The notes under the pieces were generated by a model. It ran no database searches and was not told the origin of the DNA. It saw only the letters and a list, made by a program, of their open reading frames with translations. Shown one piece after another: positions 1 to 64,000 of a stretch of DNA of 64,000 bases. Each line of letters starts with the position of its first letter. Positions within the stretch are counted from its first letter, which is position 1. The position numbers were made by a program, and so were the translations under genes. Origin of the DNA: Ostreococcus lucimarinus (lineage: Eukaryota); the NCBI GenBank assembly GCA_000092065.1, contig CP000585.1; one strand, given 5' to 3'.

Positions 1-2
1 GC

Positions 3-977
3 TCGTTCGAGATGCTGGCGAGCATCCCGCCCGGCACTCCGCGCGTGCACTACGCGTCGTCTTGGCCCGAGCGCATGAATAAGTCGGACGTGAGCTTGTT
101 TTGCATCGATCACCAGGGCCACGGGCGAAGCGACAGCGCGTCGCCCGGAAAGCGATGCTATTTCCATCGCTTGGATGATTTAGTGCGCGATTTCGCGCGG
201 TTTTGTACTTTAATACGTGGAGATGTCCCCGGAGTTCCGCTGTTCGTGGTCGGCACCAGTCTCGGTGGGTTCGTGGCGACGAAGACGGCGATGGAGTTTC
301 CAGACGTCGCCAACGGGTTGGTCACGTTGGCGCCGATGTTGAGCTTGGATCAGTTGTGCAAGCGGCCGCTGAATCGCGTGCTGTTGCCTTTCACGACGTT
401 GTTGTCGATGTTTATTCCAACCGTGCCTCTGGCGAAGACGGTGCGGAACACAAAGTTTCCTCTGACGCAACAAGAGGTCGAACAAGACGCGAACACGTGG
501 CCGAGCGGGGTGAACAACACGCGCGTGCGCGTCGCCGCCGAGGCGTACCTGAGCACGCTTAAACTGAAAAAGGCTGGGGAATTAGAAAAGATCACCATGC
601 CAGTGATTTCATTTCACGGCAAGGACGACCCAATGACCGATCCGAGCTCGAGCACGATGCTCATCGAGCGCGCGAACACAGCGGACAAGCACCTCGAGTG
701 GGTCGACGACGTCTTTCACGACCTCTGCCACGAAAAGCCCACGTCCGATCACATCTGCGAAGACATCATCGCCTGGTGTATCGCCCGCGTCAACGGTCCA
801 GTACCCAAAAAATCCGGCGACAAGCGATCGCGAGAGACCACTTACAGGGAAAACGGCGTGAGCGACCGCGACGCCGCTCGAGGCGCGACGACCAAGCGCG
901 TCCGCGCCGCCGCGACGAAGACATCGACTCGCAAAGCGCCCGGCCGCCGGCCGCGTCCGCGTCGCGAGTCGCGTTGA
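3..977 (+). CDS. alpha/beta-hydrolase fold lipase (monoacylglycerol lipase / lysophospholipase-like); 5'-partial because the gene starts upstream of the window
   Basis: Residues 22-37 of the 321-aa ORF (LFCIDHQGHGRSD, the ...GHG.S... signature) sit about 60 aa upstream of the nucleophile-elbow GxSxG motif (VGTSLGGF). A C-terminal HGKDDPMTDP block precedes a His. Only about 37 aa lie upstream of the GHG motif, so the N-terminus is missing. Confidence 0.6.
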   Translation, partial: SFEMLASIPPGTPRVHYASSWPERMNKSDVSLFCIDHQGHGRSDSASPGKRCYFHRLDDLVRDFARFCTLIRGDVPGVPLFVVGTSLGGFVATKTAMEFPDVANGLVTLAPMLSLDQLCKRPLNRVLLPFTTLLSMFIPTVPLAKTVRNTKFPLTQQEVEQDANTWPSGVNNTRVRVAAEAYLSTLKLKKAGELEKITMPVISFHGKDDPMTDPSSSTMLIERANTADKHLEWVDDVFHDLCHEKPTSDHICEDIIAWCIARVNGPVPKKSGDKRSRETTYRENGVSDRDAARGATTKRVRAAATKTSTRKAPGRRPRPRRESR

Positions 978-1201
978 GTCCATTCATCTCGCGCGCCGCG
1001 TCTTTTCGCGCGCGTCGTAGCATTCTTTCTCGTCATTCATAACATCTTGTATTCTCTCCGTCTCGCCCAGTCACCCGCCCAGATGCGCCTCGCTCGCAAC
1101 ACCAAGAATAACAACAATCGCGCAGGGCCAGATCGTCACCCCGAGCCGCGCCGACGCGTCGATCGCGCGCCGCGACGACCGTGAAGACGCCAACGAGCGT
1201 C

Positions 1202-2197
1202 ATGATCGCCCGAACCGTCGTCGTCGCCGCCGCGCTCGCGCTCGCGGCGTGCCCGACCCCGATCGTCGCCGTCAAGTTTGGCGAGGATTTCACCGACACG
1301 CTGAAAAAGAAACCGGAACCGCTGAAGGGACCGACGTACGCGCGCGATTTCGACGGCACGCAGATATTCGCGGATGATTTGTCGACCATGTACATGCACG
1401 GATTGACGTGCGGGGCGTGCATGGCGGTGCTGAACGAGACGAAGACGCTGTACGATCGCACGGAGGAGACAAAATTTCATCACCCGGACGACGTCACGGG
1501 AGGTTTGATGTACGATTACATGCACGAAGCGACGGAACCCGAGGAATTCTGCGATGGGAACGTGCTGGGGGAGAAGTATGGGTTGAATAATATCACTGGA
1601 CACGTGGCGGCGGCGGCGTGGTTGCGGTTGCGGGCGGTGAGCCAGTTGCGCTTGCACGGTCAATACGAAGGCACGGAGATGGGCAAGCGAGCGATGATGT
1701 CTTTGAATGAGTACCGATGGGCGATTGATCTTGGATTGTTGGGATATGATTTGTTCTCTTTGCTCGAGGAGGACGAGGAGCGATTCGATCCGATCAAGCT
1801 CGCGGAGGAAAACGCGGTCGAGGTCGACGAAGACGACGAAAAGTATGACCAAAAAGTTGATACTCGGGAATTCATCGTCCGTTCGCTCAAGACGCATCCT
1901 TATCGCATCCCAAGACAGAAGATGAAGCTCGAGCAAGTGTGTTACGACATCGTCAAGAGTCGACCTTACATTCAAGCGCTGCTCCACCAGAAATTGCGCC
2001 GCGATCGCCACTACGAGATTTGCCACGCGCTGAAAAAGTGTGTCTGGAAAACACCACAAGAAGTGCGAATCATCGAGCAAGCCCGCGAGGAAGCGCTCGA
2101 AGCTTACATGGAAGCACTCTTAGAAGAAGGTGAAGACCTGTTCGACGACGAAGGAGAAGGAAAAGAGAATGAAGACGAGGAAGGAAAGGAATTATAA
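1202..2197 (+). CDS. Secreted saposin-like protein with an acidic C-terminal tail (hypothetical)
   Basis: The true ATG lies inside the GTG-initiated ORF (MIARTVVVAAALALAACP is a signal peptide). There are two Cys-pair blocks with saposin-B-like spacing (LTCGACMAVLNE...EFCDGN and QVCYDIVKSRPYIQALL...YEICHALKKC). The tail is rich in Glu and Asp. Confidence 0.4.
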   Translation: MIARTVVVAAALALAACPTPIVAVKFGEDFTDTLKKKPEPLKGPTYARDFDGTQIFADDLSTMYMHGLTCGACMAVLNETKTLYDRTEETKFHHPDDVTGGLMYDYMHEATEPEEFCDGNVLGEKYGLNNITGHVAAAAWLRLRAVSQLRLHGQYEGTEMGKRAMMSLNEYRWAIDLGLLGYDLFSLLEEDEERFDPIKLAEENAVEVDEDDEKYDQKVDTREFIVRSLKTHPYRIPRQKMKLEQVCYDIVKSRPYIQALLHQKLRRDRHYEICHALKKCVWKTPQEVRIIEQAREEALEAYMEALLEEGEDLFDDEGEGKENEDEEGKEL

Positions 2198-2283
2198 AAT
2201 GCTTTGCTCATTGTTTCAATCGGTACTGTATCAGCGTTGATGTGCGCATGTTTGTAACACCATCCGAAATTTGCCGCGATCGC

Positions 2284-4251
2284 CTACCTGTCTCTAAGAT
2301 ACCGCCAATAATGGTTCGTGTACTTGTGAATGTTGAGCACGACGCGATTTTTATTGGCGTACACCCTGTACGAACAGCGATCAACGATGACGTTCTTGTA
2401 GAGCTTGCGGATGAAGAAGCGATAAGCATTTTGTTTACCAAGCGCCCACATCTCTAACGCTCGATCTTGAAAGCACACGTAAACATCGCGCGCAAGAATG
2501 GCCTCGGGAATTTTCAAACGAATCTCCGCCCTCATATCTTCTTCGTACATTTCGTAATTGTCCAACTCGACGCGCTCCATCGCGGCGCCAGCGATCAAGC
2601 TTTCAATATCAATCAAACCTTTGTCCGCGAGCTCAGGTGGGAGCTTTTTGAAGCGATCGAACGTTTCACCTCTATCCGGCGTTCGCTGTGCTTCACTGCT
2701 CGTTTCGGCGACTTGATACGGGTTCTTATTGCGCAATATCGCCGTCTCGTGTTTCTTCATTGCGTCGACGACTTGCTTCGCCGCCATTCGATGCCCCACG
2801 GGGAGGTCTGCCCCGGGACCTATGGTTAGCGAGGCGTACGCACCCAACACGTACATCGACGTTCCTGGCCATCGACAGCCTCCACCTCCGCCTGCAGCCG
2901 CGGTTTGTCCTTTGTCGTGCGCACATTCAATTTTTTCCTCCGCGAGCGCAGGGAAGCCTCGAGCGATTTCTACGGACGTTGTCTCCACGAGCGTGCGGAG
3001 CGCTGGATCTTTCGCCAGGTCCACGAATTCACCACACGCTAGCCATATCTCATCGTGTGTAGATGTGACTTCTTTTTCGAAAATGGCGAGCGCTGAACTA
3101 TCGGGCTCGATTCCTTCGTCGCGATACCTTCTGTACATCGCCGACTCGAACTCCACTTTGGCTTCATCCGTAGGCGCCGATCGAACGCGCCATTTCTTTT
3201 CTCTGTCGCTCCACACGGCGCCATTCAACACGCGTTGCTCCAGAACTCGAATATTATCAGTCTTTAAGGCTGCATCTCGCAAACGACGGTGCGTGTGCTC
3301 GTTCACGCTCGCCTTCGACTTGAAGGACTCGAGCTTGTTGGCGCGAATTTGCGCGTCGGCGCACGCGTGAAATTCGTACAGTCCTTTATTCCCAAAATAC
3401 TTCACGTCGCATTCAAACTCACTCACGGTGATTTTCCTTCGGCACATCAGCGTCACTACCTTGGCGCCGCGCGTCTGCGCAGCGAGCGCGAGCGTCGCCG
3501 CCGTCGTTCCTCCGCCGACGACCAAGATGCACTTTCCTCGCGCGCAATCAGTGGCGCTCATATCCACGTCGGCTGCGTTCATGATTCCACAATCGATGCT
3601 TTGGCGGTCGTAAGACGCGTTGTACTTTGCGTACGACGCTTTCGCTTCCAGGACCCAGGACGGAACTAGCGGAAGGGAAAACTTCGGCGTCCACACGCAT
3701 CGCGCGGCGAGAAACGTCTTTCCGGTGTCGAGCGTCAATAAAATCGCGCCGCACCGCATCATAGCCACCGCATCACGCTCGTCCTGGCCCACGCCAGCAG
3801 CGCCTTCGCTCTCGTCAATTGCTTTGAACGCGTCACGAACCTCTTCCGACGTCTCGTCGCACCACCGCACGTCCACGACGGTGCCTCGCTCCACGCGCAC
3901 GCCACCGAATCGCTCCGCCACCGTCTTCGCGCAGTACTCCGCGAACACCCTCACACTCGGCACTCCCGCGAACCCACTACCCGTCCGCACCACATCGCGT
4001 TTCTTCCCCAACGTCTCTATGTACCGCTCGAGTCCACATGCGTTCTCAAACGGCACTTGCGTCGTCGTCGATCTCAAGTGCGTCGCCCCCAGCCTGAGTT
4101 GCGTCCTCGCGAACGAGTACAACCACGCCCCCGACGGGTCGATCACCACCGCTCGTTCGGCGCGACCTCTGCTCAGCCTCGACAAGACGCTCAAACACGC
4201 GCGTCCACTGCCGACGATCGCGAGCTCGCACCGCTCGCACGCCGTCGCCAT
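2284..4251 (-). CDS. FAD/NAD(P)-binding oxidoreductase with two Rossmann dinucleotide motifs and an uncharacterised C-terminal domain
   Basis: The start is at MATACERCELAIVGSGRACL (residue 96 of the 750-aa ORF). The first GxGxxG/A motif is AIVGSGRA; the second is ILVVGGGTTAATLALAA about 250 aa later. This arrangement resembles flavin monooxygenases or pyridine-nucleotide-disulfide oxidoreductases. Third codon positions are G/C-rich, consistent with this genome's coding bias. Confidence 0.5.
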   Translation of the reverse strand: MATACERCELAIVGSGRACLSVLSRLSRGRAERAVVIDPSGAWLYSFARTQLRLGATHLRSTTTQVPFENACGLERYIETLGKKRDVVRTGSGFAGVPSVRVFAEYCAKTVAERFGGVRVERGTVVDVRWCDETSEEVRDAFKAIDESEGAAGVGQDERDAVAMMRCGAILLTLDTGKTFLAARCVWTPKFSLPLVPSWVLEAKASYAKYNASYDRQSIDCGIMNAADVDMSATDCARGKCILVVGGGTTAATLALAAQTRGAKVVTLMCRRKITVSEFECDVKYFGNKGLYEFHACADAQIRANKLESFKSKASVNEHTHRRLRDAALKTDNIRVLEQRVLNGAVWSDREKKWRVRSAPTDEAKVEFESAMYRRYRDEGIEPDSSALAIFEKEVTSTHDEIWLACGEFVDLAKDPALRTLVETTSVEIARGFPALAEEKIECAHDKGQTAAAGGGGGCRWPGTSMYVLGAYASLTIGPGADLPVGHRMAAKQVVDAMKKHETAILRNKNPYQVAETSSEAQRTPDRGETFDRFKKLPPELADKGLIDIESLIAGAAMERVELDNYEMYEEDMRAEIRLKIPEAILARDVYVCFQDRALEMWALGKQNAYRFFIRKLYKNVIVDRCSYRVYANKNRVVLNIHKYTNHYWRYLRDR

Positions 4252-4739
4252 GGCGAAAACGCCCGCCCCGTCCCGTCGAACCCCACGAAACCACCTCCTT
4301 CGCGATCGTTCGCGGTCGCGCGCGCCCGACCGCGCGTTCACACGACGTCTGCGCGCGCCGCCCGACGCAGCGCGATTCCGCGCGCGATTTTCGTCGCGCG
4401 TTCGGCGCCGCGCGTGCGAACCGCGCGTCGCGCTCTGCCGCGTCGCGTCGCTTTTTTCGAGCGTTTCATCGAGCGTTTTTCTATCGAAAAAGTCAACGAG
4501 GCGTGGATGTGCGATACGCCCGACGCGACGACGCACAACGACGCGCGCGACGACGCGTAACGAACCGGCGAGGGAACGAAATAAAATAAACAGGCGCGTG
4601 GCGCGATGCGAGACGACGCGCGCGCGAGGATGGATGCGGTGCCGCGTCGAGAGTCTCGATCTCGGATGCGCTTTTTCTCGACCGACGCGAGAGCGTCGAG
4701 AGCGCCGACTGACGCGGTGATCGCGCCGCGCGCAGACGA

Positions 4740-5807
4740 ATGATGGTCGGGATGCGATTCGGTTCGACGGAGTTTCGACAAAAGTACGACTTCGTCGCGC
4801 AGTTGACGCCCGAGGACGGGGCGAAGATTTGCCGCCAGGTGAGCTTTTATTTCAGCGACTCCAACATCGGGCGAGACGACTATCTGCTTCGCGAAGTGGT
4901 CAAATCAAAGCGCGAGGGACACGATGGAGCGGTGGAATTGGCGACGATCGCGCGGTTTCAGAAGATGCGAGAGTTGCTTGCGCCGTATGGTGGGTACGAC
5001 AATTTCTCGGCGATGATGCCAAAGGTGGCCGAAGCGCTCTCGCAGTCAGACATCGTGGAGGCGTGCGAAAACGGAACGCGGGTGAAGAGAAAATCTTTGA
5101 CGATCGATGGGAAGGAGCCCGATTTTTCTACGGATGAAGGCATGCTTCAATACCGTCAAGCGATGATGGTTGAGCTCGATAAGCGATACGTTTTTGCGAG
5201 CCCGTTCTCGAGGCACGCGACGATGGATTCGATCCGAGCCTTCTTCGACGGCGTCGGCCAAGTCAAATCGATTCGCCTGCGACGACACACGGCTAGTAAA
5301 GATTTCCGTGGAAGCGTTTTCGTCGAGTTCGCGACGGAGGAAGAGGCGAGACACGTCGCCGCGCGCACTGATTTGGTGCACGAGGGCGCGAAAATTGAGC
5401 TCGCGATGAAGTCTGATTACCTCGAGAAGAAGAAGGCGGAGTCGCTCTTACAAAAGGAGAAGCGCCGGCAAGAAGCCATAGCGCGGGGCCAGGATCCGGA
5501 GAATATCCCGCCCGAACCCGAACCTGTTTACGTGGGCAAAGTTCCTGAAGGCTTCGTTCCCGGCCGAGGCGGCGGACGAGGCGGCGGACGAGGCGGTGGA
5601 CGAGGCGGCGGACGAGGCGGCGGACGAGGCGGCGGACGAGGCGGCGGACGAGGCGGCGATCGAGGTGGCGATTTCGGTCACGATGGTCCCGGTCGGGGTC
5701 CTGGATTCGGGTACGGTGGTCCGGATCGCGGTGCGCCTCGCTTCGGATTCGGCGCTCCCGGTCCCCAACGACCCGGCCCTCCACAGCGATTCGGACGCCC
5801 ATACTGA
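4740..5807 (+). CDS. La protein (La motif + RRM + C-terminal RGG/GGRGG repeat tail)
   Basis: The ORF starts at a true ATG (ATGATGGTC). The La motif is VSFYFSDSNIGRDDYL. The RRM includes RGSVFVEFATEEEARHV. The C-terminus is a (GRGGG)n array followed by Gly/Pro-rich sequence. Confidence 0.8.
   Translation: MMVGMRFGSTEFRQKYDFVAQLTPEDGAKICRQVSFYFSDSNIGRDDYLLREVVKSKREGHDGAVELATIARFQKMRELLAPYGGYDNFSAMMPKVAEALSQSDIVEACENGTRVKRKSLTIDGKEPDFSTDEGMLQYRQAMMVELDKRYVFASPFSRHATMDSIRAFFDGVGQVKSIRLRRHTASKDFRGSVFVEFATEEEARHVAARTDLVHEGAKIELAMKSDYLEKKKAESLLQKEKRRQEAIARGQDPENIPPEPEPVYVGKVPEGFVPGRGGGRGGGRGGGRGGGRGGGRGGGRGGGRGGDRGGDFGHDGPGRGPGFGYGGPDRGAPRFGFGAPGPQRPGPPQRFGRPY
5563..5670 (+). repeat. Perfect 15-bp tandem repeat (ggcggcggacgaggc, about 7 to 8 copies) encoding the GGRGG repeats of the La protein
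   Basis: Direct reading of 5561-5670: cgaggcggcggacgaggcggcggacgaggcggtggacgaggcggcggacgaggc... with a single g-to-t variant. Confidence 0.85.
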
Positions 5808-5928
5808 ACGCGAATGAAATGACGCGAAATGTCGCTTGATGTCCGATTAATGTTTTGCCTAACGAAATGAAAGCTCATGTCTATGATATAATACCGCGCG
5901 TCGCCGCACCACCCGCCAAAAGAATCGA

Positions 5929-6290
5929 TTACTTCATTCTCAACCCGAGGCCCGACATGACCTTGGAGTATTCGTTGAAGTCTCTCTTTTTGAGGTAGTT
6001 TTGCAGGCGGCTACGCTGACCCAAGAGCTTCTTCAACCCACGCTGCGTGGCGTAATCCTTCTTGTTCTTGATCAAGTGCGCGGTGAGCCCTTCGATGCGC
6101 TTGGTGAGGAGCGCGATTTGCACCCCCGAGCTCCCGGTGTCGCTCGCCGACTTTTGGAACTCAGCCATGTCCGCCACCGCCGGGCGCGTGCGCTTATCCG
6201 CGGCGACGACTTGCAACGCGCCGCGTTGGTGCGTTTGCGCCCGTCGCGGAGCGAACGAGCTCGAGGCGTTAGCCTTGGCAGCTGCGCGCG
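5929..6290 (-). CDS. Bacterial-type (organellar) ribosomal protein S15; the 3' exon or mature part, with the initiator probably in an upstream exon
   Basis: DTGSSGVQIALLTKRIEGLTAHLIKNKKDYATQRGLKKLLGQRSRLQNYLKKRDFNEYSKVMSGLGL matches the uS15 signature (...RGLLkmv.qRR.LL.YL...). The track ORF starts at TTG (6216). The frame stays open upstream to about 6294 (LSRAAAKANASSSFAPRRAQTHQRGA, presequence-like) without an ATG. The only in-frame ATG (MAEFQK) would leave no targeting peptide. Confidence 0.65.
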
Positions 6291-6771
6291 AGAGTCAATT
6301 TCGGGTCAGATAAGAGGGTTCTAGGGTCAAATGTACGCCCGCGCGCGACGCACGCGCCCACGCGCGGCCGCCGTCCTCGACGCGCGTCGCGAACGACGCC
6401 GACGTATTTCCACATCCAAATCCATCGCGCGCCGTCGCGCGCGCGCCGTCGCGCGTCGCGCATCACCGCGTCGCGCGCGTCGCATCGCCGCCTCGCCACG
6501 TCGCCATCGCCGATGCGCGCGCGTTCGATCTCGTCGCGCGCGCGCGTCCCGCGCGGCGCGTCCCGCGCGACGCGACGCGACGCTCGAATTTTCTCGCCGT
6601 CGAGACGCACCGATGCGGGTCGTGGAGAGCGTGAACATCGCGCGTCGTGGTGTGCGGCGCGTCGCGTCGCGCCCGCGAGGGTCGGGCGGCAGTCTCGAAA
6701 TGTGAGTCACCACACGGAACACAAAGAGCGCCGAAAAGCGTCCCGCCGCCGCCACTCTTCGACGCGTCGCC

Positions 6772-7362
6772 ATGCGCGCGTCGTCGCGCGCGCCCGCGAC
6801 GCGTTGTCGCGCGCCGACGCGCCTCGTGACGACGCGACGCGCGACGCGCGCGCGCGACGACCGCCGCGCGACGACGCGACGCGCGACGACGACCGCGGAC
6901 GCGGACGAAGAAACCCAAGACGCGCAGGCTCGAAAGATGGCGATCGAATTCGCCGTCATCGCCGACGACACGCGCGCGGTCGAGGTGCAGGTGCTGTCGG
7001 TGGCGAAGAGCGTGTTCTACGCGCGATACGTCGTGCTGGCGACGGCGTTCAATCGACCGCAGATGAACGCGTGCTGCGCGAAGATGCGAGAACTGGCGAA
7101 CGAGGCGTACGGGTTGACGGTGCCGAAGAGCGCGGCGCAGGTGGGGGATTGGGCGTGTTTGGACTGCGCGGACGTCGTCGTGCACGTGTTTTCGCCGAAT
7201 TCGCGAACGCATTACGATTTGGACGGGTTGTATAAGGGCGCGGAGCGCGTTGAGTTGCCGTTCGTGACGGAGACGCGAGGGGGGAGCGAGACGGAGGACG
7301 AATTCGAGCCGTACGACGAAGAAGAAGACGAAGAAGACGACGAATTCGAAGTCTTCGAGTGA
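6772..7362 (+). CDS. Iojap / ribosome silencing factor RsfS family protein with an Arg-rich organellar presequence
   Basis: There is a true ATG at 6772. The C-terminal half (AIEFAVIADDTRAVEVQVLSVAKSVFYARYVVLATAFNRPQMNA...DWACLDCADVVVHVFSPNSRTHYDLDGLY) fits the RsfS/Iojap (DUF143) family. The tail is acidic (EE, DEEEDEEDDEFEVFE). Confidence 0.75.
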   Translation: MRASSRAPATRCRAPTRLVTTRRATRARDDRRATTRRATTTADADEETQDAQARKMAIEFAVIADDTRAVEVQVLSVAKSVFYARYVVLATAFNRPQMNACCAKMRELANEAYGLTVPKSAAQVGDWACLDCADVVVHVFSPNSRTHYDLDGLYKGAERVELPFVTETRGGSETEDEFEPYDEEEDEEDDEFEVFE

Positions 7363-7522
7363 GCGTCGCACGCGATGTAGAGTAGACGTTAAGTAATATT
7401 GATTATCGCGCTTGTAAGTTCACGCGCGGTCGCGCGGGACGAGACGCGGCGCCGTCTCGCGCCGCGCGCCCGTAGACGTCGTCGCGCTCGCGCGCGCGCG
7501 CCGCACAGCGCGCCTCGCGCGT

Positions 7523-7554
<32 letters not shown>

Positions 7555-7556
7555 TC

Positions 7557-8585
7557 ATGTCGATCGACCGCGAGCGCGCCGTCGTCGCCGTCGTCGTCGC
7601 CGCGCTGTTCGCCGCGCACGCGCGCGTCGTCGGTCGCCTCAAATCTCGACTCGCCGCCGCCTCGACCGAAAAGCAGCGCTTGCAATCGATCCTGCGCGTC
7701 CGCGACGTCCCTAAGACCACGGGTATGTTCGCGCCGATCGCGCGCGCGCGCAGTGCGTTTTCTCGACGCAACGGCACGCCGCGACAGGGCGGCGCGCTCG
7801 TGCCTCGGGCGCGGTGCGAGGTAAAGATGGAGGCGCGCCTGCCGCGACACCTGCTGGAAGGCTTGGACGAGTACACGCACTGCTGGGTGATTTACGTGTT
7901 CCACGCGAACACGAATTTAGCGGGGACGAAGACGGGGGGTGCGGCGAAGGGAAAGGTGGCGGTGCCTCGATTGGACGGAAAGCGCGTCGGGGCGCTGGCG
8001 ACGAGGACGCCGCACAGGCCGATTCCAGTCGGGCTGTCCGTCGGGACGGTGGAGAGCGTCGACGCCGAGCGAGGAGTGGTAGTGATAGGAGGGATTGATT
8101 TAGTAGATGGAACGCCGATTTTGGATATAAAGCCGTATGTGCCGTTTTGTGACTCGATCGCGAGCGCGAAGGCGCCGGATTGGGTCGGGAAGGAAGCGGT
8201 CGGGAAGGATGAACCGTTGAAAATTATTCGAGTCGACGTCGCGGAACGCGCCGAGGCGCCGTTGGCGAGTTCATACGCTCGAAGCGCGGCGGCGAAGACG
8301 CTGTATCCCGATGTCAGCGCGTTTGTTGAATTCTGCAAAGAAGTGTTGACGTACGACATTCGTTCCATTCGCGAACGCAACGCAGACGTGGACAAGCGAA
8401 AGTTTGACACGTACAGGGTGATTTTGTGCGACGTGGAGATCGAGTACACCATTAGCGAGGAACGCAAAGTCGAAATTACTGGCGCCAAAGCGGTCCCTAG
8501 AGAGATTTTTGATGATTGGGAGCGCGCGAAAGTCGAGCAGCAGGCTCGTGAGGCGTTGGGAGAGCATCCAAAGCCGAAGCATTAG
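7557..8585 (+). CDS. TsaA/YaeB (TRMO-like) tRNA m6t6A37 methyltransferase family protein
   Basis: There is a true ATG at 7557. The conserved core is HCWVIYVFHAN...LATRTPHRPIPVGLSVGTVESVD...GIDLVDGTPILDIKPYVPF, characteristic of the UPF0066/TsaA fold. The N-terminus has an Arg-rich presequence. Confidence 0.7.
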   Translation: MSIDRERAVVAVVVAALFAAHARVVGRLKSRLAAASTEKQRLQSILRVRDVPKTTGMFAPIARARSAFSRRNGTPRQGGALVPRARCEVKMEARLPRHLLEGLDEYTHCWVIYVFHANTNLAGTKTGGAAKGKVAVPRLDGKRVGALATRTPHRPIPVGLSVGTVESVDAERGVVVIGGIDLVDGTPILDIKPYVPFCDSIASAKAPDWVGKEAVGKDEPLKIIRVDVAERAEAPLASSYARSAAAKTLYPDVSAFVEFCKEVLTYDIRSIRERNADVDKRKFDTYRVILCDVEIEYTISEERKVEITGAKAVPREIFDDWERAKVEQQAREALGEHPKPKH

Positions 8586-8623
8586 CGAGATAGTCATAGC
8601 AGGGCGATTCTTTGTGACAATTT

Positions 8624-10111
8624 CTAGAGTAACATCGTCATCGGATCTTCTAAATAACACTTGAAGGATTGAAGCCACTGCGCCCCCACGGCTCCATCCA
8701 CGACGCGATGATCGCAGCTCAAAGTCGCGCTCATTACCAAGACTTCCTCGTAGCCGCCCTCTGCGTTCTTGACGACTTCCTTTCTAGCTCCGCCGACGGC
8801 GAGGATCGCCGCTTGCGGCGGGTTTACGATCGCAGCGAAGTTCTTCACGCCGAACATGCCGAGGTTGCTAATGGTAAACGTGCCTCCAGTCATGTCCTGG
8901 GGCGTGAGAGAGCCGCTGCGCGCGCGGCCGGCGAGCGACTTGACTTCGGCGCTGATAGACTTCAACCCCAGGCAGCACGCAGATCGCACGATGGGCACCA
9001 TCAGCCCGCGCTCGGTCTGCACCGCTACAGAAATATCAGCTTTTTTGTACTTGCGAATCTTATCGCCCAACCAGCTGGCGTTCACGTCCGGCACCGCGAG
9101 CAACGCCTTGGCGCTCGCCTTGACGATGAAATCGTTCACGCTAATCTTCGCCCCTTCCGCAGCCTTATCATCAGCGAGCTGCTTGTTCAACGTTTCACGA
9201 ATCCCCATCATGTTATCCAAGCGCACGTCTACGGTGAGATAGAAATGCGGCAGTTGCTGCTTGCTTTCCGTCAAGCGCTCCGCGGTGACGCGCTTGATGG
9301 CGCTCACGCTCACGTCTTCGAAATCCGGGAAAAACTTGGACAACGGATGTTCCGCCACAACCGTGTGCGTCACCGCCTCACTCGCGCTCGACGCGCGCGC
9401 CGTGAGCACGTCCTCGGCGATCACGCGCCCGTTCGGCCCACTCCCGCTCACGGTCTCCAATCGCACGCCTCGTTCCTCGGCCAACCGTCTCGCCAGCGGC
9501 GACGCGAACACCCGTTCCCCGCTCGCGCGCGCGCTCATCCGCGCCGTCGCGCGCGTCGACGCCCTCACCACCGGCATCGTCACCGCCGTCTCCACCGCGC
9601 TCTTCGCCGGTTCCGTCGTCACCGTCTCCGTCGCTTTATAATCCTTAAACGCCGCCACCGCGCTCGCCTCCTCGCACATCACGCACACCGGCGTCCCCAC
9701 CTCCACGTCCGTCGCTCCCTCGGGCACCAGGATCGCCGCCAGGTACCCATCATCCGTCGCTTCCATCGCCATCGTCGCCTTATCCGTCTCCACGTCCGCG
9801 ATCGCGTCGCCGGCTTTGATTTCATCGCCGATCGCGCGATGCCACCGCGCGATCCCACCGCGCTCCATCGTCGGCGACAGCGCCGGCATCGGCAGCACGA
9901 CGTGCTCGGGGAGCGTCGACGACGACGACGCGAATCGCGCGCGCGCGGACGCGTCGAGCGCGGCGCGCGCGGCGCGCGCGCGCGAGGACGCGTCGACGGT
10001 CGCGCGCGCGAACGTCGAGGCGCGCGCGCGCGACGACGACGACGACGACGACGACGCCGGCGCGGGCGCGCGCGCGGCGGCGACGACGGCGCGAGCGAGC
10101 GCGCGACGCAT
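8624..10111 (-). CDS. Dihydrolipoamide acetyltransferase (E2 component of pyruvate dehydrogenase complex), mitochondrial-type
   Basis: The lipoyl domain is LPMPALSPTMERGGIARW...IADVETDKATMAMEATDDGYLAAILV. The E3-binding domain is VFASPLARRLAEERGVRLETVSGSGPNGRVIAEDV. The catalytic-domain motif is SCDHRVVDGAVGAQWL. The N-terminus is a Ser/Ala/Arg-rich presequence. Confidence 0.85.
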   Translation of the reverse strand: MRRALARAVVAAARAPAPASSSSSSSSRARASTFARATVDASSRARAARAALDASARARFASSSSTLPEHVVLPMPALSPTMERGGIARWHRAIGDEIKAGDAIADVETDKATMAMEATDDGYLAAILVPEGATDVEVGTPVCVMCEEASAVAAFKDYKATETVTTEPAKSAVETAVTMPVVRASTRATARMSARASGERVFASPLARRLAEERGVRLETVSGSGPNGRVIAEDVLTARASSASEAVTHTVVAEHPLSKFFPDFEDVSVSAIKRVTAERLTESKQQLPHFYLTVDVRLDNMMGIRETLNKQLADDKAAEGAKISVNDFIVKASAKALLAVPDVNASWLGDKIRKYKKADISVAVQTERGLMVPIVRSACCLGLKSISAEVKSLAGRARSGSLTPQDMTGGTFTISNLGMFGVKNFAAIVNPPQAAILAVGGARKEVVKNAEGGYEEVLVMSATLSCDHRVVDGAVGAQWLQSFKCYLEDPMTMLL

Positions 10112-10377
10112 CGCGCGCGCGTCGCGGCGAGCGTCGCTCGGGCGACGCGCGAGGACGTGTGCGGACGACGCGTCGGGCGCGCGTCGCGTCGAGGGCTACT
10201 CCCGGGTGTTTCGGGCGCGCGCGTCGTCGCGCGCCGCGCGTCCGACGGCGCGGCGCGATGATCGATCGAATCTGCGCGAGGAATACGCATCGCTAACTAC
10301 GCTAGAGCTAATCTACGGTCGTCGCGAACGCGCGCGCGTCGCGCGACGATTCGGCGGCGGCGCGCGCCGCGAGCGCG

Positions 10378-10989
10378 CTACGCGTCGGCGACGGCGCGGC
10401 GACCCGGCGGTAACGCCGGTTTCTTCCGCACTATCGGCGGCGCCGGCGGGTCGTCGTTCGCGCGCACGCCGTCACCGTCGCCGTCGCGCGTCCCTCTGGG
10501 AGCCGCCGCCGCGGGCGCCGCGCGAAGCGTCGTCGCCGCCAACCGTCTCGCGACTTCGGACGCCGGCGTCGCCGCCGCGCCCACGCGCACCGTCACCGCC
10601 TCGCTCGGATCGAACTCCACGAATTTCGGCGCCCTCGCCGCGACGTCGGACGTCGACCGCGCGTCGAGGTCGACGCGCGCGTCCCGCGCCGCGCGTTCCC
10701 GCGTCCCGACCGCGTCGCCGCCGCCGCGCGCCGCCGCGCGCACCTCTCCCGCGTTCGCCAGCGCCACCCCACTCGTCGTCCGCGCCAGCGCCGCGCGCGC
10801 GACCGCGACCGTCGCGCCGCGCTCGACGTCCTCGATCGTCGCCACCCCGGTCCAGCGCTCGCGCTCGACGACGACGACCTCACCGTCACCCGTCGCGAGC
10901 CGCAGTTTGAGCGTGCGACTCGCGCGCGCGTCCTCGCGCGCGCGCGCGCCGCGCGCGACGTCGCGCGCGTCCACGACGCGCAGCGCGAC

Positions 10990-11026
<37 letters not shown>

Positions 11027-11049
11027 CGCGCGACGCCCGACGGACGCAT
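10378..11049 (-). CDS. Hypothetical protein (possibly spurious ORF in a GC-rich divergent intergenic region)
   Basis: A 223-aa ORF lies between the E2 start (10111) and the SUN-gene start (11098). It begins with (GD)n and carries one mildly conserved-looking block (KFVEFDPSEAVTVRV). I recognise no family, and the compositional bias here makes any frame look coding. Confidence 0.2.
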
Positions 11050-11097
11050 TGTGCGGCCGACCGACCGACCGACCGACGCGTCACAACGCCGCGCGCG

Positions 11098-11247
11098 ATG
11101 CCCGCACGCGCGCCGGCGAGGACGCGCGCGCCGGCGACGAGCGCGGAGACGCGCGCGAAAAGCGCGACGCGCGCGCGCGGAGACGCGCGCGACACGCGCG
11201 GCGCGGACGCGCGCGATGATGATTTAAACGAAAAAGATGACCGTTCG

Positions 11248-11280
<33 letters not shown>

Positions 11281-14200
11281 TGCGACGACGCGTGGGGCGT
11301 CGCGCGCGGCGAGCGAGACGTGCGCGCGGGAATGATACGCGTGCGGAGCACGGTGCCGCTGATCGTGAGCACGCTGTGCGTGGTGGTGACGGCGCTCATC
11401 GCGGTGTGCGCGCAGAGCTGGCACGTGCGCGAGACGGCGATGCGGTTGGCGAGCGTGCGATTGAGCGCGACGAGCGTGAAGCTCGGACCGACGACGAGAC
11501 GGTTGACAGCGCTCGAGGATGCGGTGAGGAGATTGGAGAGCGAGAAGGCGAGCGTGCGCGCGGTGGATGGGGTGAAGGCGACGGTGGAGGCGGAGCGCGC
11601 GGCGAACGCGGCGAACGCGGCGACGACGACGACGGACGCGAAGGTCGTCAAGACGGAGATGAAGGCGGAGTTGAAATCGGTTTTGGCGCAGATTGATGCG
11701 TTGAGTAAGCGACAAAATAGTTTCGTGACGACCGCGGAGCTTAAGAAGAGCAGTGGCGCTCTCAAGGCGGAGCTCGCGGAACTCGAAAAGACGGCCGCGG
11801 CGCTCGAAAAGAAGCAAGCGAACTTCGCGGCCAAGACGGAGCTCGCGTCGCTCGAGAAGACCACCGCGGCGCTCGACAAGGGACAAGCCAATTTCGTCAC
11901 CAAAGCGCAGCTTCAAAAGGTGAACGTCGCGAACGATCTCGCACTGTCTGCTGAGCGCTTACGAATCGACGACGCCATCAAGGAGGCCAAGTCGCTTCGA
12001 GACGCCATCGACGCCGTATCCAAGAGCTTGGCGCAGATTGATGCGTTGAGTAAGCGACAAAATAGTTTCGTGACGACCGCGGAGCTTAAGAAGAGCAGTG
12101 GCGCTCTCAAGGCGGAGCTCGCGGAACTCGAAAAGACGGCCGCGGCGCTCGAAAAGAAGCAAGCGAACTTCGCGGCCAAGACGGAGCTCGCGTCGCTCGA
12201 GAAGACCACCGCGGCGCTCGACAAGGGACAAGCCAATTTCGTCACCAAAGCGCAGCTTCAAAAGGTGAACGTCGCGAACGATCTCGCACTGTCTGCTGAG
12301 CGCTTACGAATCGACGACGCCATCAAGGAGGCCAAGTCGCTTCGAGACGCCATCGACGCCGTATCCAAGAGCTTGGCGCAGATTGATGCGTTGAGTAAGC
12401 GACAAAATAGTTTCGTGACGACCGCGGAGCTTAAGAAGAGCAGTGGCGCTCTCAAGGCGGAGCTCGCGGAACTCGAAAAGACGGCCGCGGCGCTCGAAAA
12501 GAAGCAAGCGAACTTCGCGGCCAAGACGGAGCTCGCGTCGCTCGAGAAGACCACCGCGGCGCTCGACAAGGGACAAGCCAATTTCGTCACCAAAGCGCAG
12601 CTTCAAAAGGTGAACGTCGCGAACGATCTCGCACTGTCTGCTGAGCGCTTACGAATCGACGACGCCATCAAGGAGGCCAAGTCGCTTCGAGACGCCATCG
12701 ACGCCGTATCCAAGAGCTTGGCGCAGATTGATGCGTTGAGTAAGCGACAAAATAGTTTCGTGACGACCGCGGAGCTTAAGAAGAGCAGTGGCGCTCTCAA
12801 GGCGGAGCTCGCGGAACTCGAAAAGACGGCCGCGGCGCTCGAAAAGAAGCAAGCGAACTTCGCGGCCAAGACGGAGCTCGCGTCGCTCGAGAAGACCACC
12901 GCGGCGCTCGACAAGGGACAAGCCAATTTCGTCACCAAAGCGCAGCTTCAAAAGGTGAACGTCGCGAACGATCTCGCACTGTCTGCTGAGCGCTTACGAA
13001 TCGACGACGCCATCAAGGAGGCCAAGTCGCTTCGAGACGCCATCGACGCCGTATCCAAGAGCCAGGACGTCTTCATCACGAATACTACTCTCCGACGAGT
13101 GGAGTCACAAATCGAAGCGCTGAAGAAGATGCAAGCAAAGAAGGGATTCTTCTCAACACGGCCGAAAGGGCCGGTCGTTTCCGACGAGCAGATTGCGATG
13201 CTCGAGGCCACGGTTGCTACTTTTGCGACACATTTGGCGGATTTGGAAAAGAACCAAGCCGACTTCGTGACCACAGCGCAACTGCAAAAGTTCGAGGGCG
13301 CTTCGGAGGAAATCAAGTCGCTCCAGAGGGAAATTCACGTTGTTTCCAAGAAGCAAGCCAACTACGTCAGCGTGGCGCAATTACAAAAGCTCGAAGTGGT
13401 GACGGATGAAATTAAATCGCTGCAGAGTGAGATTTCGGCGCTCGCTAAGACGCAAGACGAGTTTGCTATTCTCAGCGCGAGTCTTAAGGATGTTGAGAGT
13501 AAGATCGCGGCGTTGGCGGATGGTAAGAAGAAGACCGGGCTCCTCTCTAAGCTTTCGAAGAAGACAGACACCAAGGTCACCAACAAGCAACTTGTTGAGC
13601 TCGAGAACGCTGTCGCGACGTTGGAGAAGACTCAGACGAAATTCGCTTCGCTTGCGAGTTCACAGATCAGCACGTTGGAGTCTACTCTTGATGCGATTTC
13701 GCAGCAGCAATCCAGTGCGCTCACAGCTGCTGATTTGAAGAGTATTCAAAAGGCCATCACGGCGCTGGAGAAGAGTCAGGAAAGTTTCGCGACGACTGCA
13801 CAGCTACAGAAAGTGGATGCATCTCGAGAGATCAAGGCTTTGGAAGAAGCTTTAGCGGAGATTCTACAGAGTCAGCATTCGTTTGCGAACTCGACTGCCG
13901 TCGAAGAGCTTGAGACGAAAGTCATGGCACTCGAAGCTCGACAAAACGAAAAGCGCGGTGGGATGTTCAAGCGAAGCGCGAGCACCGACACCTCTGTCAC
14001 CAATAAGCAACTCAAGGCTTTAGAAGACACCATCGCGGCCCTGACGAAGAGTCAAGCGGACTTCGCCACGGTTACCCAGCTGAAAGAAAGTGCGCAGGCG
14101 CTTTCGCAACAGCAAGCCGGCGCGCTTACGGCGGCTGACTTGAAGGGCATTCAAAAAGCAGTCGCGTCGCTAGAAAAGAGTCAGAACGGTTTCGCGACGA

Positions 14201-16128
14201 CGGCGCAATTACAAAAGCTCGAAGTGGTGACAGATGAAATTAAATCGCTGCAGAGTGAGATTTCGGCGCTCGCTAAGACGCAAGACGAGTTTGCTATTCT
14301 CAGCGCGAGTCTTAAGGATGTTGAGAGTAAGATCGCGGCGTTGGCGGATGGTAAGAAGAAGACCGGGCTCCTCTCTAAGCTTTCGAAGAAGACAGACACC
14401 AAGGTCACCAACAAGCAACTCAAGGCTCTAGAAGACGCCATCGCGGCTCTGACGAAGAGTCAAGCGGACTTCGCCACGGTTACCCAGCTGAAAGAAAGTG
14501 CGCAGGCGCTTTCGCAACAGCAAGCCGGCGCGCTTACGGCGGCTGACTTGAAGGGCATTCAAAAAGCAGTCGCGTCGCTAGAAAAGAGTCAGAACGGTTT
14601 CGCGACGACGGCGCAATTACAAAAGCTCGAAGTGGTGACAGATGAAATTAAATCGCTGCAGAGTGAGATTTCGGCGCTCGCTAAGACGCAAGACGAGTTT
14701 GCTATTCTCAGCGCGAGTCTTAAGGATGTTGAGAGTAAGATCGCGGCGTTGGCGGATGGTAAGAAGAAGACCGGGCTCCTCTCTAAGCTTTCGAAGAAGA
14801 CAGACACCAAGGTCACCAACAAGCAACTCAAGGCTCTAGAAGACGCCATCGCGGCTCTGACGAAGAGTCAAGCGGACTTCGCCACGGTTACCCAGCTGAA
14901 AGAAAGTGCGCAGGCGCTTTCGCAACAGCAAGCCGGCGCGCTTACGGCGGCTGACTTGAAGGGCATTCAAAAAGCAGTCGCGTCGCTAGAAAAGAGTCAG
15001 AACGGTTTCGCGACGACGGCGCAATTACAAAAGCTCGAAGTGGTGACAGATGAAATTAAATCGCTGCAGAGTGAGATTTCGGCGCTCGCTAAGACGCAAG
15101 ACGAGTTTGCTATTCTCAGCGCGAGTCTTAAGGATGTTGAGAGTAAGATCGCGGCGTTGGCGGATGGTAAGAAGAAGACCGGGCTCCTCTCTAAGCTTTC
15201 GAAGAAGACAGACACCAAGGTCACCAACAAGCAACTCAAGGCTCTAGAAGACGCCATCGCGGCTCTGACGAAGAGTCAAGCGGACTTCGCCACGGTTACC
15301 CAGCTGAAAAAGGTTGCCGCCACGTTGGATGCGTTGAAAAACGTGCACGACAATTATGCGACGACGAAACTTGTGAAGAACTTGGAACTCAAGCTGAACC
15401 AGGTGATCAAAACGAGCGGGGGGCTGTCGACGACGCAGACAAATTTGGTGGAGTTAGAGCAAAGAGCGATGGAGCGCGTTGAGAGTTATATTAAAACAAT
15501 CCCGAAAGATACCTCGAGAAAGCTCACGAAACACATCGAGGAGGCTTCGAGTTTGTGGTTTGCGGACAGAACTGGAAGGCAGGACTTCGCGCTCGCTTCA
15601 GGTGGCGGGCGCGTCGTCGGTCACTCTCAGCTTTCGCCGTTTGTAGGCCGTGGCGACGGTCCCATCACGTCGGTGCTTTCGTTCCTTCAATCCGGAGTGC
15701 ATCCGAAGAGCGACGAGTGGTTACTCACGCCGTCTTTGGAGCAACCAGGGGATTGTATCGCGTTGCATTCGTCGACCGGTTATGTTGATGTTCGTTTGCG
15801 TCAGTCTGTGAAAGTGGACGCGGTCACGCTCGAGCACGCGAATAGCTTGAACGCGTACGACTTGCACAGCGCGCCACGAGATGTACAAGTATACGGTTGG
15901 CACGCACGCAAGAAGAGTTGCAAGCATAGCAAACCGCCCAAGTCGTTGATTCCTCTCGGCAACTACACGTACAGTATCAACCGCGGAAGCGTACAAACTT
16001 TCGACGTGGTGTCACCGCAGACCGTCGACCATGTGCGTCTAGTGGTGAAGAACAATCAAGGGCACCAGAAGTGGACGTGCCTGTACCGGTTCCGAGTACA
16101 CGGCGTGCCAGAACGAGTCGAAGCGTGA
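11098..16128 (+). CDS. Giant coiled-coil membrane protein with a C-terminal SUN (Sad1/UNC-84)-like domain; a predicted inner-nuclear-membrane/LINC-type protein
   Basis: This is a single 1676-aa ORF. Its N-terminus is an Arg/Asp-rich low-complexity stretch. A single hydrophobic span (PLIVSTLCVVVTALIAVCA) sits near residue 90. About 1300 aa of heptad-rich sequence rich in Ala, Leu, Lys, Glu and Gln follows, built from tandem repeats. The C-terminal roughly 190 aa are globular and end ...QGHQKWTCLYRFRVHGVPE. This resembles SUN-domain termini (...YRxRVHG) and the architecture resembles SUN proteins. Confidence 0.65.
11683..13062 (+). repeat. 345-bp tandem repeat, 4 nucleotide-identical copies (115-aa coiled-coil unit) inside the SUN-like gene
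   Basis: The string ttggcgcagattgatgcgttgagtaagcgacaaaatag recurs at about 11683, 12028, 12373 and 12718. Three identical 111-aa antisense ORFs spaced exactly 345 bp apart in the track (11913, 12258, 12603) confirm nucleotide identity. The unit encodes AQIDALSKRQNSFVTTAELKK...KEAKSLRDAIDAVSKSL. Confidence 0.9.
13370..15300 (+). repeat. 408-bp tandem repeat: three nucleotide-identical copies plus one diverged leading copy (136-aa coiled-coil unit) inside the SUN-like gene
   Basis: Identical antisense ORFs recur at 14181, 14589 and 14997 (period 408 bp). The unit encodes ...QLQKLEVVTDEIKSLQSEISALAKTQDEFAILSASLKDVESKIAALADGKKKTGLLSKLSKKTDTKVTNKQLKALEDAIAALTKSQADFATVTQLKESAQALSQQQAGALTAADLKGIQKAVASLEKSQNGFATTA. 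A diverged copy starts at about 13370. Confidence 0.9.
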
Positions 16129-16387
16129 AACGCAAACTTACGTAGCTCCCGTAGATTAATTTTGATGAAACTCAACAAAGACTATTAACGCTGCGAGCAC
16201 ACGGAAAGGGGCGCGCAAAGGACGCACAAAGTGGGCGTGGTTATTCAACCTTCTAAGCTAATACGGCAACTTGATAGCCTGTGGTTTCGTGATCGATGAA
16301 CATCACCGTTCACTCGCGCGGGTATAACGATATTACCCCGAGCGATGGGCGAGAGTGAAAGTATACAACGATGAAGCTCTTGCTCGC

Positions 16388-16879
<492 letters not shown>

Positions 16880-17762
16880 TCACGCAAAACATTCGAGCGT
16901 CCGTCAGTCTCCCGTACCCACATCGCGTCGCGTTTCGCTCTCAACCGCCCCCGCGACGTCGACGCCGCGCGCGCGCGACGCTCGACCGCCCCCGTCGCTC
17001 GTCCCATCGCCGCCCACGACGCCATCGACCCCACATTCGCGCGCATATCATCCAGCGATAATACACATCCCACGCCCACGCCCCATCGCCTCCCCTCGCG
17101 CGTCGGCGCCCATCGAGCCCTCCCATTTCCAACGCCACAGATCGAGCGCCAACGATCCAACGCGTGCGCGCACGATCAACGCCCTCTCGCGTTCCTCGAT
17201 CACCCGTTCGACCCGATCGCGCGCGCGACGCGCGCGACGAAATCTTCCCGCGCGATTTCCGCCGTCCGAGCCGACGCGCGACGCGCGACGCGCGACGTGG
17301 GCGGCGATTCCGCGCGACAATCCGAATCGCGCGATTATGCGCTGGAATCGTCCATCGTCGATCGTCGTCCGCGTCTCGTCGACGCGTCGCGATCGCGGCG
17401 CGCGCGCGGTATCCGCGGGCGCATCAAAACGCGCGCGCGTACCATGTCGTGTGATTTCGCGAAGTCGCGTCGCGGTGTGCGCGCGCGGGGGCGCGTGGTC
17501 GGAGTGTCGTCACCGCGCGCGCGAAACGATCTGATGGGCGTTTGTGGTATTAAATATGTAAATGTACATTTCAACCAACGCGTCGTTATACATAGAGCTG
17601 TCGTGTGATTTTATATGCACATCGCTCGTGATAAATTTTGTCGGTTTGAACGGTCGACGACGACAGCTCGAACCGCTCGAGCGACGCGCGCCAGAGCGAC
17701 GCGGGCGCGGGCGCGAACGCCAACGAGGAGCGACGGAAGGGAAGACGACGCGCTTTCGGACG

Positions 17763-19781
17763 ATGCCGAAAAAGCCGACGAATCTGAACGCGAAAGGGGA
17801 CAAAAATCTGACGCAAAAGTCTCCGGCGGAATTTTTCCAAGACAACAAAGGCATCGCTGGGTTCGAAAACGCGGGGAAATCGCTGTACACGACGCTTCGA
17901 GAGTTCATCGAGAACGCGTTGGATGCGGCGGAAGCGATCGGGACGCTGCCGGAGATCGATATCGCGGTGGAGGAGGTGTCGGTGTCTCAATACGAGAGCC
18001 TCATCGGGCTCAAGGCGCACGTGCGGTTGGACGACGAGCTGTACGCGGATTTTGAGAGCGATAAGGCGAAGGCAAAGCGGTTGGCGCAAGAGGCGAAAAA
18101 GGCGGCGAAAGCGGCGTCGGCGGCGTCGAAGCGAGGGGGAGGTGGGAAGCGGGATCAGGCGAAATGTTTTTATAAGATTACCGTCAAGGACAACGGGAAG
18201 GGCATGCAACACGAGGACATTCCGAACATGTTGGGACGGGTTTTGAGTGGTACCAAGTACGGGGTGCGACAAACGCGAGGGAAATTCGGACTCGGGTCGA
18301 AAATGGCGTTGATTTGGTCCAAGCAAACCACAGGATTGCCCATTCGCATTCGAAGCGCGTTGCCGAACCAGTCGTTCATCTCCGAGTACGCGTTAGACAT
18401 CGACATCGAGAAGAACGAGCCAAACATTCATAAGGAGGCGAAATTACCCAATGACGATAAGTGGCACGGTGCGGAACTGTCGGTGACCATCGAAGGTAAC
18501 TGGACGACGTACAGGCAATACGTGTTGTCGTATTTGAGACAGCTCGCCATCGTCACGCCGTACGCGCAGTTTCGGTTTAGATTTGTTACCTCTGCGGCGA
18601 CGACGTCGACGGCGAAAGATATCGATATCGTATTTAGACGCCGTACCGATATCATGCCGGCGCTTCCCACGGTGACGAAGCATCACCCTTCGGCGGCGAA
18701 GGAGAACATGCTCTTGATAAAGGATTTACTTTCGCAGACGCGTGAGAAGAATTTGCTCAACTTTTTGCATAAAGAGTTCACGTGCATCAACAAGGACCAT
18801 TCTTCTCGCCTGATTCAAGAACTCGGCTACGGTTTCGATACGGACATGCACCCGTCCGAGGTGACGGATAAGCAAGCGACGAGAATACAGCAGCTTTTGG
18901 CGGACGCGCGCTTCGACGATCCAGACGGCTCGTGCCTTTCGCCGGCGGGCGAATACAACCTGCGTTTAGGCATCATGAAGGAGCTCGGCCCAGAGTGGAT
19001 CGCATCATTTTGCGCTCCTGCTTTAGCTTGCGGTGGACACCCGCTCGTCGTCGAAGCTTGCGTTTCGCTCGGCGGTCGCGAAGTGAAACCGGGATTCAAC
19101 GTGTTTCGCTTCGCAAATAGAATTCCGCTCCTCTTTGAAGGCGGTAACGACGTCGTTACGAGATGCGTGCAGCGCTTGAACTGGAACACGTATAAGATTG
19201 ACAAGAACAACGATAAGATTGGCGTCTTCGTCTCCATCGTGTCCACAAAAATCCCTTTCAAAGGCACGTCCAAGGAGTACATCGGGGATGAAAACAACGA
19301 AATCGCCGACGCCGTCGACAAGGCAATCAAGCAGTGCGCCTTGCAGCTTCGAGGGAAGATTGTCCGCGCGCAAGTGGCGAAAGATCGGAAAGCTCGCAAA
19401 AAGCAACTCGCCAAGTACATTCCTGATGTGGCGCGCGCAGTCTTCGCGATGCTTGCGGCCGCCGCGGACGCGGACGAGCCGCCATCGAAACGCGCTCGCG
19501 TCGGCGCCGCGTTATGGAAGGTGGACGAAAAGTGGGAGACGGACGTTTTGGAGCGGGCGAGAGAAGGTGAAGTGAGTGAAGCCGTGCTCAGGGCAAAGCT
19601 TGAAGAGCACGTGCAACGAAGTGATCACGAACAAGCGCTGGAATTTGCCATGCAAAACAACAAGGATGGCTTAAGCGAACTCATGTACTTGGTGCCCAAG
19701 ACGCCCGAGCACGAGTACCTTCCCGAGATTCGAAGCGGATCGTGTGCGTTTAGATTTCTCAAGGCGGCTGAATTGCGATGA
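17763..19781 (+). CDS. TOP6B: DNA topoisomerase VI subunit B (TOP6B), Bergerat-fold ATPase
   Basis: The start is at MPKKPTNLNAKGD. The ATPase region is SPAEFFQDNKGIAGFENAGKSLYTTLREFIENALDAAE (an ExxNxxD-type ATP-binding motif). Downstream come ...YKITVKDNGKGM and the transducer-domain block FRFANRIPLLFEGGNDV, typical of TopoVI-B. Confidence 0.85.
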   Translation: MPKKPTNLNAKGDKNLTQKSPAEFFQDNKGIAGFENAGKSLYTTLREFIENALDAAEAIGTLPEIDIAVEEVSVSQYESLIGLKAHVRLDDELYADFESDKAKAKRLAQEAKKAAKAASAASKRGGGGKRDQAKCFYKITVKDNGKGMQHEDIPNMLGRVLSGTKYGVRQTRGKFGLGSKMALIWSKQTTGLPIRIRSALPNQSFISEYALDIDIEKNEPNIHKEAKLPNDDKWHGAELSVTIEGNWTTYRQYVLSYLRQLAIVTPYAQFRFRFVTSAATTSTAKDIDIVFRRRTDIMPALPTVTKHHPSAAKENMLLIKDLLSQTREKNLLNFLHKEFTCINKDHSSRLIQELGYGFDTDMHPSEVTDKQATRIQQLLADARFDDPDGSCLSPAGEYNLRLGIMKELGPEWIASFCAPALACGGHPLVVEACVSLGGREVKPGFNVFRFANRIPLLFEGGNDVVTRCVQRLNWNTYKIDKNNDKIGVFVSIVSTKIPFKGTSKEYIGDENNEIADAVDKAIKQCALQLRGKIVRAQVAKDRKARKKQLAKYIPDVARAVFAMLAAAADADEPPSKRARVGAALWKVDEKWETDVLERAREGEVSEAVLRAKLEEHVQRSDHEQALEFAMQNNKDGLSELMYLVPKTPEHEYLPEIRSGSCAFRFLKAAELR

Positions 19782-19900
19782 AGATCAAGCCGCACGAATA
19801 TAGCGGGGAATGACGATGTAATATAACGACGACGCACGTAAAACGGAAAGCTTAGTAAATCGCTCACAACTGAAATTTTTCGCGCGCGAAGCGGCGCCCT

Positions 19901-20770
19901 CTACCAACCCGTCTCGGAGAACTTCGTGGGGTTGTAAAACTTTTCATAGCCCCATTCCGTGGGCACGGCGAACGGTTCGCTGATCGTCACCCCATCCTTC
20001 GTGACTTTACAAATTTGAAACTTGTTCATCATCTGCTTGTCGCGCATCACGCACGCGTACAGCGCCGATCGCATCACCTCCACCGCCTGCTCCTCCGTCA
20101 TATCAGCCTTGTAAAACTCTCTGAAAATCGGTCTCGCGATGTGATTGCCAAACCCAGCGCAGACGTGATCGTCTTCGTAGTGCGTTCCGATCATCCCCAC
20201 CGTGCCCAAAAACGTCTCCCCGTTTGTCTTCAATCCCGCGACGACGAGCGAGTTCCAGAGCGGATCGAACTTATTCCTCCGATTATACATCACTCGCGTG
20301 AGATATTGATAAATCTCCTCCGCGTCTCGCGTCATTCCATCGTCCTCGCAAAAGTCCTCCGTGGTCAACTCCTCCAACAGATTACACACGTACGTAAAAT
20401 CGCTCAGCTCCCCCGTGAACGCGATCGCGCACCGTTCGTTCACCTTCTTCACCCGTTCAACGTTTTTATACCTCTTCGTGCTTCCGTAGCACGCCAGCGT
20501 GTCGCACGCCAACAGCACGCCGTCGCCGTACTTCAGCCCCAGCGCGCTCGTCCCCGTCACGTACGGCGTCTGCGTTCGCGTCGTCGGCGCCTTCTCCCGC
20601 GCCTTCCCATCCAGCGTGAACGCGCGTCCGCTCGCCGGCGCGTGCGTCGTCGTCGCCGGTCCATCGCGCGCGTCGTCCCGCGCGCACGCCGCGTCGTACT
20701 CGGCGTCGACGCCGCGCGGCACCACGCCCGGGCCGATGATTGGATTGTGCGCGACTCTTCGCGGAATCAT
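19901..20770 (-). CDS. 20S proteasome subunit beta type-4 (β7/PBG-type) with a propeptide
   Basis: The start is at MIPRRVAHNP (residue 252 of the 540-aa track ORF; the upstream part is GC-rich antisense extension). TTRTQTPYVTGTSALGLKYGDGVLLACDTLACYGSTKRYKNVERVKKVN...LTRVMYNRRNKFDPLWNSLVVAG...FGNHIARPIFRE...NKFQICKVTKDGV aligns along its whole length with human PSMB4. Confidence 0.85.
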   Translation of the reverse strand: MIPRRVAHNPIIGPGVVPRGVDAEYDAACARDDARDGPATTTHAPASGRAFTLDGKAREKAPTTRTQTPYVTGTSALGLKYGDGVLLACDTLACYGSTKRYKNVERVKKVNERCAIAFTGELSDFTYVCNLLEELTTEDFCEDDGMTRDAEEIYQYLTRVMYNRRNKFDPLWNSLVVAGLKTNGETFLGTVGMIGTHYEDDHVCAGFGNHIARPIFREFYKADMTEEQAVEVMRSALYACVMRDKQMMNKFQICKVTKDGVTISEPFAVPTEWGYEKFYNPTKFSETGW

Positions 20771-21632
20771 CGCGTTCGGCGCGTCGTCGTCGTCGCGACG
20801 CGCGCCTTCGTCGTCGCGATCGTTCGCCGCGCGTTCGCTCGCGCGTCGTCGCGCGCTCGAGCGTCGCGCGCGCGTGTGCGGCGAACGGATCGATCGGATC
20901 GATCGGTCGCGCGCGCGACCGGGTCGCGCGTCGCGACACCGACGCGCGCGACGAGCGCGCGACGCGCGCGCGCGGCGCGCGACGAACGACCGCGGCGCGC
21001 GCGCGCGCGGCGCGCGATGCGGGACGCGCGCGCGACGACGCCGCACGACGTCGAGCTCGGCCATCGCGCCGAGGCGTCGACGAGCGACGCCGCGCGCGAC
21101 GACGACGCGACGACGCGCGACGGCGACGACGACGCGCGCGACGCGACGACGCGCGACGACGACGACGACGCGCGCGACGCGGCGTCCCCGGGACGGGCGC
21201 CGATCGGAGGGATCAACGAGGACGGGTACTTCGGCGACGCCGACGGCGCGTGGCTGCCGAGCGATCGCGTGCCGTTGGTGCTGCGCGCGCGAGAGGCGGC
21301 GATGGCGGCGGGAGAGGATTACGGACGGGACGTGCGAACGTTCCTCGGCGCCTTCGGATGGCCGATCGCGGCTTCGGCGTTTTGCGTGTTTCTGTTGATT
21401 TTCGCGCTCGAGGAATTCGGCGGCGCGAAGACGCGGCGACGCGGGCCGTGACGGGGGCGAGGCGTTCGGCGGCGGCGGCGACCGCGCGGGGGTGGTTTTT
21501 GCGTTGATATTTAGTAGACTCATTAAGGTGTGGCGCGGGCGCGCGATCGGGTCGATCGCGCGTCCGCGCGTAGTAGCGCGTTTTGCAATAGTACGCTCGC
21601 GTCAGAGCTTCGGCGCCGCACACGCGCGCGCG

Positions 21633-23135
21633 ATGCTCGCGCGCACGACGCGCGCGATGACGACGCTTGCGGTCGGCCATCGAGCGGCGTGTCGTCGCGC
21701 GCCGCGCGTCCGCGCGCGCGTCGCCGCGGCGTCCGAGACGTCGCACGCCGCCGCCGGTTCGTTCGGTTTCGCCTCGCGTCGCCGTCGCGCGGTCGTCGCC
21801 GCGGGGAGAGATCGCGTCGCGGACGTGTCGTCGGGAATATTCCTCGGCTCTGGACGCCTGGACGAGGGCGCGCCGCGCGCGGTGGACGCGAACACGGTGG
21901 TGCTGGGGATCGAGACGTCGTGCGACGACACGGCGGCGGCGGTGGTGCGAGGCGATGGCGTCGTCCTGGGCGAGGCGATCGCGTCGCAGGCGGCGATACA
22001 CGGACCGTGGGGAGGCGTCGTGCCGAATCTCGCGCGCGCGGCGCACGAGGAGGTGATCGATGACGTCGTGCGACGAGCGCTGACGGAGGCGGGGGTGTCG
22101 GCGGCGGATTTGAGCGCGGTGGCGGTGACGTGCGGACCCGGTTTGTCCATGTGCCTGCGCGTGGGCGTGCGTAAAGCGCAGCGGATGAGTGCAGAGTATG
22201 GGATTCCGATCGCGCCCGTGCATCACGTGGAGGCGCACGCGCTCGTTTCGCGGCTTTGCGCGGGGACGGAGACGGTTAAATTTCCGTTTCTGGCGCTGTT
22301 GGTGAGCGGAGGGCACAATTTGTTGATCAAAGCGCGCGGGGTGGGGGATTATACGATATTAGGAACAACATTAGATGATGCCTTGGGCGAGGCGTACGAC
22401 AAGACGGCGAGGCTGTTGGGGTTGCCCGTCGGCGGCGGCGGCGGACCGGCGTTGGAGAAACTCGCGCTCGAGGGCGACGAGAAGCGATTCAAGTTTCCCG
22501 TGCCGCTGCGTCAGCGTAAGAATTGCGATTTTTCCTACGCTGGATTGAAAACCGCGGCGCGTATGGCGATCGACGCCGAAATCGGAGGCGAAGACGTGGA
22601 GTGGGACGGCGTGGACAAGCGTCAGACGCGAGCCGACATCGCGGCGAGTTTCCAAGCCAAAGCGGTGAAACATCTCGAAGAGCGCATGCGTCGCGCTCTC
22701 ACGTGGGCGCTCGAGGACACCCCAGATTTATCGTGCGTCGTCGTCGCCGGCGGCGTCGCGGCGAACGCCACGGTTCGATCGACCCTGGTAAAAGTGGTGG
22801 AAGAAACCGGGCTTCCCCTCGTCTTTCCGCCGCCCAAGTGGTGCACGGACAACGGCGTCATGGTCGCCTGGACTGGATGCGAACGCCTCGCTCTCGGTCT
22901 CGCCGAGGCGCCCGTTGACGCCGAGCTTGAAGCAAAGCACGCGATGATGGATCCGCGCGACGTTCACGTCAATCTACTCCCGCGATGGCCGCTCGGAGAG
23001 AAAGACGCGCGCGCGACGGGCGACATTAAGAGCGGCAAGAAGGCTCGCATCGCCGACCCGCTCACCGGCGCCGGGCACCGCGACAGTGGCATTGCAGTCT
23101 CTCGCGACGCGGTTTCTAATAACTCCGATGACTAG
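21633..23135 (+). CDS. tRNA N6-adenosine threonylcarbamoyltransferase, mitochondrial-type (Kae1/TsaD family, Qri7/OSGEPL1-like)
   Basis: The N-terminus is a presequence (MLARTTRAMTTLAVGHR...). The core is VLGIETSCDDTAAAVV...HGPWGGVVPNLARAAHEEVID...VAVTCGPGLSMCLRVGVRKAQRMSAEYGIPIAPVHHVEAHA...LALLVSGGHNLLI...GTTLDDALGEAYDKTARLLGL, matching the Kae1/TsaD signature blocks. Confidence 0.8.
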   Translation: MLARTTRAMTTLAVGHRAACRRAPRVRARVAAASETSHAAAGSFGFASRRRRAVVAAGRDRVADVSSGIFLGSGRLDEGAPRAVDANTVVLGIETSCDDTAAAVVRGDGVVLGEAIASQAAIHGPWGGVVPNLARAAHEEVIDDVVRRALTEAGVSAADLSAVAVTCGPGLSMCLRVGVRKAQRMSAEYGIPIAPVHHVEAHALVSRLCAGTETVKFPFLALLVSGGHNLLIKARGVGDYTILGTTLDDALGEAYDKTARLLGLPVGGGGGPALEKLALEGDEKRFKFPVPLRQRKNCDFSYAGLKTAARMAIDAEIGGEDVEWDGVDKRQTRADIAASFQAKAVKHLEERMRRALTWALEDTPDLSCVVVAGGVAANATVRSTLVKVVEETGLPLVFPPPKWCTDNGVMVAWTGCERLALGLAEAPVDAELEAKHAMMDPRDVHVNLLPRWPLGEKDARATGDIKSGKKARIADPLTGAGHRDSGIAVSRDAVSNNSDD

Positions 23136-23373
23136 CGGGACACTATTAGCGCTGTAATTCCGATGTTTGTACAAGCAACGCTCGCGCTCGCCGCGTCTCG
23201 AGCGCCGCGCTCCACTCTGCGCCGTCCCCGCGTTCGCAAACGCGCTTTTCGCCGCGGGAACGACGGACGCGACGGCGTCGTCAATCACCATCCGCGCGCT
23301 CTTCGCGCGGCGTCGACTCCCGCGCCAATCGCGCGGTGTCGCCCCGAAACTTCCGCCGCCGGCGCTGCGCAGA

Positions 23374-24777
23374 ATGGTCGCGACCGCGCTGAACGGACCG
23401 TTATCGCCGCCTCCGGCGGTGCACGTCGATCGCGAGCAGTTCAAAACATCTCTGCGCGTGCGCGCGATTCGAGTGCCCACGCGCGAGACGGATGCGGTGC
23501 TGAAAGCGCTGCGAGGATTCGCGCTGGACTTGCCCAGGGTGAAGGCGGTGACGCGAGACGCCGAGGGCGAACGCGACGGGAATTTAATCCTCCTCAACGA
23601 TAAAGTCGTCGACGACGATCTTCGCGCGGTGGTACCGGAAGAAAGGTTAAGCGTCGTGCGCGAGCGCGTCGGAGGTGAGATCGAGGTGACGGAGTACGAC
23701 GTGCCGTTGACGTACGAATATTTCAACGCCGCGCAAGTGCTGAGGAAATTGTTGCCTTCGGCGGTGGAGGTGCCGAGCTCGTTCGAGACGGTCGGGCACA
23801 TCGCGCACATGAATTTGAGGGATGAGCACGAATCGCACAAGTATTTGATAGGGAAGGTGATTTTGGAGAAGAACGAGCGGTTGCGGACGGTGGTGAATAA
23901 AGTCGGGAGCATCGAGAGCGAGTTTCGCGTGCCGGAGTGGGAGTTGCTGGCGGGCGAACCGAGTCTCGTGACGGAAGTGAAGCAGCACGGGATGACGTTT
24001 AAGCTAGATTTCGGAAGCGTGTATTGGAATTCAAGGTTAGAGACGGAGCATAAACGGTTGGTGGACTCGTTCAAGGCGAATGAAGTCATTTGCGACGCGA
24101 CGAGCGGCGTCGGGCCGTTTTCGGTACCGGCGGCGCAAAAGGGTATACGTTGCTACGCCAGCGACTTGAATCCGGATTGCGCCAAATATTTGAAAATCAA
24201 CGCCAAAGAGAATCGAGTGAAGAATCTCGTCAAGTGCTACAACATGGATGCGCGCGCGTTCATCAAGGCACTTTTAGCGGCGCCAGAGAACCGTGACGTC
24301 GACGTCGAGCGAGAGTGGACGGCCACCAAAGCGACGTACGACGCGGAACTCGCCGATTATAACGCCAAGAAGCGAGACGCGAAGGCCAAAAAGATTAATT
24401 ATCGCGAGGCGAGGCCCAAGCTCACGTGGGCGGCGGCTGATGACGACGGCGCGCCCCCCGCAGGGGCGACGTTCGATCATTTGGTTACGAATTTGCCGGC
24501 GTCTGGGATAGAATTTTTAGATTGTCTGAGGGGTTCGTTTGATCGAAAGGTTTGGGAGCACAGAGAGTTACCTATGATACACTGTTACACGTTCAAAGGG
24601 GCGGACGAGACCGACGCGGACGTCATTAAACGTGGTGCGGGCCATCTCGGCGCGGAAATCGTCGACGCCGCGGTGAGCGAAGTTCGCGACGTGTCTCCGA
24701 ATAAGCTCATGGTTTTGTTGTCTTTCCGAATCAGCGCGGAAGCAGCGTTCTGTACAAAAAGACAGTGCACGACGTGA
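23374..24777 (+). CDS. TRM5: tRNA (guanine37-N1)-methyltransferase TRM5 (Met-10+ class I SAM methyltransferase)
   Basis: VGHIAHMNLRDEHESHKYLIGKVILEKNERLRTVVNKVGSIESEFRVPEWELLAGE...VKQHGMTFKLDFGSVYWNSRLETEHKRLV...NEVICDATSGVGPFSVPAAQKGIRCYASDLNPD matches the Trm5/Tyw2 family; the DATSGVGPFS block is the SAM-binding region. The alternative upstream start at 23167 is GC-rich and low-complexity. Confidence 0.8.
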   Translation: MVATALNGPLSPPPAVHVDREQFKTSLRVRAIRVPTRETDAVLKALRGFALDLPRVKAVTRDAEGERDGNLILLNDKVVDDDLRAVVPEERLSVVRERVGGEIEVTEYDVPLTYEYFNAAQVLRKLLPSAVEVPSSFETVGHIAHMNLRDEHESHKYLIGKVILEKNERLRTVVNKVGSIESEFRVPEWELLAGEPSLVTEVKQHGMTFKLDFGSVYWNSRLETEHKRLVDSFKANEVICDATSGVGPFSVPAAQKGIRCYASDLNPDCAKYLKINAKENRVKNLVKCYNMDARAFIKALLAAPENRDVDVEREWTATKATYDAELADYNAKKRDAKAKKINYREARPKLTWAAADDDGAPPAGATFDHLVTNLPASGIEFLDCLRGSFDRKVWEHRELPMIHCYTFKGADETDADVIKRGAGHLGAEIVDAAVSEVRDVSPNKLMVLLSFRISAEAAFCTKRQCTT

Positions 24778-24822
24778 GGATGAATTTGTAAAATAAATAT
24801 GCAACGTTCTACGTTCTACGTT

Positions 24823-26664
24823 CTAATGGTTTTTAGCGGGACTCGACGACGCCTCGCGCAAAGCGACTACCACTTCAGATGGATCGCTCGTGATGCACGC
24901 AACGTGCGCGTCAGGTCGAACTAATACTAATGACTTCGTGCCTAAGTGGTTGGTCTTTTTGAACCATGCACCGTAAGCGTCGAACGCGGCCGAGGGCGAG
25001 TCGGTGGGTGAGTCCACGATTCGCACCAATCTCATCGGGAACCCCCCTGGCTCGGAGAGAGTGTCCTCTTGAATATCATCGAACCCTCGCGCGAACACAG
25101 TGAAACGCGGGCCCGTGACGTCTTCATCGACGAGGTCAAGGGTCGAAAGCTCGCCCCGCGTCGTTTGCATCCAGGCGTGGGGCACGCGAACGCCGACGCG
25201 CAGCGTGCCGGGCTCGTGCAATCTGGCGAGACCGTCGGCGTCGGCGGGCTCGTAGGAGAACCCCACGTCTTCTTTCGGGAACTGAAGCCTCAACGTGCCT
25301 TGCGGGTCGTCGCACATACGTTTCACGGCTGCGCGACGCGCGGCGCCGATCGGGTTATCCGCGGTGAGCAGAGATCCGCACTGCGCGCGGCCTACGGCTA
25401 ATCCGGCTTCTAAGATGGTCTTTCGCATCGAACTCGGGATGACCGAAGGCAATCCCGACACGACGTCTCTCAACGCGTTCGCCGCTATCGGTGGTAGGCC
25501 CAGAGCGGTCGGAATCTTCAGCACGGCTTCAAAGTTCTCGACGCTCAGTGCCGTGTTTCGCAGAGCCACCGGCCGACGTTCGGATTCGTACGTTTGCAAC
25601 AGCTTCGGCGAGGAAAGCCCGCGCGTCACCGCGGCGAGCTTCCACGCCAGATTATGCGCGTCTTGAATTCCAGTGTTCATTCCGAATCCCCCCGAGGGTG
25701 GGAATCGATGCGCGGCGTCACCGGCGAGAAAAACTCTTTCGCCCGCGCGAAACGTCTCGCTCACTTCGGCGGACATTGTCCACGCGCGCACGTCGAGAAT
25801 CTCGAGCTTTTTCGACGTCTCTCCGTCGCGCCAACCGATCGCCGAACGCAGGATCCGTTCGCACACCGCGCGCGTGAAGTCGCTCGCGTCCTGAACCGGC
25901 GGTAAGTACGGAATCTGCGCCACGAACTCGCCTTCGCGCAAATCGTGCGCGACGACGACGACGACGGCGTCCGGATTGAACACAAAGTACAACATCGCGG
26001 GATCGTCGACGAGATCGTTCGCCAAATCCCGCGATTTAAAGTGTACGTTCACGAGTCGCTGCAGATCCCGTTTCCCTCGCATCGCGATCCCCAATCGCGT
26101 CCGCGTCTCGCTATTCGCGCCGTCGGCGACGACGCAATACTCGGCTCGAATCTCCAGCGTCCCCCCCCCCGCCCCGACCTCCGCGCGCACCGTCACGCCC
26201 TCCGCGTCCGCTCGCACCTCTTCCACGCGCGCGTCCTCGATCACCCCCGACGCGCCCTCCGCGTGCGCTTCCCTCGCGCGTCGCATCAACGCTCGCGTCA
26301 ATTTATGTTGCGAAAAGTGCGTCGAATGCGTCGGCGACGCCTTCGTCCTCGCCGTCGTCGCGCCGTCGAACTGATCCACCGCGCCGAGCGCCGCGCCGTT
26401 CGTCAGCGACGTCGCGTACCTGAACCACCGCCACTGCGCCAGCGCCGGCGCGTCGTCGACGCACGCGCGCGCGAGGTCCCCGTCGACGCCTCGAAACACC
26501 TCCATCGTGCGCGCGTTCACGAAGTGCGCGCGCGGGTGCGTCGACGGCGCATCGCGACGCTCGAGCGTCGCGCTCGCGACGCCGTGTCGCGACAGCAGCG
26601 CGCTCAGCGCGAGCCCGGTCGGGCCGCCGCCGACGACGCACACCGTCGTCACGACGCGACGCAT
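24823..26664 (-). CDS. FAD-dependent aromatic-ring monooxygenase (PheA/TfdB, FAD_binding_3 family)
   Basis: The start is at MRRVVTTVCVVGGGPTGLALSALL, a GxGxxG FAD-binding motif. The second FAD motif is VFLAGDAAHRFPPSGGFGMNTGIQDAHNLAWKLA, the conserved GD/DAAH and G(F)G(M)N...D block of phenol and salicylate hydroxylases. Upstream of this ATG the track ORF is antisense to LipB and therefore spurious. Confidence 0.75.
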   Translation of the reverse strand: MRRVVTTVCVVGGGPTGLALSALLSRHGVASATLERRDAPSTHPRAHFVNARTMEVFRGVDGDLARACVDDAPALAQWRWFRYATSLTNGAALGAVDQFDGATTARTKASPTHSTHFSQHKLTRALMRRAREAHAEGASGVIEDARVEEVRADAEGVTVRAEVGAGGGTLEIRAEYCVVADGANSETRTRLGIAMRGKRDLQRLVNVHFKSRDLANDLVDDPAMLYFVFNPDAVVVVVAHDLREGEFVAQIPYLPPVQDASDFTRAVCERILRSAIGWRDGETSKKLEILDVRAWTMSAEVSETFRAGERVFLAGDAAHRFPPSGGFGMNTGIQDAHNLAWKLAAVTRGLSSPKLLQTYESERRPVALRNTALSVENFEAVLKIPTALGLPPIAANALRDVVSGLPSVIPSSMRKTILEAGLAVGRAQCGSLLTADNPIGAARRAAVKRMCDDPQGTLRLQFPKEDVGFSYEPADADGLARLHEPGTLRVGVRVPHAWMQTTRGELSTLDLVDEDVTGPRFTVFARGFDDIQEDTLSEPGGFPMRLVRIVDSPTDSPSAAFDAYGAWFKKTNHLGTKSLVLVRPDAHVACITSDPSEVVVALREASSSPAKNH

Positions 26665-26721
26665 CGCGAAGTGACGCCGACGCGACGACGCGACGCGTCG
26701 CGACGCGCGCGCGCGCGCGAG

Positions 26722-27399
26722 ATGCGGCGCGCGCTGCGCGTGCGAATCCTGCGCGGCGCGCGTATGTACGACGACGTGGCGGCGCGGATGCGGGCGACGC
26801 ACGCGGCGGTGCGGGACGGCGCGGCGGACGCGCTGCTGCTGAGCGAACACGCGCCGACGGTGACGGTGGGGAAGCGCGCGGCGCTGGGAGAGACGCACGT
26901 GAAGAGCTCGAGGGCGGCGCTCGCGCGGGCGGGGATCGCGGTGCGACGGACGGACCGGGGGGGGGACGCGACGTACCACGGGCCGGGGCAGTTGGTGGCG
27001 TACCCGGTGGTGTCGCTGCGGCGCGCGAGGGTCGGCGCGAGGGCGTACGTCGAGGGATTGGAGGCGTGCGTCGAAGAGGCGCTGAGAGGGATCGGCGTCG
27101 ACGCCAGGGGGGGGCGTAAGGGCCGAGAGGGGGTGTGGGTGAAAGATGGGAAGATCGCGGCGGTGGGGGTGAAAATATCGGCGGGGACGAGCTCGCACGG
27201 CGTGGCGATCAACGTCGATCCGGATTTGACGCACTTCGAGCACATCGTGCCGTGCGGACTCGAGGGGTACGAAGTCACGAGCGTGGTGAAGGAGTTGGGG
27301 CGGGCGGTGGCGATGAGAGACGTGGAGACGAGAGTCGTGGACGCGTTCGCGAGACGGTTTGGGTACGCCGAAGTGTTTTGGTCGGAAGAAGACGAATGA
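26722..27399 (+). CDS. LIPB: Octanoyltransferase LipB (lipoyl(octanoyl)-[ACP]:protein N-octanoyltransferase)
   Basis: LLSEHAPTVTVGKRA...RTDRGGDATYHGPGQLVAYPVVSLRR...REGVWVKDGKIAAVGVKISAGTSSHGVAINVDPDLTHFEHIVPCGLEG matches the LipB hallmark blocks (RGG.vTyHGPGQlV.Y, KI.A.G.r....HG.alNv, IvpCG). The gene lies 58 bp from the FAD monooxygenase start, in divergent orientation. Confidence 0.8.
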   Translation: MRRALRVRILRGARMYDDVAARMRATHAAVRDGAADALLLSEHAPTVTVGKRAALGETHVKSSRAALARAGIAVRRTDRGGDATYHGPGQLVAYPVVSLRRARVGARAYVEGLEACVEEALRGIGVDARGGRKGREGVWVKDGKIAAVGVKISAGTSSHGVAINVDPDLTHFEHIVPCGLEGYEVTSVVKELGRAVAMRDVETRVVDAFARRFGYAEVFWSEEDE

Positions 27400-27412
27400 T
27401 GGGGTGTGATAT

Positions 27413-28399
27413 TCACGCGCTCGCGTCGAGCTCGCGCGCGGCGTACTCGACGAGACGTCGAGCGAGCGTTGCGTCGCGCGAAATCTCGCGCACGCCTCTC
27501 GGATTGCACGACGCGAAATAATACTCGCCGAATCTGTTGTACATCGACGCGCCGGGATGAAGCGCGCAATAAATCGTCGTCGCCGCGCCGCACTCGACGG
27601 ATTTGACGAACGGTGCGCCGACGCAGTGGAGCAAGGCTCCGCGCCAACCGCTGGATTTTCGCGCGCGCGCGCTGCCTTGCGTGGCGACCGAGCCCGGATG
27701 CACGGCGAAAAATTGCACGCCGCGCTCGCGAAGCGCTTCGCCTTGGTACCGAGTCCACAAGAGCAGCGCGAGTTTCGATTGGGCGTAGGATTTCACGCTG
27801 TCGTACGCTCGGTCGTCGTCTATTTTGCCGAACCGAATACCTTCCGGATAAGAGAAGCGATAGACTTCGCTGGTGACGTTCACCACGCGCGCGCCCGCCG
27901 GATCAAACGATTCCAGGAGCAACTGCGTTAAAACAAAGTGGTTGAGAAACTTCACGTGAAACGCGAGGTCTCGGTGTGAATCTGCGTCAAACGGACAAGG
28001 CATTATACCAGCGTTGTTCACGAGGACGGTGAGCTTGAGATTGAGCGCGAGAAATGCGTCAACAAAGGCGTGAACCGACTTTGAACACGACAAGTCGAGA
28101 CGAAGGACGCGAACGATGGACGTCGTCTTAGACATGAGCTCGCACGCGAGCGCCTTTGCTCGCGCTTCGTCACGCGCACCGACCACTACCGTCGCACCCG
28201 TGCTACAAAATGCTTTGAGCGTCTCGAAGCCTATGCCAGCCGTGGCGCCGGTTATGAGAACGCAATTTCGGCTGGCAGATCCAGGGTCGAGGTCCGCGAT
28301 GACGTCGCGCCAGGACGATTTGGAGCCGAAGCCCGAAGGTCCGAGCCATCCTCGCAAGTGGCCGATAGGCCACCAACATCGCGGCATTTTTGACTTCAT
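27413..28399 (-). CDS. Short-chain dehydrogenase/reductase (SDR) family oxidoreductase
   Basis: The start is at MKSKMPRC (M38 of the TTG-initiated track ORF). The coenzyme site is TGATAGIGFE (TGxxxGxG). Other SDR signatures are NNAG, the catalytic YAQSK (YxxxK), and PGSVAT. Confidence 0.75.
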   Translation of the reverse strand: MKSKMPRCWWPIGHLRGWLGPSGFGSKSSWRDVIADLDPGSASRNCVLITGATAGIGFETLKAFCSTGATVVVGARDEARAKALACELMSKTTSIVRVLRLDLSCSKSVHAFVDAFLALNLKLTVLVNNAGIMPCPFDADSHRDLAFHVKFLNHFVLTQLLLESFDPAGARVVNVTSEVYRFSYPEGIRFGKIDDDRAYDSVKSYAQSKLALLLWTRYQGEALRERGVQFFAVHPGSVATQGSARARKSSGWRGALLHCVGAPFVKSVECGAATTIYCALHPGASMYNRFGEYYFASCNPRGVREISRDATLARRLVEYAARELDASA

Positions 28400-28502
28400 G
28401 ACGAGGCGAGCGTGACTTTTTGTGATGCGGCGCGCTGTCTCGTTGTCTCGACGCTCGTTGACTCGCGCCTCGAAATTGACAAGACGTGACGAGACAGCGA
28501 CG

Positions 28503-29324
28503 CTAACCAACTTTCAAACGAAGGCGTTTCTGCGCTTCTTCCCATCGTCGCTCGATGCCATCCATATGAGCCATGCCGACGACGGCGACGACGCGCTCGC
28601 CTTTGCACCGAAGTAAAGCTTCGACCATTATTTCGTCGCGTTCGTCCACAAAGACTCGCGCGATTTTGGGCATCTGATATGCCAAATATTCGCGCATCTC
28701 ACGAATGTGCCTCCGCGTCTTGAGATTTTCAACGATGTGTTCGATGTTATCCATGGATCCACCCATAGCGCTCGGCGGCGGAGGACCGCCCGGTCGCGTA
28801 CGACCCATCACGATGGCCATGACGTCCATCGTTGTCACGCTTTCGCGTAGCCGGCGCAAAGTCATCGTCACGTCTCTGTCCGCGCACACGATCTTCGCCC
28901 CAATGCAACCCGCCTCTTTTACTGCTTCCTTAAACTCAGCGCCGGGGTCGAGTCCGCTCAATTTGAAGAAGCTATAGAATGTTTTAAACGCCGCCTGCAG
29001 CAAACCGTCGCCGACGTTGCCGCCCGCGAACGCCCCGAGAAAATCTTTGACCGCCTGTTGAACGAACGCCGATTTGCCGTTCGACGCCGATTCACCCGGT
29101 TTCTTCTCTTCGTCGTCCACGATGCGCTCGCGCATCGTCCGCAATCGCTGCTCGCAGAGCTCGACGTGGACTACGCTCGGCTTGACCAGTCTGATGAGTT
29201 CGCGAACCTCCCTCGCGCTTCGCTCGCTCACGTGCGCGGTGCCGACCAGATAAATTTCACGCGGCGTGGACGACGAACGAAGAATGCTCAGCGTTTCGAC
29301 GCCGCCGTCGGAGACGTACTCCAT
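28503..29324 (-). CDS. TraB family protein (pheromone-shutdown/TraB domain)
   Basis: The start is at MEYVSDGG. IYLVGTAHVSERSAREVRELIRLVKPSVVHVELCEQR and the C-terminal ...VVAVVGMAHMDGIERRW are characteristic of the TraB/PrgY-like family (GTAH...VELC...GxxH). Confidence 0.7.
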   Translation of the reverse strand: MEYVSDGGVETLSILRSSSTPREIYLVGTAHVSERSAREVRELIRLVKPSVVHVELCEQRLRTMRERIVDDEEKKPGESASNGKSAFVQQAVKDFLGAFAGGNVGDGLLQAAFKTFYSFFKLSGLDPGAEFKEAVKEAGCIGAKIVCADRDVTMTLRRLRESVTTMDVMAIVMGRTRPGGPPPPSAMGGSMDNIEHIVENLKTRRHIREMREYLAYQMPKIARVFVDERDEIMVEALLRCKGERVVAVVGMAHMDGIERRWEEAQKRLRLKVG

Positions 29325-29570
29325 CTCCCGCGCGCGCGTAGAGCGCGCGCGATGGGTCGACGCGCTGGGACAGGCGCGCGGTGGTTCGACGCGCGGCAGC
29401 GCGCGCGCGAGGCGCCAGACGCGACGCGACATGGCGACGCGATGCGCGCGCTCGCAAGCGCGCCGCGCGCGCGACGGCGACGCTCGAAAATCGTGCGCGA
29501 CACTGCGGCGCGCGACTCGACGCGCGAGTTTCAACTGTTTCGCTAAGCGCGTTTACACTAATTTCTACGA

Positions 29571-30170
29571 CTACGACGCGCGCGCCGCGAATTTCACGGC
29601 GAACACGCTGCGATAAATTCGTCTATACGATACCAATTCGTTCTCGCCCACGGCGCCGGACGCGGTGACGCGCCAGCCGTAGCGCGTCGGAGCGTCGGAG
29701 TCCGGCGTCGACGCCGGATGATACGCCGACGCCGCGTCGACGACCAAATGTTTGTCCGCATCCCTCGCGAACGCCTCCGCCGACGCGTACTTTACCTCCG
29801 CGCCATCGAACGCGACCCATCCGATTATTTTTGCCGTCGACGCGCCCGGCGTGCCGCCCGGACACGGATCGTCGTTCCGCTCGCGAGCGTCGCCGCCGAA
29901 CCACGGTTCGCGAAGCCTTCGCGCGACGTCCGCGCGCGACCGCGGGTTGAATCCGCCCTTCGTCCACGCGTCGGCGAGCACGCTCTTACCGGGCGTCCCG
30001 CGCGTGGTCTCCAGGACGTACACGCGCGCGTTCGGCGTCAATTTCGCCGTCGACAGCGCGTAGCCTCGAACGTCGATAGACTTTTCGCCGTCGACCAACA
30101 GACGCGCGAACGGGGCTTGGACTTCGAGCGCGAGCGCCTCGCCGACGCCGACGCCGACGCCGCGATCCAT
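29571..30170 (-). CDS. Hypothetical protein, possibly ASCH/PUA-like fold
   Basis: The start is at MDRGVGV. The N-terminal block LEVQAPFARLLVDGEKSIDVRGYAL...RVYVLETT resembles ASCH-type beta-barrel openers. No firm family is recognised. Confidence 0.4.
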   Translation of the reverse strand: MDRGVGVGVGEALALEVQAPFARLLVDGEKSIDVRGYALSTAKLTPNARVYVLETTRGTPGKSVLADAWTKGGFNPRSRADVARRLREPWFGGDARERNDDPCPGGTPGASTAKIIGWVAFDGAEVKYASAEAFARDADKHLVVDAASAYHPASTPDSDAPTRYGWRVTASGAVGENELVSYRRIYRSVFAVKFAARAS

Positions 30171-30321
30171 CTCTCGAGCGCCCGCGCGACGCGATGTGGC
30201 GGCGCGCGGCGCGCGGATGTAACAAGTTGTACAATAAATTGTCAATACAAAAATAAATGGTGAATCGACGACGCCGCGCCGTCGCGGCGTCGAATGGAAA
30301 AAATAATGAATATTTATGCCG

Positions 30322-32889
30322 CTAGTCGGCGCGGATGAACACGGGGAGGACGTCGAGCGGGGCGTCGACGACGACGCGGCGACCGCCGGCGACGGCGTTC
30401 GATTCGTCGTATCGCCGCCAAGACCCGGCGGGGAGGTAAACCGTGCGCGATGTCGCACCTTTTTCGACCACAGGGGCGACGATCATGTCGGTACCGACGG
30501 CAAACTGGTCGTCGATGGCGAACGTTTGGGCGTCGTTGGGGTCGAGCCACCACATTGGACGACAGATGGGTTCGAGGGAGGCTTTGGCGTCCTCCGCGAG
30601 CGCGGCGAGCTTGGGTAAGAGCAGCCGTTCGCGCATGTGCATCACCTTGACACTCGCCTCGTACGCCACTGAGCTCACTTCCCACGGTGGAATCGACCAT
30701 TGCACCGCGGGCATGAACGCGCTGACTTGCGCCCAGCGAATCATCAACTCGGTATCGGGCGTTTGATTCCAATACGCGTTGCCGCCGATGATGTCCGGAA
30801 GCGTGAACGGGAACCCGATAACTGCGGACGTGAGTAAGCTCGGAATGAGACTCTGTAGACCGTTATCGACGCCCCACACGGTATCTTTATCGCCCATGCG
30901 AATTAAGCCGTTGTAATTGTTCGTTCCCATCGCCACGCGCACTTCGCTCAAGGCAAATTTAGAACAAACTTTTTCCACGTATGCCTGACTGTACTCTTGT
31001 GGATGTTTCAGGGGCGTGTGCGGGCGGGCGCCGTAAGGCATGAAACAAGGCTCGCCGGCGTCAAACTTGAAACCGTCGAGTCCGACTTCTTCTTGCAGTT
31101 TCTTGAGTCGACGCACGAACCATTCGCACGCCTCGTCATTGGTGAAATCGATGCCGCGGACGGGCTGCGTGCCCCACCATCGGAACTGTCCAGGCTCAAG
31201 GTTGCCCCCACCACCGCCGCCTTCCCAGTGACCGGGTGGCCAGTCGTAGCGATCGACGAACACTTTCACAGTAGTCCCGAGGACTTGACCGACGCCTCCC
31301 GTGAGCACCTCGACGACTTCGTTCGGCGGTTGCGAGCCTTCAAGTAAGTACCCTAATCGCTTTGCCTCCTCGCACGCCGCTGAACTCTCTTGCAAGAACG
31401 GCATCACCCACGCCGTTACTAAAAATCCCATGTCGTGAAGCTCCTTGATCATGCCTTTCGGATCCGGAAACTTCACGGGATCGAAATGAAGTTCGCCATA
31501 TCGCGCTTGCCAGCGGTCGTCGATTTCGATGATCGAACCGTTCGGTAATCCCGAGTCAGATTTGGCTTTTGCGATGTCCTTAGCTACTGCAAGTGTTGAC
31601 TCTTGCGTGACATCAGCGTGCGACGTCGCCCAAGTCGTCCAGATTGGATAGAACATCAGAGACTTGTCCGGCGCGGCGCTCGGCTTTGGAAGCTGCGCCA
31701 AGGCGACTCTCGTCGCGCTCCTCGCGTCTTCCTGCGCAGATACGGCGACGCGTAGCTGCAAGCGCGTTCGCGCGTCATTCGTATTGATGCTTTGCCACGG
31801 ATGCAACATGTTCGCGTCCGCGTAATTCGCCCGTGATTGCAATCGAAGTAGTCCGTCGCCGCGTTCCGACGTCAGAGCCTCTTCCAGCGGCAACGACGGC
31901 CGGGAAGCGTTTTGAATACCGACACCGAAATACCGCGGCGCTTGACCTCGCGGGACGAATGCCGGTGCGTTCAAGCCGACGTGTAATAAATCACTATTTG
32001 GATCGGCGAATATCAACGTCCCACCGCTCGACACCCAGTGAGTGCCGAGAACGTTGCCGACGCCGTTCGGACCGTGGTCGAACGGGTAAAACGGTCCCAT
32101 TTCGATTTTCGCTCGCTCGAGCGGCCAGAGCTGCTTCAGCAAATGCGACCCACCGTACCAGTGGTCTTCGTCCGCTCCATCGCACAGCTTCACCGTCAAC
32201 TCCGCCGCTCCCGAATCCTCCATCGGCGCGCTCACCTCGAGCAATAACCCGTCCGCGATGTTTCGACACCACGCGTCGCTCTCCCCATCCGCATCGTTCG
32301 TTTTCCTCACCCGGAGCACCGTTCCATCGCTCCACAGCGCTGTCAACTCCCCCTCGTCCTCTTTCGCGTCGATTCGAATAACCTTAACCCCGTCTCCGGT
32401 CGCCGTCGTCCCTCGTCCGAGCGGCACCGCCAACGTCTGCGCCCGCGTCTCTCTCGTCCCGTCCACCCTCCACAGCAGCATCGTCCCATTTTCCCGCACG
32501 TCCAGCGCGCTCGCGCCGCTTCGCACGCGCCACGTTCTTCCGACGTACGCCTTCGCGTCATCGATCGCCAGCGTCGTCGTCCCGACGTCGTCTCGTCGCG
32601 GCGCCGCCGCGTCGCGCGCGCGATTCGTCCCCGCCACCACCGCCCCGCTCGCGATCGCCGCTCGCACGATCTCCGACCTCGACACGCTTCCCGACGCGAC
32701 GCCGCTCGCGTCGTCGTCTCCGCCGGCGTCCTCGTCCGTCGCCCGCGCCGTCGTCGTCGTCGTCGTCGTCGTCGAGTTTCGTTCCGGCCGCCACCCGCGG
32801 TGTCGACACCGCGCGCGCGGCGCCCGCGCGCGCGCGCGCGCGACGCCCGCGCGCGGTCGCGCGACCGACGACGCGCGCGCGCGCGCCAT
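30322..32889 (-). CDS. Glycoside hydrolase family 31-like protein (MYORG/KIAA1161-type alpha-glycosidase)
   Basis: There is a true ATG at 32889 (CCATGG palindrome). The core is IEIDDRWQARYGELHFDPVKFPDPKGMIKELHDMGFLVTAWVMPFL...GIDFTNDEACEWF...GLDGFKFDAGE...AYVEK..., the GH31 (beta/alpha)8 block pattern (IDD.W...yG...FD...FPdP...i..LH..G.....W..P). The N-terminus has a poly-Thr run. Confidence 0.65.
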   Translation of the reverse strand: MARARASSVARPRAGVARARARAPRARCRHRGWRPERNSTTTTTTTTARATDEDAGGDDDASGVASGSVSRSEIVRAAIASGAVVAGTNRARDAAAPRRDDVGTTTLAIDDAKAYVGRTWRVRSGASALDVRENGTMLLWRVDGTRETRAQTLAVPLGRGTTATGDGVKVIRIDAKEDEGELTALWSDGTVLRVRKTNDADGESDAWCRNIADGLLLEVSAPMEDSGAAELTVKLCDGADEDHWYGGSHLLKQLWPLERAKIEMGPFYPFDHGPNGVGNVLGTHWVSSGGTLIFADPNSDLLHVGLNAPAFVPRGQAPRYFGVGIQNASRPSLPLEEALTSERGDGLLRLQSRANYADANMLHPWQSINTNDARTRLQLRVAVSAQEDARSATRVALAQLPKPSAAPDKSLMFYPIWTTWATSHADVTQESTLAVAKDIAKAKSDSGLPNGSIIEIDDRWQARYGELHFDPVKFPDPKGMIKELHDMGFLVTAWVMPFLQESSAACEEAKRLGYLLEGSQPPNEVVEVLTGGVGQVLGTTVKVFVDRYDWPPGHWEGGGGGGNLEPGQFRWWGTQPVRGIDFTNDEACEWFVRRLKKLQEEVGLDGFKFDAGEPCFMPYGARPHTPLKHPQEYSQAYVEKVCSKFALSEVRVAMGTNNYNGLIRMGDKDTVWGVDNGLQSLIPSLLTSAVIGFPFTLPDIIGGNAYWNQTPDTELMIRWAQVSAFMPAVQWSIPPWEVSSVAYEASVKVMHMRERLLLPKLAALAEDAKASLEPICRPMWWLDPNDAQTFAIDDQFAVGTDMIVAPVVEKGATSRTVYLPAGSWRRYDESNAVAGGRRVVVDAPLDVLPVFIRAD

Positions 32890-33062
32890 GGCGCGCCGAC
32901 GTCGAGCGACCGCCGGCGACGACGCGCGGCGTCGCGGTGTCGCGACGCGTCGTCAGTCCCGCGCGCGGTGTCGACGGAACGACCGACGGACGCGCGCGCG
33001 CGCGCGCGCGAGGACGCGCGCGCGGACGCGACGACGACGACGACGACGACGCGACGATCGGC

Positions 33063-34064
33063 ATGCCGTCGTTCACGCCGTCGACGTCGGACGCCGCGGG
33101 ATGCCTGACCGCGCTCGAGGACGTGTCCCCGTCGCTCCGAGTCCTCGGCGCGATGTCCTTCGTCGTGAGCGCGCTGATCGGGGCGCCGCAGGCGTACAAG
33201 ATTTACGCGCGCAAGAGCTCGCGCGGGGTGTCGTTCTGGACGCTCGCGCTCGGGAACGTCGGTGGATTTCTGTGCGTGCTGAATCTGTACGTGCTGCACT
33301 ACGACCAGATCAAACTGAGCGGGAACGCGTTCGCGGATTTTAAGGGCTGGGCGCGCGGACAGCCGAGCCTGCTGTTCATATGGGTTGAATTGGCGAACAC
33401 GCTGTCGATGCTGATCGTGACGCCGATGGCGTACGCGTACGTGGAGGATAGCGAACACGCGTTCGCGGTGACGACGCCGCTCGGCGGCGTGGACTGGTCG
33501 ATGAAAAAGGCGGTGAGAGCGGGAGTGCTGTTGCAAATGGTGATCGTGGCGTGCGCGTGGGCGCCGGCGTTGATCGTGTTGCATCGGGCGGGGGAGTGCG
33601 CGCCGATGGCGTGGTACGGCAACGCCATCGGCGTGGTGGTGGCGATGATTATTTGCTTAAAGTTTATACCGCAGGTGAAAGAATCGTACGAAAACAAAGG
33701 CAGTGGGTCGCTGTCGTACCTGACGTACGGCGCGGATTTGTGCGGTGGGTTGGTGGCGTTCTTGCAAAAGTTGCTCGTGACGAATGAGCGCGTGTCCACG
33801 TGGCTACCACCGCTGATACTGCATTCCCTGGAGGCGTACGTGCTCGGGATGAACGCAATCAACGACAAAGCGCGCCTCGGCGCGGGCGCCGCCCGGCGAG
33901 ATCGTGACGCGGACGATGCGAACGAACCGGATGAGGAACGCGTGCAGAGCGAGCGTTTGTTGCCGCGCGCGAGTCGAGGTGCGAGCGGCGCAACGTCGCC
34001 TCGCGCCTCGTCGCCGACGCGCGCCGACGCGGCCTCGTGGTGGAAATCGGCTACTTGGTTGTAG
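33063..34064 (+). CDS. PQ-loop repeat (cystinosin/LCT family) seven-transmembrane protein
   Basis: The start is at MPSFTPSTSD (M43 of the GTG-initiated track ORF). There are two PQ motifs: LIGAPQAYKIYARKSSRGVSFWT and KFIPQVKESYENKGSGSLSYLTY. Multiple hydrophobic helices lie between them. Confidence 0.7.
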   Translation: MPSFTPSTSDAAGCLTALEDVSPSLRVLGAMSFVVSALIGAPQAYKIYARKSSRGVSFWTLALGNVGGFLCVLNLYVLHYDQIKLSGNAFADFKGWARGQPSLLFIWVELANTLSMLIVTPMAYAYVEDSEHAFAVTTPLGGVDWSMKKAVRAGVLLQMVIVACAWAPALIVLHRAGECAPMAWYGNAIGVVVAMIICLKFIPQVKESYENKGSGSLSYLTYGADLCGGLVAFLQKLLVTNERVSTWLPPLILHSLEAYVLGMNAINDKARLGAGAARRDRDADDANEPDEERVQSERLLPRASRGASGATSPRASSPTRADAASWWKSATWL

Positions 34065-34237
34065 GGCTTTCGCAAAGAATCGTTGGATATTGTTGCAAAG
34101 TGCGGAAATAATCACCTAGATCTATTGTGTAATAGAGTGTAACCTATATGATGATGGTGTGTATCGTTCGGGAAAAAGTGGTTCAGCGAAACCACTCAAT
34201 ACATGTTGTTTGGCTGTAATATTTTTGGCAAGTGAAG

Positions 34238-35638
34238 TCAGTGAAGGTACATGGCGACGACGACGGTGACGTTGTCGCTCGATCCTCGATGCATACTCGT
34301 ATCCAGAAGTTCCTGGGACGCGGCCGTACAGGCCGCTTCGATGGCTTTCTTGTCGGTCGATGTACACTTGCCTTCGCTCAAGACGCCGCGCGTGGCGAGT
34401 ATTTTGCGAGCAATGTCACCCGCCTCTTGATCTCGAATGACGTCCCACATGCCGTCAGAGGCGAGAATAATGAAATTGATATCTTCGGTGAGCTCGTAAC
34501 GCGACACGTCTGGTTCTGCGGTGACGCCAGAGTCTTTCGGTCGCTTGAAATCGATGTCCCCGAGCGAACGCGAGACGGCCAAAGCCGCTCGCACGGGTTT
34601 GTACGGATGATCCGCGATGACTCGCCAGCAGCCGCAAAATTCAATCTTGCCCCCCACTGCGGTTATTCTGCGCCGTTCATTCGACATCGACGGCTTGTGG
34701 TCTTCGGTCATGGCGCGAGTGCGTCCATCAGCGTAGCTGACGACTGCTCTAGAGTCGCCAGCATGCGCTGTGAAGAGCGCGCCGCCGATTTGCAAGACGC
34801 ACACCGCCGTGCTCCCGTCTCGCCTGCCCTCCGCGGCGGTGCTGTTGAGAATTTCGTCGTCGCAATCCATGTACATTTTCTTCAAAGACGTTTCCATATC
34901 AACGTTGAACCGCGTGAGTCTTTCCGGGCACGACGGCGACGAATCTTGTAAGAGCACGTCTGGCGCGAGAAAAGTGTGCATGCGTTCGCTTGCAAACTGC
35001 GCCGCCCAGTCACCGTTGTGACCATCGTACACGCCCAAAAACGAACGACGAACGCCATCGCAACCCGTCAACCCAAAAGGTTTCAGCTCAGTCACGGCGC
35101 TGTACCTGTCCTCCATGTACGCCCGCTGTCCTTGTTCGAAAGCCACGCCGACGACGACCTGGGCGCCCACCAAAGGAATATTCGCCTCGCCATCCGCCGT
35201 CGCCGTCGCCGCCTCGCTCACTTCATCGGACAACGGCGGACTCGCGCGCGCGGAATCTAAATCTCTCGCTCCCCCAGAACTCGTAGATTCCGATCCCATA
35301 TCGACATCCTCGCGCGCTTTCGCGCTCTCATCCGTCGTCGCGCGCGCCTTTTCGCGTCGCTCTCGTCGACTCTTCCCGTGCTTCCCCTTCCTCCGGCGTT
35401 TCTCTCGCGCCTCCCACGCCTCCGCCGCCGCGTTCGCCTCCCCCCGTCTCTTCTCCTGACCCACCGCGCGCGCTTCATTCGTCTCGCGCGCCTCCTCCTC
35501 GCTCGACGACCCCGCGCCTCGGCGTTCGCGCGTCGCCTTCGCCCCGTCCCTCGCGCCCTCATCCCTCATCACCCCCTCCCGTCCTCGTCCGGCGTCCTCC
35601 ATCGCTCCGCTTTCGCTCGCGTCCGCGCGAACCATCAT
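34238..35638 (-). CDS. Protein phosphatase 2C (PPM family)
   Basis: There is a true ATGATG at 35638. PP2C motifs run in order: RAYMEDRYS, FLGVYDGHNGDWAAQF, TAVCVLQIGGALFTAHAGDSRAV, ILASDGMWDV and GSSDNVTVVVA. Confidence 0.85.
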   Translation of the reverse strand: MMVRADASESGAMEDAGRGREGVMRDEGARDGAKATRERRGAGSSSEEEARETNEARAVGQEKRRGEANAAAEAWEAREKRRRKGKHGKSRRERREKARATTDESAKAREDVDMGSESTSSGGARDLDSARASPPLSDEVSEAATATADGEANIPLVGAQVVVGVAFEQGQRAYMEDRYSAVTELKPFGLTGCDGVRRSFLGVYDGHNGDWAAQFASERMHTFLAPDVLLQDSSPSCPERLTRFNVDMETSLKKMYMDCDDEILNSTAAEGRRDGSTAVCVLQIGGALFTAHAGDSRAVVSYADGRTRAMTEDHKPSMSNERRRITAVGGKIEFCGCWRVIADHPYKPVRAALAVSRSLGDIDFKRPKDSGVTAEPDVSRYELTEDINFIILASDGMWDVIRDQEAGDIARKILATRGVLSEGKCTSTDKKAIEAACTAASQELLDTSMHRGSSDNVTVVVAMYLH

Positions 35639-36006
35639 CGATCGTCGTCCCGCGCCGAGCGCGTCTCCCGCCGCCGCCGTCGCGACGCGCGTCGCGCGCG
35701 CGGATTCGAACGTTCACGATGCCGCGCCGCCGGTCCGCGTTCGCGCGCGTCGCGCGTCGCGCGCCGTCGCGCGTCGCGCGCGCGCGTCGAGCGTCGCGAG
35801 ACGCGCGCGCTCGAGTCGATCGCGCGCTCTTCGCGCGCGTCGCGCGTCGCGTCGCGCGTCGCGGAGCGTCGACCGGCGGCGCGCGCGCGGCGGGAAAAGC
35901 GCGCGAAGAGCGCGCGCGCGCGCGATCGGGGGTCGTATTGAAACACCCGGAAGTACTATCAACGCGCACGCCCGAGATGCGGATCACGCGCCAGCGCTGG
36001 CGGCCC

Positions 36007-36405
36007 GTGCGCGCTGTGTCCGTATAAAGACGCGCGAAGGACCCATGTGCGCGCTGTGTCCGTATAAAGACGCGCGAAGGACCCATGTGCGCGCTGTGTC
36101 CGTATAAAGACGCGCGAAGGACCCATGTGCGCGCTGTGTCCGTATAAAGACGCGCGAAGGACCCATGTGCGCGCTGTGTCCGTATAAAGACGCGCGAAGG
36201 CCCGTGTGCGCGCTGTGTCCGTATAAAGACGCGCGAAGGCCCGTGTGCGCGCTGTGTCCGTATAAAGACGCGCGAAGGACCCATGTGCGCGCTGTGTCCG
36301 TATAAAGACGCGCGAAGGCCCGTGTGCGCGCTGTGTCCGTATAAAGACGCGCGAAGGCCCGTGTGCGCGCTGTGTCCGTATAAAGACGCGCGAAGGCCCG
36401 TGTGC
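36007..36405 (+). repeat. 40-bp minisatellite, about 10 tandem copies in two variants (40-bp ...gaaggacccatgt... and 39-bp ...gaaggcccgtgt...); each copy contains TATAAAG
   Basis: Direct reading: gtgcgcgctgtgtccgtataaagacgcgcgaaggacccat repeats head-to-tail from 36007. Copies 5, 6, 8, 9 and 10 carry the ggcccgtg variant. The array ends about 60 bp before the ATG of the downstream + gene. It sits in the 826-bp divergent intergenic region between PP2C (-) and the TPR-J-GlcNAcT gene (+). Confidence 0.9.
36007..36405 (+). promoter_or_regulatory. Array of canonical TATA-box motifs (TATAAAG, + orientation) upstream of the gene starting at 36465
   Basis: Each minisatellite unit carries ccgTATAAAGacg. 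The most proximal copy is about 90 bp upstream of the ATG at 36465. Whether these function as TATA boxes is an inference. Confidence 0.4.
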
Positions 36406-36464
36406 GACGAACGTCGACCGGCGCGAGCGTTTCGCGAGCGTTTCGAACGCCAGACGACGACGCC

Positions 36465-39122
36465 ATGGCGCGCGTCGACGTCGAGCGCGCGGCGCGCGCG
36501 TCGAGCGCGCGCGAGGCGAGCGACGCGGGACGACGCGCGCTCGCGATGGGGGAACACGCGCTCGCGCGGGCGTTTTACGACGACGCGCTGGCGATGATGA
36601 CGGAAGACGCGACGGACGAGGCGAGGGACGAGCGGGAGGGGCGACGACGGCGCGCGGAGGTGATGGCGAATCAGAGCGCGTGCGCGCTGGCGGTCGAGGC
36701 GTGGGACGACGCGATGGAGCGCGCGGAGCGGGCGATCGCGTGCGATGAGGGGTACGCGAAGGCGCACGCGAGACGGGCGGCGGCGCTGCGAGGGAAGCGG
36801 GAGTACGCGCGCGCGAGGGAGAGTTTGAAGGTGTGTCGCGCGTTGCTCGCGCGGGAGGGGGAGACGAAGATGATTCGTGACGTGGACGCGATGGTGGCGG
36901 AGATAGACGCGGACGAGGCGCGAGGAGAACAAGCTGCACGCGTGGGGATGCAAGTAAAGATGGGATCGAAGGCGCAGGCGAAACCAAACTTTTCAGCGGC
37001 GACGACGAAGGCGAAGAAGGTGGTGACTTTCGATCCAAAGCTCGACATAGATTGCGACGAGGATGTGTTCGATTCGCGAGCGTCTCAACCGCCGAGTCGG
37101 CGTTCGTCGTCGAAGCCCATGCTGATGGATCTAGGCGTGTTGGCGGTGGAAAAGGCGATCGAGATGCAACGCGCCGTCGTCGAAGCTAGAGTCGAGGGAG
37201 GCTTCGAGCACAAGCGATGTAAGATGTGCGGCAACGTGTGTCACGCAAAACTCACCGCGTGTTCGTCGTGCTGCTTGCCGCTTGTATCGGTGGATTCTTA
37301 CGAGCCGGCGACTTTGCCGCGCGCGGGCGCTGAGGCGATTTACGAGAGCGATTCTGACGACGGTGAGGAGAACGCGACGACGACGAGCGCTGAGAAAGAC
37401 GCTGAGCCGTCGTATCTCGACTCTGATCCTTGGTGGGTGAGATATTACACCCGCTCGGCGCTGACCGAGCCGACGCACTCACGTGGTTTGGACCCGGCGC
37501 TTCGATCGAGTTACGCCGCGCTCGACGTTGCGCCGGGGAGCGACGAAGTCACTGTGCGCGCGGCGTTTAGAAACGCGCTCGCGCGAGCGCACCCCGACGC
37601 CGGCGGATCCGCAAAGGAGCTAGACGTGGTAGCGAGAGCTTATGACGCGATATCTCTCGACTTTTGGCGACATGATGAAGGCGCAGCGCGATTGCGTTTG
37701 CAGTCTCGAAGGCTCGCCGACGGATCGATTGAATTCTTCGACTCGGCGAATGAAGACATATTCGTCGTACTCGAAGTTTACAGAAACAGAGAAGCAGAGC
37801 ACACGTTGAAACGGTTATTCAGCGAAGCTTCCGATCCTTCGCGCGTCTACGTCGGCGTTACATGGCAATACAAGTCCACGACGCCGCCGCCCGACGCGCT
37901 CGGCGCGCGCATCGACCGCTTGCACACGAACGTCTACGTACTGACAGAGGAAATCCAAAAGCGCGCGGCGGACGTGAAAGATCCGGTAGAGCAGGAGAAA
38001 TATTTGACTAAAATGCGACGCTTGCAACTCAAAGCTCAGCGAACGGAAGACGCGGAGGAAAAGAGGTGTCACTCAGCAAGGGTGCTCGAAGCTCGTTTCC
38101 GAGATCACGTGCGAGAGACTCACATGCCGTGGGACGCTTCGGAAGGTCCATCGTACGCGCGACATTTAGCGATGCGCAAATGGGGTGGGGAAAAGTATGT
38201 TTTGCACATTGACGCCATGACGGTCGTCGACAAGGGATGGGATGAAATCTTGGTGTCTGAACTCGAACGCTGCGGCGACGACAAACGCGTACTCACGGCT
38301 GCGCCGTTAGGATACGAGCTTAAAACTCAACCGGTCGTCGAAGAAGAGACGTTCAGACAAATGTATCAGACCGACGTGTACGGCACGATCAAAGATCGGC
38401 TGCCAGCCGTGAGTGCTCTCGGTGAAATCGATCCCGCGCGCGCGCCCGCGATTACGTGCGCGCGCGAATTCGGCGAGTCGTTGTTCCGCACGCACGCCAG
38501 GCAACTCGCGGAGGTTCCGAGCGAGCCGACGCCGGCGCTCTTCTTCAACAGTAGTTTTGCGTTCGCGCGCGCCGAGGCTTTCGTCAGAGACGCCCCGCCC
38601 GACGCCCACGCGCCGTTCTTACATCTAGGGGAAGACTTGAGCGCGAGCGCGAGGCTGTACACGCGCGGCTGGAACTTGTGCACGCCCGCGCGCGTTCCCG
38701 TGTTACGCTGCTACTCGAACGCGCCGCGCGCGATGTGGATGGAAGATCACCGTTCGGGTAAAATGCTGTACGCCGACGCGCGTTTCGGCGTCGGTAACGA
38801 ATCCGACGCGGCGCGGCGAGAATTTCTCAATTTACTCTCGCGCCGGCGCGTCCTGCAGTTGGTCGCCGCCGCGGACGACAGCTCGCAGACCTCCCGGGAC
38901 GATCCCGTGCGTTTCACGCGCGCCTACGGCGCCGGGCGCGACAGATCCATCGAGTCATTCATCGAGCACATCGGCGTCGACTTCACCGCGAAACGAATCT
39001 CGACGCGCGCCGCGTGCGGCGGACACGACGGCGCGTTCGTCGCGTCTTCGAAATCGCTTCCCGCGCCGTTCGCGAGCGCTCGGACGGGCCCGAGCGAGCG
39101 CGCCGCGCGTCGGTATGTGTAA
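36465..39122 (+). CDS. Multidomain protein: N-terminal TPR-like region + central J (DnaJ) domain + C-terminal GlcNAc-transferase-like domain (Pfam 'Glycosyltransferase (GlcNAc)'/GT60-like)
   Basis: The start is at MARVDVERAAR. Residues 30-200 are Ala-rich helical repeats with TPR-like periodicity (...HALARAFYDDALAMM...YAKAHARRAAALRGKREYARARESL...). The J domain is ...YAALDVAPGSDEVTVRAAFRNALARAHPDAGGSAKELDVVARAYDAIS (HPD tripeptide). The C-terminal domain is IFVVLEVYRNREAEHTLKRLFSEASDPSRVYVGVTWQ ... GPSYARHLAMRKWGGEKYVLHIDAMTVVDKGWDEIL. This matches, from memory, the conserved blocks of the Skp1-type GlcNAc-transferase family. Confidence 0.6.
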   Translation: MARVDVERAARASSAREASDAGRRALAMGEHALARAFYDDALAMMTEDATDEARDEREGRRRRAEVMANQSACALAVEAWDDAMERAERAIACDEGYAKAHARRAAALRGKREYARARESLKVCRALLAREGETKMIRDVDAMVAEIDADEARGEQAARVGMQVKMGSKAQAKPNFSAATTKAKKVVTFDPKLDIDCDEDVFDSRASQPPSRRSSSKPMLMDLGVLAVEKAIEMQRAVVEARVEGGFEHKRCKMCGNVCHAKLTACSSCCLPLVSVDSYEPATLPRAGAEAIYESDSDDGEENATTTSAEKDAEPSYLDSDPWWVRYYTRSALTEPTHSRGLDPALRSSYAALDVAPGSDEVTVRAAFRNALARAHPDAGGSAKELDVVARAYDAISLDFWRHDEGAARLRLQSRRLADGSIEFFDSANEDIFVVLEVYRNREAEHTLKRLFSEASDPSRVYVGVTWQYKSTTPPPDALGARIDRLHTNVYVLTEEIQKRAADVKDPVEQEKYLTKMRRLQLKAQRTEDAEEKRCHSARVLEARFRDHVRETHMPWDASEGPSYARHLAMRKWGGEKYVLHIDAMTVVDKGWDEILVSELERCGDDKRVLTAAPLGYELKTQPVVEEETFRQMYQTDVYGTIKDRLPAVSALGEIDPARAPAITCAREFGESLFRTHARQLAEVPSEPTPALFFNSSFAFARAEAFVRDAPPDAHAPFLHLGEDLSASARLYTRGWNLCTPARVPVLRCYSNAPRAMWMEDHRSGKMLYADARFGVGNESDAARREFLNLLSRRRVLQLVAAADDSSQTSRDDPVRFTRAYGAGRDRSIESFIEHIGVDFTAKRISTRAACGGHDGAFVASSKSLPAPFASARTGPSERAARRYV

Positions 39123-39194
39123 AGCGCGCGTCTCCGGTCGCCAATCCATCACTGCACCGCGCGCTCGTCGATTCGCGCGCGCGCGGTCGTCGCG

Positions 39195-40301
39195 ATGCGA
39201 TCGTCGGCGTCGGCGTCGCGCGCGCCGCCGCGCGCGCGACGGCGCGCGCGCGCGCGGCGCGCGGCGCGCGATGGACGCGCCGCGACGCGTCGCGACGCCG
39301 GCGCGCGCGCGCTCGCGGACGTCGCGCGCGTCGTCGCGCTCGTCGGGACGCTCGGCGCGAGCGCGGCGGAACGGTTCGAGGCGCGCGCGCCGGACGACGG
39401 CGTCGCGAGCGCGGTGGCGAGCGCGGTGGCGCTCGTCGCGGGCGCGGCGGGGATGGCGATGAGCCTGGAGCGCGAGACGGACGCGCGCGAGGCGGCGCTC
39501 GCGGATAAAGTGCGCGCGCAGGCGGACGCGATGGCGGACGCGGCGTGGGAGAAGATCGAGGCGAGCGAGGCGAGCGCGGAGGCGGTGAGGCGCGACGTCG
39601 CCGCGCGAGGGGTGGCGCGAGTGAACGGAGTGATGCGGGAGGACACGGCGAGGGCGACGGAGGCGTACGTGCGCGAGACGCTGCGGACGAACGACGCGGG
39701 AGGGGATGGGAGGAATTTATCCGTGGAGTCGTTCGGGAACGTGTATTGCAAGAAGAATAGGTGGGATTTGAAACTCGCGTACGACGCGCCCGTGCGCGCG
39801 GCGCTGCGGGAGTGCGTGGCGTCGATGGGGGAAGCGCTGACGGCGGTGTGCGGCGCGGATGCGAAACTCGTCGAGCTCGCGGCGTTGGTGAGCGACCCGG
39901 GGTCGACGCGACAGCCGGTGCACCCGGACACGGCGTACAGGAGAGATCCCTCCGTGTTCACGTGCTTCGTGGCGCTGCAGGACGTCGAGCGAGACATGGG
40001 TCCGACGCTGTTCATCCCAGGAACGAACAACGCGCAGGCGCACGTCGAATTTAGGGAGGGTAACGAACGCGAAGGGCCAGTGTTTCGTCGACCGTACGAG
40101 CTCGGCGTCATCTCTCGCGGCGATGCGACTTTGTTTGATAGCAGAACGTTGCACTGCGGAACGGAAAACGACAGCTCGCGACGACGAGTGTTGTTTTACT
40201 TTTCGTTTCAACGAGCGGACGGCGACAATCCAAACGCCGCGATTAGCACGATTAGAACCGAGTTGCGTGACAAGTACACGCTCGCAGATTTATTGGCTTA
40301 A
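39195..40301 (+). CDS. Phytanoyl-CoA dioxygenase (PhyH)-family 2-oxoglutarate/Fe(II) oxygenase, paralog 1
   Basis: The HxD...H facial triad is in TRQPVHPDTAY...MGPTLFIPGTNN...H...DATLFDSRTLHCGTENDSSRRRVLFYFSF, typical of the PhyH family. The N-terminal roughly 90 aa are Arg/Ala-rich. The start codon is uncertain; an alternative M lies near 39458. Confidence 0.7.
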   Translation: MRSSASASRAPPRARRRARARRAARDGRAATRRDAGARALADVARVVALVGTLGASAAERFEARAPDDGVASAVASAVALVAGAAGMAMSLERETDAREAALADKVRAQADAMADAAWEKIEASEASAEAVRRDVAARGVARVNGVMREDTARATEAYVRETLRTNDAGGDGRNLSVESFGNVYCKKNRWDLKLAYDAPVRAALRECVASMGEALTAVCGADAKLVELAALVSDPGSTRQPVHPDTAYRRDPSVFTCFVALQDVERDMGPTLFIPGTNNAQAHVEFREGNEREGPVFRRPYELGVISRGDATLFDSRTLHCGTENDSSRRRVLFYFSFQRADGDNPNAAISTIRTELRDKYTLADLLA

Positions 40302-40306
40302 GATGT

Positions 40307-41401
40307 TTAATGATTATACGACGACGAATCCATGGACGCCATGCGTCCCGCCGTGAGGCGCATGTCGAAGACGTCGCTTCGTATGCTCCACTCCGCGCCC
40401 GCATTTCTACGCGTCGGGGCGTCAGGAATGGGAGGTTTCAAAAACGTCAGCGTCATCAACGCGCGACGCCCGTATTCGTTCGCACCGCCTTGGTGAAATG
40501 TGCGCGCATCGTACAACACGGCATCGCCTTTACGCAACTCGGCGTCGCAACACCTCGATTTGGCGAGTCGCGCAAACTGTTCTTCGTTCCACTTCGTCAC
40601 CGGAAACGCGTCGTGTGACGCCTTGTCTTGCGTGCCGAGCACAAAACACGTCGGTCCCATCTCCGGGATGACGTCTTGTAGCGCTATGAACAAAGAATAC
40701 AGCGGCGCGTGCGGCGCGTCGAACGCCACATCCGGATGCAAAACTTGTCTATCCGCCCCTCGTTCTGTCGCCAGCACGCTCATCTCCACCATCATCGCCT
40801 CCGCAGTTGCGTCTTCGACGTGCTCTAATATCGAATTCACCCCTCCTCGACCGCACGCTCGCAACAGCAAATCACGCGTGGCCCCATCGAATCCGAGCTT
40901 GACGTCGGTGCGCCGCAACGCGTCCCCGTACGTCGCCTTGACGGAATCACAAATCACGTTCAACTCCCCGAGCACCGCATCACACGCATCGTGCGGGACG
41001 ACATCTTTCAAAAATACCGCCCCATCGCGCTTCAACACCGCCGCGGCGTCGCGCGCGTCGTCATTCGTAATTATCCTTCGCGCCGCCGGCGCCGCCGCGA
41101 GCGCCCCGCCTCGCACCATCGCCTCGCGCTGCGCCGCGCTCTCCACTCTCAGGTACGTCGCGAGCGCGACTTCGGGCGATGAAGGTCCGAGTCCGTCGTC
41201 TTCACCGCCGTCCACGGCGTCGAGCGCCGGATCGACGACGGCGGTGACAAAGTCACTGATTCGTCTCCATACATTCGTCCGCGTCATCGTCCTATCGCGT
41301 CGCGACGTCGCGGCGCTCGTCGACGCGCGCCGCGACCGCGAGACGCGATCGCTCGACGCCGCGCGCGCGGCGACGGCTGGCGACGCGACGACGCGCGTCA
41401 T
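40307..41401 (-). CDS. Phytanoyl-CoA dioxygenase (PhyH)-family 2-oxoglutarate/Fe(II) oxygenase, paralog 2
   Basis: DRQVLHPDVAFD...MGPTCFVLGTQD...H...DAVLYDARTFHQGGANEYGRRALMTLTF is collinear with paralog 1 (same HPD...GPT...G(T)...LxDxRTxHxG...N motifs). It is convergent with paralog 1; the stops are 6 bp apart. Confidence 0.7.
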   Translation of the reverse strand: MTRVVASPAVAARAASSDRVSRSRRASTSAATSRRDRTMTRTNVWRRISDFVTAVVDPALDAVDGGEDDGLGPSSPEVALATYLRVESAAQREAMVRGGALAAAPAARRIITNDDARDAAAVLKRDGAVFLKDVVPHDACDAVLGELNVICDSVKATYGDALRRTDVKLGFDGATRDLLLRACGRGGVNSILEHVEDATAEAMMVEMSVLATERGADRQVLHPDVAFDAPHAPLYSLFIALQDVIPEMGPTCFVLGTQDKASHDAFPVTKWNEEQFARLAKSRCCDAELRKGDAVLYDARTFHQGGANEYGRRALMTLTFLKPPIPDAPTRRNAGAEWSIRSDVFDMRLTAGRMASMDSSSYNH

Positions 41402-41504
41402 GACGACCGCGAAGTGACGTCAAAAAGTGTCACTTTTTGCGCATAAAAACTCCGCGTCACACGCGCGCGCGAGCGACCGCGGCGACCGCCGAGACGACGC
41501 GGTG

Positions 41505-42977
41505 ATGACGTCCAAACCCGCGTCTTCGAAGTCCGCGGGGAAGCGCGCGGCGGAAGCGCGCGGGCGCGACGCGGGCGGCGGCGGCGGCGGCGCCTTTGCG
41601 AAGTGGCTTCGGGACAACAAAGTTGAGCTCGACGGCGTGGAGGTGGCGCGATTCGCGCGCACGGGGCGCGGCGTGCGAGCGACGCGTGATTTGCGCGTCG
41701 GTGAAGTCGTCGTGAGCGTTCCGGACGATGCCGTGCTCACGGTGGATGCGTGCGCGGTGAAGAAGGAATTGGGGGAGTTCGTCGGCGACGGGGACGACGA
41801 GGCGCCGTCGCCGCGGCTGGATAAAGAGCTGTTGGTCATCGCGGTGATGTGCGAGATGTGCGCGGGTAAGTCGAGCGCGTGGTGTGAGTATTTGGAGACC
41901 GTGCACGAGGCCGTGCGCGTCGGACACTCCGTGTTGGCGTGGGACGACGAACAGGTGACGGCGCTCTTCGGCACGGACGCGTGGCGAGACGCGTACGAAA
42001 ACGACGACGAGACGCTCGACCTTCCGATGATGACGGAGGAGCATTTTGAAAACGTTGTTACACTGTTTTTCAAGCTCTTTCCAAAACTGGCGAGCGGACT
42101 TTCTGTGGAAGCGCTGCGCGAACTTCATTTCGCGGCGACGGCGATGGTGGCGGGGTACTCGTTCACCCTTGGCGACGACGAGATTCAGGCCATGGTTCCG
42201 TTCTGGGACATGCTCAATCACGCGCCACCGTGCGAGGCTTCGGTGCGGCTGCATCACGATCAAAAGAATGGATGCTTGCAAATGATTACCGTGCGTGGAG
42301 TGAAGAAGGGCGAGGAAGTGTTCAACACGTACGGGCCGCTGCGAAACGCCGAGCTGTTGCGACGATACGGCTTCGTTTTGCCGCGGAACCCGCACGGTGG
42401 TACCACGGTAGGCTTGGCCGAGGTGATTCAGGCTGCCATGGGGGCAAATCCGCTCGTTGTGGACGAGCTGCCGCTTCGTTTAGCATGGCTCGAGTCTCGC
42501 GGTTTGGCGGACGAGGAGCTCAGCACGAGATTCTTCGTGCACCGGACTGGACGCCCGAGCGATAAACTTTTAATCGCGATGCGTTTGCTCACGCTTAAGC
42601 CGGAAGAGATGACGGCGCTCATAGAAGCCGACTTTGATGACGAAGAGCAGTTGATGCTTTTAGAAGGAAACGATGAAGAACGAACAGAGCAGTCATACAT
42701 GGTCGGCGCGTCGTTGCAATTTTTGGGCATGTATGCCAAATCGCGTTACGCCGAGTCCATGAAGGCGTCTCGTTTGACGTATAAAATGTACGCCAGTGTG
42801 TCGCCGCATGTGCAGAAGCATGAGAGTATCTATCGTGCGTGGGCCGCCGCTGTGGTGCGCATGGATGAGCAGCGTGCGTTGACGAAGCTTGGACGATGGA
42901 CGTACCACCCCGGACGATCCGAAGACGCGCTTTTGCACGCGTGGCCGTTTCCCGTGGCAGACGAAGAGGGGAGGTAG
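41505..42977 (+). CDS. SET-domain protein-lysine N-methyltransferase (Rubisco-LSMT/SETD6-like, with a C-terminal substrate-binding region)
   Basis: The start is at MTSKPASS. The SET region has the NH motif in ...VPFWDMLNHAPPCEASVRLHHDQKNGCLQMITVRGVKKGEEVFNTYGPLRNAELLRRYGFV (NHxxxx...ELxxxYG). A helical 'Rubis-subs-bind'-like domain follows. Confidence 0.7.
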   Translation: MTSKPASSKSAGKRAAEARGRDAGGGGGGAFAKWLRDNKVELDGVEVARFARTGRGVRATRDLRVGEVVVSVPDDAVLTVDACAVKKELGEFVGDGDDEAPSPRLDKELLVIAVMCEMCAGKSSAWCEYLETVHEAVRVGHSVLAWDDEQVTALFGTDAWRDAYENDDETLDLPMMTEEHFENVVTLFFKLFPKLASGLSVEALRELHFAATAMVAGYSFTLGDDEIQAMVPFWDMLNHAPPCEASVRLHHDQKNGCLQMITVRGVKKGEEVFNTYGPLRNAELLRRYGFVLPRNPHGGTTVGLAEVIQAAMGANPLVVDELPLRLAWLESRGLADEELSTRFFVHRTGRPSDKLLIAMRLLTLKPEEMTALIEADFDDEEQLMLLEGNDEERTEQSYMVGASLQFLGMYAKSRYAESMKASRLTYKMYASVSPHVQKHESIYRAWAAAVVRMDEQRALTKLGRWTYHPGRSEDALLHAWPFPVADEEGR

Positions 42978-42981
42978 TAGT

Positions 42982-43659
42982 CTATTGTTGTTTATCATCA
43001 CATCGATCGTCCAGTCGCATTCCTTGCGGAACGTTGTGTCCTCCGGGCGGAGTGCAATCGATAAAGGCGCCGGCGTCGCCGAATTCGCCCGCGCGATCGG
43101 CGACCCAGATTCTATCGATTGCCTCGGCGTTTATCAGCCCGTGCACGCGCACGCGATCACCAGTATCCGACGTAGACCCCCATCGATCGTGCGCGAGCAC
43201 CTTTTCGTCCGGCGCCGCGCTCGGTTCGTCTTCGTCCTCCACCACGGTGATGTCTGACACGTCGGTCAACTTGGCACCGTCAATCTGTATGACGTAATAC
43301 ATCCCTTTCTTCCGCCGCAGGCGCGCGTTTGCGTGCAGCTGCAAAGATCGCAGATTCGTAAACGCGTCGATGTGTCCTAACAAGTGAAAGTCCTCGCTCG
43401 CAAACATCCGCGTCCTCGATTTCGATTGCCCAGCGGCGTCCTCACCGCCTCCGTCGCTCGTCGCCGTCAGCGGCAGCTGCGCGTTGAACCTCTGCGCCTC
43501 GCACAAAACGTACAGATGACACTCCCCGTCCGTGACTTGAGACGGCGTCTTGTACACTCCTCGAAACTTGATGCGTTTCGCGCGACGAAACAACTCATCG
43601 TTCGGCAGCCCAACCTGCGCGGCGCGCGGCGAGTCGAAATCGAATCGCGTCAGTCGCAC
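42982..43659 (-). CDS. Hypothetical protein (possible OB-fold protein)
   Basis: This 225-aa ORF has G/C-rich third codon positions. It is tightly packed between the SET gene stop (42977) and the next gene. I recognise no family. Confidence 0.35.
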   Translation of the reverse strand: MRLTRFDFDSPRAAQVGLPNDELFRRAKRIKFRGVYKTPSQVTDGECHLYVLCEAQRFNAQLPLTATSDGGGEDAAGQSKSRTRMFASEDFHLLGHIDAFTNLRSLQLHANARLRRKKGMYYVIQIDGAKLTDVSDITVVEDEDEPSAAPDEKVLAHDRWGSTSDTGDRVRVHGLINAEAIDRIWVADRAGEFGDAGAFIDCTPPGGHNVPQGMRLDDRCDDKQQ

Positions 43660-43925
43660 CGACGCCGCGCGCGCGTCGCGATCGAACGAACGCGCGCACG
43701 CATCGCACGCACCACGCTCGCATCCGTCAAGCTCTGCATCCCGGCCTCGCGCGAGCCCGCGTCGTCGCGCTTCACACTGACGTCGCGTCGTGCGTCGTGC
43801 GTTTTATCGAGCGTTTTTTCCCCGCCGCATCCTCTTTTCTTTCGGGTCGACGCGGCGTCGGTGCGTGGTGTTCGTAGTCGTGTTGAATCCACGCGTATCT
43901 GTCTATTACGTGCACATCGCTAGAG

Positions 43926-44561
43926 CTATCCCACCATTTTCAAGCACCGCGTCTCCGCGTGCACGGCGGAGCACTTTTTCGAGCAAAAGCGCATCCCGCA
44001 GCGAGCGCAGCCGTACGGCGCTTGAAACCCGCACACGCTACAAAACTTCCTCGGCGCGCCCGCCTTCGACGGTCCCGCCGCGGCGGTGAGATACGTCGGC
44101 GTACCCTCAGGCGCGCGATCGATGAAGCTCTGCTCGAGCAGGGCGTTGAAGGTGCGCGCCGCCACCGCCCGTCTGTTCTCCGCCACGCCTCGCGTCGTGC
44201 GTTTGCCCGCCTTCTTTTTTCCTTTCACGATCACCGCCTCCCCATCGCGTGCGTTTTCGTTGAACACGAATTCATCGTCGTCTTCGTCTTCCCCCTCGCC
44301 CTCGCCGGTGGTGCCGGGAACGATGGCGACGTCGGATTCGAACGAGTCCAAGCGCGCCGCCGCCACCTCGGCGCGCGTCGCCGCGTCCACCCTTCGCAGC
44401 GCCTTACTGATCTTCCGCGCCCGTCCGCTCTTTCGCGCCCCGTCCGCGGACGCGCCACCGAGCGCGCCACCCGCGCTCGCGCCCGCGCTCGCGTTCGACG
44501 CGCTCGCGACGCCGAACCGCGACGACGCGAGTTCGGGGGTGACGTCTTGTACGAAATCCAT
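43926..44561 (-). CDS. Zinc-finger HIT domain-containing protein
   Basis: The start is at MDFVQDV. The C-terminus (KFCSVCGFQAPYGCARCGMRFCSKKCSAVHAETRC) fits the zf-HIT consensus C-x2-C-x(8-12)-C-x2-C-x(4)-C-x2-C...H...C. Confidence 0.6.
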   Translation of the reverse strand: MDFVQDVTPELASSRFGVASASNASAGASAGGALGGASADGARKSGRARKISKALRRVDAATRAEVAAARLDSFESDVAIVPGTTGEGEGEDEDDDEFVFNENARDGEAVIVKGKKKAGKRTTRGVAENRRAVAARTFNALLEQSFIDRAPEGTPTYLTAAAGPSKAGAPRKFCSVCGFQAPYGCARCGMRFCSKKCSAVHAETRCLKMVG

Positions 44562-44921
44562 GACGGCGGAAACGACGCTTTCACCGCGTCGCTCGGCGCG
44601 CGCGAGACGACGATCGACGTTTGACACGCCTGATGGCGTTTGAGACGCCCGACGCCGAGTCGCGACGACGCGCGCGCGCGAGATGCGGCGCGAACTGCGG
44701 CGCGTCTCGCGCGCGACTTCGACCAAACCTCGAGCGCGCGACGCCGACGGCGAGGATTCGATTCGAAACTTTACTGCGTACACATCGATTAAAACGAGGC
44801 CTAGGCGATCGTCACTAATTGTTCAAAATTTATTTCCCTCGTTCGCCGAACCCGCGCGGCGTCGACGTCGATCGTCGCGTCGCCGACGTCGCGCGTCGGC
44901 GCGAAGAATGCTTCAATTCGC

Positions 44922-45392
44922 TCACTTGTCCTTATTCTTCTTATCCTTTTTGTGCGACTTGTCCTTCTTGTGCTTGTCCTTCATCGCCGGGGGCGTGGAC
45001 ACCGGGTTCAGCGACCCACCGCCCTGCAGGCTTCCCTGCGTCCTCGACTTTTTCTCTCTCCAGCGTCGCGCGCACTCCGTGAACACCTCCTTCGGGCTCA
45101 GGTCTCCTCGCTCCACCCGCACGCGTTGCACCTCATCCTTCATGAACATGTTGAACGCCGTCGGCGCGCGCGGCGGTTTCAATTCGCGCTTCTGCGCCTT
45201 CGTCAGCCGCTTTCCCTCGCTGTCCATCCCGCGTCCGCGCTTCACGAGCGTCGATTCGTTCGGAATCTTTGCGAATTTCGACAGCATTCCCGACGCTTCG
45301 TGCGCCGCCTCCGCCATCTTCGCGAACGCCGGCGCCAATCGTTTCGCCAGCTCCATCGCCGTCATCTCCTCGTCCCGCTCGTCGTCCGACAT
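44922..45392 (-). CDS. HMG-box DNA-binding protein with a Lys-rich C-terminal tail
   Basis: The start is at MSDDERDEE. The HMG box is PPRAPTAFNMFMKDEVQRVRVERGDLSPKEVFTECARRWRE (P.rP.saf..F..e.r.......E....l...W). The tail is KDKHKKDKSHKKDKKNKDK. Confidence 0.7.
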   Translation of the reverse strand: MSDDERDEEMTAMELAKRLAPAFAKMAEAAHEASGMLSKFAKIPNESTLVKRGRGMDSEGKRLTKAQKRELKPPRAPTAFNMFMKDEVQRVRVERGDLSPKEVFTECARRWREKKSRTQGSLQGGGSLNPVSTPPAMKDKHKKDKSHKKDKKNKDK

Positions 45393-45723
45393 CGCCTTGC
45401 GCGCGCGGTCGTCCGCGTGTGTCGTCGTCGCGCGATTCGAATTCGAATTCAAACGGGCGCGCGCGGGCGGTCGACGAGTGAGACTGAATCTCACACACGG
45501 AGTCGTATGTATTTTAAGACTGAATCTCACACACGGATATCGGACGCGATCGCTCGATCGATGGAAGACTGCGCGACGCGCGCGCACACGGCGACGCTCG
45601 GCGACGCCGCGCGACGGACGACGCGACGTGAAGCGACGCGACACGCGCGGTTTTCGACGCGAGCGTTCGGTGAATTAAAGCGACGTAAAAAGTAACGCAA
45701 TCGACGCGCGTCGCGATCGAAGG

Positions 45724-46905
45724 ATGACGACGACGCGCGGGATGACGATGCGAGCGCATCACGCGCGCGCGACGGTGACGACGACGAAGAGAGGGCGATG
45801 CGAGCGACGCGATAGGGCGCGAACGACGCCGCGGGCGCGGATTTATGAAAATATTCTCGAGACGGTCGGGGACACGCCGGTGATCAAGGTCAACCGACTG
45901 GCGCCGGCGGGGATCGATATGTACGTCAAGTGCGAGTATTTTAATCCGTTGAGCAGCGTGAAGGATCGATTGGCGGTGGCGGTGATCACGGATGCCGAAC
46001 GACGGGGGTTGTTGAAGCCGGGGGATACGGTGGTGGAGGCGACTTCGGGCAACACCGGGATCGCGGTGGCAATGGCGTGCGCTCAACGCGGCTACAGATG
46101 CGTCATCTGCATGGCCGAGCCGTTTTCTGTGGAACGTCGGAAGATCATGCGCATGCTCGGCGCGAAAGTCATCGTGACGCCGAAGGGGGGTAAAGGTACG
46201 GGGATGGTGGCCAAGGCGGAGGAATTGGCGGAAAAGAATGGTTGGTTTTTGTGCCGACAATTCGAGAACGAAGCCAATCCCGCGTACCACGCCTCGACTA
46301 CGGGGCCGGAAATCTTGCGAGACTTCGCGGGTAAGAAGCTCGACTATTTCGTCACCGGTTACGGCACCGGCGGTACGTTCCAGGGCGTCGCGCGAACGCT
46401 CAAGGAATCTCGTCCGGACACCAAGGTGATTTTGCTCGAACCCGAAGCCGCGGCGTTGGTGACTTCCGGCATCAAGACCGAGCGTAAGCCCACGGGCGCC
46501 CCGAATGGGTCTCATCCGGCGTTCGCGGCGCACCCTGTGCAAGGTTGGACGCCCGATTTCATCCCTTTGGTTCTCGAAAATGGTTTGAACATGAACCTCT
46601 ACGACGAACTCGTGAAGATCGAAGGCGGCGACGCCGTCAAGACGGCGCAAGCGTTGGCGAGAAGCGAAGGTATCTTCACCGGTATTTCTGGTGGCGCCAC
46701 GTTCGCCGGTGCGCTCAAGGTTGCCGAAAAGGCGCCGAAGGGCTCGGTGATCTTGGCGATGTTGCCGGATACGTCTGAGCGTTACATGAGCACGCCACTT
46801 TACGACTCGATCGAGGCGGACATGAACGAGGAAGAGCTCGAGATCGCGAAGTCGACGCCGTCTTTCCAACTTATCCCGGGCCAAGAACCGACGCTGCAAA
46901 TGTAA
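45724..46905 (+). CDS. Cysteine synthase / O-acetylserine (thiol)-lyase (PLP-dependent), organelle-targeted
   Basis: There is a true ATG. IYENILETVGDTPVIKVNRL...YVKCEYFNPLSSVKDRLAVAVI (PLP-lysine motif SSVKDR)...EATSGNTGIAVAMACAQRGYRCVICM... matches CysK along the full length. The N-terminus is an Arg/Thr-rich presequence. Confidence 0.85.
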   Translation: MTTTRGMTMRAHHARATVTTTKRGRCERRDRARTTPRARIYENILETVGDTPVIKVNRLAPAGIDMYVKCEYFNPLSSVKDRLAVAVITDAERRGLLKPGDTVVEATSGNTGIAVAMACAQRGYRCVICMAEPFSVERRKIMRMLGAKVIVTPKGGKGTGMVAKAEELAEKNGWFLCRQFENEANPAYHASTTGPEILRDFAGKKLDYFVTGYGTGGTFQGVARTLKESRPDTKVILLEPEAAALVTSGIKTERKPTGAPNGSHPAFAAHPVQGWTPDFIPLVLENGLNMNLYDELVKIEGGDAVKTAQALARSEGIFTGISGGATFAGALKVAEKAPKGSVILAMLPDTSERYMSTPLYDSIEADMNEEELEIAKSTPSFQLIPGQEPTLQM

Positions 46906-47046
46906 GGCGCTCGCGAAAGCCGTGTGACGCAAGTTTTTTGAAGTTTAATAAAGTCAAATCAAGTTTCATAAAGTCGTCATCCAATAACAAAAATCTCGGC
47001 TAATGATCTGCGGCGTTGCGTGCGATAAAATCCGTGCTAATCGATC

Positions 47047-47892
47047 TCAAGGTGGCGACGAATCCGCGTCGTCGGCGTCTCTTCGTTCCTCCGCCCTCTT
47101 TTTCGCCTTTCTCCGCACTCTCGCCGTCCAAATGGTATCGCCCATCCCCGCCTCCGCTCGCGTCAAGCTCTCCTCTCTCTCCTTCGCCTTTTCCCAAATC
47201 AACCTCAACGTATCCGCCCTCTGCTGCAACTCCACGCGCCATAATAAACTCCCTATGATCATCACGCACGCATCGCTCAGCGCGCTCGCCACGGGCGACT
47301 CAAAACTCCCCGGCTCCATCGCAATCATCACCGCCTGCGCCGCCGCCGCGCTCGCGCTCAGCGCGTACACCACCAACCTCGGCCGTCTCAGCGGCGACGA
47401 CTTCCGCTCCGCCTCTATGATCGCTTGTGGCACGAATTCAGCGCCGACGACTCGTTCGAGTCGAGTTCCACTCTCGCTCGCGTCTCGCAGCGCCTCGACG
47501 CTGAAGATTTCCCGCAGCGGCGACGACGACGTATCGACGAGCAATTCCTTCCGCTTCGCGTCCACGTCGGGGTCGTCGTCCCACGCACCGTCGTCCCACG
47601 CATCGTCTTTGCTCTCGTCGTCGTCCGCCTCGCGCGCGCGCGCGCGCGCGCTCGCGCCGCGTTCAATGCTTTCGTCACGCGCGACAGCCCCACCGACGGC
47701 GCCGACGCGCGAGCGCGCCGACGCGCGCGCGACCCGCGGCGCGCGACGACGCGTCGACGGTGCGGATGCCGACGTTGTCGTCGCGCGGTGCGGCGAAATC
47801 GCGCGCATCGCACCGCGCGCGACGAACTGACGACGTCGCGCGCGAGGGTTGGTCCCTCGAGCGAGCGTCGCCGCTCGAGGTCGCGCGTCCAT
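47047..47892 (-). CDS. Hypothetical membrane protein
   Basis: This is a 281-aa ORF. The N-terminus is an Arg/Ala/Ser-rich presequence-like region. There is an acidic stretch (WDDGAWDDDPDVD) and two hydrophobic segments (LVVYALSASAAAAQAVMIAM, ALSDACVMIIGSLLW). Third codon positions are strongly G/C on this strand, unlike the overlapping + strand ORF. Confidence 0.35.
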   Translation of the reverse strand: MDARPRAATLARGTNPRARRRQFVARGAMRAISPHRATTTSASAPSTRRRAPRVARASARSRVGAVGGAVARDESIERGASARARAREADDDESKDDAWDDGAWDDDPDVDAKRKELLVDTSSSPLREIFSVEALRDASESGTRLERVVGAEFVPQAIIEAERKSSPLRRPRLVVYALSASAAAAQAVMIAMEPGSFESPVASALSDACVMIIGSLLWRVELQQRADTLRLIWEKAKEREESLTRAEAGMGDTIWTARVRRKAKKRAEERRDADDADSSPP

Positions 47893-47980
47893 CGTCGTTC
47901 GTCGGCGAACGTCGTCGGCGCGCGGACGCGATCGTCGCGCGCGGAGGGAAATCGGGAATTGTGTTACAGCGAGGCGCGCG

Positions 47981-49819
47981 CTACGATTTTTCGATCGTGT
48001 CGTCGACTTGTCGAAGCTTTTCGAGCGTCTTCGTGAGGTCGTCGATTTTGGATTTGAGCGCAGCGATGGCGTCGTCGCGGGACGCGGTCGACAGCGATGG
48101 TGGTGGTGAAGACGTGAGCTCGGCGCTCGGGGTGGGATCTATGCCGCCGACGTTCGCCGCTGCGGACGCGTTCGAAGCGTTGGGGGTGTTCGCTCCGACA
48201 AAATCTGGATCGATTGGTACGTCGCACGAGTGAATGCACGACTGTGATTCTTCCTGAGAGAAACCGATGATGTCCAGCTTACACATCGACGGACCGCAGC
48301 ACGGGGGTTGAATGACGTATTGAAAGTTTCCAAAACGTCCATCGCCTGGGAGCATGCCGGCGTACAATTTTTTCGCCGTGCGCTCGAATCCGAGGTCCAA
48401 CAAGTCGTGCACGCGCGCCTTGAATTTCGTGGCAAACTCGGGAGTAGCCATACCAAAGTACTCGTACACTTCTTCTTCTTCCATTGCGTCCACTTTTCGC
48501 AAGAATTCTTCAAACTGCTTTGGATACTTTTTACCGATCGACCCTCCGTCGACGTAGCATCGATAATCGAGCATCGCACCGAGAGTTGAAGGGGAGGGCC
48601 GCGCGGTATCACAGTTGTTCCGCAACGAACAGACCGTATGTATGAAGCCAACCCGGTAGGTTTCGAACTTTTGGCCTCCAGGAATAAGCATCGAATTCAA
48701 TTGGTTACGCATCGAGCTCTCGTTATCGATGCCGTGAATTAGACCATCCTCCGTGATGAATATGTTCTGACCGTGCCTATCGCCTTGTGAGGTCAGCAAA
48801 TCAAAAAGTGCCAATTTGAGTATCCTATCTGGGTCTATTTTGCGAAGTAACTCCAACAGCGTTGGCGTTATCCTTGGACCAAGAGATTCAAATCCGACGC
48901 CTGGCGCCGCGCCAAAGACCATGACGTCCATGTCTTGCTTCACACCCGACGACGTCTCCTTCCCCTCATCCCAGGGTGCGAAAGTTTTGGCCCGCATATA
49001 CTTAGCGCGTGGAATCACATCGCTCAACCCCGCTTCGTGTGATATCTTATCCAGGGCGCCCAGAAACGCTCCGTTACAAAACGTCCTCTTAGCCATGCCG
49101 CGCTCCGCTGAACAAAACGGCCCCTTCGTAAACGTCGGATGACTCGTCACCCTGTCGCTGCACGTTTCGCTCACCGTATCTTTCGTCCATATGAGTCGCT
49201 TGTAATCGCCTCTCACCCCACACCACGCCTTGACGAACACATCGAGCACCTCACCGTTCTCGCCGTCGCCGCCGCCGCTGAAGAAATCGCCATCCATGAT
49301 TTTCCCTTTCCACACCGGCGCGCCGCTCGCGCCGTGCGGTACGTCGACCGCGTCATCCCTAAACGTCGCCCGTTGTTCCATGCGCCCGATCAACACGTTA
49401 CATCCGTAACACGTCTTACAGTGCACTTTCCGCTTCGTCTTCTTCGTCGGCGCGTTCAACGCCACGCCGTCTGGCGCGTCGCCGAGCGCGCACGCCTCGC
49501 ACGTATCGCACGCGTCGTACGTCCCGACGAATCCGCCTTCGTCCTCGTCCTCGCCGTCGTCGTCCGAGCGAAATCCCGGTTCTTCCTCGTCGTCCTCCTC
49601 GCCGTCATCGTCGCCTTCGCGCGCCGCCTCGACGTCCCCGCGCGCCGCCGCCGCCTCGCGCGCCTCGCGCAGGCGCGCGCGCGCGCGCTCGACGTTCGAC
49701 GACGCGCTCGCGTCGACAACGCGCGCGCGCGCGACGACGAGCGCGCACGCGCACGCCGCGGCGAGCGCGACGACGCACCATCGCCGCGCGCGGCGTGCGC
49801 GGCGCGGGCGCGACGGCAT
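47981..49819 (-). CDS. Predicted type II membrane protein with a PI3/PI4-kinase-like catalytic motif (atypical kinase-like protein)
   Basis: The start is at MPSRPRRARRARRWCVVALAAACACALVVA, a signal anchor. An acidic/Cys-rich region follows (CDTCEACALG...CKTCYGC). A C-terminal domain carries ...LTSQGDRHGQNIFITEDGLIHGIDNESS..., resembling the GDRHxxN catalytic loop and hIDFG activation segment of PI3K/PI4K-family kinases. The family assignment is tentative. Confidence 0.45.
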   Translation of the reverse strand: MPSRPRRARRARRWCVVALAAACACALVVARARVVDASASSNVERARARLREAREAAAARGDVEAAREGDDDGEEDDEEEPGFRSDDDGEDEDEGGFVGTYDACDTCEACALGDAPDGVALNAPTKKTKRKVHCKTCYGCNVLIGRMEQRATFRDDAVDVPHGASGAPVWKGKIMDGDFFSGGGDGENGEVLDVFVKAWCGVRGDYKRLIWTKDTVSETCSDRVTSHPTFTKGPFCSAERGMAKRTFCNGAFLGALDKISHEAGLSDVIPRAKYMRAKTFAPWDEGKETSSGVKQDMDVMVFGAAPGVGFESLGPRITPTLLELLRKIDPDRILKLALFDLLTSQGDRHGQNIFITEDGLIHGIDNESSMRNQLNSMLIPGGQKFETYRVGFIHTVCSLRNNCDTARPSPSTLGAMLDYRCYVDGGSIGKKYPKQFEEFLRKVDAMEEEEVYEYFGMATPEFATKFKARVHDLLDLGFERTAKKLYAGMLPGDGRFGNFQYVIQPPCCGPSMCKLDIIGFSQEESQSCIHSCDVPIDPDFVGANTPNASNASAAANVGGIDPTPSAELTSSPPPSLSTASRDDAIAALKSKIDDLTKTLEKLRQVDDTIEKS

Positions 49820-49878
49820 CGCGCGCGCGACGGCGCGATGTGATGGTTCGGTTCGGTTGGTTGCGCGCTTGCAGAGCT

Positions 49879-51873
49879 CTAGCGCGAATCTACGGCGACG
49901 CGACTTTCGGCTAGCAGCTCGCGCAGGGCTCGGTTTAAGACGACGATGAGCTCGGTGAAATCCGGTCGAGCGTCGGGGGCGGTTTGCCAAGCGGGCACGA
50001 TGACGTCGTCGACCAACGCGCGGACGACGACGTCGTCGCGCGCGAACGGCGGCGCGTCCAGCGGTAGACGCTGCGATTGGATGGCGACGGCGAAGATGAT
50101 TTGCATGTGGTTCGCGAACCACTCCCAGGGGATCGACCGCGCGAGTGATTCCCACAGAAGGACGGAGAAGGAGAAGACGTCGCATTTGGTCGTCACCGCG
50201 TCGGCGTCGCCGTGAAAAAGCTCTGGAGCCATGTACGCGGGCGTTCCGGCGGTTCCGGCGGACGCGCCGCCGGCGCTCGTCGCCGAACCGCCGGCGCTGA
50301 GCAACGTCCGCTCAAGCGCGCGCGCGATGCCGAAATCCGCAACTTTGGCGCCACGGCCGTTGAGAAGCACGTTGTGCGATTTCAAGTCTCGGTGAACGAT
50401 GCATCTGGAGTGCAAATACGCCATCGCCTGCGCTACGTCGAGCGCTATCCTCACGACGTCGTCTAGACTCACGTCGTACTGCTTGTCTTGGTGAAGAAGC
50501 GCGTGCAAGCTTCCTCCGTCCATCATTTCCTCGACTATACAAAGATGCGGCAGCTTGAGACACGCTCCAAACATGCGCACGATTTTTGGATGTCGCACCG
50601 CGCTCAACACGGCGACTTCTCTCACGAACGTCTTCAAATCGCTCTTTCCAGCACCGGGTGGGACACCGTGTAACTTTTTCACCGCGACGACGCGTTTGTT
50701 CCACTTTCCCACGTACACCGCACCGTAAGCGCCCTGACCAATTAGTCTTCCGAGTTTGATGTTGCTGAGATGAATTTCAACGACGTCGTCGTCGTCGTCG
50801 GAAACCGTATTCGCATCCTTTGCGCTCTCCGCGTACGTCGCGAGCGACGCTTCGAATAAATCACCGTTGGTAGTTTTCTTTGCGCCTCGACGCGATGGAT
50901 GTGAGCCAGTGTTTATACGAGCCGTATCATCACCAGCGCGAGCGACCACGCCCTCCAAATCGTAATCTTTTGTTCTGAAGCATTGACCCGGTAACATGAG
51001 TGTATTTTTACGCTTCGCCGGCGCGATGATTTCATCGACGTCGACGTTTGCGAGCGGCACATCGTCGTCTTTACCAAACATGCACGATATCAACTGACGG
51101 ATAATTTCAATCATGAATACTAAGACGACCAGACAAGCGACGAGAAGCGCGCTCATCGTGCTTCCGTTTCTTAACCACGCCGTGCCGCCCGCCGCCGCTT
51201 GTGCGATGACGCCACCCTGCGCGACGACTGTTGGTCCACCCTGCGCGACGACTGTCGGTGGTTTTGGCGGCGCCGGTGGCGCTGGTGGAGGAAACGGTGG
51301 AGGCGATGGGACTACTCGTCCACAGCAGAACTGGTACTCTCTCCGAGCACACGTTCCGTCATCGATGAAGCTCACGGCGGAGTTCTCCATAAAGACCGGC
51401 GAGTTGCACCAGACACCGTTCACGGCGACTCGAAGGATGTTCGAGGGAATGTCGCCATTTGTGACGTAGCCAGTGAATGAAAATTGTCTTCGAGGGATGC
51501 CAAGTTGATTTACGACGCGTGCTGGCTGCCCTGAAGGCCCGCCTGGATTGATGAGCAACGCGTCCTCGACTCTGCCTTCGTGCACGCCCTGCCCGTTCGG
51601 AAAGATCCAAGCGACTTGCCAGCTCGCCAGTGCCTCTGGATGAACACTCGTCATTGTAAACGTACCGGTGAATAGATTTAAATCATCGTCGTCGCTCTCT
51701 GCCGAGAGCTCCGTGGCGTACGCGACATCTATGCTGCACCTCGCGCAAGGTCGCGTCGAGTCGTCGCACTCGCGACAAGTTTGCGCCAAGCTGCTCCGTA
51801 TAGGCAAGACGAGCGCGCCGAGGGCGCCTACAATTATCCGTACCGAGACATAACCCCGATGACATTTCTTCAT
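49879..51873 (-). CDS. Receptor-like protein kinase: signal peptide, extracellular Pro-rich domain, one transmembrane helix, intracellular Ser/Thr/Tyr kinase domain
   Basis: The start is at MKKCHRGYVSVRIIVGALGALVLP (signal peptide). A PSPPPFPPPAPPAPPKPP segment follows, then a TM helix (LLVACLVVLVFMIEII). The kinase has the expected subdomains: IGQGAYGAVYVGKW...VAVKKL (ATP-binding Lys), HRDLKSHNVLL (catalytic loop), KVADFGIAR (DFG), TPAYMAPE, and DVFSFSVLLWE. Confidence 0.75.
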   Translation of the reverse strand: MKKCHRGYVSVRIIVGALGALVLPIRSSLAQTCRECDDSTRPCARCSIDVAYATELSAESDDDDLNLFTGTFTMTSVHPEALASWQVAWIFPNGQGVHEGRVEDALLINPGGPSGQPARVVNQLGIPRRQFSFTGYVTNGDIPSNILRVAVNGVWCNSPVFMENSAVSFIDDGTCARREYQFCCGRVVPSPPPFPPPAPPAPPKPPTVVAQGGPTVVAQGGVIAQAAAGGTAWLRNGSTMSALLVACLVVLVFMIEIIRQLISCMFGKDDDVPLANVDVDEIIAPAKRKNTLMLPGQCFRTKDYDLEGVVARAGDDTARINTGSHPSRRGAKKTTNGDLFEASLATYAESAKDANTVSDDDDDVVEIHLSNIKLGRLIGQGAYGAVYVGKWNKRVVAVKKLHGVPPGAGKSDLKTFVREVAVLSAVRHPKIVRMFGACLKLPHLCIVEEMMDGGSLHALLHQDKQYDVSLDDVVRIALDVAQAMAYLHSRCIVHRDLKSHNVLLNGRGAKVADFGIARALERTLLSAGGSATSAGGASAGTAGTPAYMAPELFHGDADAVTTKCDVFSFSVLLWESLARSIPWEWFANHMQIIFAVAIQSQRLPLDAPPFARDDVVVRALVDDVIVPAWQTAPDARPDFTELIVVLNRALRELLAESRVAVDSR

Positions 51874-51963
51874 CTGCGCGCGCGAGCATGTCACGACGAG
51901 ACCCGCTCGAGATGGCGAACCGTTACATTCGAGGCGACCTCGCCGACGCAAACGTCAGCCGCC

Positions 51964-52752
51964 TTAACTTTCTTCGATTCCATCGCCATCGTCTTCGCTC
52001 GCGCCGTCGCCTTCCCCGCTGAACGTCACCTTTTTACGAACACGTCGCACGCTCATCGCGCTCGCACCGAACGCGCCCAACGACGAATCGCCGCCGCTCC
52101 CCGTCATCGCCCACGGCGCGACGCCGTCGCCGCCGCGCATCGTCTGCGCCACCATCGACCGCACGCCGCTCGTCCTCGCCCCCGGTCCGCACTCTCCTCG
52201 ATCGAACCCACCTCCTATAATCCCTCCGCGTCCTCGTCCTGCCGCGAACACGTGCCCAGACCTCGGTCCCGCGCCCGTCCCCGCCGACGCCGGCGGCGGC
52301 GCCTTCATCGCGTACCGATCGCTCTCCCACGCCTCCTCGTCTCGACTCAGCCGCACCAACACCCGTCCCGACGCATCATCTTCCCTCACTTCGTGCACGC
52401 GCTGTTTTCGCGCGATCCCGACGTATTCACCGTTCAAATCTCTGTACACGCGTTCGCCCGTCGTCAGCGCGACGTGATACCGGTGCCACGGGCACACCGC
52501 GCACGCCCCTCGCCCCGGCACCTCCTCGATCTCCGCCCACAGCAGCGGTCCGCCCATGTGATAGCACGTCGCGTCGATCGCGTGCAAGCGCGCGCTCGGC
52601 GCCGGCGCGCGCACGAGCGCGAGGTGTCGTCCCGCGACGCACACCGCGCGCCGCGCGTTCGACCGGGACACCTCTTCGACGCCGCAGACGTCGTGCCAGC
52701 CGTCGTCGCGCGCCGTCGCGTCGCGCGTCGCGCGCGCGGCGTTCGCGCGCAT
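51964..52752 (-). CDS. Rieske [2Fe-2S] domain-containing protein
   Basis: There is a true ATG. The two Rieske boxes are CYHMGGPL (CxH) and CPWHRYH (CxxH), separated by 22 residues in a roughly 100-aa N-terminal domain. The C-terminal half is Gly/Arg-rich. Confidence 0.65.
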   Translation of the reverse strand: MRANAARATRDATARDDGWHDVCGVEEVSRSNARRAVCVAGRHLALVRAPAPSARLHAIDATCYHMGGPLLWAEIEEVPGRGACAVCPWHRYHVALTTGERVYRDLNGEYVGIARKQRVHEVREDDASGRVLVRLSRDEEAWESDRYAMKAPPPASAGTGAGPRSGHVFAAGRGRGGIIGGGFDRGECGPGARTSGVRSMVAQTMRGGDGVAPWAMTGSGGDSSLGAFGASAMSVRRVRKKVTFSGEGDGASEDDGDGIEES

Positions 52753-52852
52753 CGCGTCGTCCGCGCTCGAGCGCGCGCGACGCGATCGCGGCGCAGTGCC
52801 GCGCGCGAGAGAGAGAGTTCGTTAGCCGACGCGTCAGACGCGGACGCGCGGC

Positions 52853-53329
52853 ATGTTCGTCGTCGCGCGCGCGCGCGCGACGCCCGCGCGCGCTCGGACG
52901 CGCGCCGAGGCGAAGGCGCGCGCGTCGACGCGCGCGACGCGCGCGACGCGCGCGACGCCGCGCGCGAAGGCGACGTTTGGGTTTCGTCGACGAGAGTTCG
53001 TGAACGCGCTGACGACGTTCGGCGTGCTCGCGCTGTTCGACCGGTCCTCGGACGAGGACGAGGACGAGGAGGAGGAGGAGGAGGAGGAGGAGACGCTGGT
53101 GGACGAAGACGGGCGCGCGGTGTGGTACGACGAGGAGACGGAGGCGTATTATTACTACGAGGACGAAGACGGCGAGGCGTTCGCGGAGGAGGAGGAGGAG
53201 GAGGAGGAGGAGGAGGAAGAATACGTCGACGAGGAAGACGACGAGGCGTACGTCGGAGAAGACGAGGAGGCGCGCGAGGGTGAGGACGAGGCGTATCGCG
53301 ACGACGCGGAGGAGGAGGACGAAGGATGA
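52853..53329 (+). CDS. Hypothetical small protein: presequence-like N-terminus, one hydrophobic helix, and a highly acidic (Glu/Asp/Tyr) tail encoded by (GAG)n
   Basis: This 158-aa ORF has an Arg/Ala/Thr-rich N-terminus, a FVNALTTFGVLALF helix, and a tail DEDEDEEEEEEEEE...YYYYEDEDGE.... It lies divergently 100 bp from the Rieske gene start and convergently with the FHA gene, which fits the local gene packing. The low complexity keeps confidence modest. Confidence 0.35.
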   Translation: MFVVARARATPARARTRAEAKARASTRATRATRATPRAKATFGFRRREFVNALTTFGVLALFDRSSDEDEDEEEEEEEEETLVDEDGRAVWYDEETEAYYYYEDEDGEAFAEEEEEEEEEEEEYVDEEDDEAYVGEDEEAREGEDEAYRDDAEEEDEG

Positions 53330-53400
53330 ATTACGTTTCGTTTCCGGCGGACGCGACGCTCGACTAATACTACGAGCGCGCGCGCGCGCGCGGCGCGGTC

Positions 53401-54204
53401 TCAAGATTCCACGACGTCTTCACGCAGTAATACGTAATCTCTCGAGCTGTGAGCAAACTTGATGACGTCCTTGGACTTTAACCGCACGTACGCTTTGGCT
53501 TCGATCGCGCGCTTGTTCACGCGCGTCCCGTTCGCGCTTCCCAAATCGTACGCGTACGGTTCGCTCCCGCGCCCGTCGTCTAAATCTCGAAACTGAATCA
53601 CGCAGTGCTGCTTCGAACAGCTCGGGTGGTCGCTCGGAATATCCACCACCGCTCGATCGCGTCCAATCAGATAACTCGTCTTCGAACCGGACAACTTGTA
53701 CGGCGGCTCGCACTCGACGTCCCCCTTGAAGCAATACAACCGCCACGCCGCGCTCGGCGGTTTTGCCTCCCCCAGCGGCTCGCTATGTTTCAGCGCCACC
53801 CCTCGCACCGAGTTCGTCTCCGCGGCGAGCAATCCGCTCAGCGCAAAGTTCGCTTCCTCCTTCGGAACCTTCGGCGCGTCCTCCGCCGCCGCCGCGCCGA
53901 CGCCGCCGTACGTCCCTCCATCGCCCGGTCTCGCGAGCGCCGCCCGCGCGCCCGCGCCCGCGCGCGCGTCGTCGCGAGCGCCGTCTCGCGCGTCGCGATC
54001 GCGCGAGTCATCGCGTCGTCGCCGCGTCGTCCGCGCGTTCGAATCGTCGTCGTCCGCCTCCCGCGAGCGTTCGTCTCGACCTCGCGCGCGTCCCGCGACC
54101 GAGCACGACCCCGCGCGTCGCGCGCGATCGTCGTCGTCATCGTCGTCGCGCGTCGACCGCGCGCGCGCGGTGTCCAGGTCACCGTCGCGCGCGCGCGCCG
54201 TCAT
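53401..54204 (-). CDS. FHA domain-containing protein (SNIP1-like)
   Basis: The start is at MTARARDGD. The C-terminal FHA domain is YLIGRDRAVVDIPSDHPSCSKQHCVIQFRD...YAYDLGSANGTRVNKRAIEAKAYVRLKSKDVIKFAHSSRDYVLL (GR.....D......SR.HA...........D.GS.NGT.vN). The N-terminal half is an Arg/Asp-rich low-complexity region, as in SNIP1. Confidence 0.7.
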   Translation of the reverse strand: MTARARDGDLDTARARSTRDDDDDDDRARRAGSCSVAGRARGRDERSREADDDDSNARTTRRRRDDSRDRDARDGARDDARAGAGARAALARPGDGGTYGGVGAAAAEDAPKVPKEEANFALSGLLAAETNSVRGVALKHSEPLGEAKPPSAAWRLYCFKGDVECEPPYKLSGSKTSYLIGRDRAVVDIPSDHPSCSKQHCVIQFRDLDDGRGSEPYAYDLGSANGTRVNKRAIEAKAYVRLKSKDVIKFAHSSRDYVLLREDVVES

Positions 54205-54259
54205 GACGAAACGAATCCAATCTTCGGCGCCGCGGAGTGGCGCCACTCGCGCGCGCGCC

Positions 54260-54264
<5 letters not shown>

Positions 54265-54300
<36 letters not shown>
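54265..54300 (+). repeat. (ACG)12 trinucleotide microsatellite in the FHA/helicase divergent region
   Basis: Direct reading: cgacgacgacgacgacgacgacgacgacgacgacg, 54262-54300. Confidence 0.9.
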
Positions 54301-54302
<2 letters not shown>

Positions 54303-54322
54303 CATCGCTCGCGCGACCGCGC

Positions 54323-54392
54323 ATGCTCGCGCTCGCGCGTCGCGCGTGCGGCGCGACGCGACGAATGCGCGCGGCGGCGGCGGCGGCGCGAC

Positions 54393-54430
<38 letters not shown>

Positions 54431-55945
54431 CGAACGGCGACGCGCGGACGCGCGCGGACGTGGACGCGCGGCGCGGTGGCGTGGACGCGCGCGGACGCGG
54501 GCGCGAGCGCGACGACGGTCGGGACGCGGCGCGGGGAGGCGCGAGGGACGGCGCGAGGGACGGCGACGACGACGCGAGGGACGTTCGAGGACGCGGGATT
54601 GACGGACGAGAGCCTGCGACGGGCGCTGGAGAACATGAACATCGTGGAACCTACGGAGATACAGACGAAGGCGATCGATGTCATCGGTCGAGGGGCGGGG
54701 AACGCGTTCGTCGCGTCGCACACGGGGAGCGGGAAGACGTTGGCGTACTTGTTGCCGGTGATTCAACGCATGAAGGCGGCGGAGATCGCGGCGGGGGATC
54801 GGTTGGCGAAACCGAAGAGACCGAAAGTGGTCGTGGCGTGCCCGACGCGAGAGCTGGCGGAACAAGTCGCGGAGGTGGCGAAGGCGTTGAGTCACGTGGC
54901 GAAATTTAGTTCGTATTTAGTCGTCGGAGGTAGACGTTTAGGGACGCAAAAGGAGCGGTTAGACTCCGCGATCGATGTCGTGATCGGGACTCCGGGTCGA
55001 TTGATCAAGCACGTCGATCAGGGGAACTTATTCTTGGGGAGCGTGGACGCGATGGTGTTGGACGAGGCGGACACGCTCTTTGAAGCCGGATTTGGCGACG
55101 AGGTAAAGCGGTTGTTACGACCACTCAAGGCGCGTCCAGAGGGAAAGACGTGCGTCCTCGTCTCGGCCACCATGCCGGATCGACTAAAGAAGCTCGTGGA
55201 CGAGGAGCTTCCGGCTTTGCAGTACATTAAGACGGATTCATTGCATCGCTCCGCGCCAGGGCTCAAGCACCGCTTCGTCGACTGTCCGGGCGACGTGGAC
55301 AAGATGACGGTGCTCGAGCAAATCGTCGCGCCCGAGCACAAACAGGGGAAAAAGCTGATGATCTTTTGCAACACGCTTCCCTCGTGCATCGCGGTCGAGC
55401 GCACCATGTTCGAGGCAGATATTCGCACCGTGCAGTACCACGGCGACATGACGAGCGACGCTCGCGCCGACGCCATGCGCGAATTCATCGACGCCGACGC
55501 CGACGAAAACCTCACCATGGTGTGCACCGACCTCGCCGCTAGAGGTTTGGATTTTGGTCGCGTCAAGGTCGATCACGTGGTGAACTTTGACTTCCCCATG
55601 AACTCGCTCGACTACATTCACCGCTCCGGTCGCACCGCTCGCGCGGGCGCCGGCGGTAAAGTCACCAACCTCGTCGCCAAAAAGGACCGCGTTCTCGCGA
55701 GCGAGATCGACAACGCCGTCAAGCTCGGTCTGCCGATCGACAACGCCACGAGCTCACGCGCCGTGAGCGAAGCTCGCAAGAAAAAATCCATCGCCGACGC
55801 TCGCGACAGGCGCACCGGAGGCCGTTCTCGCGCCAAGCCGAGCACCGTGCGCGATTCCAAACCTTCCAACCGCGGTCGTCGCGGCGCCGCGCGGTTCACC
55901 ACGGACGACACTAAGACTAAGCCTTCCAACCGAGGTCGTCGCTGA
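54323..55945 (+). CDS. DEAD-box ATP-dependent RNA helicase, organelle-targeted
   Basis: The start is at MLALARRACG; an alternative upstream ATG lies at 54203. The Q motif is TFEDAGL...PTEIQ. The helicase motifs are I ASHTGSGKT, Ia PTRELA, II VLDEAD, III SAT, and VI HRSGRTARAG. The presequence contains a (Thr)12 run and a (Thr-Ala)n stretch. Confidence 0.85.
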
Positions 55946-56232
55946 CCTCCTTGTAACACGCGTCGCATCACATCGCACCGCTCCGTCCCGCGCCCGCGCG
56001 ACCCGGTGGCCGAGCGACCGGTGCCGTTGGTGGTCGTTATCCAACCCACCCGACCGTCGTCACTCGCGCGCGCGCCGCCTCTCGTCGGCGTCGTCCGTCG
56101 CGAAACGAGCGAAACCGTCACCGCGGCGAAGCGCCCGGTCGTTCGAAGCGGCGTCACGCGCGCGCGCGACGCCAAAGTCGCGAACGCGTCGTCGTTCGAG
56201 TTATCCAAACGCCTTCGTTCCATTCTCCGCGG

Positions 56233-57112
56233 ATGAAATTGCTCGTCGAGCCGGACGTGGCGGCGTTGAACGCGTTCCTGACGAACGTGAACGTCGGAGA
56301 CTACGTCGTGAGCGGACAGGTGGAGAGTTACAGCTGTGCGTGCGCGAAGCGAGGCGAGGCGAGGGGACGCGCGAGCGCGAGGGGGCGAACGGGACGACGC
56401 GACGGCGCGGGACGGGATGACTGACGATGGAAACGCGAATGGACGGTGATGTGATGCAGGTAAATTAGCGGGCACTGATAAGAAATTGTCGCGCTCGCTC
56501 GATGCGGAGGTGGTGACGGAGATTGTGTCGAGCTGCTCGCCGACGAACCTGAGCACGTCGCCGGTGGGGCCGTTGACGGATCAAAACAGTCGGAAGACGT
56601 TAATTTATCTTATACTGACTCTGAATCACATCTATCCGGATTACGACTTCAGTAGTTTGCGCGCGGAGCATTTCACCAAGGAAGGGACGCTGAGCGACGT
56701 GAAGACGGACATAGATACGTTGCTCATGGAGAGTAGTAAAGTTTGGGCGGCGCGGTACGGGAACGAGGAGCCTTTTCTCGAGGTTTTGTGGAAGACGATC
56801 GATGCCGCGATCGAAGTGTTTGATTGCGACGTGTATTCTTACAAAGCCGTGGCCGAGGGTGATCCGTTCACAGACGACGGTAATCTGTGGTCGTTCAATT
56901 ACTTCTTCTACAACAAAAAGCTGAAGAGAATTCTCTACTTCACGATGCACGCGACTTCAAAGACGATGTTAGACTTAGACTCCGACGACGAACTCGACTT
57001 GGACGAGTCGAATGACCAAACAGGCGGAACGGGGTACAATTCCTACGATGGATCGTACCGAGAATCATTCGGTAACGATGACTCGATGGTCTTTGACGAG
57101 ATGGACCTATGA
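56233..57112 (+). CDS. MAF1: Maf1 (repressor of RNA polymerase III transcription); two exons, join(56233..56335, 56460..57112), with a 124-nt GT-AG intron
   Basis: Exon 1 encodes MKLLVEPDVAALNAFLTNVNVGDYVVSGQVESYS-C. A GTGCGT donor lies at 56336. The acceptor ...gatgcag| is at 56457-59, and the split Cys codon (t|gt) restores the frame. The spliced product reads ...ESYSCKLAGTDKK..., aligning with human MAF1 ...ESYSCKMAGDDKH.... Exon 2 contains SRKTLIYLILTLNHIYPDYDFS and the Maf1 signature LWSFNYFFYNKKLKRILYF. Confidence 0.85.
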
Positions 57113-57170
57113 GAAAAATAGCGAGCCGTGGTTTCTTGTATTACAGTACAACGTGTAACAACTCTACAAC

Positions 57171-59045
57171 TTAGCCGAGGTGTTCGCCTTTCGAATCGCG
57201 GCGCAATTTACGAATAGCGTTGGAAAATTTCTTGCGTACAGTTTTCCGGCTCGCGGCGTACAGTGCGCACGCGAGAAGCATGACGATGACGAGATTACGA
57301 GACTGCTGCGCGGAGTGCGCCGCAGCGTCCTCAGCGAGTTGAATCTTGGCTTCCGCTTCGCGAAGCTTCAGTTTGACGTCCTGGTCGACCTTTTCGGGTT
57401 CTTCGCCAGATTTTTGAGAAGTGGGTCGATTTGATCGCGTGAGTTGCGGCTTTTCGATCACTTTAGCCCCGTCTCGCTTCGCTTCCTCACGCGCCACTTC
57501 TGCAGCGTGCGGGCGCTCCTCCTCGACGTGCACCTTTTTTGCTTCGACGTGCACCTTTTCTTCTTCGACGTGTGTCTCTTCCTCGGTCTGTTTGCTCTTC
57601 ATCGCCTTGATGGGTTGTGCAGACGGCAGTGGCACATGAAGTATGTTGAGGGATTCTTCGCACGGTTTCGCCAACGATGCGGACGGCATGCTCTTGACGT
57701 CCCAGAGACAGGACGTGATCAATCCGTATCCACTCTGCACTCCTCCGCAATTTTCTTTGATATCCGCCTCGCACACGTCCTTGACTTTTTCTTCCGCGTG
57801 CCAGAACTCATACACTCGAGCTTGCGCAGCCTTATACTCTTGATGACACTCCTTCGTTATGATGCTCTTGCGCCCGCCCGGTTTTCCGAACTCCATGAAT
57901 GTTTCCAGCGCAACCTTCTCTTCAGACTTGATGACGTATTCGACGCAATCAAAATAACTTCTCGAAATTACTGGAATCTTTTTCATGAGGTGGTCGTACA
58001 TATCCTTCGCGTTTTGTTGCGGCGCGCGGTGTCGTCGACCGTTTCGATTACGGTAGCTCGTGCGTCCGCCACGATCGTCGTTCATGAACCAGTGATCTTC
58101 CTTCTGTTCGCCTGCTTCCAAGGCGCCACCTCTGAAGCCCAAATCCCCCGCCGCGTTGATCATCCTTTTTTTATCACCGTTCAGCTTTTGCAAGCGTTTT
58201 TGATACATGACATTGTCAGGCTCTTCTTTCAGCTTTGCCTCCACCGCGGCGATGTCGTTCTCGAGCTTCTCCGGATCGTTCGCGAGCGTGCCTTTGGGAA
58301 AGCTTTTCAGCGCATCAAACTTCATTTGTTCAGCCCTCTCTATGACTTCTTGTTTCGCTTGCGCTTCTGCTTCCTCTTTCTCTCGTTTCGCTTCTTCTTT
58401 TGACTCGCGCTCTGCGCGCCCTCTGTTCATTCTGTCGCTCAGCGATCCTCTGGAGCCTCGGCTCGGGCTCGCGCGCGAGCCGCCGCGTCGCGCCAAGAGC
58501 GATCTCGTCCCACCCACGGACCCGATCGACTCCATAGACGCCGCCGCAGCGTCAACGCTCGCTTCCTTCGCCTCCGCGCCCGTCATCGTTCGTTTCTTCT
58601 CCCTTCGCCGCGCCGCCTTCGCCGCCAACTCCTCCTCGTACCGCACCCTTCGCCACGCCTCCGCCGCCAGGTCCCTCGCCTGTCGCACGTGCGAGCACTG
58701 CTTCTTCAGCACCATCCCACACGCACCGTCCACCTCCAAATCATTCTGCGGGTGTCGCAGCGCGCGTTCAAGCGCCGTCTTCGTCTCCCACGCCTCGAGC
58801 GCGCGCTCCGCGCGCGTCCTCCTCGGCGTCTCGCCCCCCCCCCCCGTCATCGGTCGCGCCGCCCGCGCCGTTCCCGCGACGACGCCGCAGAGCGCGATCG
58901 CGACGATCGTCGCGATCGTTCGCGCCGACCCTCGATCGCCCCCTCGCGCGCGTCGTCTCGGCGCCGACGCTTCGCCGTCGTCCAATCGCGCCTTCGATGA
59001 TTTCCGACGCGCCGCGCGCGCGCCCGCGCGTCGTTCGAGCGCCAT
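57171..59045 (-). CDS. Type I membrane protein with Cys-rich lumenal repeats (possibly GLG1/Cys-rich FGF-receptor-like) and a C-terminal transmembrane anchor
   Basis: The start is at MALERRAGA, followed by a hydrophobic signal (IATIVAIALCGVVAGTA). The central region has paired-Cys repeats (YFDCVEYVIKSEEK...ECHQEYKAAQARVYEFW...DVCEADIKENCGG...ITSCLWD) and charged EEK repeats. The C-terminal TM helix is LVIVMLLACALYAA, with a short basic tail. Confidence 0.4.
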   Translation of the reverse strand: MALERRAGARAARRKSSKARLDDGEASAPRRRARGGDRGSARTIATIVAIALCGVVAGTARAARPMTGGGGETPRRTRAERALEAWETKTALERALRHPQNDLEVDGACGMVLKKQCSHVRQARDLAAEAWRRVRYEEELAAKAARRREKKRTMTGAEAKEASVDAAAASMESIGSVGGTRSLLARRGGSRASPSRGSRGSLSDRMNRGRAERESKEEAKREKEEAEAQAKQEVIERAEQMKFDALKSFPKGTLANDPEKLENDIAAVEAKLKEEPDNVMYQKRLQKLNGDKKRMINAAGDLGFRGGALEAGEQKEDHWFMNDDRGGRTSYRNRNGRRHRAPQQNAKDMYDHLMKKIPVISRSYFDCVEYVIKSEEKVALETFMEFGKPGGRKSIITKECHQEYKAAQARVYEFWHAEEKVKDVCEADIKENCGGVQSGYGLITSCLWDVKSMPSASLAKPCEESLNILHVPLPSAQPIKAMKSKQTEEETHVEEEKVHVEAKKVHVEEERPHAAEVAREEAKRDGAKVIEKPQLTRSNRPTSQKSGEEPEKVDQDVKLKLREAEAKIQLAEDAAAHSAQQSRNLVIVMLLACALYAASRKTVRKKFSNAIRKLRRDSKGEHLG

Positions 59046-59307
59046 CGCGCGTTCGCGCGCCGCGTCGATCGATGTCGCGCGCGCGCCGCGCTCGACGATC
59101 GGCAGCGCGTCGCGACGGCGCGCCGCGGCGTCGCGATGTCGCGCGTCGAGGCGTTGGCGCGATCGGCACGTCGCGCGGCATCGCGCGGCGCGCGCGTGGT
59201 TCGCGACGCGCGGACGCGGGACGGTGCGCGCGGTCGCCGCCGCGGGCGCGGGCGCCGGCGCGCTGACGCTCGCGCGCGCGCGGCTGGAGACGCGCGAGCG
59301 CGAAGCG

Positions 59308-60102
59308 ATGGAAAACATCGACGCGGTGGAGGTGGTGGAGACGCTGGCGCGCGCGTGCGCGGCGAGAGGTTTGGACGTCGTCGCGGCGTGCTCGGCGGCG
59401 GATTACGACGCGGCGGCGCCGGAGACGGCGAGGATCGGCGCGAGGGAAGACGGACGCGCGACGTCGCCGTTGGTCGCGTTGATTGGAAATTCGAAAGCGC
59501 TGTGGCCGGCGTTCGCGGACGCGTTGGCGAGGGATGGGACGATGACGCTGGATGAATATTGCGAACGCGTCGTTCGCGACGCCGCGGCGGACGCGATTGA
59601 GGTGGCGCGCGGATTTAAGCGACGTTCGGGGGAGGATTCGTCGAGTAGAGTGCGAATTTTTTGGGCGTCGGACGTCGAGGAAGGAAAGGTGATCGCCATT
59701 CAACGCTTGGCGCACGTCGCAAACTGCGCGTGGTTGGATGAGAACACGCATCAGTCGATTCATCCGCTGCACGGGCCGTGGTGCGCGTTTCGAGCGGCGG
59801 TGGTCTTTGACGACGTCGAAGAGCCGGACGAAGAGGACTTGCAGCCGAAGATAGAGAAGTGTCCGGTGAGCGATGAGACACTGGCGAACGCAAAGGCGGC
59901 GTTCGACGTCGCCGTTGAGCGATTCAACGCGACCGACGGGAAAGATCCCGAGCAGTGGCGGTTGTGGCTCGCCGCGCGAGACGCGATGGGTGGTGGTGCG
60001 TTTGCGAAAGAGCGATATTACGAGGATCAAATCCTTTGGCATTATGACGTCGATCGAGAGGGGGTGCGTAAAAGGCTGGCACGCGGCGTGAAAACGGTGT
60101 AG
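59308..60102 (+). CDS. MMACHC: MMACHC (cblC)-like cobalamin-processing protein (cyanocobalamin reductase/alkylcobalamin dealkylase family)
   Basis: The start is at MENIDAVEVVETL (human MEPKVAELKQKIEDTL). Aligned blocks: SPLVALIGNSKALWPAF; HVANCAWLDENTHQSIHPLHGPWCAFRAAVVFDDVEEP versus human HVAGAAYYYQ...[24 protein letters not shown]; and WRLWLAARDAMGGGAFAKERYYEDQILWHY versus human [24 protein letters not shown]. Confidence 0.7.
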   Translation: MENIDAVEVVETLARACAARGLDVVAACSAADYDAAAPETARIGAREDGRATSPLVALIGNSKALWPAFADALARDGTMTLDEYCERVVRDAAADAIEVARGFKRRSGEDSSSRVRIFWASDVEEGKVIAIQRLAHVANCAWLDENTHQSIHPLHGPWCAFRAAVVFDDVEEPDEEDLQPKIEKCPVSDETLANAKAAFDVAVERFNATDGKDPEQWRLWLAARDAMGGGAFAKERYYEDQILWHYDVDREGVRKRLARGVKTV

Positions 60103-60129
60103 AAAATGTGTTGTAAATTCTATTAAGAG

Positions 60130-61380
60130 CTATTGGAACTTTGGCAGCACCGAGCGCTGAAAATCTTCTTCCCAGAGCGCGCGGCGACCTTCCCACGCCT
60201 CACCGAGAGGCGGTGGATGAAACCAATAATTGAATGCAACGTGTCCTTCGCCTGCATCTCGGCTCGAGACGTCGTGGAACCATCCCGTGGGTAAGTACAG
60301 CGCTTCGCCAGCTTTCACGGTGAACTCCATCGCCGACGCGGTTTTGAAGAGAGGAAATTCATCGAGACGGTCGTAATCGATCCGGCTAAAACTCGGTGGG
60401 TCCTCTTCGTCATCATCGTCTTTTCGTTTTTCCTCTTCGGCCGAATCGTCGTCGGAAGGTTCTGGAGTTTGATTGAGTTCATCGTAATCATCGACGCCGT
60501 CAAAGTCGGCGAAATCGTCGTCGCTACTGCCGATCGCCGGTTCGTCTTCATCTTCGTCGCCGCGAGCCTTGCGCAATCTAAACTCCAACGCGGACTCCCC
60601 CGTGGCTAATGCCACATCGCCATCCTGAAGCGTGCTCGCGCCTTTGTAATTAATGAGCCCGTTCTCGTGCACCCAACATATCTTCCCAGTCGTGTACATG
60701 CGTCCAGCGTCGCGCGGAGAAAACACTTTGAAAGTCTTCTCGCCTCGCACCAACACGTACAAATTGTCGTGATAATCGTGATGCAGACCGCTCGACGTCG
60801 AGGTCGAATTCCTACCCATCCATAAATTCACATCCGCCGGCACGAGCGAGCGAGGCACTCCTTTCGGACGTAACGGCAGCTTCCCTTTGCTCGACTTCGC
60901 CGTCTCGCTCGCCAACAACCGTCCCGGCGCCGCAAACGGTTCCGCCTTCCCTCCCGCTGAGAGATACCATCCCCCGTCTCGCGCCTCGTACTTATCCATG
61001 AACGCATCGAACGTCATGGATTTATATTTTCCTCGTCCGAACCGTTCGTTCGCGCCTTCATCGCGCGATTCTACGCGCGACGTCGACGCGTCGCCGCCGC
61101 ACGCGTCCCGCAGAAAAGCGTTTGTCCACATGTTCGCCCCCGCGAGATCGCTCTCGTCGCTCAGGGCGTCCGTGAGGATCACCGGACGACGACCGAGGAC
61201 GTATTTCGTCTCGAACGCGTCGGCGTCGAGCGAGGCGTAGCGCACGCGATCGATCTGAGGTGGGTTTCCGTGGTCGGGGACGGCGCAGCCGGCGTACTGA
61301 TTGAGAAACGCTCGAAGCAGCGGATCGTCGCCGACGGCGATTTTGCGGCGTTTCGCGCCCGAGCGAGATTGGTGCGACAT
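60130..61380 (-). CDS. JmjC/cupin domain 2OG-Fe(II) oxygenase-like protein with an about 80-aa acidic insertion
   Basis: There is a true ATG at 61380. The JmjC core is NLWMGRNSTSTSSGLHHDYHDNLYVLVRGEKTFKVFSP (HxD/E). An acidic insert follows (EDEDEP...DDDSAEEEKRKDDDDEEDPP). The second core block is GEALYLPTGWFHDVSSRD...VAFNYWFHPP (distal His). Confidence 0.7.
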   Translation of the reverse strand: MSHQSRSGAKRRKIAVGDDPLLRAFLNQYAGCAVPDHGNPPQIDRVRYASLDADAFETKYVLGRRPVILTDALSDESDLAGANMWTNAFLRDACGGDASTSRVESRDEGANERFGRGKYKSMTFDAFMDKYEARDGGWYLSAGGKAEPFAAPGRLLASETAKSSKGKLPLRPKGVPRSLVPADVNLWMGRNSTSTSSGLHHDYHDNLYVLVRGEKTFKVFSPRDAGRMYTTGKICWVHENGLINYKGASTLQDGDVALATGESALEFRLRKARGDEDEDEPAIGSSDDDFADFDGVDDYDELNQTPEPSDDDSAEEEKRKDDDDEEDPPSFSRIDYDRLDEFPLFKTASAMEFTVKAGEALYLPTGWFHDVSSRDAGEGHVAFNYWFHPPPLGEAWEGRRALWEEDFQRSVLPKFQ

Positions 61381-61474
61381 CGCACGCGATGGCGTCGGCG
61401 GCGCGCGCGCCGACGCGCGGCGCGGTGAGCGAAGTGACGTCTATGAAGAATCAACTATAACAACTCGCTCTTCG

Positions 61475-63907
61475 CTACGCGACGAAGACTTCGTCGCCGA
61501 GGAGAGAACGTAAATACGACGCTTTCTCTTCAATGGTGAGCATGTCGCCCCAATCGGCGTAGGGAACGATGACGACACGCCAACCCCATGATTTTAAAAG
61601 ATTGTTGCGCATGACGGTTTGACCGAGCTCGCGAAGACGACCGGATGCGTCGCGGCTGTAGTGATGCGGACCGTCGACTTCAACGACGATTCGCGAGTTC
61701 GGGAATACGATATCAGAACGAATCTTGCCGCCCTCCACGAGCGCTTCAACCTCAAAATCTTGCGCGCCAATTTCGCGGAGTACTTCGCCGATGTGATGCT
61801 GAACTTTGCTAATCGTCGGATCTTGAGCCTTTGCGCGGAGCCAGGCACGCTCGCATTCGTCGGCGACGCCATCCGTGACGCCAAGGATGAGCTCTTCGAA
61901 CGGCTTTCCCATAGAAGTGAGACGCGCCATGTAGAGAGAGCATAGTTGCGCATCCTCCAAGTCTTCCGAACTCGTCAAAGCACCACCTTGAAGTTTGACG
62001 AGCGCGTGCAAGACACGCACGACACTGTCTCGCGCGTCTTCCAGTGAGCCGAGCAAAACGAGCGACCACAAAGCCAACACAAAGTTTTGCGGTTTGAACT
62101 GGGACGCAGAACCTCGAATCTCGTCTTCAATCCGCGCGAGTAAAGCATCATGAGGCTGTGCGCACAGCGTCGCGTGCGACCATAAAGTCATGCTTATCCT
62201 GTATGAGTCGAAGCGATCAAGCGTCTTCGCCGAGCTTACGCCGATGAAATCGAAAGTTTCGTCCGCGAGCATGTACCTAAGCCTCGCGAATACGCGCAAG
62301 AATTCGGTGAAATCTTGCGATTCAAACGCATGCGCCGATTTCATGAGCTTGTTTTCGAACTGTAACATCATCTGTGGTCCCGGATCGTAGTTACTACTCG
62401 CCAAAGCCGAGCAAACCATGAAGATTCCAACTGGTGTAAACTCTTCCAGTTTTTGCGAGACGCAAAACATGGCGTGCGTAAACACTCCGAGTCCTGCCAA
62501 GTTTAGCGTTCCAAATCCGTACAATAGGTTTGATAGATTTTTTGCGCTCGCTTCTTCGATTTTATCGATCGCTTCTTCCTCGAGCCGTCGAACAAACTCG
62601 TCACTGGGCCGATGCTCCAGGTGCGCGAACGCCCACATTACGTAGCTCAAATCGTCCATGTTGCACTTCGCGATGGAGGCCAGAAAGGTGTTCTCCAGAG
62701 CTACGATCGCGGATTTGAGCGCCGCTCGTGTTTGCGCACTCATTCGAAGATGCGAAAGCGGACTTCCGGTCTCGCAATTGTAGTGCGTCACCGTGACGTC
62801 GTCCGTGAACGTCGCAAACGATCCCGTGATCAAGGCAATTTGTTGTGGCTCCAATCGTTTGGCGCCGCTCGCTCGCCTCTCAACTACTTTGAATATCTCC
62901 ATCGCATCGTCGTCGTCCAGGTAGTAACCCGCGTTTGACAACCCCCAGAGAAACATCGCAAGTTCCGTGTTGTCGAATTCGTGCAGAATGGTGAAAGCAT
63001 TCGAGGCTAACTCTTTCAGGAAACCTTGAGTCCCCTGACGCACTCTCCGTCCGCTGATGCGCGCGTACGCCGAAGCGATGTTCGTAAGCTCTTGTGAACC
63101 ACACGATTGAAGTCGCATCTCGCGCTCGAATACATCTAGCATTTCCTCCGTCGGAATGTCTCCAAACTTCGTGAGCGCCCAAAACGTGATGCTCAATTCG
63201 AACGGTTTGTACGCACTCGCATTTTGCACAATGTGCTTTTCTATGGCGTTGCGAATGCCGTTCGGCATGCGCATCTCAAGCTTTGCGTACGCCCACGCGA
63301 CGTTACTCGCACCTTGTGGCTCGCATTTACTAATTTCTCTCTCAATAGCCCGCTCTAATTCATCCCAAAACGCATCTTCACCATGCAGATGTCGACCCCT
63401 ATCCAAGTACCCGCACGCCCACGCAATTTGCGCGACGGCGCGCGCCTTGGTTTCGCACTCCCCCAGCTTCTCCATCGCGCGCTCTTCGAGTTCGGCGAAC
63501 CATTCCGACCGCTTGATCTCTTCACTAACTTTCCCTCGTCCCCCTCGCGCGAACCTGGCCAATTTTCCGTACGTCGTCGCGACGTTTACCGCCGACATGT
63601 CCCGCGCGACGCGACGCGACGTCTCCGCCAACGCCTCCAACGTCTCACACGACATCAGCTCTTTATTCAACGCCACGCTCGGTCCGAACGCCGCTCGTCG
63701 CTCCTTCTTTCCCATTTTCTTCTTCTCCGCCGTCATCGGCGTCGCTCGCGTCGTCGGCGTCTCGCCTCGTCCCTCGTCCCGCGTCCCGCTCGACGTCTCA
63801 ACCGCCGCCGCGTCCGCGCCGCCGCTCGCGCGCGCGCGATCGGGCACGACCCGCCGCGCGCCGCGCCGCACGCGTCGCGTCACCGCGCGTCCGCGTCCAC
63901 CGTCCAT
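61475..63907 (-). CDS. RAP-domain protein with FAST-kinase-like/OPR-type helical repeats (organellar RNA-binding protein family)
   Basis: The C-terminal RAP domain is KVQHHIGEVLREIGAQDFEVEALVEGGKIRSDIVFPNSRIVVEVDGPHHYSRDASGRLRELGQTVMRNNLLKSWGWRVVIVPYADW. Upstream are repeated helical hairpins (...NVAWAYAKLE..., ...ITFWALTKF..., ...ASAYARIS..., ...FLWGLSNAG..., ...LSYVMWAFAHLE..., ...TLWSHATL..., ...VLALWSLVLLG...) typical of FASTK/OPR proteins. The start codon is uncertain (63907 or an internal ATG near 63736). Confidence 0.65.
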   Translation of the reverse strand: MDGGRGRAVTRRVRRGARRVVPDRARASGGADAAAVETSSGTRDEGRGETPTTRATPMTAEKKKMGKKERRAAFGPSVALNKELMSCETLEALAETSRRVARDMSAVNVATTYGKLARFARGGRGKVSEEIKRSEWFAELEERAMEKLGECETKARAVAQIAWACGYLDRGRHLHGEDAFWDELERAIEREISKCEPQGASNVAWAYAKLEMRMPNGIRNAIEKHIVQNASAYKPFELSITFWALTKFGDIPTEEMLDVFEREMRLQSCGSQELTNIASAYARISGRRVRQGTQGFLKELASNAFTILHEFDNTELAMFLWGLSNAGYYLDDDDAMEIFKVVERRASGAKRLEPQQIALITGSFATFTDDVTVTHYNCETGSPLSHLRMSAQTRAALKSAIVALENTFLASIAKCNMDDLSYVMWAFAHLEHRPSDEFVRRLEEEAIDKIEEASAKNLSNLLYGFGTLNLAGLGVFTHAMFCVSQKLEEFTPVGIFMVCSALASSNYDPGPQMMLQFENKLMKSAHAFESQDFTEFLRVFARLRYMLADETFDFIGVSSAKTLDRFDSYRISMTLWSHATLCAQPHDALLARIEDEIRGSASQFKPQNFVLALWSLVLLGSLEDARDSVVRVLHALVKLQGGALTSSEDLEDAQLCSLYMARLTSMGKPFEELILGVTDGVADECERAWLRAKAQDPTISKVQHHIGEVLREIGAQDFEVEALVEGGKIRSDIVFPNSRIVVEVDGPHHYSRDASGRLRELGQTVMRNNLLKSWGWRVVIVPYADWGDMLTIEEKASYLRSLLGDEVFVA

Positions 63908-64000
63908 CGCCGCGCGCGCGCGCGCATCGCGCCCGTCGTCGTCGTCGCCGTCGCCGTCCTCGTCCTCGCGCGCGCGTCGTCCCGCCGCGTCCGCGCCGCC

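Follow-up and report, generated by a model that had tools for sequence, protein, structure and literature searches.

The gene described here encodes a C-terminal-SUN (SUN1/2-type) protein of Ostreococcus lucimarinus, a new variant in which an exceptionally long stalk separates the membrane helix from the SUN domain. It lies in a window of 64,000 nucleotides from contig CP000585.1, and it was originally predicted, from the letters of that window, to encode a nuclear-envelope protein with a repeat-built coiled-coil rod. The gene is real and the observation is confirmed, and the interpretation is supported overall. The explanation that we favor, and consider likely as a whole, combines C-terminal-SUN (Cter-SUN) identity, a stalk forming a trimeric alpha/beta coiled-coil fiber, growth of that stalk by duplication, and a bent or tilted arrangement in the lumen.

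Gene and protein layout

The open reading frame (ORF) runs from ATG to stop through 1676 codons plus the stop codon, and is stop-free throughout (Table 1). Its start, MP(A/P)RA, is kept in P0067, P0236 and P0068, and JGI has named pieces of the protein 'SUN domain-containing protein 1/2'. The C-terminal end quoted in the original prediction matches the translation, but stops four residues short of the true end, ...KWTCLYRFRVHGVPERVEA. Centrin, described there as the next gene downstream, does adjoin, but on the opposite strand and convergent with the SUN gene. The neighboring PDH E2 is identical at 421/421 residues to O. lucimarinus XP_001418025.1.

Table 1. Positions of the SUN-protein gene, its parts and its neighbor in the window.
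Feature	Residues	Positions	Strand	Basis
Complete single-exon gene, C-terminal SUN-domain membrane protein		11098..16128	+	ORF list and translation
Short charged low-complexity N-terminal region, predicted nucleoplasmic	1-84	11098..11349	+	Translation
Only predicted TM helix, VPLIVSTLCVVVTALIAVCAQSW	~85-107	11350..11418	+	KD-19 maximum 2.65
Luminal juxtamembrane segment, HVRETAMRLASVRLSATSVKLGPTTRRLTALEDAVRRLE...	108-195	11419..11682	+	P0068, P0069, P0070 sequences
Array A, 4.0 perfect copies of a 345-bp (115-aa) unit	196-655	11683..13062	+	
Older diverged stalk units, 136-aa type	656-981	13063..14040	+	TRF array
Linker 1, GFFSTRPKGPVVS	683-695	13144..13182	+	
Linker 2, GKKKTGLLSKLSKKTDTKVT	809-828	13522..13581	+	
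Variant of linker 2, RGGMFKRSASTDTSVT		13957-14001		
Recurrences of linker 2		14350-14409, 14758-14817, 15166-15225		
Array B, 3.1 perfect copies of a 408-bp (136-aa) unit	982-1404	14041..15309	+	
Last stalk motifs and two SUN-proximal helices, …NLVELEQRAMERVESYIKTIPKD…	1405-1479	15310..15534	+	
SUN domain	1480-1672	15535..16113	+	Pfam, PDB alignments, Foldseek
Neighbor, centrin		16388-16834	opposite, convergent	

The N-terminal region is first Arg/Ala-rich and then carries a poly-Asp run, with a GC content of 0.69 and a GC3 of 0.88 across the first 200 codons; by analogy with the SUN family, it would face the nucleoplasm. The single transmembrane (TM) helix predicted near the N-terminus was recovered as the only Kyte-Doolittle peak, with 19-mer windows above 1.6 confined to residues 79-92 (best window VPLIVSTLCVVVTALIAVC, at residue 86), and the same scan of the whole protein gave no second hydrophobic segment after residue 107. 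Orthologues are complete in three other related lineages (P0068, 1060 aa; P0069, 877 aa; P0070, 632 aa), and all three are collinear with the protein, sharing its N-terminus, TM helix, juxtamembrane segment, rod and SUN domain. Outside the SUN domain, it is the first ~45 juxtamembrane residues that look best conserved across these orthologues, as judged by eye.

The SUN domain

A search with Pfam Sad1_UNC (PF07738) matched residues 1540-1670 with an E-value of 1.1e-25 and a score of 90.7 bits, where the cut-off is 22 bits. The crystal-structure sequences of human/mouse SUN1 and SUN2 match the whole domain (E ~2e-20), and the motifs PG-x-C, TC-x-YRFRVHG, TLEH and SAP-[KR]-D align with them. When a predicted model of the C-terminus was compared with the PDB by Foldseek, the top 12 matches were all SUN1 or SUN2 (E 1e-15 to 1e-12), with the reservation that this AF2 model, whose query begins at residue 1380, has low confidence (pLDDT 58). 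These results bear out the proposal that the C-terminal domain is a SUN domain. It lies at the extreme C-terminus, with the RFRVHG motif 7 residues ahead of the stop, and the architecture is that of a Cter-SUN, without the C-terminal TM helices of mid-SUNs.

C1553 and C1661 align with the intradomain disulfide cysteines of SUN2 (C601 and C705), and H1580, S1591 and Y1663 align with its KASH-pocket residues H628, S641 and Y707. The KASH-lid region also aligns with that of SUN2, with gaps of only 1-2 residues, and a segment of lid length is present. Q1511 occupies the position of SUN2 C563, and Gln at this metazoan Cys position is also seen in other non-metazoan or testis SUNs. We take C601-C705, H628, S641, Y707 and the lid of SUN2 to be structural or KASH-binding sites, roles that reportedly go back to Sosa et al. 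in 2012. Retention of the pocket residues, of the lid-length segment and of the C601-C705 cysteines argues for a retained peptide-binding function.

Repeat arrays and stalk length

The claim of a repeat-built rod proved correct. There are zero mismatches between all copy pairs of array A, and array B shows an 861-bp perfect self-match at period 408, also with zero mismatches. Each unit of array A contains three nonad (beta-layer-like) motifs that are 34, 23 and 58 residues apart (6, 2 and 2 mod 7), while each unit of array B consists of a helical segment of ~116 aa and a basic linker of ~20 aa. Array B is nested inside an older array detected by TRF (13374-15309; 4.7 copies, 83% matches), and the diverged units at residues 656-981, with three basic Gly/Pro linkers, are also found in P0237 and P0236. 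The rod as a whole is interrupted by six basic Gly/Pro-containing linkers, with counterparts of the form G-[FLM]-[FL]-x-[KR] in P0068, P0069 and P0070. Linker 1 is non-helical, basic and hydrophobic, and holds two of the rod's four prolines. In the AF2 model starting at residue 1380, the two SUN-proximal helices are H71-86 and H91-109, and predicted helix extends as far as the SUN domain. The stalk was probably lengthened by repeated tandem duplication of the 115-aa and 136-aa units through unequal crossing-over, with the latest rounds leaving 4 and 3.1 perfectly identical copies.

Repeat copy number differs among assemblies, strains and species, and independent stalk duplications are present in P0068 and L005. 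Other assemblies of the same species either show one or two copies, giving proteins of 919-1188 aa, or are interrupted at the arrays by N gaps or the end of a contig. Array A is present in two copies in L019 and L020, which are independent, N-free scaffolds, and in one copy in L017; the sister-strain contig L021 contains ~2.2 copies of array B, differing at one base. Copy numbers of 4 and 3.1 were not reproduced in any other assembly examined, and the 1676-aa length hinges on them. Because the other assemblies show one or two copies or gaps, the arrays are real, and their copy number is polymorphic or under-assembled.

A different reading of the same data is that the assembly inflates the protein, the real product being ~920-1190 aa and the identical copies an artefact of repeat resolution. 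This would agree with the 100% identity of all four A copies and 3.1 B copies, with the state of every other assembly, which has one or two A units, one or two B units, or arrays broken by N gaps or the end of a contig, and with our failure to find the exact 1676-aa protein in a collection of 15 billion proteins. However, perfect tandem repeats of 345 and 408 bp typically come out of short-read assembly collapsed or broken, and the 100-N gaps fall exactly at both arrays, indicating unresolved multicopy sequence. The two A copies in two independent scaffolds and the SNP-marked 2.2 B copies in the sister strain also speak against inflation, which we regard as unlikely. Moreover, the most collapsed form still has a stalk of ~629 aa, longer than that of any comparator outside the Ostreococcus clade. 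Among 93 complete C-terminal-SUN representatives, the distance from TM helix to SUN domain has a median of 150 aa, and a maximum of ~596 aa outside that clade, compared to ~1386 aa here. The rod is thus unusually long, as had been suggested, with a stalk about nine times the usual length.

Heptads and nonad motifs

The helical stalk comprises ~1370 residues between the TM helix and the SUN domain. Its heptad signal is strong (Viterbi score 236 vs 154.5 +/- 9.6 in shuffles, z 8.5), but the coiled coil is not uninterrupted, as had been claimed: in addition to the six linkers, there are 55 breaks in heptad register across residues 110-1480, approximately one per 24 residues (31 in the 756 non-redundant stalk residues). 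One conserved motif, L-x-K-x-Q-x-x-[FY]-[AV]-T-x-x-[QED]-L, accounts for about 39 of the breaks. It can be written as the nonad a-b-c-[F/Y-A/V-T]-e-f-g, where position a is Q, position g is Q/E/D and the following a is L, and it lengthens the heptad by exactly two residues. Other breaks shift the register by +3, +4 and +5, so that not all are +2 or +6. The strict motif occurs 32 times, compared to 4.0 +/- 2.0 in shuffles. In 57 unique instances out of five proteins, the core positions were -10, -7, -3, 0, +6, +9 and +13 (spacing 3-4-3-6-3-4), with hydrophobic fractions of 0.91 at both -10 and -7, 0.84 at +6 and 0.77 at +9; Q was found at -3 in 47 of the 57, T or S at +2 in 44, and Q, D or E at +5 in 34. 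Along the stalk, these nonads connect short stretches of 2-4 heptads into a chain.

Based on this pattern, the +2 nonads would be the signature of beta-layers in a trimeric alpha/beta coiled coil. We predict a parallel trimeric fiber because, in trimeric coiled coils whose structures are solved, such nonads give rise to a three-residue beta-layer; the six linkers would split it into one long segment of ~85 nm and several of ~17 nm. The T-x-x-[QED]-L pattern also fits a generic helix N-capping box, and searches of Pfam and PDB sequences gave no significant match to the rod. An AF2 monomer model of the rod (pLDDT 50) is all-helical, with 8 of 12 internal breaks on the motif; the AF2 models are monomeric and therefore cannot show a trimer.

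It is conceivable, although in our judgment improbable, that the stalk folds back into antiparallel bundles resembling spectrin or the autoinhibitory CC1/CC2 of SUN2, in which case it would span only a fraction of the 200 nm and might be accommodated within the lumen. The helices are short (~20-35 residues), each begun by a capping-box motif, Gly precedes some motifs (KGQANF, SQNGF, QAGALT), the CC2-SUN structure of mouse SUN2 has been solved (5ed8), and a fully extended rod is too long for 18-100 nm. However, most junctions have 0-3 non-helical residues without Gly or Pro, too short for chain reversal, and the heptad phase is held on both sides with exactly +2 in the 57 unique instances, which a straight alpha/beta coiled coil requires and a hairpin does not.

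Location and function

Family membership suggests an inner-nuclear-membrane protein whose N-terminus faces the nucleoplasm. The protein would trimerize through the proposed alpha/beta stalk, and the luminal SUN trimer would clamp the C-terminal tails of outer-membrane partners, forming a LINC-type bridge. None of the KASH and lamin-like families known from plants is found in chlorophytes, and no KASH-like, tail-anchored ORF was present within the window. Fully extended, the stalk would measure ~200 nm, or ~93 nm in its most collapsed form. In O. tauri, the membranes of the nuclear envelope are 18-100 nm apart; an extended stalk exceeds this spacing and must bend at its linkers, tilt, or run along the lumen, and it would not serve as a perpendicular ruler. 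Tethering of the nucleus to basal bodies, which the original prediction raised, is not supported: Ostreococcus is non-flagellate, and O. tauri cells have only one or two microtubules.

Still less probable is a role outside LINC complexes, either as a scaffold or spacer, like Climp63, in the lumen of ER sheets that are continuous with the outer nuclear membrane, or in a KASH-independent ancestral SUN function. Reviewers have raised such an ancestral role, chlorophytes have no known KASH family, the stalk exceeds the width of the lumen, and the nuclear envelope of O. tauri is open, has gaps that measure hundreds of nm, and is contiguous with ER sheets. Nevertheless, the pocket residues, lid-length insertion and disulfide cysteines are all kept, and the layout is that of a Cter-SUN rather than a mid-SUN. 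Finally, it is highly improbable that the rod and SUN domain are separate genes or transcripts joined only by read-through of the ORF, a reading in whose favor we found nothing, since the 267-390-aa 'SUN' products given by metagenome gene callers begin directly after 100-N scaffold gaps, while each N-free contig carries one ORF, of 919-1188 aa, whose two termini are the same as here, and both parts share one stop-free ORF here and collinear orthologues in other species.

Comparison with known systems

Like human/mouse SUN1 and SUN2 (PDB 4DXT, 4DXR, 6R15, 5ED8), the protein has a type II layout with a C-terminal SUN domain, which aligns end to end with theirs at ~27-29% identity and keeps the SUN2 disulfide cysteines, pocket residues and lid-length segment. 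It differs in having Gln in place of C563, the Cys of the SUN-KASH disulfide, a nucleoplasmic domain of merely 84 aa, and a stalk of perfect tandem repeats with nonad motifs that is ~1370 aa long, compared to ~300 aa (~45 nm in SUN2). Its architecture places it with the plant and algal C-terminal SUNs (the Arabidopsis SUN1/2 class), although its total length is about three times, and its stalk ~5-9 times, theirs. The nearest relatives outside the Ostreococcus group, P0072 and P0073, are 524-575 aa long, with short stalks, 44-46% identity in the SUN region, and 0 occurrences of the nonad motif. A survey lists one Cter-SUN and one mid-SUN for O. lucimarinus, and leaves the long stalk unmentioned (PMC7982736).

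A long luminal linker between TM helix and SUN domain is shared with C. elegans UNC-84. One hypothesis sees the SUN stalk as a nuclear-envelope ruler, in which the length of the linker determines how far apart the membranes lie; shortening UNC-84 by 300 aa was tolerated and did not narrow the envelope. The Ostreococcus stalk presents the opposite case, being naturally several times too long and varying in length by strain and species.

Beta-layer coiled coils are known from Thermosinus Tcar0761, Actinobacillus OMP100 and the DUF1640/MCUR1 family (Hartmann et al. 2016, PMC4786415). In alpha/beta coiled coils, 2 (nonad) or 6 residues are inserted into heptads, with an N-capping T/S/D/N at beta3; the nonad consensus is [aliphatic]-A-T-K-[polar]-[DE], as in MATKDDIAN of Tcar0761 (PMC4786415). 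The stalk resembles them in its two-residue insertion at [hydrophobic]-A/V-T-x-x-[Q/E/D], followed by a hydrophobic a, and in the regular recurrence of the motif, where a spacing of 23 residues equals two heptads and one nonad; the trimeric state expected of such coiled coils also fits a SUN trimer. The observed motif, [F/Y]-[A/V]-[T/S]-x-[A/S/T]-[Q/D/E], fits the consensus at beta2 and beta3, but has an aromatic F/Y instead of an aliphatic residue at beta1, and at g mostly Q, which is commoner than D/E. Sequence homology to these proteins was not detectable, and the likeness is one of pattern. If the prediction is true, the stalk would be a eukaryotic example of an alpha/beta coiled coil in the lumen of the ER and nuclear envelope.

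Protein identity and membrane anchor

The original prediction of a C-terminal SUN domain was borne out by hmmscan, which matched residues 1540-1670 of the 1676-aa product (C-terminus ...KWTCLYRFRVHGVPERVEA) to Sad1_UNC (PF07738) with an E value of 1.1e-25 and a score of 90.7 bits, the curated cut-off being 22. In a search of the whole protein at E <= 1, the remaining Pfam matches were under their family cut-offs, and the stalk had none above such a cut-off. Phmmer matches of the domain in the PDB were to SUN1 and SUN2 chains only (E 2e-20 to 2e-18) and spanned the whole domain. Using chain 4dxt_A, in which position i is SUN2 residue 519+i (confirmed at C563 and C601 in the alignment), we found that C1553 and C1661 align to SUN2 C601 and C705, and H1580, S1591 and Y1663 to H628, S641 and Y707, with gaps of just 1-2 residues in the KASH-lid segment. 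Gln1511 lies at the position of SUN2 C563, the disulfide partner to KASH in metazoan SUNs, a cysteine that is known to be dispensable and is not conserved in all SUN proteins. With a 7-sequence alignment, AF2 modeled residues 1380-1676 at a mean pLDDT of 58, with a beta-sandwich core at 70-90, and the model's best 12 Foldseek matches in the PDB were all SUN1 or SUN2 (E 1e-15 to 1e-12), followed by discoidin/CBM32-type domains only at E ~1e-7. In every feature that can be tested from sequence, the protein belongs to the C-terminal SUN class. The domain also carries an insertion absent from human SUN2, KKSCKHSKPPK, with an extra cysteine (C1608).

As predicted, there is a single candidate transmembrane (TM) helix near the N-terminus: all 19-residue Kyte-Doolittle windows above 1.6 begin at residues 79-92, and hydropathy peaks at 2.65 at residue 86 (VPLIVSTLCVVVTALIAVC). 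The juxtamembrane luminal segment that follows (residues 108-155) seems to be better conserved across four lineages than any other part of the protein except the SUN domain, which suggests a specific interaction beside the membrane; the pattern QSWH..TAM.LASVR.SAT.V.L.P.T.RL is strongly conserved in the orthologues P0068, P0069 and P0070. The predicted luminal part, of ~1570 residues, has only three N-x-S/T sequons, at residues 662, 931 and 1622.

Features of the SUN gene and its neighborhood
Feature	Window position	Strand	Remarks
Pyruvate dehydrogenase E2 (PDH-E2)	8627-10111	-	Upstream neighbor; 421/421 identical to O. lucimarinus CCE9901 XP_001418025.1
SUN gene	11098..16128	+	ATG-to-stop ORF, 1676 aa
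Juxtamembrane segment, residues 108-155	11419-11560	+	QSWHVRETAMRLASVRLSATSVKLGPTTRRLTALEDAVRRLE
Array A	11683-13062	+	345 bp x 4.0, zero mismatches
Linker, residues 683-695	13144-13182	+	KKGFFSTRPKGPVVS
Older array	13374-15309	+	4.7 copies, 83% matches
Linker, residues 809-828	13522-13581	+	GKKKTGLLSKLSKKTDTKVT; three later copies 14350-14409, 14758-14817, 15166-15225
Linker, residues 954-968	13957-14001	+	RGGMFKRSASTDTSVT
Array B	14041-15309	+	408 bp x 3.1, zero mismatches
Centrin	16388-16834	-	Convergent with SUN gene
Topoisomerase VI subunit B homologue, 739 aa	17562-19781	+	Next + strand gene downstream; Topo-VIb_trans Pfam domain on equivalent product in related loci

Repeat arrays and their copy number

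Tandem Repeats Finder and direct comparison revealed two perfect tandem arrays within the ORF, in agreement with the earlier view of a repeat-built rod; array B is the young end of an older array, and a sub-period of 69 bp (23 aa) runs inside the units. The combination of 4 A and 3.1 B units was reproduced by no other assembly, and all 16 metagenome loci first examined had one A-unit marker or broke at the arrays. In the short-read metagenome scaffolds (L001-L016), 100-N gaps or contig ends fall exactly at both arrays, and public collections therefore carry the gene mainly as 267-390-aa fragments or shortened versions. Inflation of the copy number by assembly, to which the breaks and lower unit counts elsewhere would point, is nevertheless unlikely, given that two independent N-free scaffolds (L019, L020) hold exactly two perfect A units each, and that a sister-strain contig (L021) holds ~2.2 B units with one base different, which are therefore genuinely resolved. 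Orthologue P0068 and the relative L005 have a duplicated unit of their own, in 2 and 3 copies, respectively. Taken together, these copies demonstrate that the arrays are real and that duplication of stalk units recurs in the clade. The copy number in the window, and hence the length of 1676 aa, may be polymorphic, these figures coming from one assembly; the exact protein was absent from the protein collection searched, and no NCBI-sourced relative was retrieved by word-index searches or in cluster listings. Even the most collapsed version of the protein has a stalk of ~629 aa.

Architecture of the stalk

The stalk is rich in Ala, Lys, Leu, Ser, Thr, Glu and Gln, contains four prolines, and clearly has coiled-coil-type periodicity, with a heptad register score (simple Viterbi, 756 non-redundant residues) of 236 versus 154.5 +/- 9.6 in shuffles (z 8.5). 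It is not the uninterrupted coiled coil originally described: the best path has 31 register breaks in the 756 residues (one per ~24) and 55 over the full rod. The majority of breaks coincide with a recurrent nonad motif, L-x-K-x-Q-x-x-[FY]-[AV]-T-x-x-[QED]-L, a two-residue insertion into the heptad. We profiled 57 distinct instances, drawn from the window protein and from four relatives and aligned on F/Y, with positions -3, 0 and +1 constrained by the search pattern and the others free. The LIVMF fraction was 0.91 at both -10 and -7, 0.84 at +6, 0.77 at +9 and 0.54 at +13, with Gln at the pattern-restricted position -3 (47/57), Ala/Val at the likewise restricted +1 (52/57), Thr/Ser at +2 (44/57) and Gln/Asp/Glu at +5 (34/57); the core spacing is thus 3-4-3-6-3-4. 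Heptad phase is intact on either side, exactly two residues being added at F-A/V-T, and downstream of the variants, ALTAADL (4 copies) and VTNKQL (5 copies), the pattern is the same. The 23-residue sub-repeat is as long as two heptads and a nonad combined, and the window protein has about 39 nonad motifs, variants included. Strict motifs number 32 versus 4.0 +/- 2.0 in shuffles, with enrichment also in P0068 (11 versus 2.3) and P0069 (7 versus 1.6), and none was found in the short-stalk relatives P0072 and P0073. A motif-spacing statistic based on the strict expression was discarded in favor of the position profile, as it misses variants and is confounded by the non-independence of repeats.

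In structures solved by Hartmann et al. (PMC4786415), a two-residue insertion gives a nonad, a-b-c-[b1 b2 b3]-e-f-g, whose three central residues break out of the helix to make a "beta-layer" in parallel trimers, with the consensus [aliphatic]-A-T-K-[polar]-[DE], b3 as N-cap and g bonding back to b3. SUN domains function as trimers, which the coiled coil in front of them holds together, and the most economical reading of the stalk is therefore an alpha/beta coiled coil of three chains. We infer this fold rather than assert it, because T-x-x-[QED]-L also fits a generic capping box, several register breaks are neither +2 nor +6, the stalk sequence shares no homology with the beta-layer families already described, and the sole structural prediction is a low-confidence monomer. 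That AF2 monomer (600 stalk residues, no alignment; pLDDT 50, pTM 0.20), used for helix boundaries only, is all-helical, with 8 of 12 internal breaks on the motif. Neither the 115-aa nor the 136-aa unit had a solved homologue, their PDB sequence matches (designed coiled coils, WbdD and an aminotransferase) being at chance level (E >= 0.1). The helices might also be folded back into bundles, which we do not think likely.

Six basic segments, non-helical or containing Gly/Pro, divide the rod. Equivalents occur in all relatives compared, P0068, P0069 and P0070 (SSGYFKRATD, RGGFFKKDD, AGLFKRDK, GGVLKKG), and share a consensus of Gly/Ser, two hydrophobics (often Phe), then Lys/Arg. The linkers leave one stalk segment of ~575 aa and several of ~116 aa; the latter are ~17 nm long, near the minimum membrane spacing of 18 nm. 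One such basic-hydrophobic linker is seen per 136-aa unit, and may serve as a hinge or as a site of contact with the membrane.

Stalk length and the perinuclear space

An exhaustive HMMER search through 1.84 billion representatives gave 2074 matches (E <= 1e-3), and stalk lengths were compared among the best 150 of these; 93 of the 150 were complete, with a TM helix ahead of a C-terminal SUN motif. The median TM-to-SUN distance in the 93 was 150 aa (IQR 130-266), and the maximum outside the Ostreococcus group, among these 93 from the best 150, was ~596 aa; the same crude measure gives ~1386 aa for the window protein, which supports the claim of an unusually long rod. The representative search also returned P0071, a 2451-aa protein in which a partial C-terminal piece of a metazoan-like SUN domain (…FRYIKFQVESNWGNPEYTCVYRVQ…) is repeated in tandem at least 16 times; an error of assembly or gene modeling, or an unusual exon amplification, is the probable cause.

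A rise of 0.1485 nm per residue would give the stalk a length of ~204 nm, and its collapsed form ~93 nm. Cryo-tomography of O. tauri has placed the nuclear membranes 18-100 nm apart, in an open envelope with gaps hundreds of nm wide that is continuous with ER sheets. The extended stalk is 2-10 times this perinuclear gap, and a perpendicular ruler is therefore impossible for a fully extended stalk; it would have to bend at the linkers, tilt, or lie in the plane of the lumen. A search of the window for KASH-like tail-anchored ORFs with a short luminal tail found none, only three hydrophobic-tail ORFs lacking a KASH-type ending, all seemingly spurious. That the protein is an ER-luminal scaffold independent of KASH we judge to be unlikely.

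Gene integrity and neighborhood

Separate transcripts for rod and SUN domain, as the 267-390-aa "SUN" products in databases might imply, have a negligible probability and were dropped, since those products start right after 100-N scaffold gaps within the two arrays, and N-free contigs and orthologues hold collinear single ORFs, as expected of one gene. On N-free contigs, single ORFs that share their N- and C-termini with the window protein encode 919 aa (P0067, L017/L018), 1059, 1077 and 1174 aa, and 1187/1188 aa in a sister strain. Complete orthologues from three more distant lineages (P0068, 1060 aa; P0069, 877 aa; P0070, 632 aa) have 59-67% identity to the C-terminal region used as query and share the layout of MP..R-rich N-terminus, TM helix, juxtamembrane segment, rod and SUN domain.

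The perfect match of PDH-E2 assigns the window to O. lucimarinus or to a nearly identical strain. The gene order TrmO / PDH-E2 / SUN / centrin / topoisomerase VI-B is repeated in metagenome scaffolds of the same species, and in the distant relatives L005 and L006 for the portion that their shorter contigs cover. Given this block synteny and the convergent orientation, the adjacency of centrin is general synteny with no functional hint, and it was rightly regarded as probably coincidental. The conserved core of centrin starts without an in-frame ATG, and two in-frame stops lie just upstream; strain L017 has no stops in this stretch, and the product called there is 230 aa long. An exon further upstream probably encodes the true N-terminus. 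On the 5' side of the SUN gene, GC reaches 0.77-0.79 at 10000-11000. The region 10000-11500, which spans the PDH-E2(-)/SUN(+) divergent intergenic sequence and the first ~130 SUN codons, has 73-79% GC and many short CG-rich tandem repeats; metagenome gene calls of 106 aa and 221-223 aa there (e.g. 10378-11049, minus) have no Pfam match and seem spurious.

Implications

The best explanation, which we consider probable as to identity and architecture and hold with lower confidence in its details, is a LINC-type inner-membrane SUN protein on a long segmented stalk; its function we infer throughout. A SUN trimer anchored in the inner membrane would be borne on an alpha/beta coiled-coil stalk made of hinged segments, and unequal crossing-over would let the stalk drift in length. 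The alternatives of copy number, fold-back, ER scaffold and two transcripts are not mutually exclusive with this identification. A fuller reading, quite unlikely as a whole, is that of a parallel trimeric alpha/beta fiber with ~39 beta-layers, serving in the lumen as a hinged scaffold, either concertina-like or in-plane, of ~17-nm rigid units between basic linkers, its length tuned rapidly by unequal crossing-over and possibly independent of a KASH partner.

SUN proteins are known to be conserved in Ostreococcus, and a survey (PMC7982736) that assigns one Cter-SUN and one mid-SUN protein to O. lucimarinus is silent on stalk length and repeats; the literature searched held no description of this stalk. 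The family is ordinary, and what is out of the ordinary is the stalk length, the recent perfect tandem amplification and the nonad architecture. Proteins range from 919 to 1676 aa between strains and from 632 to 1060 aa between related lineages, and every short-read assembly examined breaks or collapses the gene, leaving databases with only fragments or shortened versions.

Alpha/beta coiled coils have so far come mainly from prokaryotic, viral and mitochondrial proteins (PMC4786415), and the stalk sequence QANFVTKAQL is similar to the Tcar0761 repeat MATKDDIAN. The stalk is a testable eukaryotic candidate for this architecture and, if the reading is true, would be the first alpha/beta coiled-coil fiber in a eukaryotic nuclear-envelope/ER-luminal protein and the longest SUN stalk by far. 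SUN1 and SUN2 have stalks of ~300 aa (~45 nm), SUN3-5 of 80-130 aa and S. pombe Sad1 of ~130 aa, compared to ~1386 aa between TM helix and SUN domain here. The idea that the stalk acts as a "ruler" spacing the two nuclear membranes is consistent with SUN2 (~45 nm), whereas the envelope became no narrower when UNC-84 was made 300 residues shorter. Ostreococcus cells are thin enough for whole-cell cryo-tomography, with an envelope spacing already measured at 18-100 nm, and the ruler question could be tested in them from the over-long side: in contrast to the shortened UNC-84, the window protein represents the opposite natural experiment, a canonical SUN domain whose stalk exceeds the width of the lumen several times over.

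Follow-up and report, generated by a model that had tools for sequence, protein, structure and literature searches.

Two arrays of identical in-frame repeats in the stalk of a SUN-domain protein of Ostreococcus lucimarinus

The window analyzed here, 64,000 nucleotides of Ostreococcus lucimarinus DNA, contains a gene of about 5 kb that is read without introns from a single open reading frame. The termini of its product, MPARAP... and ...RVEA, are common to the independent gene calls P0102 (O. lucimarinus) and P0103 (a sister species), and the order of genes around it (S15-RsfS-TrmO-E2-x-SUN-EF hand-TopoVIB-proteasome) is also kept in O. tauri. Its features, and the others that concern us, are these:

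11098..16128, plus strand: coding sequence of a SUN-domain protein, 1676 aa and stop; single open reading frame, no intron needed
11098..11352, plus strand: N-terminal low-complexity domain, aa 1-85, Arg/Ala-rich with a run of Asp, read from the translation
11353..11409, plus strand: single predicted transmembrane helix, aa 86-104, VPLIVSTLCVVVTALIAVC (Kyte-Doolittle)
11683..13062, plus strand: array 1, 345-bp (115-aa) unit x 4.00, 100% identical (TRF and lag test)
11913..12938, minus strand: recurring antisense open reading frames of 111 aa and 100 aa, at 345-bp spacing
13374..13592, plus strand: 219-bp fragment matching part of the 408-bp unit at 99.5% identity and belonging to a paralogous copy, 'A'
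13633..14040 (start approximate), plus strand: diverged copy 'B' of the 408-bp family, aa 846-981
14041..15309, plus strand: array 2, 408-bp (136-aa) unit x 3.11, 100% identical (lag test)
within 14181-15257, minus strand: recurring antisense open reading frames of 86 aa and 69 aa, at 408-bp spacing, three of each
15310..15714, plus strand: unique distal part of the stalk, with the helix in front of the SUN domain, aa 1405-1539, read from the translation
15715..16107, plus strand: Sad1/UNC (SUN) domain, aa 1540-1670 (Pfam PF07738)
36007-36406: 40-bp minisatellite, the only other strong tandem array in the window

The Sad1/UNC domain lies at the extreme C-terminus of the protein (aa 1540-1670 of 1676) and matches PF07738 at E = 1.1e-25, with 90.7 bits against a cut-off of 22; the SUN1 and SUN2 chains 5ywz, 4dxt and 3unp of the PDB match it over its full length at E = 2e-20. 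The motifs DFALxSGG, PG[ND]C, SAP[KR]D and TC[LI]YRFRVHG and a conserved pair of cysteines align with solved SUN1 and SUN2, as does KHIEEASSLWFADRTG with the helix that precedes the SUN domain in those structures. SUN2 has, in addition, a cysteine that forms a disulfide to KASH, and in the alignment to the solved structures no cysteine of the O. lucimarinus protein falls opposite it. Hydropathy singles out one membrane-spanning segment: the 19 residues of aa 86-104 have a Kyte-Doolittle mean of 2.65, and the next best value outside aa ~61-125 is 1.01. The 85 residues before it, with 17 K+R and 24 D+E, are predicted to be nucleoplasmic, the topology being carried over from the SUN family, and a luminal stalk of ~1360 residues separates the helix from the Sad1/UNC domain. 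Judged by this domain, by the SUN1/SUN2 alignment and by the single transmembrane helix, the host is a C-terminal SUN-domain protein, of the family that forms LINC complexes; the original prediction did not recognize the gene as that of a SUN-domain nuclear-envelope protein.

About half of the stalk is encoded by DNA that repeats perfectly, head to tail, in two arrays, both in frame within the one coding sequence (11098-16128, plus strand), as the original prediction had it. Array 1 is exactly the four identical copies of 345 bp that were claimed: TRF reports a period of 345, 4.0 copies, 100% matches and no indels at 11683-13062, and a base-by-base lag test finds an unbroken self-match of 1035 bases at lag 345, hence 4.00 identical copies. 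For array 2, the claim of about four copies of 408 bp held in its exact periodicity but not in its count. At lag 408 the self-match, from 14041 to 15309, extends for 861 bases and thus accounts for 3.11 identical copies; TRF counts 4.7 copies over 13374-15309, but with only 83% matching and 4% indels. What lies upstream is copy B, with 52% identity to the amplified 136-aa unit as protein and 78-93%, in pieces, as DNA, and the 219-bp fragment of copy A (aa 710-845), 828 bp ahead of its nearest counterpart. Self-matches of 861-1035 bases cannot be chance, and no other long-period perfect arrays occur in the 64-kb window. The antisense open reading frames that had been reported do recur at 345-bp and 408-bp spacing, the latter as three of each; they are mechanical by-products of the repeats, not genes.

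The copy numbers, 4 and 3.11, and the full identity of the copies rest on one assembly, and the earlier caution about copy number was justified. Every short-read metagenome assembly of O. lucimarinus collapses or gaps the 345-bp array, or ends inside the 408-bp family: the former array has one copy in L008, L009 and L013-L019, two in L004 and L020, and an N gap in L010-L012. The tandem arrangement itself is real, and at least two perfect copies of the 345-bp unit are independently confirmed, for independent metagenome assemblies (ENA scaffolds L004 and L010-L012, JGI contig L020) contain the head-to-tail junction too, in units 99.7-100% identical to those of the window. It could still be argued that, although the arrays exist, their number or their perfection is a product of assembly or finishing, near-identical units having been mis-joined or homogenized in the consensus, and that the true locus has some other copy number or slightly diverged copies. 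Where perfect repeats exceed the usual read length, no unique placement is possible, and the same-species assemblies disagree on the 345-bp array in just the manner described and end or gap in the 408-bp family. Moreover, the JGI contig P0052 has a Glu/Lys difference between neighboring 136-aa copies, from which it follows that these are not all identical in some populations. We nevertheless consider this account unlikely. Diverged copies would tend to be resolved by short-read assemblers rather than collapsed; two perfect copies at least are confirmed, as noted; the phenomenon recurs in three species and with three sequencing technologies, among them a long-read contig with five exact 516-bp copies; and the window matches the CCE9901 reference, the E2, proteasome and S15 translations being 100% identical to ABO96318.1, ABO96320.1 and ABO96317.1. 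We take that genome to have been finished from Sanger reads, with clone sizes as a constraint. The SUN gene is apparently absent from the CCE9901 proteins in GenBank (the reference protein set), and the proteins that metagenomes list as 'complete' for this gene are 919 aa long in O. lucimarinus (P0102), some half of the actual length, and 1060 aa long in the sister species (P0103). In practice, short-read assembly and annotation are both apt to go wrong at this locus.

Relatives have stalk arrays too, of other units. The sister species has exact units of 201 bp and 516 bp, in 5 and ~5 copies in the long-read contig L007 and in 3 and 3.2 copies in P0059, and the orthologue in O. tauri has ~3 near-exact copies of a 552-bp unit. 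All five long array units (345, 408, 201, 516 and 552 bp) have lengths divisible by 3. Copy C, which O. lucimarinus has amplified, is paralogous to copy A; the unit that the sister species has amplified finds its closest counterpart in copy A, with 67% amino acid identity as against 51% for copy C. Thus copies that are 100% identical within the genome, in the 345-bp and 408-bp arrays, stand beside a 136-aa family whose members are only 51-67% identical in protein to the sister-species unit. Exact or near-exact arrays of other unit lengths in the sister species and in O. tauri indicate that amplification is recurrent and lineage-specific, and since two other Ostreococcus lineages have amplified different stalk units, recent expansion or ongoing homogenization, both among the possibilities that the original prediction raised, becomes the natural reading of identical, in-frame copies. 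The stalk as a whole changes quickly: identity to the sister species is 45% in the stalk and 77% in the SUN head, and to O. tauri 31% and 74%, so that the stalk, judged by these comparisons, evolves faster than the head. Total lengths among related lineages are 632, 877, 1067, 1676 and at least ~1900 aa. Copy numbers vary from assembly to assembly (1, 2 or 4 in O. lucimarinus; 2, 3 or 5 in the sister species), but collapse of short reads explains the low values equally well.

The basic element of the stalk is a lineage-specific motif, L-x-K-x-Q-x-x-[FY]-[AV]-[TS]-x-x-x-L, set within a heptad hydrophobic core. Each 115-aa unit contains three copies of this short motif; each 136-aa unit has [FY][AV]T twice and the variant TQDEFAI once, together with a single putative hinge rich in Gly and Lys. 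We examined the register in 52 distinct instances from six orthologues, positions +3 to +5 being fixed by the search pattern. Leu, Ile, Val, Met or Phe occupies -14, -11, -7 and -4 in 77-87% of the instances, Gln occupies 0 in 62%, and the same five hydrophobic residues return at +9 (88%) and +12 (77%); an uninterrupted heptad would put them at +7 and +10, yet only 10% and 6% of the instances have them there. The core therefore runs -14, -11, -7, -4, 0 and then +9, +12, +16, +19, a nonad register in a heptad background, and we hypothesize that it corresponds to the beta-layers of trimeric alpha/beta coiled coils. AlphaFold2 models break the helix at SQADFAT, SQNGFAT and HDNYAT and at all four [SN]FVT sites, and leave it unbroken at variants of the motif without Thr; there are two such models, both of monomers and of low confidence (pLDDT 51 and 63). 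The Gly/Lys-rich segment of the 136-aa unit is predicted to be non-helical. The units are not simply coiled coil, as the original prediction described them: 9-residue steps at the motif interrupt the heptads of the core, and the 136-aa unit has this putative non-helical segment besides.

We read the stalk, by inference, as a trimeric coiled coil built of segments. Alternatively, it might be no rod at all, but short helices folded into compact, spectrin-like bundles, or a flexible or disordered luminal tether, in which case copy number would change bulk or valency and not length. The models, with their helices of 15-55 residues separated by breaks, lean that way, as does the overall hydrophobic periodicity of the stalk, ~3.3 and not 3.5, and among solved structures none was found that resembles the repeats. 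A periodicity of 3.3 fits an interrupted coiled coil also, without proving one. What makes the compact or disordered stalk improbable, in our estimation, is the strict a/d pattern of the core, at least four heptad positions before the motif and four after it across 52 distinct instances; the near absence of proline (4 in 1370 residues); and the trimeric coiled coils that adjoin the head in solved SUN homologues.

The explanation we favor, with a probability of roughly 60%, is that O. lucimarinus has a SUN protein with a segmented stalk of amplified units, the length of which is tolerated. Motifs in groups of three would form units of a higher order, 115 aa and 136 aa long, and these would have been amplified recently, head to tail, into the present 4 and 3.1 perfect copies, likely by unequal recombination or by replication slippage between identical units. 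The same process would have acted independently, on different units, in sister lineages, so that in an otherwise conserved protein it is the stalk that evolves fast and varies in length. The conserved motif would introduce a 9-residue step, possibly a beta-layer, and the Gly/Lys-rich segments would serve as hinges. A change of copy number would add or remove whole segments and leave the frame and the SUN head intact, and the length of the stalk is most likely tolerated rather than a strict ruler of the spacing between the nuclear membranes.

The original prediction described the repeats as a potentially tunable spacer, altering the length of the rod in steps of about 17 nm or 20 nm. As arithmetic for a continuous helix the steps are correct. 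The notion of a ruler whose copy number selection adjusts in such steps has something to commend it, too: every unit stays in frame and contributes an entire structural segment, related lineages differ greatly in stalk length, and a ruler has already been proposed for SUN1, SUN2 and UNC-84. But a ruler ought to match, when extended, the width of the lumen, and this one does not. Fully extended as helix, ~1360 residues come to ~202 nm by computation, whereas the nuclear membranes of O. tauri are 18-100 nm apart by cryo-tomography, 2-10 times less. Shortening the UNC-84 of C. elegans by 300 stalk residues, furthermore, did not narrow the envelope, and with a hinge predicted in the 136-aa unit length need not translate into reach. 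On these figures a tunable spacer is not supported as a simple ruler, and a selected one seems to us a poor prospect.

A bolder possibility, which we advance tentatively, is that the Ostreococcus stalk is of a kind so far undescribed among LINC complexes, a trimeric alpha/beta coiled coil with hinges, and with beta-layers at a conserved K-x-Q-x-x-[FY]-[AV]-T motif, whose units keep being expanded and replaced; continual turnover by unequal recombination would then be what makes stalk length vary about threefold between close relatives. If so, the stalk would reach ~200 nm in a cell of ~1 micrometer, and could not be a perpendicular ruler. It might lie along the lumen instead, or form a lattice, or extend to the ER sheets with which the open nuclear envelope is continuous.

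How the spacing of the nuclear membranes is set, and what part the length of SUN stalks plays in it, is an open question in the LINC field. Cryo-tomography has captured the whole, unusually open nuclear envelope of Ostreococcus, the smallest free-living eukaryote, and the genus offers a natural series of one orthologous SUN protein with luminal stalks that go from a few hundred residues to considerably more than a thousand. Should the copy numbers prove real and variable, the ruler idea could be tested directly, one module at a time, in strains or engineered lines.

The C-terminal SUN proteins of other organisms (human SUN1/SUN2, UNC-84, plant SUN1/SUN2) have the same order of parts: nucleoplasmic N-terminal region, one transmembrane helix, luminal stalk that is helical or predicted to be so, Sad1/UNC domain. 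Outside the genus, the named proteins nearest to it are plant SUN1/SUN2 (36-43% identity); these total only ~450-500 aa, whereas the O. lucimarinus stalk alone has ~1360 residues, and the mammalian stalk has been modeled as a rod of ~45 nm. The O. lucimarinus protein differs from known SUN proteins further in the perfect repeats of its stalk, in a predicted nucleoplasmic part of only 85 residues, and in its lineage-specific motif, which none of the plant and animal SUN proteins tested has. Among 1.84 billion representative proteins only eight match the stalk, and five of these are SUN proteins, four by Pfam scan and P0004 by precomputed PF07738 annotation.

Coding repeats that vary in copy number while remaining in frame occur in the FLO adhesins of yeast and the M proteins of streptococci. 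Like these, the SUN stalk has long head-to-tail units, nearly perfect in DNA identity, in the extended part of a membrane-anchored protein, and units that differ between close relatives. FLO and M proteins, however, are exposed on the cell surface to selection by host or environment, whereas this SUN protein is predicted to be an internal one, of the nuclear envelope.

For the motif, the nearest likeness is to the beta-layer coiled coils that Hartmann et al. (2016, PMC4786415) describe in Actinobacillus OMP100, Thermosinus Tcar0761 and the stalks of trimeric autotransporter adhesins, with the family consensus [aliphatic]-A-T-K-[polar]-[DE], in which b1 and b2 are hydrophobic and b2 is small (A/V). 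As in those proteins, two residues are inserted in a heptad core to give the register a-b-c-b1-b2-b3-e-f-g; b1 is hydrophobic, b2 small (Ala/Val) and b3 often Thr, although this triplet is the search pattern itself; and the host family is trimeric. In the SUN stalk, by contrast, b1 is aromatic (Phe/Tyr) instead of aliphatic, and T, A or Q follows, K-polar-D/E not being conserved. The likeness is one of sequence register, and the published cases are prokaryotic, phage or organellar. If the SUN motif does form beta-layers, an element known mainly from prokaryotes and phage fibers would extend to a nuclear-envelope protein of eukaryotes.

Both repeat arrays lie, as originally predicted, inside one coding sequence: they are in frame in ORF 11098-16128 (+), which encodes 1676 aa. 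Judged from its sequence, the product is built like a C-terminal SUN protein of the LINC complex, which bridges the nuclear envelope, and every feature by which sequence can recognize such a protein is found in it:

85 residues ahead of the hydrophobic segment: charged low-complexity sequence
aa 86-104: the single, strongly hydrophobic segment
about 1360 residues after the hydrophobic segment: stalk, rich in Ala, Lys, Leu, Thr, Ser, Glu and Gln, with almost no proline
last 131 residues: SUN (Sad1_UNC) domain, the head; Pfam PF07738, 90.7 bits (cut-off 22)

The last ~200 residues, which take in the SUN domain together with its preceding helix, align to the solved structures of human SUN1 and SUN2 (E = 2e-20), and the motifs DFALxSGG, PG[ND]C, SAP[KR]D and TC[LI]YRFRVHG fall within this alignment. 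About half of the luminal stalk is made of the two arrays. Weak Pfam matches to the stalk, Fer2_2 and DUF5932 among them, are sub-threshold and were dismissed as coiled-coil noise.

The GenBank protein set for Ostreococcus lucimarinus CCE9901, the reference, appears to lack this gene; we take that reference to be a finished Sanger assembly. Translations from the window are 100% identical to ABO96317.1 (S15), ABO96318.1 (E2) and ABO96320.1 (proteasome) of that set. Between the last two the accessions leave room for only one gene, where the window has four. An exact-product look-up found no record of the 1676-aa protein; no O. lucimarinus NCBI entry occurs among 29 homologues of its C-terminal part, and all 25 members of that part's 90% cluster come from ENA, JGI or Logan. 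Ostreococcus tauri keeps the gene order S15-RsfS-TrmO-E2-x-SUN-EF hand-TopoVIB-proteasome, and its orthologue, CEF98022.1 (1067 aa), carries the annotation 'Sad1/UNC-like, C-terminal'. Genes are densely packed in the window, and the ORFs examined require no introns. On the opposite strand, at 10378-11049 (-), is a 223-aa ORF without a Pfam match; gene calls in many metagenome contigs include it, and O. tauri has a counterpart at the equivalent position. The start codon of this ORF is 48 bp from that of the SUN gene, and the two thus form a divergent pair. The region 10001-11000 has a G+C content of 78% and is packed with CG-rich short repeats. Two genes downstream of SUN, at 17562-19781, is a homologue of topoisomerase VI subunit B, in plants an enzyme of the meiosis/endoreduplication type; this synteny is conserved across Ostreococcus.

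The arrays were delimited with Tandem Repeats Finder (TRF) and with a base-by-base lag test:

11683-13062 (+): 345-bp unit (115 aa), 4.0 copies, 100% matches, 0 indels (TRF)
13374-15309 (+): 408-bp unit (136 aa), 4.7 copies, matches only 83%, indels 4% (TRF)
13374-13592 (+): 219-bp fragment upstream of the exact array, matching part of the 408-bp unit at 99.5% identity, nearest counterpart 828 bp away
about 13633-14040 (+): diverged copy of the 408-bp family, upstream of the exact array
14041-15309 (+): exact 408-bp array, 861 bases of unbroken self-match at lag 408, or 3.11 identical copies

At lag 345 the unbroken self-match is 1035 bases, or 4.00 identical copies, and the four copies first claimed for this family are confirmed by both methods. 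The companion claim, of about four identical 408-bp copies, survives in part: an exact array exists, but it is shorter than four copies and is preceded by the fragment and the diverged copy. The figures of 4 and 3.11 copies, and the identity of all copies, are those of the reference as assembled, and short-read metagenome contigs do not confirm them. Antisense ORFs do recur at exact spacing (111 and 100 aa every 345 bp, 86 and 69 aa every 408 bp), as had been noticed; we reject them as genes and regard them as mechanical by-products of repeating, stop-poor sequence. The window contains no further long-period perfect arrays. A tandem array of a 40-bp unit occupies 36007-36406, with 10.1 copies at 98% identity (TRF also scores a 118-bp period), and runs up to the mechanically assigned start of ORF 36402-39122, whose product has a GlcNAc glycosyltransferase domain (PF11397).

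Independent assemblies bear on whether the arrays exist outside the reference. Many metagenome contigs match the window at 99.4-100% identity, and the repeat-unit sequence in them is 99.7-100% identical to the reference. Contigs L008, L009 and L013-L019 have exactly one 345-bp copy, the array having collapsed; L013-L019 stop soon after it, within the 408-bp family, while in the other two the collapse results in a seemingly complete 919-aa protein (P0102):

L008, 6001-8760: collapsed SUN gene, JGI metagenome, apparently complete, in frame
L009, 5583-8342: collapsed SUN gene, JGI metagenome, apparently complete, in frame

Contigs L004 and L020 each have two perfect 345-bp copies, and scaffolds L010-L012 have one 345-bp junction followed by an N gap. 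L020 terminates 126 bp inside the exact 408-bp array, and a Logan contig (L001) starts 30 bp ahead of that array's end. The head-to-tail arrangement is real, then, in natural populations, and the copies are alike enough to defeat short-read assembly. Perfect identity is not universal, since in a protein from a JGI contig (P0052) neighbouring 136-aa copies differ, with Glu in one and Lys in the other. Differences in copy number between assemblies were rejected as decisive evidence of polymorphism, because de Bruijn-graph collapse yields the same picture.

The orthologous gene of a sister species, ~80% identical to O. lucimarinus in housekeeping proteins, has units of 201 bp and 516 bp, both exact. 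Copy numbers vary with the assembly: five of each in L007, an ENA contig from long reads polished with pilon, 3 and 3.2 in P0059, a model of 1400 aa, and 2 and ~1.3 in P0103, a model from a short-read ENA contig. The last is an apparently complete, in-frame SUN protein of 1060 aa, and is a collapsed version of the repeat-bearing gene. TRF finds no arrays in another scaffold of this species (L005), where N gaps stand in their place. O. tauri has a 552-bp unit in ~3 near-exact copies. The TRF period limit of 500 bp misses the 516-bp and 552-bp units, and a separate lag scan recovers both. All five long units have lengths divisible by 3. Long-read indel error probably persists in L007, where two 516-bp copies are mis-spaced by 11 bp (7312 to 8355 = 2 x 516 + 11); there the SUN gene, 5230-11096, is broken into three gene calls. 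The O. tauri gene on L006 (CAID01000005.2) contains, at 6858-7243, a perfect tandem duplication of 193 bp, a length not divisible by 3, and an annotated 49-nt 'intron' (7035-7083, GC...AG) spans its junction and restores the frame. It looks like an annotation patch over either an assembly error or a genuine frame-breaking duplication.

The sister-species unit is the counterpart, at 67% identity, of copy A (aa 710-845), a member of the 136-aa family that is unamplified in O. lucimarinus. The copy amplified in O. lucimarinus, C, shares 67% identity with its paralogue A and only 51% with the sister unit. The 115-aa unit and the 67-aa sister unit are 28% identical and have little in common past a short motif. 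By these alignments, the amplifications in the two species are independent events. The stalk also evolves far more quickly than the head does: its identity to the sister species is 45%, that of the head 77%, and the corresponding figures for O. tauri are 31% and 74%. When one non-redundant segment of the stalk was used as query, only eight matches were found among 1.84 billion representative proteins, five of them SUN proteins (P0102, P0103, P0104 and P0106 by Pfam scan, P0004 by precomputed PF07738).

Each lineage has amplified different units, perfect, in frame and of higher order, in a fast stalk set on a conserved head. Identical units probably recombine unequally or slip during replication, which would both create such arrays and keep them uniform. 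The mutation rate in Ostreococcus is ~5e-10 per site per generation, and so the first difference within the 1380-bp array is expected after roughly 1 million generations. Flanking sequences differ by 0.06-0.5% among environmental genotypes. Measured against such within-species divergence, and given that mutation rate, the last amplification or homogenization is recent.

The loose pattern [KRH]-x-[QH]-x-x-[FY] occurs 28 times in the protein, and a stricter form 25 times. The two units hold three motifs each, which makes them higher-order repeats built from an older module. The stricter motif is present in every Ostreococcus-type SUN stalk tested, and absent from the four plant SUN proteins and the one fish SUN protein tested. 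A 4613-aa protein, P0105, has 16 separate stretches that match the stalk query (26% identity, E = 2.7e-9); it lacks the stalk motif, L-x-K-x-Q-x-x-[FY]-[AV]-[TS], and the similarity may be an unrelated coiled-coil resemblance. The 345-bp array gave only a leucine-rich-repeat match among PDB sequences (E = 0.04), dismissed as meaningless.

Fourier analysis gives a hydrophobicity period of ~3.3 residues, not 3.5, which alone does not settle whether the stalk is a coiled coil. A position-specific profile is more informative. In 52 distinct [FY][AV][TS] instances from six orthologues, of which only the unselected flanks were tabulated, LIVMF residues occupy positions -14, -11, -7 and -4 in 77-87%; position 0 is Gln in 62%, and the aromatic residue is at +3. 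LIVMF resumes at +9 (88%), +12 (77%), +16 (56%) and +19 (52%), and is found in only 10% at +7 and 6% at +10, the sites expected of an unbroken heptad. The core therefore runs a-d-a-d-a, and the next a follows nine residues further on. Where two residues are inserted into a trimeric coiled coil, three residues are pushed out of the helix into a beta-layer, with register a-b-c-b1-b2-b3-e-f-g, b1 hydrophobic, b2 small (Ala/Val) and, in one family, the consensus [aliphatic]-A-T-K-[polar]-[DE] (Hartmann et al. 2016, PMC4786415). By sequence alone, the core of the Ostreococcus stalk has the equal of this register. Confidence in the AlphaFold2 monomer models is low (pLDDT 51 with a 12-sequence alignment, 63 in single-sequence mode); in them the helix breaks at SQADFAT, SQNGFAT and HDNYAT and at all four [SN]FVT sites, and does not break at TQDEFAI or ANFAAK, both of which lack Thr. 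We take the stalk to be a segmented coiled coil with regular nonad interruptions, probably trimeric; we infer the trimer and the beta conformation from the profile and the models together.

The 136-aa unit also includes a Gly/Lys-rich segment, GKKKTGLLSKLSKKTDTKV, that is predicted to be non-helical, and orthologues have related segments such as KGSKVAGLFKRDAD and TKSSGYFKRATD. A further element recurs in all Ostreococcus-type stalks inspected:

aa 1349-1380, about nt 15142-15237 (+): second conserved element, basic, Gly-containing, once per 136-aa unit

Its form is K-K-x-G-[LF]-[LF]-x-K...D-T-x-V-[ST]-x-K-Q-L-x-A-L-E. It, too, is predicted to be non-helical, and may act as a hinge or face the membrane.

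What might so long a stalk do? The original prediction was of a tunable spacer, lengthened by 17 nm or 20 nm per unit. That arithmetic is right for an uninterrupted helix, and by the same arithmetic the whole stalk would measure ~200 nm. Cryo-tomography of O. tauri, however, places the nuclear membranes 18-100 nm apart, with gaps in the envelope hundreds of nanometres wide, and removal of 300 stalk residues from Caenorhabditis elegans UNC-84 does not narrow the envelope. A stalk that stands perpendicular to the membranes, as a ruler of their spacing, is therefore unlikely. More probably, the stalk bends at hinges, slants or runs along the lumen, or extends into the ER that is continuous with the outer membrane, and its length is tolerated rather than tuned.

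Perfect coding tandem repeats are, by themselves, ordinary. The interest of these comes from their context: a LINC protein, with a stalk that changes rapidly in length and is far longer than the lumen is wide, in an organism suited to whole-cell tomography. They also carry a warning, for such repeats silently shorten the proteins of metagenome catalogues, as P0102 (919 aa) and P0103 (1060 aa) attest. A full-text literature search found no account of the O. lucimarinus repeats or of a SUN stalk in Ostreococcus; a survey of SUN genes in plants covers O. lucimarinus solely by gene counts and transmembrane segments. Compared with SUN proteins that have been described, that of O. lucimarinus differs in the length of its stalk, in its perfect, DNA-level higher-order repeats, in its lineage-specific motif with nonad register, and in its very short nucleoplasmic part.

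Follow-up and report, generated by a model that had tools for sequence, protein, structure and literature searches.

What ten copies of a TATA box, stacked in a single orientation directly upstream of a protein-coding gene, might do for that gene is the question raised by a minisatellite in Ostreococcus lucimarinus. The window (the whole stretch of 64,000 nucleotides that was analysed) was densely packed, with 39 ORF-genes and 81% coding sequence in a rough gene map, and its divergent intergenic regions had a median length of 173 bp. The region bearing the array was among the longest of these, extending over 826 bp (35639-36464) between two divergently transcribed genes. The array accounted for 48% of this region, in line with an earlier note on this DNA, where it was described as filling half of it. 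The array and its two neighbours are:

34238 to 35638, minus strand: divergent PP2C phosphatase gene, 466 aa (Pfam PP2C, 3e-50)
36007 to 36406, plus strand: the minisatellite
36465 to 39122, plus strand: GlcNAc-transferase-family gene, 885 aa (PF11397, 3.4e-105)

The labels PP2C and TPR-J-GlcNAcT, which the earlier note had given to these genes, were borne out for the phosphatase and the GlcNAc transferase, but only in part for the remainder. The J domain contains an HPD motif but was weak, with an E value of 0.0019 that does not reach the Pfam cut-off, while Pfam matched TPRs only in orthologues of the GlcNAc-transferase-family protein, the N-terminus of the protein in the window being TPR-like. 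Both neighbours belonged to 90%-identity clusters with O. lucimarinus CCE9901 proteins, clusters for which MMETSP transcripts of Ostreococcus also exist, and the window very probably comes from this reference strain. Indeed, the ORF on the plus strand was 100% identical to XP_001417797 of CCE9901 over the 819 aa of that model, and the PP2C ORF was identical to XP_001418032 except for a 24-residue stretch that is spliced out in the RefSeq model. Both RefSeq models are shorter than the ORFs, XP_001417797 starting at Met67 of the 885-aa ORF and XP_001418032 at Met114 of the 466-aa ORF. Support for the longer PP2C form comes from many gene calls in metagenomes and from an MMETSP transcript whose ORF has 466 aa. 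The gene order GH31, PQ-loop, PP2C, GlcNAc-T, PhyH, PhyH, SET was common to the recovered loci.

The array consists of ten complete head-to-tail units (36007-36401) followed by 5 bp (GTGCG) of an eleventh, and with units within the range of ~10-100 bp it is a minisatellite. Tandem Repeats Finder reported a period of 40 with 10.1 copies, 98% matches and a score of 730 for 36007-36406, as well as an alternative higher-order period of 118 bp with a score of 754. The 34-nt unit core GTGCGCGCTGTGTCCGTATAAAGACGCGCGAAGG had ten mismatch-free copies in the 64-kb window, all on the plus strand and all within the array, compared with no matches in 100 dinucleotide-preserving shuffles. From core to core, the spacing along the array was 40, 40, 40, 40, 39, 39, 40, 39 and 39, reflecting two unit types: the A unit of 40 bp, ending in GGACCCAT, and the B unit of 39 bp, ending in GGCCCGT (..AAGGCCCGT). 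The order of units in this reference array was AAAABBABBB. The copy number of about ten, the two variants and their order were thus exactly as previously noted, and the unit length of 40 bp given at that time holds for A but not for B. The units and blocks of units are:

36007, 36047, 36087, 36127, 36167, 36206, 36245, 36285, 36324 and 36363, plus strand: starts of the ten units
36007 to 36166, plus strand: units 1-4, all of A type, with an ATG at each junction (36045, 36085, 36125, 36165)
36127 to 36362, plus strand: units 4-9, reading (A B B)(A B B), period 118, score 754
36363 to 36401, plus strand: unit 10, the proximal unit, of B type, a candidate working core promoter and the same in every haplotype seen

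The occurrence of ABB in units 4-6 and again in units 7-9 accounts for the 118-bp period and suggests a higher-order duplication of a three-unit block, which agrees with the stepwise duplication proposed earlier. A trace of the very first duplication may be preserved at the edges of the array. The 8-mer GGCCCGTG at its left edge (36002-36009, plus strand) is identical to the 8-mer at its right edge (36395-36402), from which it follows that the single-unit ancestor had a short direct repeat one unit length apart. Direct repeats of this kind are the classic starting point for slippage, and this one was the likely substrate for the first duplication. Two other readings of the repeat were rejected. 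Periods of 40 and 39 bp shift the reading frame, and the minus-strand ORFs of 160-464 aa that run through the array are artefacts of the repeat, which argues against a coding repeat. Likewise, a hairpin or cruciform within the unit was discarded, as the single-strand DNA folded no better than shuffles (z -1.15, -0.35 and -1.08).

TATAAAG was found on the plus strand in 10/10 units, where it counted as a TATAWAW match in the orientation of the gene. In the window as a whole, TATAAAG was observed 12 times compared with 0.77 expected, and ten of these 12 occurrences were in the array. Canonical TATAWA sites in the intergenic DNA of the window were limited to the array and one other site (50912, minus strand); the other upstream regions displayed at most looser AT-rich patches. 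Within the window, the 8-mer TGTGTCCG was likewise confined to the array. The elements of the candidate promoter are:

36023, 36063, 36103, 36143, 36183, 36222, 36261, 36301 and 36340, plus strand: starts of the nine distal TATAAAG boxes
36371 to 36378, plus strand: conserved 8-mer TGTGTCCG, found in all ten units immediately before the TATA box
36379 to 36385, plus strand: proximal TATAAAG, 86 bp upstream of the ATG (36465)
36402 to 36464, plus strand: leader of 63 bp between array and ATG, without a variable site among 12 haplotypes
36283 to 36597, plus strand: 104-codon frame opened by the upstream ATG at the unit-7 junction, overlapping the main ATG out of frame

The earlier note was correct in placing a plus-oriented TATAAAG in every unit, and its estimate of ~90 bp between the nearest of these and the ATG of the plus-strand gene proved to be exactly 86 bp (36379 versus 36465). 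The usual distance from a TATA box to the transcription start is ~30 bp. Judging from this distance, the proximal TATA box most likely sets a transcription start at ~36405-36412, with a predicted 5′ UTR of ~55-60 nt. Starts further upstream would encounter the ATGs that are present at the A-type junctions (36045, 36085, 36125, 36165 and 36283). Since the A-type junctions carry these ATGs, only the three or four proximal units (7-10) of the reference allele would give mRNAs free of upstream ATGs, and the frame opened at 36283 would be a burden on any mRNA started further upstream.

Other alleles of the array were recovered by exact-protein look-ups and one metagenome scan, and an allele was regarded as complete when it had both unique flanks and no N gap. 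The numbers of units were as follows:

10 units: the window allele
7 units: L021
6 units: L026 and L033
5 units: L006, L007 and L008
4 units: L020 and L027
3 units: L029
2 units: L009, L013, L014, L034 and L036 (short-read metagenome assemblies, in which these may be under-counts)

The differences between alleles of 5, 6, 7 and 10 units are alone enough to establish that the array is polymorphic. Copy-number variation between strains, the check that had been suggested, was thus found, with 2, 3, 4, 5, 6, 7 and 10 units in differing orders at one locus. The order of units was A B A' A B in L007 and L008 and A A B A A B in L026, and the array of L006 was composed of three units of rarer variant types followed by a terminal A B. 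There were about eight rarer unit variants, one of which has a 1-bp deletion that converts TATAAAG to TATAAG, and this unit with a damaged TATA box persists in two haplotypes. Furthermore, several copy numbers were found within each of the two left-flank haplogroups, GGCGGCCC and GGCGGACC, showing that gains and losses of units have recurred. No single-unit allele was present among the 17 complete alleles.

We next consider where the unit came from. The orthologous loci of distant relatives were fetched via homologues of the plus-strand gene. Of these relatives, L016 and L022 are distant Ostreococcus species that carry the element. L016 (orthologue in the 60-62% identity range) contained the element once, as GTGTGTCCG-gtgtgtg-TATATAAT...AGGACC...GTGTG, with TGTGTCCG followed by TATATAAT. 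L022 (orthologue 62% identical) contained GTGCGCG-tacgtgtcg-TGTGTCCG plus an AT-rich non-canonical box in two copies, which lie in a 128-bp tandem duplication of its own (83% identity; 2690-2945 of that locus) containing the GTGCGCG..TGTGTCCG element. In both L016 and L022, TGTGTCCG was restricted to the intergenic region orthologous to that of the array, its strand matching that in the window. As TGTGTCCG is rare and confined to this region, the unit can be traced to an old cis-element of the promoter, of which it is an amplified copy. In addition, L017 had TATA-like boxes elsewhere in the orthologous region. In L015, the nearest sister lineage (orthologue 89% identical), neither a TATA box nor a recognisable unit was found at the homologous position. 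The TATA box and the unit are thus absent in L015 although the gene is kept, which shows that the TATA box is not indispensable for expressing the gene. From these comparisons of sequences, the ancestral element, GTGCGCG..TGTGTCCG plus an AT-rich box, appears to have been lost or degraded in the L015 lineage, and to have been duplicated independently in two lineages, namely the lineage with the array and that of L022.

What L015 retains lies upstream of the array:

35890 to 35897, plus strand: GCGGGAAA, also present in L015
35924 to 35953, plus strand: intergenic block GATCGGGGGTCGTATTGAAACACCCGGAAG, the sole intergenic part still nearly identical in L015

The upstream block kept in L015 reads GATCGGGTGTCGTATTGAAACACCCGGAAG, and ACACCCGG also has two copies upstream of the orthologue in L025. 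The block in the window contains an imperfect inverted repeat (GGGTGT..ACACCC) and is probably an upstream regulatory element shared by the divergent gene pair. The E2F consensus is TTTSSCGC, and we take GCGGGAAA to match its reverse complement. This may be a putative sign of cell-cycle control for one of the two genes.

In 12 haplotypes, not one site varied in the last unit or the leader of 63 bp, compared with 29 variable columns in the 300 bp left of the array; the sample is a modest one, its haplotypes having been fetched through near-identical protein sequences. Long flanks were available for nine haplotypes, which had 13 SNP and 10 gap columns in the 250 bp to the left of the array, and 0-3 SNP columns per 250 bp in coding sequence. 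If last unit and leader, together 102 bp, varied at the rate of the upstream intergenic DNA, they should show about five differences. The proximal unit and the leader therefore look constrained.

We lean, with moderate confidence, towards the idea that the array is a promoter VNTR, in other words an amplified core-promoter module of which the proximal unit would be a working TATA promoter and the extra units would modulate the output. The gene's ancestral core-promoter module, consisting of GTGCGCG..TGTGTCCG (a probable factor-binding site) and then directly the TATA box, would have been amplified by replication slippage or unequal exchange. In the invariant proximal copy, the TATAAAG at -86 would recruit TBP/TFIID, and transcription of the GlcNAc-transferase-family gene would start ~55-60 nt ahead of its ATG. 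The one to nine further copies would provide extra in-register sites for TBP and the factor, and would probably alter promoter strength and add start sites at 39-40-bp steps. Moreover, the distance between the core promoter and the shared upstream regulatory block would grow by 39-40 bp with each extra unit.

Several other readings of the array have to be weighed against this one. The earlier note had allowed that the array could be a satellite or transposon footprint, and had named dispersal of the 40-mer as evidence for a generic satellite. Nothing beyond the repetitive nature of the sequence speaks for a dispersed satellite or for the footprint or remnant of a mobile element. There was no further copy of the unit in the 64-kb window outside the array, and the only two contigs matched by the 21-mer GTGTCCGTATAAAGACGCGCG in the metagenome collection were both the array locus. 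A viral origin was rejected as well: the 15-mer TGTGTCCGTATAAAG occurred once each in 47 IMG/VR contigs, but with unrelated flanks (7-15 of 43 further positions match), which amounts to chance. The array is thus locus-specific within the window, the metagenome collection and the viral contigs. No specific inverted repeats bound it, the matches being CG-rich and of low complexity only, and single-copy sequence homologous to the unit occupies the corresponding position in other species. We consider a dispersed or mobile origin exceedingly unlikely, and hold the idea that copy number was inflated or invented by misassembly to be just as improbable. It is true that short-read assemblies break or have N gaps at the array (L001-L005, L010-L012, L028, L030-L032 and L035), with ten contigs stopping inside it and three scaffolds having N gaps there, and that the 2-unit alleles might be collapsed. 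However, many samples independently gave assemblies with 3-7 units between the two unique flanks. Collapse of the array in long assemblies, which would have spoken against it, was not seen, as the chromosome-scale contigs keep 5-6 units (L006, L007, L008 and L026, 835-841 kb, compared with 847,696 bp for the CCE9901 chromosome record). Several Logan contigs of 2.8-3.1 kb begin exactly 88 nt before the ATG (36377), and these were considered as transcript 5′ ends. This was rejected because a 10.5-kb genomic contig (L011) starts there too. Position 36377 is the first 31-mer with a unique flank base, so these contig ends are graph breaks and not RNA ends, just what a genuine repeat should produce in a k=31 graph.

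It is also very unlikely that the array is a series of snRNA-type (type 3, USE plus TATA) promoters for RNA polymerase III. In O. lucimarinus the USE is CCCRTAA, and the TATA-containing type 3 promoters of green algae are Pol III targets (PMC8287931). The algal unit resembles such promoters in having a CCCRT-containing motif ~15-20 nt before the TATA box: its junction, CCC(A/G)TGT, lies 15 nt before the TATA box, and the A/G difference between the unit variants falls on the R of the USE consensus. The near absence of canonical TATA boxes from the remaining intergenic DNA of the window would also fit. In contrast to type 3 promoters, however, the match to the USE (CCCATGT or CCCGTGT) covers only 5/7 positions, which is chance level in a 40-mer. 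The array is followed by a protein-coding ATG after just 63 bp, rather than by a small RNA gene. The stretch 35950-36470 has no T run of at least four on either strand, and hence no terminator. Neither the window nor the six orthologous loci matched an RNA family in Rfam at the gathering threshold, with only miRNA-like noise below it in the CG-rich part upstream of the array. A more serious competitor is a neutral minisatellite, in which only the proximal unit, or none, would matter and the other copies would be drifting products of slippage. This is quite possible, although we do not think it probable. Copy number ranges freely from 2 to 10 in many internal orders, the element is entirely missing in the sister lineage L015, the unit with the damaged TATA box is tolerated, and variation within units is scattered without the TATA box being clearly spared. 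Against this stands that every unit contains in full an element that is conserved between species with orthologues of only ~60% identity, and that the 17 complete alleles include none with a single unit. The units lie 90-450 bp from the ATG, compared with a median divergent spacer of 173 bp, and all are hence promoter-proximal. In yeast, moreover, the number of promoter-repeat units alters expression, according to the work cited in PMC3887541. The amplified core-promoter module remains the reading that we prefer. A further elaboration is that of a contingency-type promoter, in which reversible gain and loss of modules would act as a population-level rheostat for the GlcNAc-transferase-family protein and alleles of 2-10 units would be kept by fluctuating selection. 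We regard this as unlikely. Glycosyltransferase expression has been linked to virus resistance in Ostreococcus, and prasinovirus infection would be one candidate selective pressure.

In the literature we came across no previous account of this array, or of minisatellites or promoter minisatellites of Ostreococcus. Promoter VNTRs are already known as a class, and what characterises the algal case is that the repeated units are duplicated core-promoter modules. The human INS VNTR and the MAOA upstream VNTR are polymorphic, lie a few hundred bp upstream of a gene, and have allele lengths that correlate with transcription; the INS case is cited in PMC3039753. The algal array is likewise a polymorphic minisatellite a few hundred bp upstream of a gene, but the INS and MAOA units carry factor-binding or G-rich motifs without a TATA box, and are enhancer-like rather than duplicated core promoters. 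The spacer promoters of rDNA in Xenopus and Arabidopsis are tandem upstream promoter duplicates of variable copy number that recruit the transcription machinery. These resemble the algal array in that the promoter sequence of a gene is tandemly duplicated upstream of the working promoter. However, they serve RNA polymerase I and a multi-copy family with much longer units, whereas the array has 40-bp units and precedes a single-copy Pol II gene. The variable promoter repeats of Saccharomyces cerevisiae are reportedly mostly short and AT-rich, and are said to act by nucleosome exclusion. Unlike these, the algal unit is a GC-rich module of 39-40 bp in which a complete TATA box is combined with a putative factor site that is conserved. 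According to the account of Vinces et al. (2009) given in PMC3887541, tandem repeats are present in the promoters of about a quarter of yeast genes, whose expression can change when the number of units varies. The repeats of both organisms are tandem, located in promoters and variable in copy number between strains; by that same account, unit number in yeast changes expression and nucleosome positioning, whereas for the algal array we infer the effect on expression. A close likeness in form is offered by MSY2, a minisatellite upstream of human DDX3Y, in which the TATA box lies in one repeat and the mapped start in the next (PMC3039753). The MSY2 unit is single-copy in mouse and tandem in primates (PMC3039753), and the unit of the algal array, too, was amplified in tandem from what more distant species have as a single copy. 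In MSY2 the TATA box is near-perfect and the start follows ~30 nt later, and upstream starts give long 5′ UTRs that affect translation. MSY2 differs in having ~100-bp units in 3-4 copies of nearly fixed number, at ~0.9 kb from the ATG in a distal tissue-specific promoter, whereas the algal array, highly polymorphic with its 2-10 units, lies right against the proximal promoter.

If copy number sets expression, this locus would be a natural and compact case of promoter strength tuned by whole core-promoter modules, in a eukaryotic genome that is among the smallest and most densely packed with genes and has few canonical TATA boxes elsewhere. Such tuning, which the earlier note had suggested for a multi-TATA promoter, is plausible, and gains indirect support from the occurrence of the element at the orthologous position in L016 and L022 and from the lack of variation in the proximal unit and leader. 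The range of 2-10 units among alleles in natural populations and the apparently independent duplication of the element in two lineages are further points of note. Whatever its function, the array is a highly polymorphic, PCR-sizable strain and population marker for O. lucimarinus, and it offers genetic tools for Ostreococcus a modular promoter series that already exists. It is also a spot at which short-read assemblies of O. lucimarinus systematically break.

Some further observations were made in the same window. At 36465-41401, and in the syntenic loci L005-L008 and L015-L017, the PF11397 gene was always followed by two PF05721 genes (PhyH-type 2-oxoglutarate dioxygenase). We take this placing of a hydroxylase beside a GlcNAc transferase to be reminiscent of the Skp1 hydroxyproline glycosylation pathway. 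At ~38900-39400 (2500-3000 bp right of the array), the nine haplotypes had 10-17 variable columns per 250 bp, compared with 0-3 in the neighbouring coding sequence. This jump in SNP density covers the 3′-terminal part of the GlcNAc-T gene together with the short gap that separates it from the first of these PhyH genes. A 1676-aa ORF on the plus strand (11098-16128) contains internal repeats at 11683-13062 and 13374-15309, with a 345-bp unit in 4.0 copies of 100% identity and a 408-bp unit in 4.7 copies of 83% identity. The perfect match between four 115-codon copies suggests that they were amplified very recently or are still being homogenised, or possibly that the assembly is at fault. Lastly, the longest stretch of the rough gene map without a called ORF-gene, 1778 bp at 50186-51963, in which the one intergenic TATAWA site outside the array (50912) is located, may hold a hidden intron-containing or non-coding gene.
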